NCBI RefSeq assembly: GCF_006345805.1
Contig: NC_042999.1
Coordinates: forward strand, 154,752,001-154,816,000
Direction of reading: 5' to 3'
DNA: 64,000 bases
Source of the DNA: Octopus sinensis
Lineage: Eukaryota
Position 1 is the stretch's first letter, and every line of letters starts with the position of its first letter. The notes below the pieces were generated by a model. It was given only the letters and a program-made list of their open reading frames with translations. It did not search any database and was not told the origin of the DNA. Below, one piece after another: positions 1 to 64,000 of this stretch. Position numbers and translations under genes: made by a program.

Positions 1-53
<53 letters not shown>

Positions 54-70
54 TAGTAATAATCATAATC

Positions 71-122
<52 letters not shown>

Positions 123-133
123 TAATAATAACA

Positions 134-211
<78 letters not shown>

Positions 212-215
212 TAAT
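1..215. repeat. (AAT)n microsatellite
   Basis: Direct sequence. Confidence 0.98.
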
Positions 216-221
216 AAAATA

Positions 222-2268
222 GACAACCCAATGACTGGTGTAGCAGCACTATAGTCAACTGCTACAAAGGTAAAGGTGACGCTTTTGATAAAAATAATTA
301 CAGACGTATCAAGTTGTTGGATCAGGTAATGAAGGTCATGGAGAGAGTCATAGCCCAACTAATTAGGGAGAGAGTCAGTTTAGAAGAGATGTAGTTTGGG
401 TTTGTGCCAGGGAAAAGCACAACTGATGCTATATTTCTGGTAAGACAGCTGCAAGAGAAATACCTAGTCAAATATAAACTTCTGTACCGGGCTTTCGTTG
501 ACATGGAGAAAGCCTTTGACAGGGTCCCCCGATCCCTTATCTGGTGGTCAAGGAGGAAACTAGGGATAAATGAATGCTTAGTGAGAGCTGTGCAAGCCAT
601 GTACAGGGACGCTGTCAATAAGGTGAAGGTTGGCAACGAGTACAGTGAAGAATTCCGGGTAGAGGTAGGGGTCCACCAAGGTCAGTCCTCAGCCCCCTCC
701 TATTTATCATAGTCCTCCAGGCAATATCAGAGGAATTCAAGACAAGATGCCCCTGGGAGCTCCTCTATGCTGATGACCTTGCTCTAATTGCTGAGTCACT
801 ATCAGAACTAGCGGAGAAGTTTCGGGTGTGGAAACAAGGATTAGAATCGAAGGACCTTAGAGTCAACCTAGCTAAAACCGAAGTCCTAATAAGTAGGAAG
901 GCAGGCAAACCACAAATCCCTTCAGGTAGTTGGCCCTGCTCAATGTGTAGAAAAGGCGTAGGTAGAAATTCTATAAGATGTACCCAGTGTAAGCTATGGA
1001 CACATAAGAGGTGCAGCAATATCAAAGGAAGATAGTTTTTGTATGTGGCAGGAGGAATAAACACTGAAAATGTGCAAAGAACAACTTCCGCCACATTCCA
1101 GGGAGAAAAACTAGAAGAAGTTGATAGCTTCCACTACCTAAGTCAGTAGCAGGGGAGGGTGCACTGAAAGTGTAGCTACAGAATAAGAATAGCCTGGGCA
1201 AATTTCAGAGAGCTCTTACCTCTGCTGGTGACAAAGGGCCTCTCGTTCAGAGTAAAAGGTAGACTGTATGATGCATGTATATGAACAGCCAAGCCACATG
1301 GCAGTGAAACATGGTCCGTGACTGCTGAAGACATGCATAAGCTTGCAAGGAATGAAGCCAGTATGCTCCGATGGATGTGTAATGTCAGTATTCATACTTG
1401 ACAGAGTGTAAGTACCTAGAGAGAAAAGTTGGACCTAAGAAGCATCAGATGTGGTGTGCAAGAGAGACGACTGTGCTGGTATGGTCATGTGGTGAGAATG
1501 GATGAGCATAGCTGAGTGAAGATGTGCCACACCCTAGCGGTTGAGGGAAACTGTGGAAGTGGTAGACCCAGGAAGACCTGGGATGAGGTGGTGAAACATG
1601 ACCTTCGAACAGTAGGCCTCACTAATGCAATGACTAGTGACCGGGACCTTTGGAAATATGCTGTGTTTGAGTAGACCCGGCAAGCCAAGTGAGACCATAA
1701 CCTCGTGGCCTATGCCAGGGGTGTAACCAGCCCACTTATGCATACCTTTCCTTCATTTGATGCTAAACTCTACTTGTGAAGACCTGTTGAGGCAAGTGAA
1801 ATCGAAATCGAAATCAAATTCGATGACTGGCATCCGTGCTAGAGGAGCTCTAAGAGCACCATCTGAGCATGATCATTGCCAGAGCAGCAAAGTGGCCTCT
1901 GTGCTGGTGGCACATAAAAAGCACCATTTGAGTGTGATCGTTACCAGCATTGCCTTACTGGCACGTGAAAAACATTCGAGTGAGGTTGTTGCCAGTGCCG
2001 CTGGACTGGCTCCTGTGCAGGTGGTACGTAAAAAACACCATTTGAGTGTAGCCATTGCCAGTCACACCTGACGGACCTTCATGCTGGTGGGACGTAAAAG
2101 AACCCACTACACTCTCAGAGTGGTTGGCGTTAGGAAGGGCGTCCATCTGTAGAAAATCTGCCAGATCAGATTGGAGCCTGGTGCAGCCATCTGGTTTGCC
2201 AGTCCTCAGTCAAATCGTCCAACCCATGCTAGCATGGAAAGTGGACGTTAAACGATGATGATGATGAC
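222..2268 (+). mobile_element. 5'-truncated degenerate RTE-clade LINE (RT, PHD-like finger, 3'UTR, (GAT)n tail)
   Basis: Frameshifted RT motifs FGFVPGKSTTDAIF, FVDMEKAFDRVPR, GVHQG and LLYADDL. The 3'UTR ends ...GGACGTTAAAC(GAT)n. Confidence 0.92.
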
Positions 2269-2269
2269 A

Positions 2270-2910
2270 ACACATTAGAAAGTGATAAGTGCAGAATCTT
2301 TGGAGAAACTGGTGAAACCATATGGCATATTACCAGAAGGAATGTAAGCAATGCCATGACAATATATAGCCAGGCTTATCCATTGGACACTTTGCAACAA
2401 GTATGGACTTTACAGTGCAAAAAATTGGTATAACCACAAACCCAAAAGCATTGTTGAAAATAAAAATGCCTAGATCCTGTGGGATTTTATGATTCAGTGT
2501 GACCATGAGATAGAGAATATGAAGCAAGACATAGTCTTAATTGAGAAAGAAAACAAACTATGCTGGATCATAGATATAGCATGTCAAGCTGACAATAAAG
2601 TATGCAGTAAGGAAGAAAGAAAAGTTGAGAGATATGACAGGTTAGCTTGGGAAGTTAAGCAGTTGCGGTCGATGAAAACGGTAGCAGTAGTACCAATAAT
2701 TGTCAGAGCCCTGGGAACAGTGAGCAAAAATCTCGAGAACTACGTGAAACAAATAGGGACTGCAATAAGGGTGGAGCACTGCTTGGAACTGCTTGAATAC
2801 TCTGGAAGGTGCTCGAAAAATTAAAGGTGTTACCTTAGTTCACTAGTAGTGAACAGCTGACACTGTAGTACATCTCCAGTGTTAGAAGCTGTGCAATGCA
2901 ATAATAATAA
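2270..2910 (+). mobile_element. 3' fragment of an RLE-type (R4/Dong-like) non-LTR retrotransposon
   Basis: CCHC remnant, ILWDF.IQCDHEI..DIV..IIDIAC restriction-like endonuclease region, then a 3'UTR with a GTTCACT/AGTGAAC stem-loop running into (AAT)n. Confidence 0.85.
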
Positions 2911-2939
2911 TAATATAATAATAATAATAATATGCAGCA

Positions 2940-3520
2940 CAAGACCAAAGCCTCCCCACCAGAAATTACCAAAAACATATAATGAAAAGAAACATAACAA
3001 GTAACTATAGAATATGTGGAGATGGACAAGAAACAATAAACCATATTATCTCTGGCTGTCCAGTTCTTGCTAAGAAGGAATATATTCACAGACACAACAG
3101 AGTTGGAATTTATATACACTGGAAACTGTGACAATACTATGGAATAACAGCAGAAAAAAGATGGTATAGGCACACACTAGAAAAGGTCACAGAAAACGTG
3201 AAAGCAACCATACTCTGGGATATGCCAATACACACAGACAGAGAAATTAAGGCCAATAGGCCAGATATAGTTATCAGAGATCATCAAGAAAAAAATATTT
3301 TCTTATTGATGTATGAATACCAACAGTTGACAACGTTTCTCTTAAAGAAACTGAGAAACTCTCAAAATACAAAGATCTGAAAATAAAGGTAACTCAAATG
3401 TGGAGTCTAAAACCAGAAACAATTCCTATCATAGTAGGTTCATCAGGTATGATAAAAAACATTCAGACAAATACATAACGAAAACACCAAGACTTACAAC
3501 TATATATAACATACAGAAAA
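2940..3520 (+). mobile_element. Second RLE-type LINE fragment
   Basis: ILWDMPIHTDREIKANRPDIVIRD, with frameshifts. Confidence 0.8.
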
Positions 3521-3563
3521 TATATAGGTTATATGTGTGTGTGTGTGTGTGTGTGTATGCGTG

Positions 3564-3621
<58 letters not shown>

Positions 3622-3624
<3 letters not shown>

Positions 3625-3787
3625 GATGGGCTTCTTCCAGTTTCCATCTACCAAATCCACTCACAAGGCTTTGGTTAATCTGAGGCTATAGTAGAAGACA
3701 CTAGCCCAAGGCACCACGCAGTGGGACTGAACCCAGAACCATGTGGTTGGGAAGCAAGCTACTTACCACACAGCCACTCCAGTGCCT
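3622..3787 (-). mobile_element. SINE family A (tRNA-like head GGAGTGGCTGTGTGGTAAG; octopus OK/OR-type), head part
   Basis: Matches the head of the full copies at 15867 and 34764. Confidence 0.85.
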
Positions 3788-4208
3788 ATGCATGGACTCT
3801 TACAGTGATTGACTTACAGTTTTGTAATATTGATTTTCCATATTGATAATATTTTATCTAACTATTGAATATTGATATTTAATAGTCAAATAGACAGATA
3901 TATGGATTCCAATATATGCAGACAAACTAGATTGAGTTGAAATGTATTCTTTTCCATTAAGGCATATCAAAACTTCCTTGGATAGCTAGAAATAACAGCA
4001 AACATTCTTGAAATCATACCTTATGGCTTAAAAAAAAAAAAGGTAAGAACTATTGCGTTATAGCACTAGACACATACACAATCAGAGTAAAAAAATTATT
4101 ACATGGTCACAGCTGGAACAAAATTAAATTGAGGCTTGCTTGACCTAGGGTTAAATAACAACAGCAACACCACTAACAATGACAACAGTAATAATTCTAA
4201 AGGCTTAC

Positions 4209-4399
4209 TTTCCAATCCACCACCGAGATCCTGTCGAGTTTGTATCTCTTCAGTGTTTGATGTTACCAACAAACTAGACATTTCTTTCTCAACTTCATCG
4301 AGTTTCCCCTTTTGTAACAAATACCGTGGACTTTCAGGTAACCAGATGAACCCCACGAATTGGATGATCGATGGGATCAAGGCAAATCCCATTAGATAT
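4209..4399 (-). CDS. SLC2A13: SLC2A13-like coding exon 3 (191 nt)
   Basis: Acceptor ttctttgcAG|. It encodes (R)YLMGFALIPSIIQFVGFIWLPESPRYLLQKG with the PESPR motif. Best donor is A|GTAAGC at 4208. The poly-Leu tail of the track ORF is intronic microsatellite. Confidence 0.9.
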
Positions 4400-4585
4400 C
4401 TGCAAAGAAATATAACTGTGAAAAACAATCAAAGAATATATCTTTGGCAAATACGGTGTTACTATTTTAAATCTCAGAGGAAATAAAAGAGAAGACTGAA
4501 TTCAAAAGTAATAAATGGTATCAAATGTGATTAAGATAATCATCAGTTTGAAGGCATTCCCTGCCATTTCAGTGGATGAAGAGTC

Positions 4586-4796
4586 TCTTTTCTTTTACTT
4601 GTTTCAGTCATTTGACTGCGGCCATGCTGGAGCACCGTCTTTAATCGAGCAAATCGACCCCAGGACTTATTCTTTGTAAGCCTAGTACTTATTCTATCAG
4701 TGTCTTTTGCCAAACTGCTAAGTTACGGGGACGTAAACACACCAGCATCAGTTGTCAAGCGATGGTGGGGGGACAAACACAGACACAGAAACATAT

Positions 4797-4837
<41 letters not shown>

Positions 4838-5062
4838 GCGGCGAGCTGGCAGAAACGTTAGCACGTCGCGCGAAATGCGTAGCCGTATTTCGTCTGCCGT
4901 TACGTTCTGAGTTCAAATTCCGCCGAGGTCTACTTTGCCCTTCATCCTTTCGGGGTCGATTAAATAAGTACCAGTTACGCACTGGGGTCGATATAATCGA
5001 CTTAATCCCTTTGTCTGTCCTTGTTTGTCCTCTCTATGTTTAGCCCCTTGTGGGTAGTAAAG

Positions 5063-5114
<52 letters not shown>

Positions 5115-5276
5115 GACAGGCTTCTTTCAGTTTCCGCCTACCAAATCCACTCACAAGTCTTTGGTCGGCCCAAGGCTATAGTAGAAAACACTTGCCCAAG
5201 GTGCCACGCAGTGGGACTGAACCTGGAACCATGTGGTTCGTAAGCAAGCTACTTACCACACAGCCACTCCTGCGCC
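4586..5276 (-). mobile_element. Full SINE A, interrupted by SINE B in its internal (TA)n
   Basis: 3' half at 4586-4800, head at 5115-5276. Confidence 0.88.
4837..5067 (+). mobile_element. SINE family B (head GGCGGCGAGCTGGCAGAAACGTTAG, B-box GTTCAAATTCC)
   Basis: Pol III A/B-box-like motifs; many copies in the window. Confidence 0.88.
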
Positions 5277-5309
5277 TAGAAGATTTTCTATAAAAGAATA
5301 TCATCATCA

Positions 5310-5645
5310 TCATCATCATCATCGTTCAGCGTCCGTTTTCCATGCTAGCATGGGTTGGACGGTTCTACTGGGGTCTGTGAAGCCAGAAGGCTTCATCAGG
5401 CCCAGTCAAATCTGGCAGTGTTTCTACGGCTGGATGCCCTTCCTAACGCCAACCACTCCGTGAGTGTAGTGGGTGCTTTTTACGTGCCACCCGCACTGGT
5501 GCCAGACAGAGCTGGCAAACGGCCACGAACGGATGGTGCTTTTTATGTGCCACCGGCATGAGGGCCAGGCGAGGCTGGCAACGGACACGAAACGGGGCGG
5601 TGCTGGCAACGGTCGCGAAACGGAAAGTTCTCTTACATGCCACTG
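5310..5645 (-). mobile_element. RTE 3'UTR/tail fragment with (CAT)n
   Basis: Reverse complement of the 1900-2268 RTE 3' end. Confidence 0.8.
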
Positions 5646-5744
5646 GAGAACCAGATGGCTGCACCAGGCTCACGTTTTGTTTTTGTATATACATGTATGT
5701 GTGTGTGTGTACATTTGAAAAGGCCATTCATTGCTTGAACTTAC

Positions 5745-5904
5745 CGCCAACTTTCATGTTTTATATAGCTGAAGGCTGCAGCTAAAAGAACAGAGAAAAA
5801 CAGACCAAATATTAAAGCAGATTGATTAAGAACCATAGCGTATCCTCTATATTTCGCTGGACTGCTTTCAGCTAAATACACCGGCACTGCCACCGAGGAG
5901 AGAC
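5745..5904 (-). CDS. SLC2A13: SLC2A13-like coding exon 2 (160 nt), absent from the ORF track
   Basis: Acceptor ttccAG| and donor |GTAAGT. It translates as (G)LSSVAVPVYLAESSPAKYRGYAMVLNQSALIFGLFFSVLLAAAFSYIKHESW(R), which carries the sugar-porter PxYxAE..P..RG motif. Phase 1 in and phase 2 out joins exons 1 and 3 in frame. Confidence 0.93.
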
Positions 5905-6571
5905 CTGGAAGAAAGAAGGGCGGACAATTAGGAATAAATTAATTATAAAAACAAATAAATTTTTAGAAAAAATATAATGTGTCTTGAATGGCAAAACAAT
6001 GCAGAGCGGACTATAATAACTGTTATAATTTAATTATTCATAGTCTTATATAATAATAATATTTCAGAATACAAAACTTCCTTCTTCAGATATTGCTAGG
6101 AATTGTAGCAGTGACTCAAACAATTCTTAGTGATATCTACAGATGTAGGCATTAACACACTCAGTGCTGTGGGCATGATAATTAATTGATTAATTAATTA
6201 AGACCATACCTGTATTGAGGAGAGGTAAGCATTGTTGAACAATGTTTAACTCTGCAAAACAGAGGCAAGGGAGAAAATACAAATCAAAAGTGATATTTTG
6301 AAGTGGGTTGGTCTGAGGAGTCCCAATTAATCAGATAATTAAATCAGATAATTAAATTATGTGGTGAAGGATGAGTTGATTTTTGGCAAACATGCTGATA
6401 ATCCAGAATTTGGTTTAATCTAACTTTAATGAAGAATTTAGTAAAATAATCTATCTTAGCAGAAATAGTATATTTTAGCAGAAATATGGTAATAAAAATG
6501 TTAATAATGACAAAAGTTATTTGACAAAATTCTTGGGTCTTATTAAAATTGATTAAGACAAAAGCTATATA

Positions 6572-6802
6572 TATTTCTTTACTACCCTCAAGGGGCTAAA
6601 CACAGAGGGGACAAACAAGGACAGACAAAGGGATTAAGTCGATTACATCGACCCCAGTGTGTAACTGGTACTTAATTTATCGACCCCGAAAGGATGAAAG
6701 GCAAAGTTGACCTCGGCAGAATTTGAACTCAGAACATAGCGACAGACGAAATACGGCTATGTATTTCGCCCAGCGTGCTAACGTTTCTGCCAGCTCGCCA
6801 CC
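6572..6802 (-). mobile_element. Young full-length SINE B with 18-bp TSD
   Basis: TAAGACAAAAGCTATATA at 6554-6571 and 6806-6823. Confidence 0.92.
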
Positions 6803-7384
6803 TTTTAAGACAAAAGCTATATATTTCAACACAAATATGGTAACAAAAAAATTTAGAATTTCCACTAGAACTTCCACTGACTATTATAATTTAAATAGTT
6901 GTTGGTACCTTTTTTTGTGTTAATGCTAATTATCACCAAGCACAAAAGCAATGAGACATGATGAGATGCCTATGAATTTTGTTTGCAGGACGATATCAAA
7001 TGATACAAAACCTCAAGCAAGAAAAGATGATTGTGACCTCAATAGTATTGCTTGGTTGACAGTCTGCCACAACAGATACAGCTTGAATGTCATCATTTTA
7101 GGTTGTCAGTCGCATTCATTGACACGGGTTTCAAATCCACCTCCGCATTACTATCACAGCTATAGTTAATGAGAAGTAAAAAAAAGTCTCCTCTGTTGGA
7201 AAATTTTTCTCAACTCCAACCTGAACAATGAATGGTAGGAGTCTTCTTTGACAAGTAAAAACAAAATGGAATTAATAAAATCAATATATTATATTTTCTC
7301 AGCAGATTCATTCACATCTTAAAAATCAATATATTATTATCATCATTATTATTATTATTATCCAATGTCTTTACACAGCTTTTA

Positions 7385-7485
7385 ACAATGGAGCTGTACT
7401 ACGGTGCCAGCTGTTCACTACCAGTGAACTAAGGCAACACGCCTTATTTTTCGAGCACCATCCGGAGTGTTCGAGCTGTTCCATT
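7385..7485 (-). mobile_element. Extreme 3' end of the RLE-type LINE, inserted in (TTA)n
   Basis: Matches 2826-2905 in reverse; flanked by TTA repeats on both sides. Confidence 0.8.
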
Positions 7486-7608
7486 ATTATTATTATTATT
7501 ATTAGTAGTAGTAGTAGTAGTAGTAGTATTTTATTTTACCAAGATTTTTGCTGGAATTGAAAAATAATCATAACTGAATACTACTTAAGGTGTATACATA
7601 TATATATA

Positions 7609-8169
7609 TCTCTTATTATAAAAGGCAGATTTTATCTGCCTCCCTTTGTCAGTTATAGAAATCTACAATATAGGATTTCTTCAATTACAATTTACCTAGC
7701 ATTTTTAAGAGTAGAATGCATCGGGTCATGCCAGGTCCAGTTTTTAAAATTTAAACTCCAATTAAGCAAAATTTACAGAAAACTCACACTCTGGTGTGTA
7801 TGTCAAATGCTTTTCTTAATGTGGTTTACACCACACGCACACGCACACACACAGTGTGCAACGAATAAAATGAAAGTAATTGGAAGAGAGTAAATAGTGA
7901 CAGAGTGATTTGAGGAAGACTAAACTGAAAGTATTTAAACCACGACTCAAAAAATAAAAAAACACAGCAAACAGAAACAAATAAATACATAACGATTTAC
8001 TCCTCACACAATTTCTTCAATTAGAGTTTACCTAAGATTTTTCAAAGTACTCCATTCGGTCATGCCATAATATATTTCTTTCAATTTCACCCCCAATTAA
8101 GACAAAATTCGAGAAAACTCAATATTTTAACATTTCACTCCGAAAGCATTGATGTACATGTGTGCGTGC

Positions 8170-8210
<41 letters not shown>

Positions 8211-9297
8211 ATGGGTTGTGCGACACAGAAAGTGTGGTGTGTAAGTGAAGTGCTTTTGTTAGTGTGTGTAAAGAGACAGACAGAGTGAAAGACAGAAATA
8301 ACTGAACTTTTTTTTTCACTTTTTGTAGTGAGTGACTGAGAGAGAAAAGAGAGAGAGAGGTTATGTATGTATATATGTATGTATGGCTTCAGTGACACAC
8401 ACACACAAAAACACATACCTACGTACACCTAAAGCACGCACACACACACACACACACACAGCGGAGCGCGACCTTCGAAATTTTGGTAGTATTAATTTGC
8501 GAGCGTACTTCTAAGCGCGCGTAATTGAAAGTTTTCACTATATCATCACGTGCGAAAAAATTCGAAGGGTTTTGAACAATTGAGATACAGATGTCACGCC
8601 TGTATTGAAACCATTGCTAAGCTGCCGTAATTGCTTAATTAAGACTTTTTTTAAATTGAAAGGGGCAATATGTGACGAGGTTGAAAAAAAATACCCCAGA
8701 AAAAAAAATTTACTGCTGGTATTTATATAATTCACTACTATTTTGCTACAATGTCATGAAAAAGAAAAAATTTAGGTATGTAAATCGAATTCGCCACCCC
8801 CTTTTCCCCGTTCGCGTTTGTGTAAAAAAAATTATTATTTAAGTTTTAAAAATTATTTACTTTGTTCAAAAAATATTAATATTAATTAATTTTCAAGAAT
8901 TATTCAATTTTATTCTGTAAAATAGTAATTAATTCATTTATCTGTAAATCCGCGAGGTTGTTACTCAGGCACCTAGAATGGTAACCTTCAACTAACACTA
9001 TCTCCTCCGAGACCCTGCGGCGCAAGTTGACCAAAATTGAGAGTATGGTAGAAGAAGGGTTGCTCTTCCTTCCGTAGAACATAAAATTCAAATCGGACCA
9101 TGTTAACACCAAAAATTATTTACATCAAAAAGATGCTTTTTTCTATGAAAATCCCTATTTTTTACGATTTTTTCACTGCTGTGTCGCCACTTTTCGGTGT
9201 ATTTCGACCAGAAAAATGTTCACAAAATTTTTACTTTTCAAAATTACAATTCCAGCGGGTCGAAACAAACCCGAGCAACGCCGGTCGATACTGCTAG
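7609..9297 (+). mobile_element. Non-autonomous Helitron, ~1.7 kb
   Basis: 5' TC(TCTTATTATAAAAGG), 3' CCCGAGCAACGCCGG hairpin plus CTAG, inserted between A(7608) and T(9298), no TSD. Confidence 0.8.
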
Positions 9298-9374
9298 TAT
9301 ATATATATTTGTAGAACATGCACACATACGTCTGGAATCACAAACAACAATACAATAATCCCTTGCCATATTCC

Positions 9375-9690
9375 ATCATCATCATCATTGTTTAACGTTC
9401 ACTTTCCATGCTGGCATGGGTTGGATGATTTTGACTGAGGGCTGGCGAACCGGATGGCTGCACCAGGCTCCAATCTTGATCTGGCAGAGTTTTTACAGCT
9501 GGATGCCCTTCATAACACCACCCACTCTGAGAGTGTAGTGGATGCTTTTACATGCCACCGACACGGGAACCAGTCAGGTGGAACTGGCAACAGCCACGCT
9601 CAAATGGCGTTTTTTCACATGCCACTGACACAAGTGCCAGTGAGGTGATGCTGGTAACAATCACGCTGGAATGGTGCCTTTTACGTGCGG
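9375..9690 (-). mobile_element. RTE 3'UTR/tail fragment
   Basis: catcatcattgtttaacgttcac start; similar to 5310-5645. Confidence 0.8.
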
Positions 9691-10189
9691 TTCACCTATT
9701 ATGGTTTATCATTTAACCTTACATCGATTCCTCCGTGTTACTGTTTTGCATTTATAATAATAAAATAAATACATACAAATTATAAAAATGATTTTAAAAA
9801 ACATACAGTACAATACTGTTTCTACTTTGTGGATTTTCACCTATCGCAGGGGCTCTTGGAACGTAACACCCACGATAGTTGAGGCATTAGTGTATAAAAA
9901 AAACCAGAATTTTCAAGAGCTTGAAACTTATGAGTGTGTTATTAAGTATATGACTATGTTCAAGTTTAATCTTCTTTTATCAAGGAATTTTCATATTTCC
10001 TTGTTGAATCCTTTCTGTTAATTTGGCTCAATAGCATTCATGACTCATTTGTCTGTTAACCTCTCAAGATGCACACAATCTCATTTTCAAAATAAAGTAA
10101 TGGAGATAGTGCATTTTTAGTGCCCTTTGCAGTAAGACCTAAAGGATCATGGAAATAATTTTGAAACTGATAATAATCATCAATCCTGA

Positions 10190-10460
10190 TAGGTATGGCT
10201 GTGTGGTAAGAAGTTTGCTTCCTAACCACATGGTCCCAAGTTCAGTCCACTGCACAGCATCTGGGGTATGTGTCTTTTACTATCGCTCTTGGCTGATCAA
10301 TGCCTTGTGAATAAATTTGCTAGACAGAAATTGTATGGAAGACTGTTGTGTGTATGTGGACAATAAACTTTGCTTGTGAAGACCTATTGAGGCAAGTGAA
10401 ATCAAATCAAAATTGCTGCCGTGGCCGATGACAGTACCGCCTGGTTGGCACACATTTTGA
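10190..10460 (+). mobile_element. Degenerate SINE-A head joined to RTE 3'UTR sequence
   Basis: GGCTGTGTGGTAAG head followed by GCTTGTGAAGACCTATTGAGGCAAGTGAAATC, which matches ~1772-1803. Confidence 0.65.
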
Positions 10461-11080
10461 AAAGAGGACTGTGCAGATCTCAAAACTTTGATTGACTAAT
10501 GGATTTAAGAATAGTGTTGGGAAACTCCTTTAAAAAAGAAATCAAACTTGAAATAGTTTCCGTCTGTACTTCCTTCCGGTTTTACAAGGTATGTGCAAAA
10601 GCAAATTGGCATAATTTTTGTACATATGTGAAGTTCAGGACGAGGGACATGTGTTGCACCAGACTTTTGTTGACGGATATTCAGAAAAGATGTGGAAAGT
10701 AGCAGGTTCAGATTGGAGGAAACATAAGTTTCATAGATTGGTGAACTGAGGAGATTGTATAGCAAAATAGATGATGAGTGGTAAGAAAGTTGGCAGTGGG
10801 AAGGGTACAAGATACGAGATTGTTCAATTGGTAGAGTGCAGAGATGGTTTAAAGTAATCACGCGTAGGATGACATAGAACTAAGCTTCGCGGTCACAACC
10901 ACAGCTATAGAAATGGAAGGACTGTGTGTAGAGGACAGTAGATTCGAGAGTAGAAGCAACAATGAATCCGGAGGAAAGTATTAGATTATAAAACATGCAG
11001 AAAATAGTTGAAAATAAGTTTTAACAAATAATGATAAATCTCCGAGTGAGATATAAACAGCAGCAGCACGACATCATGAT

Positions 11081-11557
11081 GTATGTTTGCCACCTAAATG
11101 TGGCTGATCCATATGGGACGATACTACTAGAATTTATAGCCCCAGCAAGACATCTCCTTCAGCTGGCTAATGACACACTGTCTGTGCCCTACCAGTATTT
11201 GCAAAAGGAAATCATCTTTCTCATCTCTAGCCTGACGTGATACACACGGACCAGGATTTCTGGGTAGTAACCCGTCATCAGCGCGTGAGAATCGAGATCG
11301 GCGACTTTTTGTCGCTGGAAAAAGCATACATGTTTGCATCCGGTGATTGCCACGCGCTGATGACGGGTTACTACTCAGAAACCCGGGTCCGTGTGTATCA
11401 CGTCGGGCTAGAGACGGGAACGATGATTTCCCTTTGCAAATACTGGTAGGGCACAGACAGAGTGTCATTAGCCAGCTGGAGGAGATGTCTTCCTGGGGTT
11501 ATAAACTACAGTATCATCGTCCCATATGGGTCAGCTACATTTAGGCGGAAAATATAC
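11081..11557. mobile_element. Foldback/MITE-like element, ~207-bp inverted arms with a 63-bp spacer
   Basis: 11081-11287 is the reverse complement of 11351-11557, roughly 85-90% identical by eye. Confidence 0.85.
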
Positions 11558-12392
11558 TTCAGTTTAAACAAAGTTACTGGAAAGCTGTCAGATTTCATTT
11601 GTCAACATAAAGCAACCGCTCTTTGAAAACTCATTTGGAGAAAGAGATTAAGTAGAAAATAATAATATACACAAAAACTAAAAAGAAAGAAAGTAAATAA
11701 ATAACAAATAAATATAGAAACTGCCTGCATTGAGTAAAGTTTGGTGAATATAGATAACAATTAAAACTGTTGCTAAAGGCATAAACAAAATATACAATTG
11801 AAAGTTGAGTTAAGAAAGGATAACAATGGAGACTTAGTCTGTAATAGAGATAAGAATAATAGAAAAGACAGCTGCGAAACCTGACGGTTTTCTACATATT
11901 TTAATGGTTTAGAGTCTTATAACGGAGTAATAGATAGGAGCGTGTTTGTAAGTTGATAATAGTTCAAACCTTAAATGCATACCTTCAGACAAGACGTCTT
12001 TTGTCTTGCATATATTGCAACTCAGTTTTAACCCACAACTTATATGTATGTCGTAGATTCTAGCACTAACCAAAGGATCTTAAATTTATGTATCATTGTC
12101 ATTCCTTAAGCAACCAAATATACTTAGATAATGCTGTGATGAATTTTCTTTCTGGGTTAATAAAGATATTTGTGCTGATAAAGGTGAACAATTAATACAT
12201 ATACAACATAAATAAAAAGGTTCCCCCCCCCACTGTGTTTTACGCTTTGGGGTTTTACATATGGTCTGGTATTGTTCCGTAGAGTTGCGTTTAGTAATAA
12301 CGAGAAACGCCTGTAAAGTTAATGGTGACATATGCACGAACGCCAGCAGGCCGAAACTTGGAAGTCGCTTTCACACCTCTTGTAAAAGTTCA

Positions 12393-12464
<72 letters not shown>

Positions 12465-12974
12465 CAACTGCAGCGTGGAAGGTGTTTATAAGCCATTTAA
12501 GAAACACACAAAAACCGTTAGATTCACTTCAACATTTAAATTTAATTTGTCAAAATATTTTCGTCGCTTTGAAACCGCGATCTGTTCACTGATAAAACTT
12601 CGTGTTGCAACACGAACAACACTATCTTCGCAAAAAGAAATGTTGTTGATAAGAGCTATCCAATTTCTTAGAAGACGTAAACACGTTCCGATTCGAGTTC
12701 AGTAAACGTAATACGTCATCAAATTATTCTATATTAAACAAACGTTTGATGATCTTAATTAAGCTCAGGGATCTTGAATACAAAACCGAAGTTTCTAGAA
12801 TCTTTTATTTATAACTTGTGTACATGGTGAGCGGTACGAAAATATATGCTTTGCTGTTACAACCACTCGTTGCTTCCTGTTTGCCGTCTGATAGTAGGTA
12901 GCTGCTTGCAATGCAACCACGTATTCTTGAATCGTAGCAGATATGTTGTTACTTTCTTTTAAAAAAATAATAAT

Positions 12975-13220
12975 AAATGCGCCCTTTTAAAGCCTAGCCA
13001 AGGTCATGGGCACGGTACCCCGGTTTCTATGGCGTATGTGTTCCCCAGCTGGACGGGACGCCAGTCCATCGCAGCGTTACTCATTTTTGCCAGCTGATGG
13101 ACTGGAGCAACATGAAATGAAGTGTTTTGCTCAAGAAAACAACTCGTCGCCCGGTCCAGTAATCGAAATCACAATCTTACGATCATGATGCTGACACCCT
13201 AACCACTAAGCCACGCACCT
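12975..13220 (-). mobile_element. SINE family C variant (tRNA-like head plus CORE-like TTGAGCAAxACACTT segment)
   Basis: Head reverse complement ...aaccactaagccacgcacc. Confidence 0.75.
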
Positions 13221-13974
13221 CCACACTTTCTTTTTACTAACATTGAATTCTTGTAAATTCGTTTTGGTTGCAAACACCATTGTTGCAACAAACACTTGGT
13301 TTTCATATAGTCATTTTGTTTACTTTGAAAGCGACGGCATGTGAAGTTGTATTTTTGAAACCTGACGCGCGAAACTCTTAAAAACAACGGTGTGTCAGGT
13401 AAAGTTATTTGATTAAAACAGATTAGAATGTGAAGGTGTGATGTAACAGAAATAGTTTATTTGGACGTTTTGTTACAGCGCACCTTGATAGCCGCTTCTT
13501 TAATTAAATAACGCTTATGTTGCTCTTACATCTCATTAGTAAAACCACCCGCAGTAATTAAAGGTGTAAAGATAGATCAAAGAGTTTTAGTTCGACCCTT
13601 TAACATAGTGGAGTGACGGTAAACACACACACACACACCTTGTGAGTGAATTTGGTAGAAAGAAACTGAAAGAAGGCTATCGACTGTTTACGTCCCCGTA
13701 AACTAGTGTTTGATAAAAGAGGCCGATAGCATAAGTACCAATTTTTTTTTTTTTAACTAGTACTGAGGTCAATTCTTTTGACTAATATTCTTCGAGATGG
13801 TGCCCAAGGATGTCTGCAGTCTAATAACTGAAGCAAGTAAAAGAACTAAATAGTAAAATAGTATAATTTTCAGTGATTAGAAATAGTAATTTATAGATCG
13901 TTGACGTTAGAAACAGAGATAAGTGGAGCGAAAGGCATTTTGTTTGTGAATGTCACAATACGTCAAAATATTCT

Positions 13975-14932
13975 TTTCTATTCTAGACACAAGGCCCGAA
14001 ATTTTGAGGGAGAGTACCAGTCGATTAGATCGACCCCAGTACGCGATTGGTACCTAATCTATCGACCACGAAAGGATGAAAGGCAAAGTCGGCCTCGGTG
14101 GATATTGAATTCAGAAAATAAGGACAGACGAAATATCACTAAGCATTTCGCCCGACGTGCTAACGTTTCTTATTTCTTTATTGCCTACAAGGGGCTAAAC
14201 ATAGGAGGGACAAACAAGGACAGACAAAGGGATTAAATCGATTACATCGACCCAGTACGCGACTAGTACTTAATCTATCGACTCCGAAAGGTTGAAAGGC
14301 AAAGTCGACCTAGGCGGAATTTGAACTCAGAACATAACGGCAGACGAAATACCTATTTCTTTACTACCCACAAGGGGCTAAACACAGAGAGGACAAACAA
14401 GGACAGACAAACGGATTAAGTCGATTATATCGACCCCAGTGCGTAACTGGTACTTATTTAATCGACCCTTAAAGGATGAAAGGCAAAGTCGGCCTCGGCG
14501 GAATTTGAACTCAGAACGTAAAGACAGACGAACTACCTATTTCTTTACTACCCACAAGGGGTGGAATTTGAACTCAGAACGAAGCAGCAGACGAACTACC
14601 GCTAAGCATTTCGCCCGCTGTGCTAACGTTTCTTATTTCTTTATTGCCCACAAGGGGCTACACACAGAGGGGACAAACAAGGACAAACAAACGGATTATG
14701 TCGATTATATCGACCTCAGTGCGTAACTGGTACTTATTTAATCGAAACCGAAAGGATGAAAGGCAAAGTCGACCAAGGCGGAATTTGAACTCAGAACGTA
14801 AAGACAGACGAACTACCTATTTCTTTACTACCCACAAGGGGTGGAATTTGCACTCAGAACGTAGCGGCAGACGAACTAAGCATTTCGCTAAGCATTTCGC
14901 CCGCTGTGCTAACGTTTCTGCGAGCTCGCCGC
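13975..14932 (-). mobile_element. Tandem multimer of SINE B units
   Basis: Six or so units with recurrent junctions and a local ~280-bp duplication. Confidence 0.88.
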
Positions 14933-15271
14933 CTAACAAGGCGTCAAAATATTATATTTTGATTGGGTAAAACAATTTTTAGTTGAGCTGAGTTTTCGCT
15001 CTGAATTAAATTTAAAAAGAAAAGAGGTCATTGGTTCATCATTCATTGTATTTCGAGGACTGATGAAAAGAGGTAACCACTACCAATGTATGTAACATCC
15101 TCATAACACTGTTATAAACGGGAAATAGATCTAAATCCAAAACTTCACCTTGAAAAACTCGATTTTCAACAAGATTTTGAAGAGGAGCTATGTTCAGTAT
15201 GAACAATAACGATTAATTATGATTATTTTTAATAAGTATAAAATATGCAATTAATTAGAATATATAACTAA

Positions 15272-15566
15272 GAAGGAGTGGCTGTGTGGAAAGTAGTTTG
15301 CTTACCAACCACATCGTTCCGGGTTCAGTCCCACTGCGTGGCACCGTCGGCAAGTGTCTTCTACTATGGCCTAGGGCCGACCAAAGCCTTGTGAGTGGAT
15401 TTGGTAGACAGAAACTGAAAGAAGCCCGTCGTATATATGTATATATATATATCACGTGATCACGTGACCGACCAGACCATCAGATGTTGTTACACATCGC
15501 TGATCACAATGCGTTCGCATTGTTTTAGCCTCCGAATGACGCCACCACGCTAGCTAAGCGAGCAGG

Positions 15567-15617
<51 letters not shown>

Positions 15618-15840
15618 GTGTGTATATGTTTGTGTGTCTGTATTTGTCCCCTCAACATCGCTTGACAACCGATGCTGGTGTGCTTACATTCCTGTAACTT
15701 AGCGGTTCGGCAAAAGAGACCGATTGAATAAGTACTAGGCTTACAAAGAATAAGTCCTGGGGTCGATTTGCACGACTAAAAGGCGGTGCTCCAGCGTGGC
15801 CACACTCAAATGACTGAAACCAGTAAAAGAGTAAAAGAGT
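15272..15840 (+). mobile_element. Full SINE A carrying a ~120-bp internal module (TCACGTGATCACGTGA...)
   Basis: Head, (TA)n, module at 15452-15570, (TA)n, 3' half. Confidence 0.85.
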
Positions 15841-15866
15841 ATTGAGTTTACGGTCGTAATAAACTA

Positions 15867-16254
15867 GGCTGTGTGGTAAGTAGCTTGCCTACCAACCACA
15901 TGGTTCCGGGTTCAGTCCCACTGCGTGGCACCTTGGGCAAGTATCTTCTACTATAGCCTCGGGTCGACCAAAGCCTTGTGAGTGGATTTGGTAGACGGAA
16001 ACTGAAAGAAGCCCGTCGTATATATGTATATATATATATGCGTGTGTGTGTTTGTGTGTCTGTGTTTGTCCCCTAGCATTGCTTGACAACCGATGCTGGT
16101 GTGTTTATGTCCCCGTTACTTAGCGGTTCGGCAAAATAGACCGATAGAATAAGTACTGGGCTTACAAAAGAATAAGTCCCGGGGTCGAGTTGCTCGATTA
16201 AAGGCGGTGCTCCAGCATGGCCGCAGTCAAATGACTGAAACAAGTAAAAGAGTA
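15867..16254 (+). mobile_element. Near-full SINE A ending ~20 nt inside intron 1
   Basis: Direct match to the other SINE A copies. Confidence 0.9.
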
Positions 16255-16273
16255 TGGAATAAAATGTACTTAC

Positions 16274-16736
16274 CAAATGCTAGGCTGACAAAAATTCTAC
16301 CAGGTAAAGTGTAATATACTCCAGTCGTCTGAAGAATCGACCCAATAATATGCAGGACACCAGATAACAAAATGGTCTTCTTTCGTCCAATTTTGTCCGA
16401 CAATTGGCCACAGACGATGGAACCAAGCATAGCTGCTCCGCTCGTAACTCCTACTAAACGTTCTTTCCAGCGTATTTCACCAGGGAAATCTTTCTTTAAC
16501 AGCAGGTAACCAGATACGGCCAACATCTGATAACCCATCAGGAATGACATACATAAGCAGCACAGCATCAACGCAACAAACCGTGAAGTTATTTTCGGTT
16601 CGTTTGTTTCTGTTTTCCGGGGATCGTTCGCTTGTTGTTCATTAGATTCCTGTGGTTTCGATACCAGCTCCATAAGGTCTGTCTTCGCTGAGTCTTTTTC
16701 GTGCGAAGAACGAGTCAGTTCGTCGATAAGCGTCAT
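16274..16736 (-). CDS. SLC2A13: SLC2A13/HMIT-like (proton myo-inositol cotransporter-like) sugar porter, first coding exon (TM1-TM4)
   Basis: ATG at 16736 with an in-frame TGA upstream; the ORF track starts at a GTG. It encodes FLMGYQMLAVSG, WKERLVG, motif A GQLSDKIGRKK and GRIFVSLAFG. It ends at a phase-1 donor G|GTAAGT (16273-16268). Confidence 0.88.
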
Positions 16737-16812
16737 AATGTTCACACTTCTGCTTAAGATGTGTTTTGTTTGAGTAACTGATTCTCAGAAGCAGTTTTTA
16801 TATTCAAATGCT
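16737..16812 (-). other. 5'UTR portion and putative splice acceptor upstream of the start codon
   Basis: The minus strand reads ttttcgttcttctttcAG|CATTTG at 16812/16810, a polypyrimidine tract plus AG 74 nt before the ATG. This implies an unlocated upstream non-coding exon. Confidence 0.45.
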
Positions 16813-16879
16813 GAAAGAAGAACGAAAATAGACACATTTTATTTTAGACTAATCGCACATGCAGAACATAGCGAAAAAG

Positions 16880-16881
16880 AA

Positions 16882-16933
<52 letters not shown>

Positions 16934-17243
16934 GAGTAATAATAGAGAGAGCGAGAGAAAGAATGAGGGAAGGCGAGACATATAGAAGAGAAGCGACAGA
17001 GTCAGAGTTGAAGGAGGAGAAAGGAAGGAAGAAAGAAGAGAAGGAAAGAAAAGAAGAAAGAAAGAAAGAAAGAAAGAAAAGAAGAAAGAAAGGAAGGAAG
17101 AAAGAAAGAAGGAAAGAAAGAAAAGAAGAAAGAAAGAAAGAAGGAAAGAAAGAAAGGAAGAAAGAAGGAAAGAAAGGAAGAAAGAAGGAAGGAAGGAAAG
17201 AAAGAAGGAAAGAAAGAAAAAAGAAAGAAAGAAGGAAAGAAAA

Positions 17244-17295
<52 letters not shown>

Positions 17296-17420
17296 GAAGA
17301 AGGAAAGAAGGAAAGGAAGAAAGGAAGAAAGAAGGAAAGAAAGAAAGAAAAGAAGAAAGAAGGAAAGAAAGAAAGAAAGGAAGGAAGAAAGAAAGAAAGG
17401 AAGAAAGAAAGAAAGCGAGC
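16880..17420. repeat. (AAT)n followed by a ~430-bp homopurine (GAAA/GGAA)n tract
   Basis: Direct sequence. Confidence 0.95.
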
Positions 17421-17924
17421 GAACAATGAAGAGAACAAATGAAAATAATTCCCGTAAACAAATTTCACAAAATGTGAGAAACATATTTATTCGTTTATTT
17501 ATTCATTTATTTATTGTTCTTGTTGTTGTCGTTGTAGTCGATGTCACCGTCGTGGTGGTTGTTGTTTAACGAAGCTGTGATCACAAATATTTCAGCCTTG
17601 ACAATCCTTTCCTAGATTCGGATAATGCTTATCTAGAACTTACCCGAAGGTGGTGTGACTTTTTCTCGTTTTCTTTTGATACAAAAAAAAAAAAAAAAAA
17701 AAAACAAACAAAAAACAGAAGATGGAGGATGGTTCTGGGGTTGGGCGGTGGGGTTCAAGGTTTTTTTTTTTTTATAAAGAAAAATTGTTCTTTTAAACTT
17801 TCTGATGCACCGAATAACAAATAAAACAAAATGTGCGCGTGCGCGCTCGCGCTCATGTGAGCATGTGCTTGCGTGTATGTATGTATGTATGTATGTATGT
17901 ATGTATGTATGTATGTATGTTTAT

Positions 17925-18477
17925 GTCAGGTCACTTTCGAGTGCTACTGGTAACATGTAACCCAGTACAACCTGTTGCATGGTCGGGTCGTCGGGGACTA
18001 AACCGGCAACCCCACCAAGCTTGCTTGGTGAGGAGGGTGTTTATTGGACACCCTGCGGGACGAAAAACAAAACCCGCCATTGGGCGGAGAAACTCTTGAG
18101 AGTCAACGGCCATCCAATAAATGTCTTAAGGCTGTATCATGCGCGGGGACATAGAAATAATCGGACTGAATACCCGATCGCGCGGTTAAACCTATGGTAG
18201 TGAAGGACTCCTAGCCTTTGTTAAGGCATCCTTCTAGGAGAAGGTAACTCAGGTAACTGGGATAACTCCGACATAAAACCTGCGGCTCAGTGGTTACCGA
18301 TGATGTTGACTTGTTCTTCTTTTCGGATTATGGCTGCTGTTGCTTAGTGAGTGGGATTGACTCAGTGCAGAGCCTTTCCTCACTTTAAAAAAATTCTTCT
18401 TGCAGGCATTGCACGATAACAACATTGATTAAGCTTCGTGCAATGGCCATACTCGATAGCGAGGGGGTAGCCACCAT
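17925..18477 (+). mobile_element. Bipartite non-autonomous RTE derivative (putative 5'UTR plus 3' tail) in (TATG)n
   Basis: Its 3' end TTAAGCTT.GTGCAATGGCCATACTCGATA is shared with 30278-30307. The 5' part is hairpin-rich and has no RT. Confidence 0.65.
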
Positions 18478-19694
18478 GTATGTATGTATGTATGTATGTA
18501 TGTATGTATGTATGTATGTATGTATGTATGTATGTATGTATGTATGTATGTATGTATGTTTGTATGTATGCATGTATGTATGTAGGTATGTGTGTGCATG
18601 TGTGTATATCATTGGATATGTACGGTATATATGTGTGTACACACACACACACATATGCATATCAAAATAAGCAACAAGGATATCCAGAGGTAATGGAGTA
18701 CGATCGTTTCATGCAACACCATTTAATTGAACAATGCAATCATTACATCAATTTAAAATGCAAAGCAATCTTCAGCTGCACGAAGACATAGAATTTAATT
18801 AAATTAGAACAGATGGACACATTAGTATAATTATACCTAAAGTCTCCAAGAAGTTAAGGAGATAGACAAAGAACATGCTGTCTCACTCCAGTTTAGAAGT
18901 TACTGAATTTTCAAGAAGATATACATTGTTACAGACTCTGCTTGTTACCGATCTTTTGTTTTTATGGGGTCAGCTTTTATGGGGTCAGTTTTAATTTACA
19001 GACTAGTTTATGAAATCCCTTGTATATTTAAGGCTTAGGGAACAGAGGGGTAAGGCTGAGAGAGCAGACAGACATCATAGCTAGTATAGTCATAAAAATC
19101 AAGATTTATTAGAAGCAATATCATGAGGTTTGGCAAAGGAAAACTTAAAACAAGATGTGAATTACTTCACCAGGTTAGCAGCAAACAACCTGCGAAAACC
19201 TCCTGTACCAAGTGAACCCGGCAGTAGCATTGTAGCCACCAGTTCTTATACATGTGCCTCAACCGGCTCTGCATTACAGCCACAACTTCTTGATACAGCA
19301 TTTCAACTATCATGTACCTTGACTACGAACTGGTATTTATCATCCGTGTGTCTGAACATTCTTCTAAGGTCATATTATAGACTCTTTCAACGCTCTTGCA
19401 CACGCACTTCGTATACATGACGGCCTGTCTATCATTATGTATATACATGACGCATACACACACATGTTAACATATAAATAAAATCTTCTCTTAAACATTC
19501 TACCCAGTTGTGACTCTCTTCCTTCTGGCACTTATACTCATTTATTCTCTTCATATATATTGTATTGACCTTGTGATGTGCAAAGGAGCCATTCTCTTCA
19601 CCTCTCCTTCGCACGGTCATTTACATATATATATATATATAAATATTATATATATATATATATATGTATGTATATCTGTGTGTGCATGTGGGTA

Positions 19695-19726
<32 letters not shown>

Positions 19727-21329
19727 CACCCGGTATTATCTGGAAAATGGGGTAGATCAGCTTGTGACCGATTTTTGAATCCTCGAATGAGAATCGTATC
19801 ATTTTGCATAAATGTTTCACTTCAAACATAGTGTTGCTATCCAAACACATACACACATGCAAACATACACACGTACACACACACATGTACGCGCACGGGT
19901 ACATACATGCCTGAATTCATACATGTACATACACATAAAATACATACATACAGATACACACACAGATCCATATACATACATAAATGCATACATACACATA
20001 CATAGATGCAGATACATTCATTCATACATACATACATGCACAAATACAAGTTCAAGTTTATACCTGTAATTATTGGGGCCCTGGGATATGTAACACACTG
20101 CCTAAATACCAATCTTGAGAAATTAGGCTTCTAAAAACCAGAAAGGAGAAAGCTAATTCAAGGATTATAGATCCAATCCATGACTGGAACTGTAAAAATC
20201 TGTAAAACTTTCCAGAAGTTTATCATTTAAGTGTATATGAGCATGTCTAGATATGCCACTATATGCATGAGAATACATACATAAAACATACAAATTTGCA
20301 CTTATACATACATACATACATACATACATACATACATACATACATACATACATACATACATACATACATACATACAAATATAAATACCCCGTTGTTGATA
20401 TTGAAATTCTAATGAAGGTACCTTGAATTTACGTTAGAAACCGGTTCTTACTCTATTGGCAAGAAATCTTGAAATAAAACTGAACAATGATATACATATA
20501 TGCTCGCATGCACACATTTCTGCACTGGTACAGGATTTTAAATTTTTTATAATTTTTTTATTTGTATTTTCACTACGCGCATTTCACTAAACAATTACAA
20601 AAGGAAATGACGCGCGCGCACATACACACGGAAATACTGGTTCAATATCTAGTATTTGGGGTGAATTAATTACCATACACGGGCATCACCGGTGCAATTA
20701 CTTTCATTATAATATCCTTACTTCAAATGTTGAGTTTTAGTGAATGATCCTGCTGTCTTCAATGCCTGTCTATCGCGTGTGGTGGGTGGATCGTCAAGTT
20801 GCCGCACGCATTTTTAGTAGCTTAGAGTAGGCTCGAATTAGAGATTATTCTTTGTGGCTAATGGCGTAAGTCCTGATTGGAAGAAGAAAGAAGACAGCAG
20901 ATGCTACTGCCACTACCACCACTGACACAAAATAACAACAAAGACAACTGTAACATAATCAAACATGACAGTATCAACAATGATGACAATTCCACAAAAG
21001 AAAAAAAAAATATCCTTCGCGTATGTTACAGATCAATGGATTTCTCATTCTCTCGAAGGTAGAGCAGACGCCGTTTAAAAATATGAAAACGATGTTATTC
21101 GCTCTGGAATCATTTTAATCGTAGAAGAGAAGGTGCTGTGTACCAGAAACGAAAAAGATGCATATTTTAGAAGTGGATCAATCAAAGAAGAAAGAAGCCA
21201 TAGTAGCCATCCCCATCCGAAATCGAGAAATGTCTGAAAATGTGTAACATTCCGTAGAAAACACCGTCCGAGGAAATCAACACGGGGCGGCCAGGAAGCG
21301 TGAGGGTCAGTTTATGCTATGCCTATTAG

Positions 21330-21860
21330 GTAGCCTAATAAAAACGCTAAATATGATGTGGATGACCGACTGTGGTATGACCACGTCCATCTTGGTGTAT
21401 TTGGGAAATGGAGGCAAAGCCTGTCAGATAGTTGGAAATGCCTGAAAAAGTTTGCGAGGCTTTTGTCCCCAACTCTCCTCTCCGCTACTTCCACATAAAT
21501 CTCTGCTTGTGTCCAAGGCCCCATTCCAATCACCCACTAACACTAATGAGCGAGATGTTGCAAGGAAAGCTCGAAGGATAGCCACAAGATTCAACTCCGA
21601 CCAATTTCTGAATGTCGAATGTTGTGTGACCAAAGAAGATAGAAAGATCCAAGTAAAATAGAGAACAGAGGAAGACAGGTCTATTACAAAGAGATGTGAC
21701 AGAGTGACGCTGTTGTAAGATAGCGAGAGGAGGTACTTTGCTGAGAGAAGTAAGGCTGAGCTAGGGGGAAAGAATAAACAGGTAAAAGGAGGAGGTGATA
21801 CTTGGGGAAGGGGTTTAGTGGTTTATCGACGAGGAAACCAAAGGCTGAGGGTGAAAGATG
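21330..21860 (-). mobile_element. Tx1/L1-clade AP-endonuclease remnant
   Basis: FLATSRSLVLVGDWN and FQLSDR...PRWTWS in adjacent frames. Confidence 0.75.
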
Positions 21861-22779
21861 GTAGAATAGAACAATGAAGAGAAAACCGTGGGGAACTGAC
21901 AAAATGGAAGGTTGAGGAGTAGAAAAATGAAGAATGAAGAATGAAAAACGAAAAGACAGAAATATTAGAAAAAAACTAACTTAAAGAAAAAAATTTAAGA
22001 AATTGAAAAATGAAATTAAAATGAAAACGAAAAGATGACGAGAAACTGAAGTATTAATATAAATATATTTATTTATATGAACAATGAACAGTGGGGAGGT
22101 CTTTGGAAATCCAAAGAGGAAGACAGGTTACAAAGGGGTGGAGAGAAATAAGGGGATGATATGAGTCACTTAATGGAAGAAAGGGCATTGTACTAACAAA
22201 ATTTGGAAGAAGGACAGTCATAAAACATCAGTGTTTGTAGTCAGGTTAACACACATTACCATATTAGCATTGTATATCGGTTAAAATTCTTCAACCGTCA
22301 TGTTGAAATTTGATATGGGCTTTTTAATACACATGGTCAATCTAAGACTGTGATATTTGGTGATTACTGCTATCAAACATTGCATGGGAATTATATTAGA
22401 AAAGGAAAGGCTGTTAGTAGTAGCCATATTGTGGAGGACAAGAGTGCTCTTCTTCGTCAGGATATAAATACTGAAAGATCGAGAGATGGTAAGTCGAAAT
22501 GGAATGGAGTCAAGTTAAAATTGTTGAAAGTCAAATTTAAATTCAGATTAATCTAATTGGACGGGTTTTGAATTTTAAACCAATAAAAGGCCTACGGATT
22601 AAAATCTGAACAAAAGTCAAGATTTCTAAGTTTAGCATTAAAGCAAACTAAGATATAAAAGAATTAAAATAAACCACCTTTCTGCTAGTTCTTGATCCCA
22701 TGCTAATATCAGTTCTTGTCCTTCGAGGCAAAGAATTCCGTTCACTGAAGCTTCCACTACTTCTTGGTTGATGAAGCGT

Positions 22780-23592
22780 TAAATTTGAACTCAGAACGTA
22801 AAGATAGACGAAATACCTATTTCTTTACTACCCACAAGGGGCTGAACACAGAGGGGATGAACAAGGACAGTGCGTTACTGGTACTTATTTAATCGACCCC
22901 GAAAGGAAGAAAGGCAAAGTGGATCTCGGTGGAATTTGAACTCAGAACGTAACGGCAGACGAAATACCTATTTCTTTATTACCCACAAGGGGCTAAACAC
23001 AGAGGGGACAAACAAGGACAGACATAGGTATTAAGTCGATTACATCGACCCCAGTGCGTAACTGGTACTTAATTTATCGACCCCGAAAGGATGAAAGGCA
23101 AAGTCGACCTCGGCGGAATTTGAACTCACAACGTAACGCAGACGAAATACCGCTAAGCATTTCGCCCGACGTGCCAACGTTTCTTATTTCTTTATTGCAC
23201 ACAAGGGGCTAAACATAGAGGGGACAAACAAGGACAGACAAAGGGATTAAGTCGATTAGATCTACCCCAGTGCATAAATGGTACTTAATTTATCGACCCC
23301 GAAAGGATGAAAGGTAAAGTCGACCTCGGCAGAATTTGAACTCAGAACGTAACGGCAGGTGAAATACCTATTTCTTTACTACCCACAAGGGGCTAAACAC
23401 AGAGAGGACAAACAAGGATAGACAAACGGATTAAGTCGATTATATCGATCCCAGTACGTAACTGGTACTTATTTAATCGACCGCGAAAGGATGAAAGGCA
23501 AAGTCGACCAAGGCGGAATTTGAACTCAGAACGTAACGGCAGATGAAATACCGCTAAGCATTTCGCCCGGCGTGCTAACGTTTCTGCCAGCT
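22780..23592 (-). mobile_element. Tandem multimer of SINE B units
   Basis: Unit starts at ~22818, 22969, 23185 and 23369; head ends at ~23592. Confidence 0.9.
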
Positions 23593-24074
23593 CGTACTAC
23601 GGGTTTCCGCTCGTACTTCAAGACAAAAATCCGCACGGGTCTCGGCTCGTACAGCAAATTACTCGTACAATGGGGCACTCGTACTGCGAGGTTCTACCTT
23701 ATATTATATATGCATATATATAGTTGTGTGATGTGTGTGTGTGTGTGTGCGTGTGTTTATATTTTATAGACTGCTTTCATTTTGGTCGCAGCAAATTTAA
23801 TAATACACCATTAATTTGATAAATATATCGACCTCAAATACAAATCAAAACTGACTTTTAAAATAAGGAAAGCGTATAAACAAAAGATGGCAAGAAAGCA
23901 GAGTGACTTCCCTTAGTTTGTTGTCAGAACGTTGCTTTCAAGAAATTTTCGAACATTCTTGCTGACTTTTTCAAACGATAGAGAATAAACGCGTAAAAGC
24001 AGAGACCAAACAAGATAAGCGAACGCATAGACTATGATGTTAAGGCGAACGCCGAGTCGTTTAAAGTTATTTGA

Positions 24075-24116
<42 letters not shown>

Positions 24117-24379
24117 TGTGTGTGTGTAAGTGTGTGTGTGTGTGTGTGTAGTAAGTCTCTGTTTCAATTTGAACTAGAATTTATTTTTGTTTTATGAATT
24201 AAGAAAATTTTCGTAAACGCGAAAAAGGAACTTTCAAATTGCATAATGACGTCACTAAATTTCTGACCAATGAAATTTTAGATGTTTTTCAAACGCCTTG
24301 CAGATGCGAGTGTTACCAGTTGAAAGCCCCCGCATAGTGGAAGCGAACAAGCTTGTAGGGTCATCAGCAGATCTAAGCT

Positions 24380-24800
24380 ACGGGGATGTAAGCACACTAA
24401 AATCGGTTGTCAAGCAATGGTGTGGGGACCAAACACAGACACACAAATACATACATACATACATACATACATACTCTTTTACCTGTTTCAGTCATTTGAC
24501 TGTGGCCATGCTGGAGCACCGCCTTTAGTCGAGCAAATCAACCCCAGGACTGTAAGCCTAGTACTTATTCTATCGGTCTCTTTTGCCGAACCGCAAACAT
24601 ACACACACACACACAAACATATATACACACACACAAACATATATATACACACACACACACACACAAACATATATACACACACACATATATATATATAAAT
24701 ACATACATACATACGACGGGCTTCTTTCAGTTTTCGGCTACCCAATCCACTCATAAAACTTTGGTCGGCCCGAGGCTATAGTAGAAGACACTTGCCCAAG
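24380..24800 (-). mobile_element. SINE A with expanded internal CA/TA microsatellite
   Basis: Direct match. Confidence 0.85.
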
Positions 24801-25303
24801 GAAGAGGAATAACTGGCCAGTCTTTCTGACATTTTCTCTTGTTTGAGGCTAAGGAAAGACAGGTCAGTTATTTCTCTACAGTTTTTTGTAAATTCTTAAA
24901 TATATCTCCCTCTGTGCATATATATCCTACCAAACAAACATGATTTTTATTGAACTCAAAATACTTTTTGGAGTCCCGTTCTGATTGCTGTCTTAAATAC
25001 TTTCTTGGAAACGGTTTTTAACATTTTCTTATTATTATCAAATAATGTATATTTGTATTTTAATACTTTTGTGATAACCAGTACTTAACACAACAAAGCT
25101 TATACAAAGCTTTACATTTTACTTTTGACAATCTTTTTCTAAAAATGTGAAACCAGTCAAGTGAATAATTGCATTTTCTCAAACCTTCTTTTCCACTCGT
25201 GCGGTACCTTACAACTTTACTTTGTTATATATATATGTGTGTGTGTGTGTGTGTGCGTGTGTGTGTATGTGTGTGTTTGTGTGTGTGTGTATGTGTGTGT
25301 GTT

Positions 25304-25358
<55 letters not shown>

Positions 25359-25609
25359 TGGTCGAGTAATATTGGTTGTCAGATAACCTATGAGAACACA
25401 CGGGTGAAACTCCAGATTCGTAAGAGATTCACTTACCCAGAATAAAACGTCATTCATTTTTACTATGGTAGATACACACACACACATACACCCACACAAA
25501 CACTCATACATACAGACTTATACTGCCATGTATGTGCGTTCGTGTGTCTGTGTGCGGAGTAAGAGAAAGTGTGTGAGAGAGAGAGAGAGACAGAGAGAGA
25601 AAGAAAGCG

Positions 25610-25648
<39 letters not shown>

Positions 25649-25989
25649 AAAGAAAGATTATAAAACACCTGTTTCACTGTTCCATTATCAGCTTTAGGTT
25701 TCTAAGTCTGTTACAAATATTTAATTGGTCTTTTGAGTACATCTTCCTTTATTTTCGGTTCCTCTCCCTGCTTCATTTTACACATCCTCTCCCACTTTCA
25801 TTGCTCTGTACCAAATATTTTTTTCTTCCCACCACTTGCACCCCACCAATAACACAACAACATATCAGTTACGGACATCTGTCTTTTTCTTCGCTTGGGC
25901 GTGTAACTGATATCTCATACGAGATCTAATATCGTTTATCTGCTTTCGTTGATTTTATCAGCTTCAAGCAACATGTACATCAAATATTA

Positions 25990-26600
25990 CGTATATCTCT
26001 GGTGTTTATTTTACGCGTGCATATTTACGTTCTCAACTATGGTCACCACACAATATGAAATTAAACGCGGAACTCGAAGCAGTCCATCGAAGCTACAAAA
26101 AGAAAATCGTCTCAATGCAACGTATCAGCTGCTTGGAAAGACTGGAAGAATTAAAACTCTTCTCCCTAGAACGAAGGCATGAAAGATATGCAGTGATATA
26201 CATCTGGAAAATCCTGGAAAGCCTTGCACCAAACGTTGACATTGAAAGTTACACAAACAGCAGAACGGGGCGTCACTGCATAATGAAAAATATCTAGCAT
26301 TTCTATCAAAATATAGGACCAGATACTGCAACAGTGTGGGTTTCAAGGACCCACAGGTCTTCAATATCCTTCTAAATGCCTGAGAGAGAGAGACATTGGT
26401 CGAGGATATTGGTTGTCAGATAACCTATGAGAACACACGGGTGAAACTCCAGATTCGTAAGAGATTCACTTACCCAGAATAAGGTGTAGATGTAGGTGTC
26501 TTCAAAACGAAACTGGATTTCTTCCTGTCAAGGGTTTCAGCTGAGCCTATCTCACAGTAGGAAACACAGATGAGGACAGCAGCATCACACTCATTCATTC
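25990..26600 (+). mobile_element. CR1/L2-type LINE 3' ORF2 remnant, interrupted by a 100-bp templated insert
   Basis: LERLEELKLFSLERRHERYAVIYIWKILE; downstream VFKTKLDFFL. Confidence 0.8.
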
Positions 26601-27020
26601 ACCAAATACCACAAATCAGATGAGGTTTCAAATAATAGTGTAGCACAGTCAACGGTGGTACTCCAGCATGACCACAGCTTTGAGATTGAAACAATTTAAA
26701 GATTTAAGGATATATCTTTACCCAGACTGGAGTAAGCATTACTGATGAGCGTTAATTTCCTTGCGAAATAAGCATGTCAATTTAATGCCACTCGCTTGCG
26801 GTGAGGAGGTTATCTCCCTTGTCAGTAAATAGAGCATGTACTTCTATGGCTAAAGAGTCTTTTACTCCCATTTCTAACAATGTTAGTGCTCCCTGCACCC
26901 TTTGTCACGTTTTAGCGACGGTGAATTATATATATGTGTGTGTCAGTGTGTGTGTATGGATATATTTACGCATATATGTATATATACATATACGTATGTA
27001 TATATATGTGTGTGTGTGTA

Positions 27021-27261
27021 TTGTTATATTTCGGGATGGTCATAATTTCTTTCTTGCCAAATAAATACTCGCACTATACATTCGTTCACGGACTAAACAG
27101 TACAAGAGGATACACATGAATGGAAGAGTTGCTGAAGAGGTCACAGATGTGTGACGAAAAATTTCCAGACAATGGACATAAGATAAAATGAGAACAATAA
27201 AAAATGGTGCGTGTGTTTATATGGCAAGAAGACAAAATATGACCATCCCGAAATATAACAA
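27021..27261. mobile_element. Tc1/mariner-type MITE (TA-flanked)
   Basis: Perfect TIR TTGTTATATTTCGGGATGGTCAT / ATGACCATCCCGAAATATAACAA with TA on each side. Confidence 0.85.
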
Positions 27262-27423
27262 TATTTGTTTCAAGACACGGTTTCACATCAGGAATCTTTC
27301 AAAACGAATTCATAGACGTATGTTTGTGTATGTGTACATGTGTATGTCTATGTGTATGTGAACGACGGATTTGGAGTCTCTTTCCGATGAAAGGTAACGA
27401 GAGTAGTAGCAGTAGTGGTAGTG

Positions 27424-27479
<56 letters not shown>

Positions 27480-28266
27480 TGCAGGAGGAGGTGGAGCAGC
27501 AGCAGTAGCAGCATCACCAGCATATGTTAATGTGTACATGCGCTTATGTATTTCTATAGGTGCGCATTAATTGTATATACACACATCTCATGCCCTTAAA
27601 ATCCCAATTACCTGTTACACTTCCGGTTAGTCAGAGGTCGAACACGAGAGCCTATTCTATGTGCGTTTTTCCTCGTTCTCTTCCTTTTTATTTCTTTTCT
27701 GCTTTTCTTTCTCTTTAGTTTTCCCTAGACATTCCTCTAGTATCTGATGAAGTACAATGTCCGAAACGTTAAACGTCTTACTCTTTCCTTTCTTTCTTGA
27801 ATGACAGACTAATAATATTAACTGAGAGCGTCTCTTGTAATGTTTTATTATTATTAGAAACACTAGCTATGAGAAACTGTACAAAAATGTAAACATATTT
27901 CTTGTATACTTTTCTTATGTTGGAGGGAAAAGCGATGCCTGCTGACGGACCGTTTCATGGTTTGTTGACCGCTCTTCTCTTCAGAGATCATTCTTCATCG
28001 TTTTCGCAGTATTTGTCAGAACTGGTGTATCAGCAGAAAGATGCTGAAAGGACACATGTACCATGGTGGCAGATTGGGGTGGGGGGTGGGGGGTAAGTTA
28101 CTTTCGTTTTTTTTTTTTAGAATTAAAGCCCGTGTGTCAGAGAATTTTGTGATACAAAACGGTTTTGAAACGTTTCTACTTTAACATTGCATCGAAACAT
28201 TTCCGGTGAGGTTGGTGAAATCGGTTGATGCATGACATGTGGATACATATATATATATATATATGT

Positions 28267-28317
<51 letters not shown>

Positions 28318-28336
28318 ATGCGTGCGTGTGTGTGAA

Positions 28337-28638
28337 GGCGCGTGGCTTAGTGTTTTAGGGCATTCGGCTCACGGTTGTAAGGTCGTGATTTCAATTCCAG
28401 GCGAGACGTCTCCTTGAGCAAGACAGTTTATTTACACGTTGCTCCAGTCCACTCAGCTGGCAAAAATGAGTTGTTGTACCTGTATTTCAAAGGGCCAGCA
28501 TTGTCCCACTCTGTGTCAAGCTGAATCTCCCTGAGAACTACGTTAGGGATACATGTGTCTGTGGATTAATTTCATGAGCAAGCTGTTCCGTTGATCGGAT
28601 CACTAGAACCCTCGTCGTCGTAACCGACGGAGTGCTCC
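28337..28638 (+). mobile_element. SINE family C (tRNA-like head GGCGCGTGGCTTAGTG; OR-type)
   Basis: A/B boxes, CCTTGAGCAAGAC core, tail ...GTAACCGACGGAGTGCT. Confidence 0.85.
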
Positions 28639-28642
28639 TATC

Positions 28643-28712
<70 letters not shown>

Positions 28713-28844
28713 CTCACTTAGAAACTAAACTAGTTGTGAGTCTGACAGCTGGAAAGAAAAATCTTGTAATATTCCAATTGAGAGACCCGTTTTTTCACAT
28801 GTTATGGACGTTCGTTCACACATAAGCAACTTCTGGCTACTTGA

Positions 28845-29030
28845 CCCCAGTGCGTAACTGGTACTTAATTTATTGACCCTGAAAGGATGAAACGCAAAGT
28901 CGACCTCGGCGGAATTTGAACTCACAACGTAACGACAGACGAAATACCTATTTCTTTACTACCCACAAGGGGCTAAACACAGAGAGGACAAACAAGGACA
29001 AACACACGGATTAAGTCGATTATATCGACA
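28845..29030 (-). mobile_element. SINE B dimer fragment
   Basis: gaaatacc|tatttc junction. Confidence 0.85.
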
Positions 29031-29039
29031 CCATACCGA

Positions 29040-30310
29040 AGAAGATACACAGGCTATAATGGAGCTCTTTTCTAGAGCATGCACTACTTTTGGATCTACC
29101 ACCTGAAGAAGACAACGGTCATGTTCCTCAGCCTCCTAGCCATCCCAATGTCGAACCTAACATCGTCCAGGGTAAAAGATTGATTGTAGTCGAATCTTTC
29201 GTCTACCTTGGTAGTAGTACTCTGTAGAGATGGATCCCTTGATTCTGAAATAAATCTGAGAAAGAAAAAAAAGCCAGCAACGCATTTGGAAGGCTCGAAA
29301 ATCGTATGTGATCTGACAGAGTTATCACTCTGAAAGCCAAGCTCAGGAGCTATGATTCATGCGTCTAAACTTCTCTTTTATACTCTTTTAAAACCCGGAA
29401 TACCTATTGTCATTGCATCGAGGTTTTGGGAAAATTTAATCGAACTTGCCTTCGGAGGATCTTAAACATCAAACGGCAGTCTCTAACACCAGACACCTTT
29501 GTTACTCATACACAATCCGATACGTTTGACTGTGCACCTTAGTAGCATGCAGAATGACAGGTTACCAAAGCCGTTGTTTTAGCTGGAGTTGCAACGTAGT
29601 AAACGTCCGAAACTTGAAGCTAAGAAAGGTTTTAGGGATGCTACCAAAGGCAACGTTAAGGCTCTTATTGTGAATGTTGAAGATTGGGTGCAGATGATGG
29701 AATATTAATCGGTTTGGAAAGATGTTATCTACTATGGTTATAAAACACTTGAAACACAGAGAATCGAACAATCTATCTTGAAGCGAGCACTTCGTAAATA
29801 GAATTTGATTTCAATCCCAGACACTTTTATCCACGGAAATGATTGTAACATCTGCAGTCGGATCAGTTTGTCCAAAGCTAGAATTGCTATTCATATGAGA
29901 TTTCATGACGGCATTTACTAATTGAAGAGATGGCCTTCTTCTGTGTAGGAGAGGTAATCATTATGTATGTATGTATGTATGTATATGTGTAAAGCTAGAC
30001 TCAAGAGTCATCTTCGTAGTTATAAAGCGAGAGACAGATGAGTGACAACCTGCCCACTGGTGGTGGTGTAACACACCACACTAATCATATCTGTCGGGCA
30101 TGTGGAAGAGAGTGTAATTCGGCAGGAGGACTTAAACGACATGCAAAGGTACATGAAGCCCAGTTACAACTATAGCCGGCTATTACCGGTAAAGGTTTTA
30201 GTTGCCAATTCTATACAAGACATTGTAGATCTTTAGCTGGGCTAAAGAGTCGCATTCGATCACAGCGCCAGTAACAGTTAAGCTTAGTGCAATGGCCATA
30301 CTCGATAACG
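29040..30310 (+). mobile_element. Degenerate RTE (BovB-like) LINE 3' half with tandem C2H2 zinc fingers
   Basis: FVYLGS..RDGSLDSEI; fingers CNICSRISLSKARIAIHMRFH and CRACGRECNSAGGLKRHAKVH; (ATGT)n tail. Confidence 0.8.
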
Positions 30311-31901
30311 TATGTATGTATGTATGTATGCATGCATGCATGCATGCATGCATGCATGTATGTATGTATGTATGTATGTATGTATGTATGTATGTATGTA
30401 TGTATGTATGTGCGTATATGTATGTATGTGCGTATATGTATGTAACATCTGTTATATACTCCGTAAAGTCCCAAAGTAAAATACTCTCACACATAACCAT
30501 GATCATCCTTATGTAGTTCTTTCAGAAAACCACGACATTAAGAACAATGAAATCTACAACCAAATGATTTAATGGGTTTGTGATACGAAAAAGAATCAAC
30601 GACAAGAGAAGGAAATACACAACAGAAACATAGAATATCCCATCCTCAGCTGCCCGATCGGATATCTTCATTGTTTTGACATCAATGGCATTCCACTCTA
30701 TTTGACGGAGTCAAGAGCATCAAAAAAATTTTAATGCTACCGCAGAACATAGAAACAAAATGTTCCTTGTTTCTGCCTTAAACAAGAGAGACAGAGATAG
30801 GCAGAAACAAGGAAAATGTCCCTTGTATTTAAATACTATGCAAATATTCTTTTAAATAATTTTTCATTCAATTTAATTTTTCCAAAATTTAATTGTTTTC
30901 CATACTTATAGTTGAAAAAGTCTCAATGACTGAAACCAGTACTGATATGCTTTTTATAAAATTATTTTAGCATTTTTTCCCTTGACTTTTTCCACACACA
31001 CACACACGCACGCACGCACGCACATACACACACACACACACGCACACACACACATATATATATAATTAAAAGAAAATGGAGAATTTGTACACAGAGTAAT
31101 CGATATATCTATAATAATAGTAGTCAATTCATGTTGCCTACGCGCGTTTCGGTTTTAATTACTTAAATCCATATAAGGCAATTAAATTGCATTATGAATC
31201 TTAAAAAGCAAAGCCTTTCGTCAAGGCAAGAGTTTATTAAATTAGAATTTTTTTCCTTCATTCTCAACGGATGGAGAGTTCATTCTAATTGACTTGTGTG
31301 TGCGTCTTGGACTCCGTTCTAAAAATAGGAAGAGGCTGATTTTGATCTCACTGGACTAGGAATAGGCATTGTTCAGAAGAACTAGGTCATATTACTATCC
31401 ACCCCTTTTAAAGGCGCAAAATGACGGCTTTTAACAAGCTGGTCATTTATCATTATCTCTAAAATACATTCCTCATTAACTGTATATGTTTATATACCTC
31501 CCATTACCACTTTGTACTATCTATCCTGTTCACAATATATATAAAGGTTCTTATTTACTGGTAAAATATCAATCTATGTATGCACTTATTTGTTATCACT
31601 TATTTATTTTTTGTTTATTCTTACTGTAAAAAGTTATATTAGTTGTTACTAATATAAATTATTTATTTAGATATATTATTAGATAGTTTAGGTTCGTAGC
31701 TATACTTGTCTATTTAATTAATGGTATAGATGTACGATTCTCATTTATTATGTACACACTGTTTATTTTTATCTAAATTTATTTAATTACAAAAAAAGTA
31801 TATTTAACTTAGGAACGTAGATGTTGTGAAAGAAAAAGCATGCATTTTTCTTTCTCTCTATTTGGAACATATGCATGTATGTATGTTTGTATGTATGTAT
31901 G

Positions 31902-31977
<76 letters not shown>

Positions 31978-31999
31978 CTTTGTCGACGAACAAGGGTTC

Positions 32000-32281
32000 C
32001 ATTTGATCCGCTCAATCAAACAGCCTACTCGTTAAATTAACGTGCTGAGCGCTCTACAGACACGCGTACCTTTAACGTAGTTCTCAAGGAGTTTCAGTGT
32101 AACAAAGAATGTGACGAGGTTGGCCCTTGGAAATACAGATACTATTCATTTTTGCCAGCTCAGTAAACTGGAGCAATGTTAAAGAACGTGCCTTACTCAA
32201 GGATACAACGCACCACCAGTAACCGAACTTATGACCTTACCCTTGTGAGTCGAATGCACTAACCACTAAGCCACGCACCTT
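32000..32281 (-). mobile_element. SINE family C
   Basis: Reverse complement of the head and tail of 28337-28638. Confidence 0.8.
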
Positions 32282-32311
32282 CACACACACACACGCATGC
32301 ATACATATAAG

Positions 32312-32360
<49 letters not shown>

Positions 32361-32625
32361 TATATATACATGTTCCGTTATTTGGTGGTATCAACAAAAT
32401 GTAGACCCCCAGTAAAAGATAAATATTATTTAATGCACACAGGATTTCAGTTCGAGTTACTATTAGTTTCATGCATCCGAAGAGTGCCGTGTATTTTCAA
32501 GCAACTATTCAAACACAAAATACAAGGCCGCTCTTTGATAATACACGGTGCACTGTTCATGTTTTAGTATGATTAAAGTATATTATGTCAAAGTACATTA
32601 CAGGTTATACTACACACATATATAT

Positions 32626-32785
<160 letters not shown>

Positions 32786-33640
32786 CAAAGTGTGCGTACG
32801 CCGCTATATATATATATATATATATATGATGCAAAATGGAACAAGAACGCAAAACATCCGGACAACTAGGTGATACAAAAAGAGACAACAAAACATCCAG
32901 ATAGACGATACAAAAAAAAAAGAACAAGGACGGGTCATTTGAAGCCTTTTATCCTCAGTCAAGAACCGGACCATCCTCGCAATTTCGGCTGATTAATCTT
33001 GAGATTGCTCCAATCTCGTCAGCCCCAAGGAAAAACTAAGCTAAGAGCATTAGCTTCCTTGGAAAAATAACATCGAATGTATGCGAAAACAAGAACGAAA
33101 AAACAGACGATGTTACACGAATATAAAAACAAAAATACAATAAATATATACACATGTATATATAGATTAATTCTATTCATAGTACATGTCGGGATCTATC
33201 ACAAAGCCGGAATACTTCTGGTGTAGAAAATCCAAATTTCACAACGATTATACCGTCATATGGTTTGGCGAAGAGTGAAATTATAATAACCATCAATTAC
33301 AAAGATTTAACATTCCTCTCATTCACATATATTGCATTGTTCCAAACAAATTACAATATTCTTTATTCTTTACTTATAATTAAATTCATCCATCTATATA
33401 TACATACTTGTATGTTTTTAATACTATATTATCTCGAAATTTACATTGATTTATTAATGTCGAAAAAAGTACACATATATATTGGATATTCTATTGGATA
33501 ATAGATCATGTTCCTCTAGTTTTCCGCTAGTATTGCCTCCATTCAAATTCTAAATAGGAACTTAGTTCAATTTGAGCACTTGGATTCTAGCCTGTTTCTG
33601 AGTATTGTTAAAGTTAACAATCTTTATATAAAATTGTATA

Positions 33641-33704
<64 letters not shown>

Positions 33705-34377
33705 AAAGAGAGAGAGAGAGAGGAAGGGAGTGGGAGAGAGAGAGAAAGAGAGAGAGTAAGAGACAGTCAGACAGAGGGTCCTCACTTCACTGGCCAAAAA
33801 CCAAGGGCTGTTTACAGTAAGATAAAGGTATACACATATCCATATTTTGAATTCCTAATTCAGAACAAGGTCTAATCCCTTTCTGTCATCAATACATAAT
33901 TTCTTGAGATTGCAATAACCTTCAAGCACAAAGATTTTTTAACATTTCTCCCATTCGCACATATTGCAATGCTTCAGATTAATTACAATATTCCTTATTT
34001 TCTTAATGCATGGCATTTTATATCGAAGTACATGACACATCATCTCTCTTTTCCTACTGGTAGTTCACATTTTCATTTCTCTTGAAGGTCGATGTTATTA
34101 TTGATCATTATGTATAAAATTGAGACACTGAAGATCGAATCCAGGTTGAGTTTGCATTTTTCTTTATCAATTTCTAAAAACGAACTTTTCTCTTACTTTG
34201 TACATATATCCTAAATGTAAAGAACAAATTGAATGTCCGAATATCAAACCTGCGTTTCATAAATTTTATATCACAACTGTACTCTTCACGGTTAATTTAT
34301 GAATTAATGAGGTCAATGTTAAGTTTCCCCAGAAACAGTTATTTCATTAAATAAACGGATGCACACACACGCACGCA

Positions 34378-34452
<75 letters not shown>

Positions 34453-34763
34453 GCATACACACTGGATTGGCATTTAACAATAAATAATGATAAGTTCCGA
34501 TAAATAATGATAAATTCCGATAAGAAAGGCAAAGTGTTATCACTTAAGAGTAAAACATAAAAATGATCGCGTGTTTAATCTGAAATAGACTGTACCGATG
34601 TCAAGATTTTGTACGTTTGACCCTGATTCTTATAAGACACAACCTTTGGCTGTTGCTTGGCGCTGGGACCTGGCAACGTAGGAGAAGAGCTCCACTTCAC
34701 AACACTTGTTTCTTTCACCCATTTTATCTGAAACCTTAGCAGTTGTAACGAACTCTGCAACTA

Positions 34764-35166
34764 GGCGTAGGAGTGGCTGTACGGTAAGTAGCTTGTTTAC
34801 CAACCACATGGTTCAGTCCCACTGCGTGGAACCCTGGGCAAGTGTCTTGTACTATAGCCCCGGGTCGACCAAAGCGTTGTGAGTGGATTTGGTTGACGTA
34901 AACTGAAAGAAGCCCGTCGTATATATGTATATATATGTGTGCGCGTATATGTTAGTGTGTCTGTGTTTGTTCCCGCCAACATCGCTTGACAACCGATGCT
35001 GGTGTGTTTACGTCGCCGTAACTTAGCGGTTCGGCAAAAGAGACCGATAGAATAAGTACTAGACTTACAAAGAATAAGTCCAGGGGGTCGATTTGCTCGA
35101 CTAAAGGCAGTGCTCCAGTATGGCCACACTCAAATGACTGAAACAAGTAAAAGAGAGTAAAGAGTT
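34764..35166 (+). mobile_element. Full SINE A
   Basis: Head GGCGTAGGAGTGGCTG to tail AAACAAGTAAAAGAG. Confidence 0.9.
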
Positions 35167-35184
35167 AAAACATTCAAACGCGCG

Positions 35185-35227
<43 letters not shown>

Positions 35228-35487
35228 TATACTCAGGTGCATTGATCGTGATTTCGGTTCCCAAACGGAGCGGTGCGTTGTGTTCTTCAGCAAAACAGTT
35301 CATTTCACGTAGCTCCGCGATCATTACGATATCTGACGTGCGGAAAACTTGTGCACCTGTACAGGCAATGTCGATGTAATGAAGGAAGTGAGCTGACGTA
35401 CAACATAAATATTTCATCATTATAAACGACACATTTGTGTGGTTGTTCGGCAACATATATATATGTGTGTGCGTGTATGTGCGTACA

Positions 35488-35612
35488 CTAGCAATGTACC
35501 CCGGCGTTGCCAATGGTGTTATGACCTACAGCCACATTGTATTATTTGTTCCTTTCTTATGGGCAGAATCGGTGCACGAGAACTATGAAGTAAACAACTC
35601 TTCTTTATAAAC
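35488..35612 (-). mobile_element. Short Helitron remnant
   Basis: The minus strand ends GCAACGCCGGGGTACATTGCTAG|T. Confidence 0.55.
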
Positions 35613-35836
35613 ATGTTTTTCGGTCATTTTTTGATGAACAATGCTGCAGTTTCCCTCTACCGATTTCAGTCACAATTCTGTGGTTGTTCAAGGGCTATAG
35701 TAGAAAACATTTATCCAAGGTACCATGCAGAGGGACTGAACGTGGAACCATGTGGTTGGGAAGCAAACTTCTCAACCACCGTCATTCTTACATCTAATAT
35801 ATGTATGTATGTTTACATCATCATCATCATCATCAT

Positions 35837-35878
<42 letters not shown>

Positions 35879-36052
35879 TATTTAACGTTCGCTTTCTATA
35901 CTAGCATGGATTGGACGGTTTGACTGAGGACTGGTAAGCCAGAACGCTGCACCAGGTTCCAATCTGATCTGGCAAGGTTCCTACAGTTCTTTTACAGGGC
36001 TTAGATAAACTGAAGGGCCGCTGCAATAATGTATGAATTCAAGAAGGGAATA

Positions 36053-36426
36053 TCTTTATATATATAAAAGGCAAAATGTCTGTCTGTGTGTGTGTGTGTA
36101 TCCTTTATACAAATCCACAATTTTTCAGTTAGAGGGCTCGCACTTTCTATGGTCATTAAAAACCGTCCAAGGGTGGTCGTGCACATCCTTACATTTCCCC
36201 AGTCACCCCGCAAAGCCATTAAAAACTCAATAGAAGTGACTTTTTTGTGAATTTTCTATCCCAAACCCAATCAAAATGCCCGAAACTTGATACGCCAATT
36301 GAATGCCAGCTAGCTGTATGTGATTGGTCGGATATTTGGACAGTACTCACGTATATGTGCGCACGCACGCAGCTGTGTATGTATGCACTAGCACTATGAC
36401 CCGGTGTTTCCGGGTCATAGTGCTAG
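36053..36426 (+). mobile_element. Non-autonomous Helitron, 374 bp
   Basis: A|TCTTTATATATATAAAAGG start; 19-bp-stem terminal palindrome; CTAG|T end. Confidence 0.8.
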
Positions 36427-36665
36427 TGTTGAATAAAATAATAATTAACTAATCCTCTTGTATTTTCTTAATCCCAAACCAAGAACTTATATATATATAT
36501 ATATATATATATATTTAAATTTGACATGGGCGATTCTTTCTTGTCTTGTGATTCACGGTCAAACGGCTGGGTGGAATTGCGCGAAAAATTACATAGATGT
36601 GTAGAATGATCCGGTGGTGATGCTGGGCTTTGTATTTTTTATAGCTCCCATGGTTACCGAGATAA

Positions 36666-37080
36666 TCTACTATAATAATACTCTTGCGTTTATGAATAAA
36701 AAAGGAAGGGGTGATAGATGAATAAGGAAGGAAGGTGTGATGTCATACTTGGCAATGTATGCTGACAAAACTAAATCAAACAGCATCTGAACTTTGTGTG
36801 AATATATGCATATGTAAAAGTGGGGTATGTGAATGTGTGTGTGTGCGCACGCAATGGAAGTTGGATGGTTCATCTTTGTTCGCTTAGTATTTGCATTTTT
36901 TTTTTGATTTGGTTGAATCTTTGTTGCTTTTTGTTGTTTGTTAGGTTTTTTTTACAGAAAAAAGTCATTCTAAATTGTTTTTTAACGTAAGCGTGCCCAA
37001 ATAAGTCGAATACTCACACAGAGCCGGTTTTAGAGCCACATCATCCAAACCTACCGGGTTAAACCGGGCTTAGCTACTAG
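36666..37080 (+). mobile_element. Non-autonomous Helitron, 415 bp
   Basis: A|TCTACTATAATAATA start; CCGG-GTTAAA-CCGG hairpin; CTAG|T end. The 5' part is repeated at ~60075-60190. Confidence 0.75.
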
Positions 37081-37286
37081 TATATATATTTAGACCTGAA
37101 GAGTGGCTATGTATCGTTGGGTCGAATAAATATTAATACCTGAGATTATCGATTTTGATATTGTCGATTTAAATATATCTTCACGAAACGCGCGTAGTCG
37201 ATTTAATGCGTATTATTTAGTATAGTAATTTAATATAGATAATATCTTTCACTATTAATTGAATTACTTTGATGGCGGTTCTGTTT

Positions 37287-37327
<41 letters not shown>

Positions 37328-37429
37328 CTGGCAAGTTCTTTACTGAATGCAAATTTCAAATATTTATCTGTCTTTTTTTTATTGGTAGGTGCAAGATTTC
37401 AAATGTTAGTGGAATGGACAATAAAGGAC

Positions 37430-37720
37430 GGCAGGTGAATGGAGTGTGTGCATTCGCGTATGTGTGTTTGAGGTTATGTGATATGCGCTGGAATTCAAGA
37501 AGTAATTGAAACTAACAATTTTTAAATAATTTTCTTTGCTTGGGGCATGTGTGTGTGTATGTGTGTGTGTATGTGTGAGTGCGAGCGCGTGCGAGCGCGC
37601 GCAAACGCCTGTGTACGTGTGTGTGTGAATGTGTGCATGCGCGTATATGTGTTTGAGGCTATGTGATATACACTGGAATTCAAGAATTGAAATTAGCAAT
37701 AATTTTCTTTGCTAGGGGCA
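37430..37720. repeat. Diverged tandem duplication of a ~110-bp unit separated by (TG)n
   Basis: gtgtttgagg(t/c)tatgtgatat.c.ctggaattcaagaa occurs twice. Confidence 0.8.
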
Positions 37721-38224
37721 TGTGTGTATGTGTGTGTGTGTTTGTGTGTGTGCATGTGTGTGAGTGCGTGTGCGTTTGTGTGCGTGTTTGTGTGTGTATG
37801 CGGTTGTGTGTTTGCGTGTGTGTGTTTGTGTGAGTGTGTGTATGTTTGTGTATGTGTGTGTATGTGTGCGTGGGTTTATGTGTATGTGTGTGTGTATGTT
37901 GGCCTTAAGGAAGGGGATAAAAGCTCTCTCTAGCATAGTAGAGAGTACATGTTTATTTACCCGCTCCTGTAGTCTGTTATCCTAGTATTACCCTGAAATG
38001 TTGCCGGTTTCTCAGAAATAAACTAAATAACGGGGAAAAAAGTCACACTACTGAGACGACGGTGAGATTGTTGAATTGTTGAATTTACAAACCGGTTTTC
38101 GACTCGTATCACCACATACAAAAAAGAGAACCGTTGGCAATAACAGTGTCTTCTAGAAGAACGGCGATAAAGAGTGATAGTCAAGGTGCCGAAGGAAAGG
38201 AAACAACCGAACATCAGTTTCAAA

Positions 38225-38662
38225 TTTTAGCACAAGGCCAGCGATTTCGTGGGATTGAGTAAGTCGATTACATCGGTCCCAGTTCTCTCAACAGGTACTT
38301 AATTTATCGACCCCGAAAGGATGAAAGGCAAAGTCGAGCTCGGCGGAATTTGAACTCAGAACGTAAAGACAGACGAAATACCACCGCTAAGCATTTCGCC
38401 CGGCGTGCTATCGTTTCTGCCAGCTCGTCGCCTTCGCAGACCGCATATTCTTTTCTACTCTAGGCACAAGGCCCGAAATTTTGGGGGAGGGGCCAGTCGA
38501 TTAGATAGGCCCCAATATGCAACTGGTACTTAATTTATCGACCCCGAAAGGATGACAGACAAAGTCGAGCTCGGCGGAATTTGAACCCAGAACGTAAAGA
38601 CAGACAAAATACCGCTAAGCATTTTGCCCGGAGTGCTAACGTTTCTGCCAGCTCGCCGCCTT
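38225..38662 (-). mobile_element. Two SINE B copies, short-tail variant
   Basis: Heads at ~38430 and ~38660. Confidence 0.85.
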
Positions 38663-39346
38663 AGTCTTAATGGAACATTGCAAAAACCTATGTTATCTTT
38701 GAATACTACATTCTCTTCTTTAGAAATAACATTTTATATTGCTATGTTAAGTTGGAAAATGCTGATTTTTCTACTAATCGTGTTCGACTGGTTCAGCGTA
38801 TTTTCGCACTGTTCTTAGAATGTGGCATTTTCTTTTTTTTTCTTTTATTTTCTTTTGTTTTTATTTTCTGTATTATCAATTGGTGCACAGGCGACCGCCA
38901 TCGTAATTTTTACCATATTAGTTGGAACTCTGCTGTTAAAATCTGTTCTTCGGAAATTTGGTCAGTGATGTTTCATAACTGTCTGTCTTCTATTTTTTCA
39001 TCACTTAATCTCTGACGCTACTAGAGTTTCGAGGTCCGCAGGCCAGATCGCAGACTTCCGATTCCGTATCTATCGACGCCAATTTTCCAATTTTGAAATG
39101 TAGTCCTAACACTTCATGCTCCGATCATAAATTTAGCGATAGCATTCAGATGCGAGCTTTTAGTCATATTCTGTCCCAATCCTGACTGTGAAAGGAAGAG
39201 GGTTTGATGCCGGATTAATAACTCGAAGTCGTAGAAAAAAAAATAGATTACATAAAATAAAACTGCGGGAAAAAAATGACAAAAATTTCAGTTTAAGATG
39301 GCGCAAAGACGAAAGCTTGTAATTCTGTTATATCATCAGATGATGA

Positions 39347-39568
39347 AGGCGCGTAGCTAAGTGATTAAGGTATTTGGACCACGAACGTAAGATCGTGAAT
39401 TTAATACCCGGCAGTGCGCTGTGTCCTTGAGCAAGACACATTATTTCACGCTGCTCCACTACACTCAGTATGCAAAAATTAGTTGTACTTCTATTTCAAA
39501 AAGCTGACCTTGGCACATTCTGTGATCGGATCAACTGAAACGCTCGTTGTCGTAACTGACGGAGAACC
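39347..39568 (+). mobile_element. SINE family C, internally deleted
   Basis: GGCGCGTAGCTAAGTG head; GTGTCCTTGAGCAAGACAC core. Confidence 0.8.
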
Positions 39569-39584
39569 AGTATTTGTTTCAATT

Positions 39585-40125
39585 ATGCGATGAAAAGATC
39601 AGAAGCTGTTGGCCGATCTGGACTTTACTGATAATATCGGATTGTAGATAGAATCCAGAGAGTCCATAAGAGCTGGTTCGGTGCCTGAGGGAAGAAAACC
39701 AAACTAGGAGTGAATGTAAATAAGGTGACGGTCATAGAAATCGGTCAAGGAGATGGGAACACCAGTTCGATAGCTGAAGAACGGGCTGTCGAAGACGTGG
39801 GTCAGGATGAGTACCTTTTAAGGCGGCGAGCTGGCAAAAACGTTAGCACGCCGGGCGAAATGCGTAGCCGTATTTCGTCTGTCGTTACGTTCTGAGTTCA
39901 AATTCCGCCGAGGTCAACTTTGCCTTTCATCCTTTCGGGGTCGATAAATTAAGTACCAGTTGCGCACTGGGGGTCGATGTAATCGACTTAATCCATTTGT
40001 CTGTCCTTGCTTGTCCTCTCTGTGTTTAGCCCCTTGTATGTAGTAAAGAAATAGGATGGGGTACCTTGGCATTATCGAGTGCGACGACGGAGACACTGAA
40101 ACAGATTTTAAATGAAGAATCACGA
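39585..40125 (+). mobile_element. RTE RT remnant interrupted by SINE B (39822-40054) with an imperfect ~13-bp TSD
   Basis: LADLDFTDNI motif; TSD ggatgagtacctt / ggatggggtacctt. Confidence 0.7.
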
Positions 40126-40503
40126 AGATTAATTTTATTTCCATATTCTTATTTGGTGCCATACAACAACAACAACAACATGTTGAACAATAACAAGGGC
40201 AACTGGAGCAGCGGCGGTGACATTGAACAACAACAACATAAACAGCAACTATTTTGTACTGACTCAGAAGTCACCTCGTGACTCTCTCCCTCACCAACTC
40301 CATCCCCAACCACCCCATGTCAACAGCTGGCACGTAACATCCTCCTCTCTTCTTGTCACCCAATCACCTCATCCTTTAGTTTGCCAACCGATCACATGAA
40401 TTCATCATCACTCTCATCATCATCATCATAATCATCATCATCATAATCATCATCATTATTATCATCATCATCGACTTCTTCTGCACCAACTCTTCCTTGT
40501 ACT

Positions 40504-40540
<37 letters not shown>

Positions 40541-40548
40541 GAAGTGAA

Positions 40549-40876
40549 GGCGCGTGGCTCAGTGGTTAGAGCGTCGAGCTTACGATCGTGAGGTTGTGAG
40601 CTCGAATCCCAGACCGGGCTGCGTCTTGTGTTCTTGAGCAAGACACTTTATTTCACGTTGCTCCAGTTCACTCAGCTGTAGAAATGAGTTGCGACGTCAC
40701 AGGTGCCAAGCTGTATCGGCCCCTTTGCCTTTCCCTTGGACAACATCGGTGACGTGGAGAGGGGAGGCCGGTATGCATGGGCGACTGCTGGTCTTCCATA
40801 AAACCTTGCCCAGACTTGTGCCTCAGAGGGGAACTCTCTAGGTGCAAACCCATGGTTAGTGTCTGACCGAAGGGGG
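40549..40876 (+). mobile_element. SINE family C, second tail variant
   Basis: Same head and core; tail ...CATGGTTAGTGTCTGACCGAAGGGG, also at 44728-45050. Confidence 0.85.
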
Positions 40877-40892
40877 TAAAAAAAAAAACTAT

Positions 40893-40928
<36 letters not shown>

Positions 40929-41458
40929 GTAAAAAACCCTCACTACTAACACTGTTGCAAAAAGAAATGGACCTACCAACGAATCTACGGATATATTGCT
41001 TGTCTCTTCATGGTTTCGGGCACCATTCTCCTAATGAGATCTCGTTATGAACCCCCGATTTACCCAGATTTTTTAATTTATTGTATTTTTTTTCTGGGTC
41101 ACATTTCACGCCGCCGTTTGATTCATGGATATTCTTAGCGGAGTTTGCAATGTTATCTACATTTCGGATAAACTTCTGAGGCTATTGGCACACTGTCACC
41201 TTTTATACTTCTCCAAGATGCTAAAACCTGGATTTAGCCCATAAAACAATTTCCTTTCTTTTCCCTCCAAATATCAGTGAATTTCATCCCAATCTAGACT
41301 GTATGCATTACCTCTTACTAACACAAAAATCCCCATATCATATTCCTTTCCTAAATACAAACCCCTTTATTGTACTGACTTTAATATAGGATACATGTTC
41401 CTGTGTTGGTAATTATACCTGTCCTAAACAAAATGGCATTACTTTTTTACTCACCCTC

Positions 41459-41508
<50 letters not shown>

Positions 41509-41610
41509 TTACATTTAATGTAGGATAAAATTTTTTTTCGAAAAAGAAATTTTATCAATGGCCAGCATATTAAAAATACCTTTAAAGGTTAAATTTATAA
41601 ATAACTTATA

Positions 41611-41751
41611 AAATAGGGCAAAAGAAAAATTCGAATGCCAAATATGCTGAAAATAGACAAAATTGTCAATAACCATTATAATTTTTGGTTATTGACAATT
41701 TTGTCTATTTTCGGCATATTTGGCAATAGAATTTTTCTTTTGCCCTTATTT
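41611..41751. repeat. ~140-bp palindrome (mini-MITE-like), ~65-bp arms
   Basis: AAATAGACAAAATTGTCAATAACCA...TGGTTATTGACAATTTTGTCTATTT and flanks. Confidence 0.85.
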
Positions 41752-41789
41752 ATATATATATATATATATATAGTAAATCCCCCAAACCG

Positions 41790-41975
41790 AAGAACAAACA
41801 CAAGAAAAAAAAAAAGAAACAACATGCAAAGTATTAGCAGACGCTCAGGGAAGGAAAGAAAGGCGGTTTTTCGTTTCGAGCAAAGCTCTTCTTCAGAAAC
41901 AGCAGACGGAGAAAAGTCCAAGAGAAATGGAAGACGGAGGAAAAAAATCGCCAACGATTCACACGTGGTTACATG
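41790..41975 (-). mobile_element. Penelope-like terminal repeat fragment
   Basis: Homologous to 49240-49420; contains a hammerhead core. Confidence 0.65.
41866..41900 (-). ncRNA. Minimal type I hammerhead ribozyme motif, U16.1 mutated
   Basis: GTTT-CTGAAGA-A-GAGC(TTT)GCTC-GAAAC-G[A]A-AAAC. Confidence 0.7.
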
Positions 41976-41977
41976 TG

Positions 41978-42009
<32 letters not shown>

Positions 42010-42111
42010 AGACTGTGTGTGTGTGAGACTGTGTGTGTGTGTGAGACTGTGTGTGTGTGAGACTGTGTGTGTGTGTGTGTGTGCGTATGTGTATGTGCGC
42101 GCGTGTGTGAA

Positions 42112-42420
42112 GGCACGTGGCTTAGTGGTTAGGGGCATTCGGCTCATGATCGTAAGGTCGTGAGTTCAATTCCCGGTGACGCGTTGTGTCCTTGAGCAAG
42201 ACACTTTATTTCAAGTTGCTCCAGTCCATTCAGCTGGCAAAAATGAATAGTACCTATATTTCAAAGGCCCAGCTTTGTCACACTCTGTGTCACGCCGAGA
42301 ACTGCATTAAGGGTACACGTGTCTGTGAAGTGGTCAGCCACTTGCGCGTTAATTTCACGAGCAAGCTGTTCCGTTGATCGTATCAGCTGGGACCCTCGTC
42401 GTCGTAACCAAGGGAGTGCT
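42112..42420 (+). mobile_element. SINE family C
   Basis: Direct match to 28337-28638. Confidence 0.87.
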
Positions 42421-42444
42421 CCTTTATATATATATATATATATA

Positions 42445-44380
42445 TTTCAAAATAGGATAAAATCTTTATAAGAACTTATCAAGTAGTTAGCGTGAAAAAC
42501 CTCATAGGAAATAAATCTACCAATTTTTATCTTAAATATATTTATTTATAGGATCTTTTCCTTTTGATGGACGGAATTCAACACAATTTCTAGTTAACTA
42601 AACAATTTGAAACTTCGTATACTGGTAGAATGTGTCAAAAGAAAACATTATTTTCACTTGGCTTTTTTGATAAATTTGTAATTTGTAAGTTTAACATAGT
42701 TTAATTCTTCGAATTTTAACCAATGAATTGCCAGCATTTGAGCTCAAATCATTTGCTGCGTCTAAAAACTCAGACAACATCCTCTTACAACGTAAACAGC
42801 GCACACACACACGTGTTATTCATCCTTCTCTCTTCTGTCTGTCTCCGCACTTTCTGCGTTATCGATATTGATAAACAAACGAGGAGGCATGTGCTAGAAA
42901 TAACAGCCATATCTCTTAAATCGATGAATTTCGTCGCCCAATAAAAATATTAACGATATTTTTTGAATATTTTCTTTATTTTTTTTTTACCGAAAAGGCT
43001 TCTCCCATGGTTTTGAAGGGCCAAAAACAACAAAAACAAAACAATATGCCTAAATCGGTCTAGAGTGGGATATGAGGGTGCGCGTGGAGTGTGGGTCGTA
43101 TTGTAAAAATTTGCGAAATATTTTTTCATAAAAGGATGCCCCAGCTTGTCGGAGGCTGTGATATAAATTGGGGAAAAAATCCTCGACACCAGTGCGTAAT
43201 GGTACTTAATTTATCGACCCCGAAACGATGAAACATTGACCCCCCCCCCCCCCCATTTCTGGTTTATTTACCTTTTGTGTAAATTTGTTCCGGCAAGGGG
43301 CAAAACACAAAGGGGACAAAGCATGAGATACAAAAGTATTAAGTCGATTCTATCGACACCAGTGCGAACTCACGAACGTGTATGTATGCTTGTGTGCGTA
43401 TGTGTGTGTATGTATATCTCCGTTTGTATGTGTGTGTACGTTTGTATGTGTGTGTACGTTTGTATGTGTGTGTACGCTTATATATTAATTACTGTGCTTG
43501 TGCAAATGTATATATATGCATGTGTTTGAGAGAGAGAGAGAGAGTGACAGAGAGTGTGTGTGTGTGTGCAAGTGTACGTGTGTATGTATCTGAATATATG
43601 TGTGTGTGTGTGTGTGTGTATGCGGCGTGCGTATATGCGTATAAGCATGTATCTTTGTGTATGTATATGTATACTTGTCTGTGTGTGCATGTGTGCGTGT
43701 GTATGTATATTTACTTTTATATGCAGGCGCGCTTGTATATGCAAGTGTTTGTATGCGTGTGGGATCTTTTCCTTTTGATATTTAAGAGATATGGCTGTTA
43801 TTTCTAGCACATGCCTCCTCGTTTGTTTATCAATATCGATAACGCAGCAAATGATTTGAGCTCAAATGTTGGCAATTCATTGGTTAAAATTCGAAAAATT
43901 AAACTATGTTAAACTTACAAATTACAAATTTATCAAAAAAGCCAAGTGAAAATAATGTTTTCTTTTGACACATTCTACCAGTATACGAAGTTTCAAATTG
44001 TTTAGTTAACTAGAAATTGTGTTGAATTCCGTCCATCAAAAGGAAAAGATCCTATTTATATTATATATAGGGCAATACTATATATAAATGTTACACGCTA
44101 GGAGGGACTCTTAAAGTCAAAACTACCAGCGTGACACAGTGTTTTTAAGTGGCTAGCTTCGAGAGTTGCATTCCCTCGCTTCCGGTACGATGTGCTTATT
44201 TATTTTGGTAGTTTTGACTTTAAGAGTCCCTCTTAGCATGTGGCATTTATGTATAGTAATGCCCTCAATATAATATAAAGAAATATATTCAAGAGAAAAA
44301 TTGGTGGATTTTTCTCTTATGAGGTTTTTCACGCTAACTACTTGATAAATTCTTGTAAAGATTTTATCTTATTTTTAAAT
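42445..44380. mobile_element. Inverted pair of MITE-like copies forming a ~1.9-kb foldback
   Basis: 42445-42921 matches the reverse complement of 43780-44380. Confidence 0.85.
44055..44279. mobile_element. 225-bp MITE with ~74-bp TIRs nested in the right arm
   Basis: GGGACTCTTAAAGTCAAAACTACCA / TGGTAGTTTTGACTTTAAGAGTCCC. Confidence 0.88.
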
Positions 44381-44727
44381 CGTAAATTTAACCGGAGTAT
44401 ATTCACTAATGAATTTTTATTCCGAATAAACGCGTTATATCGAAATGCAATTTGTAAAAGCCCGCCATTTACATAGATGTATAAAGGGTGAACATATCTA
44501 TATGCTACGTTGGATACATTGGTTGTTCGTCTGGTATCCTATTTTATCCTAACCATGTGCCTAGGGAGTGAACTTCTTAACAACGTAAACACATAGCCAT
44601 ACCTGCGTTTGTGTATGTGTGTGTACGCATCGATTGTGTGGTTATATGCAGTTTACTATAAAAAAGTGAAAGTAAATTGCGATAGAAACCGGAAGTGACG
44701 ACTGTGGCATCCCAATATATAGAACGT

Positions 44728-45050
44728 ACATGGCTCAGTGGTTAGAGCATTGGGCTCACAATCATGAGGTAGTGAGTTCGATTCTTGGACCAGGCTGTGT
44801 TATGTTCTTGAGCAAGACACTTTATCTCACGTAGCTCCAGTTCACTCAGCTGTACAAATGAATTGTGAAGACACTGGTGCCAAGCTGTAGCAGACTTTGC
44901 CTTTCCCTTGGATAACATCGGTGGTGTGGAGAGGAGAGGATGGTATACATGGGCGACTACCAGTCTTCCACAAACGACCTTGCCCGGACTTGTACCTTGG
45001 CGGGGAACTTCTCAGTGCTATCCCATAGTCATTCATGACCGAAGGGAGTT
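44728..45050 (+). mobile_element. SINE family C, second tail variant
   Basis: Similar to 40549-40876. Confidence 0.8.
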
Positions 45051-46109
45051 TTTACCTTTTACATATATTTAAAATAACACGAGAACCGTACGCTTATATT
45101 ATTTTATATTACAGTGGAGAAAGCTACTTATTAATAAGGTAAATAACAGTTACTAAAAGAAAGCAATTATCAAAGGCTTGACCCTCTTGAAATTTTTTAT
45201 AAATTCATGTTCCAAGAAATTTCCTGTAATTTCGATTTTTCAAGTTTATTGAATATTCGAACATCACGTTTTTCACAAACTTAAATATTCGTTGCATTCA
45301 CTTCATTACAGGCGAAATTTTCCGTTCTCATTTGCAACAGTCTCTCACTCACGCCTCTATTTTCATTAATGATAATTTAATATATATTCATTTTAATGTT
45401 TTCATTTCAAGTTTTAATTCGCTATTTGCAATACCCACACATTATTCTATATATGTAATGTAAAAAAAAATTATTGAATGAATGAATGCTATTAGACAAA
45501 ATAGCCGTATGACTTTGAGGCTTATGTTTGATAAAATGAAATTTTTTTAATATACCGGTAAGATTTCTTTTTTTTAAATTAAGAAGTGATTTTATTAGTA
45601 TGATTGTTTGGAACGCTATAAGGTTTACAATAATAACTGTGTGATCGTTGCTATTTCTAGCACGCTAAACGTATAAATTACTGAAAGAAATATTTACTAA
45701 GCATTGAAGTTTTTGGGAAAATTTACTTTCTGAACTTCCTTTTATTATCGAATATTTCAAGTTCACAAATATAAAAATTCGGTACAAGTTTTTAACGAGC
45801 TTTTATTTATACGATTTTTTCATTTCATGTTTATTTCATTCATCGTTTGCAATGTTCTCTCCGCCCCCATTCCTCCCTCCCTCTCTCTCTCTCTCTCTGA
45901 CACACACACACACACACACAGAGGTTTCACTAACAGAAAAGGGCGGTCTTTGTATGAAATGAGATTCGTGAACAATCTTTCAAGATTTCTGAATTTGTTT
46001 CGCCGCACATTTATTAAAGAGGTCGATAAATAATTACTGCTCCTTTATTGTCTCCCTTTTAAAGAATTCGGATCTTTTATGTTTCATCTTTACTCTTTCA
46101 TCCATTTTT

Positions 46110-46795
46110 TTTTTCTTTGAGTCATTAGACTTCGGCCATACTGGAGCACCGCCTTGAAGAATTTTTGTTGAATGAATCGACCGCAGTACTCTTTTTCTCT
46201 TTTTGTTAAGACTCATGCTTATTCTATCGGTCACTTTTTCTGAACTGCTAAGTTACGGAGACGTATACACAACAACACCGTCAAGTGGTGATGGGACACA
46301 CGTGGTTCCGGGTTCATTCCCCCCGCGTGACACCTTGGGCAAGTGACTTCTACAATAGCCTCGGGCTGACCAAAGCCTTGTGCGTGGATTTGATTGATGG
46401 AAACTGAAAGAAGCCTGTCGTATATGTGTTTGTGTGTGCTTGTCCCCCATCATCGCTTGACAACCAGTGTTGGTTTGTTTACGTCCCTTTAATTTAGAGA
46501 TTCGGCAAAAAGTAACCGATAGAATAAACACAAAGCTTGAACAAAAATACTAGGTCAATTCATTCGTCTAAAAGGTCTTCATGGTGGTGCCCCAGCATGG
46601 CCTCAATCTAATGACTGAAACAGATTTTTAAAAAGAAGTATATAATTGACAGGCGTCTCTAAGTTTGCGCCTACCGAATACACTCTCAAGGCTTTGGTTA
46701 TCGTAGAAGACACTTGCCCAAGGTTCCATACAGTGGGACTGAACCCGGAACCATGTAGTTGGGAAGCAAGCCTCAAGCCACACAGCTACACCTGT
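46110..46795. mobile_element. Cluster of three SINE A fragments in mixed orientation
   Basis: Minus 3' half, plus-strand copy, minus head. Confidence 0.75.
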
Positions 46796-47164
46796 GTATG
46801 GACGCTGTCAGCGTTTTAGATCAACAGAATTAAGTGAACGGTTTACAACTTCACCAGGATAGAAGTTTACGAAAGTTAAAATGAAGTTTTACCGTGGTAA
46901 AAGAGCGTGACACAATGAGAGAGATCTTTCTGCACATTTCATGAAATTTCGGTGTGACACTTTTGGTTTCTATCACAATTTACTTTCAATTTTTAGGACA
47001 ATTTACTTTCACTTTATTACAACGGTAAACTGCATATTAACACACGTGCGAGCGCACACAGATATATATCCATATATATTATATTGATACTAGGACAAAA
47101 TCACCCGGCAGTCAATATCCGCTGAATATTGTCCTTTCTTTACAATAAAAATATTTTAGGAAAG

Positions 47165-47330
47165 TGCTGGAGCACCGCCTTTTCCGAACAAATCCACTCA
47201 GAGATTTATTCTTTGTAAGCCTAGTACCTATTCTATCGGTCTCTTTTGCCGAACCCCTAAGCTCCGGGGACGTAAATACACCAACACCGATTTCTAGCGA
47301 TGGTGGGGAGACAAACACAGATACACGCAA

Positions 47331-47414
<84 letters not shown>

Positions 47415-47578
47415 GACGGGCTTCTTTCAGTTTCCGTCTACTAAATCCACTCACAAGGCATTTGTTGGCCTGAGGCTATAGTAGAAGACACTTGCCTAAG
47501 GTGCCATGCAGTGGGACTGAAACCAGAACCATTTGGTTGGGAAGCAAGCTTTTTACCACACACCCACACCTGCGCCTA
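47165..47578 (-). mobile_element. SINE A
   Basis: Direct match. Confidence 0.87.
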
Positions 47579-47689
47579 TTAGTCGATGCTTTTGTGTAAA
47601 ATTTGCCCTTGGGGGATTTTGTCCTCGGGGGGATTTTGTCCTGATACTATTATATTGACCTCAAATTTTGTCACATAGCCAGAAGGGAA

Positions 47690-48116
47690 GGAGAAAAGTC
47701 TCGGTTTCATCGACCCCAATGCTCAACTGGTACTTTTTTATCGACTACCAAAAGGCTGAACGGTAAAGTCGACCTCGGCAAAATTAGACCTCAGAACGTT
47801 AGGGCGGACGAAATGCTGCTAAGCATTTTGCCCGGCGTGCTAACGTTTCTGCCAGCTCGCCGCCTTAAAAATAATAATTTTGGTTTCAAATTTTGGCACA
47901 AGGCCAGCAATTTTGGGAGACGGCTTCAGTTGATTACATTCACTCCAGTGTTCAACTGGTACTTATTTTATCGATCCCCGGAAGGATGAAAGGTAAAGTC
48001 GACCTCGGCGGAATTTGACCTTAGAACGTAAAAACGGAGGAAATACCGCAACACATTTTGCCCGGCGTGCTAACGATTCTGCCATTTGCCGCTTTATCTA
48101 TATAATATTAAGAGAT

Positions 48117-48178
<62 letters not shown>

Positions 48179-48850
48179 ATGTGTGTGAAAAGCTGTTTTG
48201 CGTTACGAAAAGGCTGGATTTGAACTACGCAAAACACCCAGAACAGATACCAGACGGCGTCTCGTACGACATTCTGGACTGAAAGGTTATATAGTGTCCG
48301 TTTGAATAATGATAAATAAACAGTTATATAGACAACGGTGAGATTTGAACTGAGAGCGTAGATAACCGGTACAAAAACCAGAAACGGTATTTTATCCAAA
48401 GTTCTAATGTTTCTTATTTCTTTATTGCCCACAAGGGGCTACACACAGAGGGGACAAACAAGGACAGACAAACGGATTAAGTCGATTACATCGACCCCAG
48501 TGCGTAACTGGTACTTAATTTATCGACCCCGAAAGGATGAAAGGTAAAGTCGACCTTGGCGGAATTTGAACTCAGAACGTAGCGGCAGATGAAATACCTA
48601 TTTCTTTATTACCCACAACGGGCTAAACACAGAGGGGACAAACAAGGACAGACACACGGATTAAGTCGATTACCTCGACCCCAGTGCATAACTGGTACTT
48701 ATTTAATCGACCCCGAAAAGATGAAAGGCAAAGTCGACCTCGGCGGAATTTGAACTCAGAACGTAACGGCAGACGAAATACCGGTAAGCATTTCGCCCGG
48801 CGCGCTAACGTTTGTGCCAGCTCACCGCCGTAAAGTTCTAACGTTTCTGC
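47690..48850 (-). mobile_element. SINE B copies and multimer
   Basis: Two units at 47690-48092; multimer at 48340-48850. Confidence 0.85.
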
Positions 48851-49196
48851 CAGCCTCACAGTCTCGTATTTTGCGTTTGTGTGCGTGCGTTTCAGAGAGA
48901 CAGACAGAGACACAGAGAGAGAGAGTTGCAGATAAATGTATAAATTTTCATCATCTTTCGAACTTTGCACATATAATATGGTGTACAACATATAACAAAC
49001 TGCACTCACTGAAATCATCGACAACTTGCAATGATCGTTATACATATGTGTTTGTTTGTATGTTACATATATATTATAAATATGTTACGTATAATACAGT
49101 GGTAAAATACAATTTATTTGGTTTCCTTCGGTATTGGTCTGCATAGTGTCGGATTGAGGAAACGACGTTATTCACCTTCTTTTTCAGCGCCTAGCC

Positions 49197-49430
49197 CAGC
49201 GGTTCCCAATGCCATATTTTCCGTTAATCCAACCATGAAAACACAAAGAGAAAACGCAACAACGCGAGGACGTGGAACAAGTATAGTGTTATTGGACGCT
49301 CAGGAAAGGAAAGAAAGAAGGATTTAATGTTTCGAGCGGAGCTCTTCGTCAGAAACATAGAAAAAGGAAAGATCCAAGGAAGGAGGTAAAAAGATCGCCA
49401 ACGATACACACGCGGTCACACATATATATG

Positions 49431-49464
<34 letters not shown>

Positions 49465-49566
49465 TGTATGTATGTATGATATATGAAATTTTGAGTTTGG
49501 TTCACAGAACTCCAGTACTACATCTGCGGGCCACCAGGGTCCCAGATCACAAGTTGGGAGCCACTG
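49197..49566. mobile_element. hAT (Charlie-like) non-autonomous element containing a Penelope-like repeat
   Basis: TIRs CAGCGGTTCCCAA / TTGGGAGCCACTG; 8-bp TSD GCCTAGCC / GCTTAGCC. Confidence 0.8.
49322..49356 (-). ncRNA. Minimal type I hammerhead ribozyme motif, G16.2 mutated
   Basis: GTTT-CTGACGA-A-GAGC(TCC)GCTC-GAAAC-[A]TT-AAAT. Confidence 0.7.
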
Positions 49567-49725
49567 GCTTAGCCTCTTTATGTATATTATGGGGGAAGGT
49601 TGTGTGGGGGAATGACGTTGTCTACCAATACCGAAAGAAATCCATTTATTTTATTTTAAACTCAACGTTTTCACATCAGAAAATAGGTTAAAAAGGAAAG
49701 ACGAAATCACCTTAGCGCGGGCACA

Positions 49726-49763
<38 letters not shown>

Positions 49764-50945
49764 ACACAGCACATACATGTCCCTATATATACAGCACATA
49801 TTTACACATATGCATACGATGACAATTAGTGTCGTTCCTTTTATTTTCAGTCGATGCAGTTTTTCACTTTGTCCGCCATATTATATGTGCAAATTTCGAA
49901 AGATTGCCGAAGTTTTTTAGTATTTGTTCAAAATTATGAAAACTGTCCAAAGAAATCGACTGAGAAAGAAATTAATATTAGTAGGAGAGTTAACACCACT
50001 CCCCTGACATGTATGTATGTATGTATGGATGGATGGATGGATGGATGGATGTATTCCTTTACAATAGAGTCGGAAATTATCGAGTGCACCAAAGACAGTA
50101 ATTTATTAGGATGTATATACTGTGAGCATTTCGTCGAATACGATTTTGCAACAGAGAAAAAAATGGTGTGTGTGTGTCCGCATTGCCTCACCTTTCCGTA
50201 CCTTTTCAGGCAAAAAGTAGTTTACTGGCCCATTTCCCCACCCCCCCTAATAACTTTCTGAAATATGCATACTTTTAGATAAAATTTTAACAAAGATGCC
50301 TTTCGGCGAATGTGTAGATTATTACTATGTTGATAAAAAATTTTGAAAACACTTTCATTTTTGTATTGAAGTTTCGGATATAGCTTCGACTTTATTACAG
50401 CTCATTTTCGTAATTTTTGAGCATTATAAACTTATCTTTTTAGATATATATGCTTTAAACCTCAATATTATCTATTTTACATGTTTTAAACCTCAATATT
50501 ATCTATTTTACACTATCGAAAACGAATTGATGCAAAATTACATTTAAAATGATAAATGCACTTTTCAGAAAGTTATGAGGAAATGAAAGTAGTTGGTGTG
50601 GGCATTAAACTGGACTAATGCCTCTTTCTAGATTGACTTTCTATTAAGCGTTTTAAGATTTGTTTTAAACAGCTCAAATGAAAAAATTCGGAAAAGGAGT
50701 TCAAAATGAAAAATTACGGAAAAAGTGTGAAGAGCAGTATTTTTTTCTGTTTTTTTAAAAAATTTTTTTTTGTTTTTTTTTAACAGAATCGTAATTATCA
50801 ATGCTTAAAATCACAACTACAAAAAGAAATTACTGTCTTTTGGCATACTGAAAATTTCCAACTCTATTGTACAGGAACGCCTAATTATATTATAAATTTT
50901 CAAAAGATATGACTTTTTATCTCTAATTCAATTACACACACATAC

Positions 50946-51136
<191 letters not shown>

Positions 51137-51757
51137 GGATATGTACATAGACACACACACACATGTATATATATATTTAATTTCGAATTAAAAGCAGGTC
51201 TAATGATGTCAACATTGATGTGCTTTGCTTATAGGCCAATCAATATATCATATACATATGATATATAAATATGGTATACGCTCAAAAGTATGAACATACT
51301 TAAATCGCCAATTTCGACCGGTCTCCTCCATTCTCTGCAATAAATTTGGCCTTGAGCCAACATAATACAAATTATTAATATTATATATTAGCACTGCCAC
51401 GTCACCGAAGATTGGGTTCTTGGATTCGCTTGTGCCACATTCCTTGAAATAAATTGTTTAATTACCTTCCAGTCTCTTCGATTAGTTTAGATCTTGTAGA
51501 ATAAAATTAAAGTTGATCGGTTGGTGAGTTGGTTGAGAGGTTGGTTTAGTCGGTTGTATAATTAATTATAATTTTTGTTGTAGTCATTTAAATATCATTG
51601 TTTGGTTTTTGTTATTAATGAGTAAATATTTGTCTTAGTAAACCATTCGTTTCTTTTTGTCTTTTGTTCTGACTTAGTCAAAAGAAGATTGCGCCTGTGG
51701 CTTCTGAGGGAGGGATGGAGCAGAGGACAATATGTGTGTGTATGGGCGTGTATATAC

Positions 51758-51839
<82 letters not shown>

Positions 51840-52184
51840 TTAAAGCGAGTTAAGGTGGTGTATCAATAGTCAAAAAAAAAAAAAACGCACGTTTTACGGG
51901 TGCGAAGAAAATAAACCGGTCTGTTTATAAATCTTACAGGTCTTAGTAACTGCAGAGAATAGAGTTAAGCCTCCGTTGGCCCGAAGTGGTTTCTATAAAT
52001 GTTCCTCTTGCACAACTGTACACATTACCACGACCATATTAACGATGATGAATACGAGAATAATAGTTTTTTAAGTTACACAAAGGTATGAAAGACCAGA
52101 CAGAAAATAATACCTGCTTCTGTCTTTCCGATTCAAACTTCTTACTCCTCCTTCTTTCTTTCTTTTTTTCTGCCTGCCTCTCTT

Positions 52185-52355
52185 TCACTCTCTCTCTCTC
52201 TCTCACTTTCGCTATTTCTCTTCCTCTCTCTATTCTTATGTAATTTCTACCCCCTCTTTCTGTCTCCTTTTCTCTCTCTCTCTCTCACTTTCACTATTTC
52301 TCTTCCTCTCTCTATTCTTATGTAATTTCTACCCCCTCTTTCTGTCTCCTTTTTT
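52185..52355. repeat. Tandem duplication of a ~80-bp pyrimidine-rich unit
   Basis: cactttc.ctatttctcttcctctctctattcttatgtaatttctaccccctctttctgtctcc occurs twice. Confidence 0.9.
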
Positions 52356-52803
52356 TCTCTCTCTCTCTCATTCACTTCCACTTTCTCTGTGTGAGTGTCT
52401 GTCTGTTTGTCTATCTATCTGCCGTCAGTCTGAGCTCTGTCTGTCTCACTCCTCTCTCACACACTTTTACCCACTCTTTCTTTCCCTCGGACCCTCCCTC
52501 ATGTTCCCCTTTCTCTCTCTTCCCATTCTTCTTTTGTACTTTATGTTTATCAATAAATGCAGCAGGATGATGGTTGAACACGTGATGCAACACTAGTGGG
52601 AAGAAGTGGGTTGGAGACTGCCGCAATGGTAGTCAAGTTAGTAGTAGTAGTTGTAGTAGTAGTAATAGTAGTAGTGGTGGTGGTGGTGGTGGTGGTGGTG
52701 GTAATAGCGGTATTTAATATTAGTACAAGTAGTTACGGAAGTGGTGCTGATGGTGTTCTGTAGTAGTAATAGTAGTAGTAGCAGCAGCTGTAGCAGCAGC
52801 AGC

Positions 52804-52845
<42 letters not shown>

Positions 52846-53602
52846 TGGCAGCAGCAGCTGTTGTAGTAGTAGTTGTTATTGCTGCTGCTGTTGCTGTTAT
52901 TTAGCCCCAGGCTAGCCATGATCGATCCGAGCCAACCTACATTCCAGCCATGACGAACTATCCGATTTTTATATTTTCTGGAGGCAAAATGCTCTCAGGC
53001 GGCATCATCTAATATGACCTTCCCTTTCTCTAAGATAGCATAGGTTTGACTGCTATTTTTTGAAGTTCAAACGACCACGTGGGAGTAGATAGGAAGAAGT
53101 TCTGAGAGCAGGTGGAAGGCGAGATCGATAAGCCAAGGGGTTAAATACTTAACAGTGTCTAATTCTGTACCCCCAATAGAGGTACTTTTTGGTTATCTCA
53201 ACCCCATTAAAAAATTGGGTTATCTCCCCCCGTTTTATGAGAAATATCGGTACTTTTGGTTATCTCCCTTAACTAACCCTCAATAAAACCAAAAATTAAA
53301 AAATTAATTAATAAGCATGAAAAGTGAAAATAGGAAACGTATTGAATCTGATAATATTTTTATAACAAATCATACAAAACTGAACAGATTAATAAACATA
53401 AAAGCTGGAAAAAAAAATTAAATATCTTATCGAATCTCTTTTACTTGTTGCAGGCATTTGACTGTGGCCATGCTGGAGCACCGCCTTTAGTCGAGCAATT
53501 CGACCCCAGGACTTATTCTTTGTAAGTGTGTTTCTCTGTCCTAGGTGTCAGAATGGCACTCGGCAAGAAATGGAAACAAAATTGAAAGAAAATGGTAATG
53601 AA

Positions 53603-53639
<37 letters not shown>

Positions 53640-53641
<2 letters not shown>

Positions 53642-53935
53642 ATACCAGGAAACCCCAAAATGGCAGAAATTCAAAAGATAGTGCTCATGGGAACTGCTCA
53701 TATCCTACGCAAAATACTTTCTATGTAATCTCAAGGTTTAAAACAAACATAATTTTCGGTTTAAAAAAAAAAAAAAAAAACTTTTTTAGACATTCATTAG
53801 TACAACACCCCACCCCCCAAATATATGGCACACTAGGCATAACAACAACATGAACTTCCAACCCTGTTGTCTCTTGAGGTCTCTGGGTGAGACTTGGAGC
53901 CAACTTGTACAAATATAAAGCAAAAGTCAAACATA

Positions 53936-53940
<5 letters not shown>
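53640..53940 (+). mobile_element. 3' end of an RLE-type LINE between (AAT)n tracts
   Basis: EIQKIVLMGTAHILRKILSM* followed by 3'UTR. Confidence 0.75.
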
Positions 53941-53984
<44 letters not shown>

Positions 53985-54019
53985 TGATAATAATAATACT
54001 AGTAATATCAACAACAATA

Positions 54020-55780
54020 ATAATTGATTGGATGGAATAAAATTGATTGAAATTAACTGGATGGAATAAAATCCAAGCAGTTAATACGTGAGCGATAGCA
54101 TCACTTCGGTATGGAGCGGGAATTATAAAATGGCAAAAAAGAGATGTGAAGAAAATAGATATCAGACCAGAAAAATGTTGACAATACACAGAAATTTCTA
54201 CCCTATGGGTGACACCGATAGGCTGTACTTGTCCAGAATAAAGGGTGGGAAAAGTTTGATCAGTTGCCAGGACTGTATCGAAGCAGAGGAAAACAGCCTA
54301 GGGTGGTATATAAAAATGCCGTGGAGCCATTGTTGAAACACACGAAGAAGGCCGGCGACATCAAAACTGAAAATTGTGTAACTAAAGAAATATTTAAACA
54401 AGAAATGAACAAAAAGAAAAAAAAAAATGAAAAAGCATGGAGGGAAAAGAAAATGTACGGTCAGTTTGCAAGACAATTGAACGCCAAGACAAATGCAGAG
54501 GACCGGTGGGTATGGATGAGGAAGAGTGACCTGAAGATAAAGACGGAAGCACTCATATGCGCAGCTCAAGAACAAGCGTTAAGGACCAATTATATGAAGT
54601 GCAGAATAGACATTGCCGATAGCGACAAATGCAGAATGTGTAACAAGCAGGGTGAAACGGTATGGCACAGCGTTAGCGAATGCCCGAAATTGGCACAACG
54701 CGAATACAAAATACGACATGACAATGTGGTAAGAATGATCCATTGCGAGCTCTGTGAAAATTACGGCCTACAAAGAGCAAAGACGTGGTGTAAGAAAACT
54801 TTAGAAGGAGGCACCGAAAATGAGAATTGTAAAATCTTGTTGGATGCAATGACCCAGTGAGGTCACCCGACCAGACATCGGAAACCGGACATTGTTGTGG
54901 TGAATAAAAAAAGAAAGGACATGTATGATAATCGACATAGCATGCTTCGGTGACAACAGGGTCAATGTAAAAGAAGAAGAAAAAGAAAACAACTATGACG
55001 ATTTAAAGTGGGAAATACGAAGGTTGTGGTCAATGAAGAGAGTAGACGTGATACCAATAGTAATTGGTGCACTTGGAAGTATCAGCACTCAACTACCAAC
55101 ATGGCTGAAAAAAATTGCTGCAAGGGTGAAGGTAGGACACCTACAAAAATCAGAGAATTGCGTTGCAATTAGACAATTGCCTAAAAATTGGTGCAAGGGT
55201 GAAGGTAGGACACCTACAAAAATCAGAGAATTGCGTTGCAATTAGACAATTGCCTACAGAGCGGCACAGTTCCAGAGTGGATGGTAAAAGGAAGAACAAC
55301 ATTGTTAATGAAAGATCGATCAAAAGGCAGTGAGGTTGGCAATTACCGACCTGTTGCCTATCTCAACCTCCTATGGAAAGTATTTACAGCTATCCTCACG
55401 CGGAAGATATATATGTTACTTGAGGAAAGAAATCTACTGTCAGTAGAACAAAAGGGACGCCGAAAAGGATCCAAGGGCACCAAGGACCAACTTGTGATAG
55501 ACAAGGTTATAATGAAGAACTTTAAACGGTACCAAAAATAAAAAAAAACACTTATGCATGGCCTGGATAGACTTCAAAAAGGCTTACGACATGTTGCTGC
55601 ATTCGTGGATTTCGGAAACACTTGACATGTGTGGAATAGCTGAGAATGTGTGTGCACTGATTAAGAACTGTGTGCCTAGTAGGAAAACACGCCTTCCCTG
55701 TAACAACCAGCACTTAGCCGTGGTAACAATCAAGCGAAGTATCTTCCAAGGAGACTTTTGTTCACCTCTGTTTTGATTTC
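54020..55780 (+). mobile_element. RLE-type (R4/Dong-like) LINE remnant with C-terminal half placed before the RT N-terminal half
   Basis: CRMCNKQGETVWHSVSEC, RHDNVV and KPDIVV..IIDIAC, then NYRP, WIDFKKAYD and IFQGD..SPL. Confidence 0.88.
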
Positions 55781-56052
55781 AAGAGAAGTTTAAGGCGTAC
55801 ACTTCGAGCCGCCGAATTCCATCCCTTTATCCTTGCTGCACATTTGCACAGTCTCATCGAGCCTCTCCATTTCAGGCTCTGTTTTTGCGAACAGTTTAAA
55901 AACATCCATGAAGAGAAGGTAGTTGAGTTGAGACAAGATCCATTCTTTCTCAGCTCAAAGTGCTACGCGTTGACTTTGCATAGGACTACAGAAAGTGGGA
56001 TCAAGGCTATAACAAATAACAGTAGTTGTAGTAGTAGTAATAGTAGTAGTAT

Positions 56053-56091
<39 letters not shown>

Positions 56092-56170
56092 CAGCAGCAG
56101 CAACGGCGGCGGCGGCAGTAGTGGTGGTGGTGGTGGCGGCAGTAGTGGTGGTGGTGGTGGTGGCGGTGGC

Positions 56171-56214
<44 letters not shown>

Positions 56215-56215
<1 letters not shown>

Positions 56216-56660
56216 TATTCCGCTACTGCACAGCACTTGTTGCTGTTGATGTAATTCCGGATACCAATGGACTGAGATGGCATCTTCAAGTGTCAAGTAT
56301 TTTTCTGGATATTCTAACAATTCCAGCTGTTCCACGAATTGTCGTTTTCTGTAAGGGCTACATCCTGATGTTCCCGATTCTTTAAAAAAAAATAGTTTTC
56401 AATTCTGCTGCTCGCAGTACGAAGTGCCTTGACCACAACTGGGACCACCTCAACCTTTTCCATCGCACACAAATCTTTTATCTCACATGCTTGCAGTTCA
56501 TATCTCTCGATCTTTGTATAAGGTTTGTGACAATTCTTTGTCACAAACCTTATAGTCGGTTGCACAAACCACATCTAGAATCAGACACTGTTGACTCTGT
56601 TAATCTGGTTTGTGGTGTTCAGTTTCATGATCACATTGTTCTACAAAGCTCCATAAGATC
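56215..56660 (-). mobile_element. RLE-type LINE 3' fragment ending in (TAC)n
   Basis: PDLM..DVV..KKIERYELQACEIK..VVPVVVKAL remnants. Confidence 0.75.
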
Positions 56661-56671
56661 CTGGCATACTC

Positions 56672-56880
56672 CTTTACTCTTTTTACTGGTTTCAGTCATT
56701 TGACTGTGGCCATGCTGGAGCACCGCCTTTAGTCGAGCAAATCGACCCCAGGACTTATTCGTTGTAAGCCTAGTACTTATTCTATCGGTCTCTTTTGCCG
56801 AACCGCTAAGTTACGGGGACATAAACACACCAGCATCGGTTGTCAAGCGATGTATGGGGGGACAAACACAGACACACAAG

Positions 56881-56959
<79 letters not shown>

Positions 56960-57515
56960 GGCAGTTTGTCTGTGCGTGTTTCTGTGTGTCTGTTTGCTTG
57001 TACCCTCACCCTGACCACGGCTTTCAACCGATTCTGATGAAACTTGACACACACATAGCCCAATGTCATAATTCAAAACTAACGCAGCGAAAATTTTGAA
57101 AAGTTCCCCCAGTTCTGAAAAAAATCGATAAATTCGTCATGGGGTCGAGAATCAGAAACACAAACCGCAAACTGTCTAGGGGACGCAACTCCACCTTTTT
57201 TTACTCTCAAAAAAAATTTACCATCATTTTTTTCCATTTTTTTGCTATTTTTTGGCTATAACTCTCTCAAAATGCTTTATAGTTATTTCCCTTACAAACC
57301 TGAGCAACGCCGGGCGATACTGCTAGTGTATATATATACATATATATATATACGACGGGCTTCTTTCAGTTTCCGTCTACCAAATCCACTCACAAGGCTT
57401 TGGTCGGCCTGAGGTTATAGTAGAAGACACTTGTCCAAGGTGCCACGCAGTGGGGCTGAACCCGGAACCATGTGGCTCGTAAGCAAGCTACTTACCACAC
57501 AGCCACTCCTACGCG
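56672..57515 (-). mobile_element. Full SINE A interrupted by a Helitron in its internal microsatellite
   Basis: 3' half at 56672-56880; head at 57350-57515. Confidence 0.88.
56951..57326 (+). mobile_element. Non-autonomous Helitron
   Basis: Ends CCTGAGCAACGCCGGGCGATACTGCTAG|T, the same terminus as 9270-9297. Confidence 0.8.
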
Positions 57516-57529
57516 TATGGTCATGGTCA

Positions 57530-58050
57530 TTTTCTACAACGCCTTCTGGTTTGACCTTATGCCATTGGCCTGCTTTTTCATGATCATATTTACTGCATAA
57601 CTCCTAATGAACGATTTTCGACACGTTACCATGGCGTCGCTTGGGTATTTTCTGCGTCAGCTTTGTGCACCAGCTGGCGTTATTTTAGAGCGATGTTAGA
57701 GATTTGACCTACATATTTGTTTTCTCTTGATATTATTCCAAGTGCTCCAATAATAATAGGTTGTTTTGAGACGCCACATTCTTCTTACTATATTCTCTCC
57801 GTCCTTATATTTGCCCAATTTCTCAAACGTTTTCAGTGACGTAATTTTGTCAGCTGGAACTGAAGCATCAATCAGGTGAGTCTCTTCTATGTGATTTTCA
57901 CAATGAGATTTGATCGGTTTGTCTATATTTTCCGATCAGTCTGATCTCTGAAACTCCAAAGGATGGTAACCTCGGCCTTCGTGCTTGTGTTTCCACCAAT
58001 TATTTTCGTGAGAGAGGTCGTATGTGCGGCATATTGACCAGTGTATGTAC
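57530..58050 (-). mobile_element. Degenerate RLE-type LINE fragment
   Basis: VTILWSF..QTDRKI and PIIIGALG remnants. Confidence 0.7.
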
Positions 58051-58067
58051 TGAACTACTTTGTCATA

Positions 58068-58988
58068 TTTCTTTATTGCCCACAAGGCGCTAAACATAGA
58101 TGGGACAAACAAGGACAGACAAACGGATTAAGTCGATTACATCGACCCCAGTGCGTAACTGGTACTTAATTTATCGAACCCGAAAGATGAAAGGCAAAGT
58201 CGACCTAGGCCGAATTTGAACTCGGAACGTAATGGTAGACGAAATACCTGTTTCTTTATTGCCCACAAGGGGCTAAACATAGAGGGGACAAACAAGGACA
58301 GACACACGGATTAAGTCGATTACATCGACCCCAGTGCGTAACTGATACTTAATTTATCGACCCCGAAAGGATGAAAGGCAAAGTCGACATCGGCGGAATT
58401 TGAACTCAGAACGTAACGGAAGACGAAAACCGTCATTGGTCATGGAGCTGACCACACAGGAAATCAAAGTGGTAGGAATTATAATGAAGGAATATCAAAA
58501 AGTAACGGATACAAGCATTAACAAGAACAAGTTAGAGACTTGGCAACTCAGTACCATTCAAGTGAGTCATACTGGCCGGCAGCGATAGCGTCGACTGTCG
58601 ATGAGTCGACGGTCTAGCACACCGGGCGAAATGCTTAGCGGTATTTCGTCTGCCGCTACGTTCTGAGTTCAAATTCCGCCGACTTTGCTTTTCATCCTTT
58701 CAGGGTCGATAAATTAAGTACCAGTTACGCACTGGGGTCGATATAATCGACTTAATCCGTTTGTCTGTCCTTGTTTGTCCCTTCTGTGTTTAGCCCCTTG
58801 TGGGTAGTAAAGAAATAGGTATTTCGCCTGCCGCAACGTTCTGAGTTCAAATTCCGCCGAGGTCGACTTTGCCTTTCATCCTTTCGGGGTCGATTAAATA
58901 AGTACCAGTTACGCACTGGGAGTCGATATAATCGACTTAATCCGTTTGTCCTCTCTGTGTTTGCTCCTTGTGGGTAGTAAAGAAATAG
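58068..58988. mobile_element. Two SINE B dimers in inverted, head-to-head arrangement
   Basis: Minus dimer at 58068-58430, plus dimer at 58614-58988. Confidence 0.85.
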
Positions 58989-59720
58989 GTCCTACTAAGG
59001 TTCATGTGGTATGATTCAGTTCGGCTCTCCAAACAGATAGGAACTGGTACGAGGTTTCAAACAGGGTGGCGAGTCTCACTGTGAAACGGGCTGAAAGGTC
59101 GGGTAGAAGTGACGAATTGCAACATCCCCATTCACTATTACTGCTTGACTGTCGCACCTTGTTCTACTCCGTTTCTGATCAGATTGGAGAGTGCGTTCTT
59201 TCGTTGTTTATGGAGGGGCTTATTCCACTGTTTAGAAAGGGAATATGTATTGTTGGTTCAACATAAACTCAACAGGTACAGACATACTGTCAGCTGGGTC
59301 AGATGCGCATCAACCAACAAAACGATTCTGCATTTATTCATACACTGACCGAACATTATTGACTTGTGGAGTAAATATTAAACAGCTATGGTCGCATGTA
59401 GGAAGGATTTAGCTGTTAGCCGGGTCTGTTGTTCATAGCAGGTTTGTGCTGAGAACAAAATTGAAATGATCGAGGATAGACACATTTCTCGTCGGTCAGG
59501 TCCTCAGTAATTTCTCCAAGTTCTACTTAGAGAGATGAAGTCAGTGAGGAGATAGCGTGCGGTCCTTCAGCGAACTTGCTGAAAAGTAGATGGGAGGGGC
59601 GAATATGGCCCGAGTAAAAGGGTTATTTCAGCATGTACCTGTAGGCTAGAGACAACAGCTAGAAGAGTGAAGGTGATCCAGGGTCTGTGAGGATCTCTGT
59701 TACCAGATGGCTGGCCCTTT
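58432..59720 (+). mobile_element. Tx1/L1-clade RT-region remnant split by the SINE B dimer
   Basis: EYQKVTDTSINKNK; RNWYEV..LTV..RAE; TPFLIRLESAFFRCLWRG. Confidence 0.65.
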
Positions 59721-60191
59721 AGTGGGTCCTTTAATATAATTTATATTGATATTTTTCATGCTTTGTTCACATCATTCTTGTGTACACAACCAGTAAAGAG
59801 CAATACTTCTCAGCTCCTCCTTTCACCAAATCCTATTTTCTTATATTGTCTAACACAACGTGTGCTTCATTTTAGATGTGTAAACCACAGTCACGCTACG
59901 TTAATATTTTTTTTATATAGAAATTAATAAAGGAGAAGATTTATATAAAATAACTGGACCGTGACACATAACCAATAACGTCTCGGTTCACTATTCACAC
60001 AATACCGATGTATTTATTCTAATACTAACAAAAGATTTTTGTGAAAACGTGTTAAAGTTATAAGTATAGTACATCTACTATAATAATACTCTTGTGTTTT
60101 TTCCGTCACTACATATGAATGAGAAAAGAAGGCGTGACAGATGAATAAGGAAAGAAGGGGTGATGGCAAACTGGAGCATTTCAACTCTGTG

Positions 60192-60875
60192 TGAGTGTAG
60201 TGGGTGCTTTTTACGTGCCACCGGCACGGGAGCCAGTCAGGCGGCACTGGAATCGACTACGTTCGGATGATGCTTTTTACGTGTCACCGGCACAGGAGCC
60301 AGGCGGGGCGAGGCGGGGCGAGGCGGGGCGAGGCGGGCGGAGGTGCTGGCATCGACCACGTTCGGATAGGGCTTTTTACGTGCCACCGGCACGGGAGCCA
60401 GTCAGGCGGCACTGGCATCGTCCACGTTCGGATGGTGCTTTTTACGTGCCACCGGCACAGGAGCCAGGCGAGGTGGGAGGGGGTACTGGCATCGACCACG
60501 TTCGGATAGTGCTTTTTACGTGCCACCGGCACGGGGAGCCAATCAAGCGGCACTGGCAACGACCCACGCATGAATGGTGCTTATTGCGTGCCACCAGCAC
60601 GAGAGCCAGTCAGGCGGCACTGGAATCGACTACGTTCGGATGGTGCTTTTTACGTGCCACCGGCACAGGAGCCAGGCGGGGCGAGAGGGAGGGGGCTGGC
60701 ATCGACCACGTCCGGATAGCGCTTTTTACGTCCCACTGGCACGGGGAGCCAATCATGTAGCACTGGCAACGACCCACGCATGAATGGTGCTTATTGCGTG
60801 CCACCAGCACGAGAGCCAGTCAGGCGGGACTGGCATCGACTACAACTACAATTCCCATTTGATTGTGATTTGATT
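60192..60875 (-). repeat. RTE 3'UTR-derived minisatellite (~62-75-bp units) with higher-order structure
   Basis: Nine units sharing GCTTTTTACGTGCCACCGGCAC. Confidence 0.9.
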
Positions 60876-60944
60876 TCTCCTGAAGATTTAAGATCTATGG
60901 AACCCATATTTGTGGACACAGACTAAAGAAGATAGAGCTTTGCG

Positions 60945-61620
60945 ATATTTCGTCCGGCGTGTTAACGATTCTGCCTGCTTACCACCTTAATAATAATAAT
61001 AATAATAACAATAATTACAAGGCCTGAAATTTGGGCGAGGGAGATAGTCGATTCGATCGACCCCAGTGTTTCACCGGTACTTAATTTATCGATCCCGAAA
61101 GGATGAAAGGCAAAGTTGACCTCGGTGGAATTTGAACTCAGAACGTAGCGACAGGCGAAATACTACTAAGCATTTCGCCCAGCATGCTAACAATTCTGTC
61201 AGCTCACCGCCCTAATAATAATAATAATAATAATCATTCTTTCTACTATAGGCACAAGGACTCAATTTTTGGGGGAGGGGACCAGTCGATTACATCGACT
61301 CCAGTGTTTCACTGGTACTTAATTTATCGACCCTGAGAAGTTGAAAGGCAAAGTTGACCTCAGCGGAATTTGAACTCAGAATGTAGCGAGAGACGAAATA
61401 CCTATTTCTTTACTACCCGCAAGGAAGACAAACAAAAACGGACAAACGGATTAAGTCGATTACATCGACCCCAGTGCGTAACTGGTACTTAATTTATCGA
61501 CCCTGAAAGGATGAAAGGCAAAGTCGACCTTGGCGGTATTTGAACTCACAACGTAACGGCAGACGAAATACCGCTAAGCATTTCGTCCGGCTTGCTCACA
61601 TTTCTGCCAACTCACACCCT
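60945..61620 (-). mobile_element. Chain of SINE B copies, both tail variants
   Basis: Direct match. Confidence 0.85.
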
Positions 61621-61859
61621 TCTTAAAAACAATAATGATGAAGGTGAGTGTGTGTGCACACATTTGTGTGTACCCATGTGACGGTCGCAAATGCGCTCCA
61701 GTGTAATCCAAGCACGGTTGTTCATTTCCAGTCTTCCGTGAAAAAACGTCTGGCTGCGGTGAAATACCGCGCTTGGATGCAGATGATGGTTGGTGACTGG
61801 GAAAGTATCCGACTGTAGAAAATTTGCCTCGTGCAAGCATGGAAAAAGTGGACATTAAA

Positions 61860-62095
61860 TGAATGATGATGATGATGGTGGTGGCGATGATGGTGGTGAA
61901 GGTGGTGATGGTGGTGATGGTGGTGATGATGATGGTGGTGGTGATGGTGATGATGATGATGGTGGTGGTGATGGTGATGATGATGATGATGATGGTGATG
62001 GTGGAGATGATGGTGATGATGGTGGTGATGGTGGTGATGATGGTAGTGCTGATGGTGGTGATGGTGATGGTGATGATGATGATGATGATGACTAA
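61860..62095. repeat. Compound (GAT/GGT)n repeat extending an RTE-type tail
   Basis: Follows ...GTGGACATTAAATGAATGATG. Confidence 0.92.
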
Positions 62096-62501
62096 TTTCC
62101 TTCAGTTCCTGTCAGCCAGTGTCACTCAAACTTTGGCCATACTGAAAGACACAGTATGGACAACGCGTCGAAGAGGAAGTGAGACAGGTAAATTCATCTC
62201 CGGACGCGGGTTGATTAGTTTTTTTCAATTATCACCTGCGGAGTAAGATCCGTCTGGAGAGGAAGTCTCTGTCTCAAGATATGTTTCAAAACAGATGGAC
62301 GCATGTAGTAAGAATGATGCAAGTGGAAGGTGTCGAGCTGGTGTAGCCAGTTCTGGGGGAAAAAGAAAAAAATAACGGAAAAAAAAAGTTATGAAAACAG
62401 CCGGCGGGTTGATTAGAACCCCGCACCCGTTTTTTTTATATTACTTCGATTTTCCGATTTTTATTCATCCGACTTCTATTTTATGTATATTCTATAGTGG
62501 A

Positions 62502-62881
62502 GGCGCAATGGCCCAGTGGTTAGGGCAGCGGACTCGCGGTCGGAGGATCGCGGTTTCGATTCCCAGACCGGGCATTGTGAGTGTTTATTGAGCGAAAACA
62601 CCTAAAGTTCCACGAGGCTCCGGTAGGGGATGGTGGTGATCCCTGCTGTACTCTTTCACCACAACTTTCTCTCACTCTTACTTCCTGTTTCTGTTGTACC
62701 TGTATTTCAAAGGGCCGGCCTTGTCACTCTCTGTGTGTCAGGCTGAATATCCCCGAGAACTACGTTAAGGGTACACGTGTCTGTGGAGTGCTCAGCCACT
62801 TACACGTTAATTTCACGAGCAGGCTGTTCCGTTGATTCGGATCAACCGGAACCCTCATCGTCGTAACCGACGGAGTGCTTC
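62502..62881 (+). mobile_element. SINE family C variant (GGCGCAATGGCCCAGTGG head)
   Basis: tRNA-like head, GGTTTCGATTCC B box, shared tail. Confidence 0.85.
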
Positions 62882-63124
62882 CATATAATAAAACGATTTC
62901 ATTGTAACAAACTCTATGTGTTGTGGTGTCCATATTCGTCCCTTCTATGTTCGTCTTGTATAGACAAATAAAGACATCAGTGTCACTTAAACTTTGAACC
63001 TGAAACAGCATGGGTGGAATGCAAACTTCTTAACCGTTCAGCCACGTCCGCTCTTATTGAAATAGGAAATGGCACACATATTGTTTTTTATGTTGAAATG
63101 TGTCTTTTTTTATTCTTTTATTTA

Positions 63125-63620
<496 letters not shown>

Positions 63621-63630
63621 TGACACCGCC

Positions 63631-64000
63631 GGCAACAACGTACACCTCACCTCGATACTCCTACTGAACATCAGAGGACTGCAAACACTCAGTAACAGGA
63701 CAAAGATCCCGTTCCTGAGAGACTTTGTTGCATGCAATCAAGCCATATGCATAGCACTTACAGAAACGCACCTGAAACCGGACATAGCAGATGCGGAGTT
63801 ACACATACCACAGTATGCTGTACTACGGACCGACAGGAAAGAAAGGAGTCATGGAGGTGTTGCTATGTACATCCGTGAGGACCTCACACCCCAGGTCCTC
63901 TTGTCATACTCAAACTCGGTGTGTGACACACTAATTGTACATATTAAGCAACTTGATGTAGTTGTGTGTGCTACATATCGCCCTCCAGATGCCCCAAGCC
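63631..64000 (+). mobile_element. CR1-clade LINE ORF2 N-terminus (AP endonuclease), open to the window edge
   Basis: 123 stop-free codons: [37 protein letters not shown]. Confidence 0.88.

What the first reader, a model, noticed from the sequence alone, without database searches (positions are those of the whole stretch)
16500..16560. HMIT-like transporter has lost the TM1 proton-coupling aspartate (GYD to GYQ)
Seen: TM1 reads FLMGYQMLAVSG, with the CAG codon at 16529-16527. Established: HMIT/SLC2A13 and bacterial H+ symporters have FGYDT, and this Asp (XylE D27, GlcPSe D22) is the proton site, while the uniporter GLUT1 has Asn there. The TM4 partner Arg (GRIFV) and motifs GRKK, AE..P..RG and PESPR are kept, and the frame is clean, so this does not look like decay. 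Inference: a divergent, possibly proton-uncoupled paralog of the myo-inositol transporter. Caveat: this residue alone does not always predict coupling.
Basis: partly seen in the sequence, partly recalled or inferred. Interest (0 to 1): 0.72.

Follow-up and report, generated by a model that had tools for sequence, protein, structure and literature searches.

The report
Divergent inositol-transporter gene lacking proton site
The window holds the first three exons of a real, unusually fast-evolving animal relative of the proton/myo-inositol transporter HMIT in which the aspartate that normally carries the proton is a glutamine, so it probably cannot use protons in the usual way; such losses turn out to be fairly common in this family, and only half the gene can be seen.

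Summary
On the minus strand, codon 70 (CAG, 16529-16527) of an ORF starting at ATG 16736 gives FLMGYQMLAVSG. The Gln aligns with GlcPSe Asp22 and with the FGYDTG Asp of named HMIT proteins.

- The gene is a sugar porter (Pfam Sugar_tr, E = 3.9e-39), and all its named neighbours are HMITs.
- Only exons 1-3 (TM1-TM6) lie in the window, so "clean frame" covers half the protein.
- It is highly divergent: at most 42% identity to any homolog, against 50-63% between canonical HMITs of different phyla.
- The change is not a single residue. TM1 is remodelled (M63, Q70, L72, Y77 each seen in 0 of about 146 homologs). A TM4 glycine invariant in 146/146 homologs is Ser151, which matches the loss-of-function GLUT1 allele G130S.
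- Losing this Asp is not rare: 29 of 146 related domains have N, F, H, C, S, G, T or E.

Most likely this is a fast-evolving HMIT-family paralog without the canonical H+ site, acting as a facilitator or exchanger if it is functional. Early decay or a non-transport role remain live alternatives. It is a new member of a known kind, of modest interest.

The parts
16274..16736 (-). Exon 1 (463 nt). It runs from start codon ATG 16736-16734 through a hydrophilic N-terminal tail, TM1, TM2, the GRKK loop, TM3 and most of TM4, ending at the donor G|GTAAGT.
   Evidence: Pfam Sugar_tr on this exon alone scores E = 6.9e-7. tblastn of nine homologs all end at 16272.
16785..16787 (-). In-frame TGA upstream of the ATG. 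It fixes 16736 as the first possible start codon in this exon.
   Evidence: Read. The ORF list starts after this stop.
16527..16529 (-). Codon 70, CAG = Gln, at the TM1 position of the proton-binding Asp (XylE D27, GlcPSe D22, STP10 D42, HMIT FGYDTG).
   Evidence: The column holds D in 117/146 homolog domains and Q in 0/146.
16296..16298 (-). Codon 147, AGA = Arg. This is the TM4 salt-bridge partner (XylE R133, GLUT1 R126, GlcPSe R102) and it is retained.
   Evidence: R in 146/146 homologs.
16284..16286 (-). Codon 151, AGC = Ser, at Arg+4 on the same face of TM4. All 146 homolog domains have Gly here. It is equivalent to GLUT1 Gly130.
   Evidence: The GLUT3 alignment pairs 'grifvs' with 'GRLVIG'. 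G130S is functionally severe in GLUT1 (PMC6290489).
16377..16388 (-). GRKK motif (codons 117-120) in the TM2-TM3 cytoplasmic loop, conserved.
   Evidence: G117 and R118 invariant.
5905..16273 (-). Intron 1 (about 10.4 kb, phase 1, GT...AG), rich in repeats and microsatellites.
5745..5904 (-). Exon 2 (160 nt): the end of TM4, the AESSPAKYRG motif (5872-5843) and TM5, up to ...SYIKHESW(R).
4400..5744 (-). Intron 2 (about 1.3 kb, phase 2, GT...AG).
4209..4399 (-). Exon 3 (191 nt): TM6, PESPR (4338-4324) and the start of the central cytoplasmic loop. Donor is A|GTAAGC at 4208. A weaker alternative donor, TTG|GTAACA, lies about 55 nt upstream.

Best explanation
The window carries the 5' half (exons 1-3, TM1-TM6) of a real, spliced, protein-coding animal gene of the sugar-porter family. 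Its nearest relatives are proton/myo-inositol cotransporters (HMIT/SLC2A13). It is a fast-evolving, lineage-specific member, most probably a paralog.

The canonical proton site has been dismantled. The TM1 carboxylate is now Gln70, its neighbours Thr-Gly are Met-Leu, and several small TM1 packing residues have become bulky. The TM4 Arg is kept, but the invariant Gly one helical turn below it is Ser151.

Without a titratable carboxylate facing the TM4 Arg, the Asp-Arg 'latch' that couples proton binding to gate closure cannot operate. If the protein transports at all, it should therefore move its polyol or sugar substrate downhill, or by exchange, independently of pH gradients.

Shown here: gene structure, family placement, site homology, the extent and pattern of divergence, and the recurrence of Asp loss in the family.
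Inferred: loss of H+ coupling, from mutant and comparative data on XylE, GlcPSe and the GLUTs.
Unknown: the substrate, the C-terminal half, expression, and the host species.
For: Gene reality:
- There are three exons with canonical splice sites, and their junctions coincide with where every homolog's tblastn alignment breaks.
- The 271 codons contain no stop or frameshift despite at most 42% identity to any relative.
- In a crude simulation, the chance that a neutral sequence keeps this frame open is 0.18 after 40 random substitutions, 0.03 after 80 and 0.008 after 120. This ignores indels.
- Matches to the family consensus are graded by conservation: 81% at highly conserved columns, 45% at intermediate ones and 32% at variable ones. 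That is the signature of constraint.

Family:
- Pfam Sugar_tr scores 3.9e-39. The best solved structure is GlcPSe at 1e-29.
- Named neighbours are HMITs from mammals, gastropods, nematodes, crustaceans and mites.

Site:
- Q70 aligns with GlcPSe D22 and the HMIT Asp.
- Arg147 is retained, as in 146/146 homologs.

Mechanism from the literature:
- The TM1 acidic residue is key for H+ coupling. XylE D27N and GlcPSe D22N support only downhill or counterflow transport, with unchanged sugar affinity (PMC8154325; PMC5770559).
- Natural uniporters carry Asn or Ala at this position, with added hydrophobic residues around it (PMC5491310). This parallels Met71 and Leu72 here.
Against: - Only half the gene is visible. 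The C-domain, which holds most substrate-binding residues, could be broken or absent.
- Seven of 36 strongly conserved columns are changed, which puts the window at the 6th percentile of the family.
- Gly151Ser matches a human loss-of-function allele of GLUT1. The long branch (97th percentile) could therefore reflect relaxed selection rather than a new function.
- XylE D27N alone is non-functional in vivo, and seven further changes were needed to make a working uniporter. Absence of the Asp therefore does not predict a working facilitator.
- There is no expression evidence and no ortholog for dN/dS. The source genome and its relatives appear to be absent from the protein collections.
Confidence: 0.5

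Rival explanations
1. This is a decaying or already non-functional copy: a recently pseudogenised or truncated duplicate of HMIT. The loss of the Asp, the loss of the invariant TM4 Gly and the other unusual residues would then be relaxed-constraint damage rather than adaptation.
For: - Seven of 36 highly conserved columns are changed, against a family median of 2.
- Residues never seen in about 146 homologs occur at M63, Q70, L72, Y77, T143 and S151.
- S151 matches GLUT1 G130S, which markedly reduces function.
- The terminal branch is at the 97th percentile.
- The C-terminal half is not in the window.
- Another Asp-less mollusc homolog, Tegillarca P0205, looks truncated or garbled in the alignment.
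Against: - The 271 codons are open and splice sites are intact.
- Conserved columns are retained far better than variable ones.
- All cytoplasmic signature motifs and the TM4 Arg are intact.
- Gaps relative to homologs are few, in frame and in loops.
- Divergence this large under neutrality would very probably have introduced stops or frameshifts.
Confidence: 0.25
2. The protein is still ion-coupled, through a different site. This could be an acidic residue in the unseen C-domain or a Na+ site, so the Gln does not mean uniport.
For: - Coupling in sugar porters depends on more than the TM1 Asp. XylE E206 acts as an auxiliary element, GlcPSe is only loosely coupled, and GLUT2 and GLUT10 have the Asp yet are reported as uniporters (PMC5770559).
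- The C-domain is unseen.
Against: - No new acidic residue appears within TM1-TM6 of the window protein (sequence).
- The position equivalent to XylE E206 is Ala, judged by my manual alignment of TM6 and not by a tool.
- The reviews consulted describe the TM1 acidic residue as key or necessary for H+ coupling.
Confidence: 0.1
3. The protein has lost transport activity but keeps a role as a sensor, transceptor or regulatory partner, as Snf3/Rgt2 do among yeast hexose-transporter homologs.
For: - The ORF is maintained while residues at gating and packing positions in TM1 and TM4 are changed radically.
- Precedent exists for transporter-like sensors in this family (PMC6071613, listed).
Against: There is no positive evidence. 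The N-terminal tail is short, the C-terminal tail where the yeast sensors carry their signalling extension is unseen, and the sugar-binding TM5 Gln (Q182) is retained.
Confidence: 0.1
4. The Gln codon is a sequencing or assembly error, or a rare allele.
For: There is a single assembly and no reads to check.
Against: Asp to Gln needs two base changes in one codon. The neighbouring codons are also atypical (M71, L72), so the whole helix is consistently diverged.
Confidence: 0.03

Closest known systems
HMIT / SLC2A13 (GLUT13), the H+/myo-inositol symporter of animals
   Same: It is the closest named family. The two share the TM1 frame xFLxGYxxxxVSG, the GRK/R loop, the TM4 Arg, AExxPxxRG, AFSY...WRY and LPESPR. 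Exon junctions coincide with the breaks in the homolog alignments.
   Different: - Gln replaces the FGYDTG Asp.
- Identity is at most 42%, where canonical HMITs of different phyla share 50-63%.
- The invariant TM4 Gly is Ser.
- TM1 small residues are replaced by bulky ones.
- The HMIT-specific Cys-rich extracellular loop and the whole C-domain cannot be examined.
Facilitative GLUTs (GLUT1, 3, 4, 5...) with Asn or Ala at the TM1 position
   Same: There is a neutral residue opposite a retained TM4 Arg (GLUT1 N29/R126), with hydrophobic residues next to it (PMC5491310). This is the natural precedent for uniport in the family.
   Different: The window protein is not a phylogenetic member of those classes, because its neighbours are HMITs. 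It has Gln rather than Asn or Ala. It also carries Ser at the GLUT1 G130 position, which is deleterious in GLUT1.
Engineered neutral-replacement mutants XylE D27N and GlcPSe D22N
   Same: They have the same kind of substitution (carboxylate to amide) at the same site. They show what it does in isolation: substrate binding is unchanged, ΔpH-driven uptake is lost, and only counterflow or downhill flux remains.
   Different: Those are single changes in an otherwise symporter background. Here the surroundings have co-diverged, so the outcome could be better (a working uniporter) or worse.
Other natural Asp-less HMIT-like paralogs: Trichinella (GYF, tandem copies, P0107 and P0191), Pinctada P0147 (GYG), Tegillarca P0205 (GYH), Soboliphyme P0164 (GYC)
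   Same: These are animal genes annotated or clustering as HMIT-like that have independently replaced the Asp.
   Different: They carry different replacement residues, all keep the TM4 Gly, and they do not group with the window protein in the NJ tree.

Membership tests
Sugar porter family (MFS; Pfam PF00083 Sugar_tr) | Significant match to the family profile above the curated cut-off | tested here: met
   135.2 bits against a cut-off of 22.3, E = 3.9e-39, profile positions 4-213 of 452. The PDB best hit is GlcPSe at 1e-29.
Sugar porter family (MFS; Pfam PF00083 Sugar_tr) | N-domain signature motifs: G-R-[KR] in loop 2-3, TM4 Arg, E-x6-R-G after TM4, P-E-S-P-R after TM6 | tested here: met
   GRKK, R147, E167...R174-G175 and PESPR are all present in conserved columns.
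Sugar porter family (MFS; Pfam PF00083 Sugar_tr) | TM4 G-R-x-x-x-G glycine (GLUT1 G130) | tested here: not met
   Ser151, where 146/146 homolog domains have Gly.
Sugar porter family (MFS; Pfam PF00083 Sugar_tr) | Twelve TM helices with a C-domain carrying the QQxSGxN and PETKG motifs | not testable with these tools
   Only TM1-TM6 lie in the window. No C-domain exon was found in 1-4208.
HMIT / SLC2A13 subfamily | Nearest named relatives are HMITs | tested here: met
   The NJ tree places it inside the HMIT-dominated clade.
HMIT / SLC2A13 subfamily | Ortholog-level similarity (canonical HMITs share 50-63% identity across phyla in this domain) | tested here: not met
   Best identity is 42%. This falls in the lowest 6% of the sampled domains for best identity to any other.
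HMIT / SLC2A13 subfamily | TM1 F-G-Y-D-T-G with the proton-binding Asp | tested here: not met
   The window has M-G-Y-Q-M-L.
HMIT / SLC2A13 subfamily | H+-coupled myo-inositol transport; Cys-rich extracellular loop 9-10 | not testable with these tools
   This needs the C-terminal exons and a transport assay.
Facilitative (uniporter-type) sugar porters | Neutral residue at the TM1 proton site with the TM4 Arg retained | tested here: met
   Q70 and R147.
Facilitative (uniporter-type) sugar porters | pH-gradient-independent, non-electrogenic downhill transport | not testable with these tools
   This requires expression and flux or current measurements.

The most novel reading that the evidence does not exclude
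The gene is a functional, neofunctionalised HMIT paralog caught after a natural symporter-to-uniporter (or symporter-to-sensor) conversion. The conversion would have been achieved by coordinated remodelling of the TM1/TM4 proton-latch face: Asp to Gln, Thr-Gly to Met-Leu, Gly-Gly to Met-Ser, and the universally conserved TM4 Gly to Ser. This would provide a natural counterpart to the seven-mutation XylE-to-uniporter experiment.

A more speculative add-on applies only if the host is a coleoid cephalopod. Codon 151 (AGC) is one A-to-I edit away from the invariant Gly codon (GGC), so RNA editing could restore the glycine in the transcript.
Probability: 0.2. Interest if true: 0.55.

Novelty: new member of a known kind. 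Interest (0 to 1): 0.3.

Why it matters
If the protein is functional, it offers a natural experiment on what else must change when a sugar-porter symporter gives up its proton site. It shows which TM1 and TM4 packing changes accompany loss of the Asp, including tolerance of a Ser at the position of the human disease allele GLUT1 G130S. It also bears on how animals diversify inositol or polyol transport.

It also carries a warning for annotation. About a fifth of the proteins nearest to it in sequence, several of which carry the name 'proton myo-inositol cotransporter', lack the proton-binding residue. The name should therefore not be taken as evidence of proton coupling.

If the gene is a decaying duplicate, it is ordinary.

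Tried and rejected
- **Exon 1 alone as a query** to the word-indexed protein search gave no hits. The protein is too divergent for that method.
- **The spliced N-half in the same search** returned only bacterial sugar porters. The exhaustive HMMER search was needed to reach the animal relatives.
- **Exact look-ups of the exon-1 ORF** in public assemblies, with the GTG and the ATG start, found nothing. One search failed because of my own frame error.
- **Identifying the host** through the retroelement ORF at 54264-54860 failed. The best hits are about 55% identical and come from cnidarian and sponge elements and anonymous contigs. The source genome and its close relatives therefore seem absent from the collection, and I withdrew the idea that 'no near-identical protein' means 'unannotated or unexpressed'.
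- **Looking up the nearest NJ neighbour** (P0168) gave only an anonymous 3-kb Logan contig.
- **Rfam and tRNA scans** of the window found nothing.
- **A second copy, an alternative Asp-bearing first exon, or C-terminal exons** were not found by tblastn at E up to 10.
- **An ancient Asp-less clade** shared with the bivalve His and Gly types or the Trichinella Phe type is not supported by the NJ tree. The tree rests on about 196 columns and has low resolution.
- **RNA-editing rescue of Ser151.** The local fold shows no notable duplex (z = -1.5), and the inverted-repeat scan call was malformed and not repeated. The idea is kept only as speculation.
- **First CDS assembly** used exon coordinates off by one and gave stops. 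This was corrected.
- **Structure prediction** was not run. The tool returns no coordinates, and an MSA-driven model would not discriminate between the hypotheses.

Full report
**1. What is in the sequence**

The finding lies in a minus-strand ORF. Reading 16900-16200 on the minus strand shows an ATG at 16736-16734, preceded by an in-frame TGA at 16787-16785. The ORF then stays open to a G|GTAAGT donor after 16274.

The window is eukaryotic in character. It is 31-49% G+C, full of microsatellites and dispersed repeats, and has no long ORFs other than low-complexity ones.

**2. Gene structure**

A motif scan of the minus-strand translations found two further coding blocks far downstream. Reading their borders and assembling them gives three exons:

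| Exon | Coordinates | Length | Acceptor | Donor |
|---|---|---|---|---|
| 1 | 16736-16274 | 463 nt | (start codon) | G\|gtaagt |
| 2 | 5904-5745 | 160 nt | tctttcttccag | CG\|gtaagt |
| 3 | 4399-4209 | 191 nt | atttctttgcag | A\|gtaagc |

- My first assembly was off by one base at two junctions and produced stops. The corrected one translates cleanly into 271 residues plus one base.
- tblastn of nine full-length homologs against the whole window breaks at exactly these junctions.
- The same search finds no other copy, no alternative first exon and no C-terminal exon, even at E = 10.
- No plausible exon is visible in 1-4208.
- The window therefore holds only the N-terminal half (TM1-TM6 and the start of the central loop). 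The gene continues beyond the left edge.

**3. Family**

- The spliced N-half matches Pfam Sugar_tr at E = 3.9e-39 over profile positions 4-213 of 452.
- Among solved structures the best match is the Staphylococcus epidermidis glucose/H+ symporter GlcPSe (4LDS, 1e-29), followed by plant STP10, GLUT3/5/4, XylE and GLUT1.
- An exhaustive phmmer search of 1.84 billion cluster representatives gave 16,195 hits, but the best are only 30-43% identical.
- Every named protein among the nearest ones is a 'proton myo-inositol cotransporter' or an unnamed MFS protein from an animal: Trichinella, Toxocara, Biomphalaria, Lymnaea, Elysia, Tegillarca, Pinctada, Penaeus, Tigriopus, Leptotrombidium, Schmidtea and mammals.
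- The call 'HMIT-like' is correct.

**4. Is the Gln really at the proton site?**

- The HMMER alignment to GlcPSe pairs 'gyqmlavsg' with 'GYDNGVISG'. The chain numbering makes that Asp residue D22.
- In a MAFFT alignment with horse HMIT, Biomphalaria, Penaeus and a bacterial porter, Q70 sits in the FGYDTG column. G68, Y69, R147, E167, R174, G175, W207, R208, P229, E230 and P232 are invariant around it.
- In 146 homologous N-domains the column holds D 117, N 15, F 3, T 3, H 2, C 2, S 2, G 1, E 1 and never Q.
Because Asp to Gln needs two base changes, it is not a one-base error.

**5.

(a) The protein is unusually divergent.
- Canonical HMITs from different phyla share 50-63% identity over this domain (mammal against shrimp 61%, bivalve 63%, copepod 59%, Toxocara 55%).
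- The window protein reaches at most 42% to anything.
- It sits on a terminal branch at the 97th percentile of an NJ tree.

(b) The change is not one residue.
- In TM1, M63, Q70, L72 and Y77 are each seen in 0 of about 146 homologs, and M67 and M71 in 2 of 146.
- Small helix-packing residues (G63, G64, G72, A77) have become M, S, L and Y.

(c) The TM4 arginine face is also altered.
- Arg147 itself is kept, as in 146/146 homologs.
- The Gly four residues later, also present in 146/146 homologs including all other Asp-less ones, is Ser151 (AGC).
- That position corresponds to GLUT1 Gly130 (GLUT1 R126 + 4; the GLUT3 alignment is).

(d) Overall, the window differs from the consensus at 7 of 36 columns that are at least 85% conserved. 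The median homolog differs at 2 and the 90th percentile is 5.5.

**6. Is it decaying?**

Arguments against simple decay:
- The 271 codons are open and the splice sites are intact.
- Gaps against homologs are few, in frame and located in loops.
- Agreement with the family consensus is graded: 81% at highly conserved columns, 45% at intermediate ones, and 32% at variable ones. The last figure equals the family median. Uniform neutral damage would not spare the conserved columns in this way.
- In a crude forward simulation, the frame stays open with probability 0.18 after 40 random substitutions, 0.03 after 80 and 0.008 after 120, before counting indels.

Arguments that keep decay alive:
- The window ranks only at the 6th and 12th percentiles for retention in the two conserved classes.
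- Two experimentally sensitive positions are hit.
- Half of the gene is unseen.

I therefore read this as relaxed but real constraint. That is compatible with a neofunctionalising paralog, and less so with a recently dead one.

**7. How unusual is loss of the Asp?**

It is not very unusual: 29 of the 146 nearest domains lack it.
- Trichinella has tandem HMIT-like copies with Phe (GYFT) beside a canonical Asp-type gene.
- The pearl oyster Pinctada has GYGT, the clam Tegillarca has GYHI, and the nematode Soboliphyme has GYCC.
- Many unnamed eukaryotic sequences have Asn.
- These do not cluster with the window protein in the NJ tree, and its nearest neighbours all have Asp. The loss here looks independent and lineage-specific.
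- All of these others keep the TM4 Gly.

**8. Mechanism**

- Deprotonated, it salt-bridges the TM4 Arg and acts as a 'latch' on TM1. Protonation releases TM1 so the outer gate can close (PMC8154325).
- XylE D27N and GlcPSe D22N bind sugar normally but perform only counterflow or downhill transport and are insensitive to the proton gradient.
- The H+ site is 'necessary but not sufficient' for symport (PMC5770559).
- D27N alone does not make a good uniporter. Seven further changes were needed, and GLUT1 has accumulated hydrophobic residues around Asn29 (PMC5491310).
- By inference, the window protein cannot run the Asp-Arg latch. It has Gln70 flanked by Met71 and Leu72, no new acidic residue in TM1-TM6, and Ala at the position of XylE E206 (the last from my manual reading of TM6).
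- If it transports, it should be a pH-gradient-independent facilitator or exchanger. The hydrophobic flanking residues resemble what natural uniporters did.
- The sugar-binding TM5 Gln (Q182) is retained. Most substrate contacts lie in the missing C-domain, so the substrate cannot be predicted.

**9. Limits**

- The host species could not be identified. The retroelement ORF at 54264-54860 (zf-RVT) has no hit above about 55-65% identity.
- No near-identical copy of the transporter exists in the collections. The absence of orthologs therefore reflects database coverage, not biology.
- 'Cephalopod', 'paralog beside a canonical HMIT', expression and dN/dS are all untested.
- One speculative idea was considered: in a coleoid cephalopod, A-to-I editing could read codon 151 (AGC) as the invariant Gly codon (GGC). 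The local RNA fold gave it no support (z = -1.5).

**10. Verdict**

- This is a new, highly divergent member of a known kind: a sugar porter that has lost the TM1 carboxylate, within the HMIT clade where such losses recur.
- It is of modest interest. Interest would rise if the full gene proves intact and expressed, because the co-occurring TM1/TM4 remodelling, including a Ser at the GLUT1 G130 position, would then be a natural example of how the proton latch is dismantled.

Noticed in passing
window 16839-17484: A low-complexity polypurine/polypyrimidine tract of about 640 bp lies 100-750 bp upstream of the transporter's start codon, in its presumptive promoter or 5' region. On the + strand it is a (GAA/GGA/AAG)n-type repeat that reads as KKERKKE..., and on the gene's strand it is CTT/TCC-rich.
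   Followed up: no
window about 16235-16075 (-) and about 63140-63290 (+): A dispersed repeat of about 150-190 bp is present in inverted orientation at two places, with about 85% identity over the core. One copy begins about 40 nt into intron 1, right after the exon-1 donor. It is probably a SINE-like element.
   Followed up: partly
window 54264-54860 (+): A 198-aa ORF with a zf-RVT domain (zinc-binding region of reverse transcriptases; Pfam E = 1.8e-6). It is a retroelement fragment. Its best database relatives are only about 55% identical and come from an octocoral (Paramuricea), a sponge (Amphimedon) and anonymous contigs.
   Followed up: partly
window 60191-60760 (+) and about 1850-2210 (-): Internally periodic ORFs share the unit '...AFYVPPAREPVRRHWxRPRSD...'. 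They appear at both ends of the window on opposite strands and have no Pfam match. This is probably another repeat family with tandem substructure.
   Followed up: no
window 13901-14970 (+): Three overlapping ORFs repeat the unit 'RNWYLFNRPLKDERQSRPRRNLNSERKDRR...FARCANVSYFFIAHKGL'. This points to a tandemly duplicated element inside intron 1 of the transporter gene.
   Followed up: no
window 1-260, 12400-12460, 18430-18650, 20165-20410, 63200-63700 and elsewhere: Long microsatellites are very dense, including (TA)n, (TATG/CATA)n, (TAA)n and (CA)n types. They dominate the ORF lists as [14 protein letters not shown] or CMYVCMYV translations.
   Followed up: no
related proteins P0107, P0259-P0261 (Trichinella pseudospiralis) and P0191, P0284 (Trichinella sp. 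T6): Trichinella encodes HMIT-like genes, sometimes predicted as two-copy fusions of about 1200 aa, with Phe at the proton-site position (GYFT). They occur alongside an Asp-type HMIT-like gene (P0108, P0264). This is an independent case of Asp loss in proteins that are all annotated 'Proton myo-inositol cotransporter'.
   Followed up: partly
related protein P0205 (Tegillarca granosa, His at the site): This bivalve Asp-less homolog has a deletion in the TM4 GxGxG region and a non-homologous C-terminus in the alignment. It may be a pseudogene or a mis-predicted gene model.
   Followed up: no
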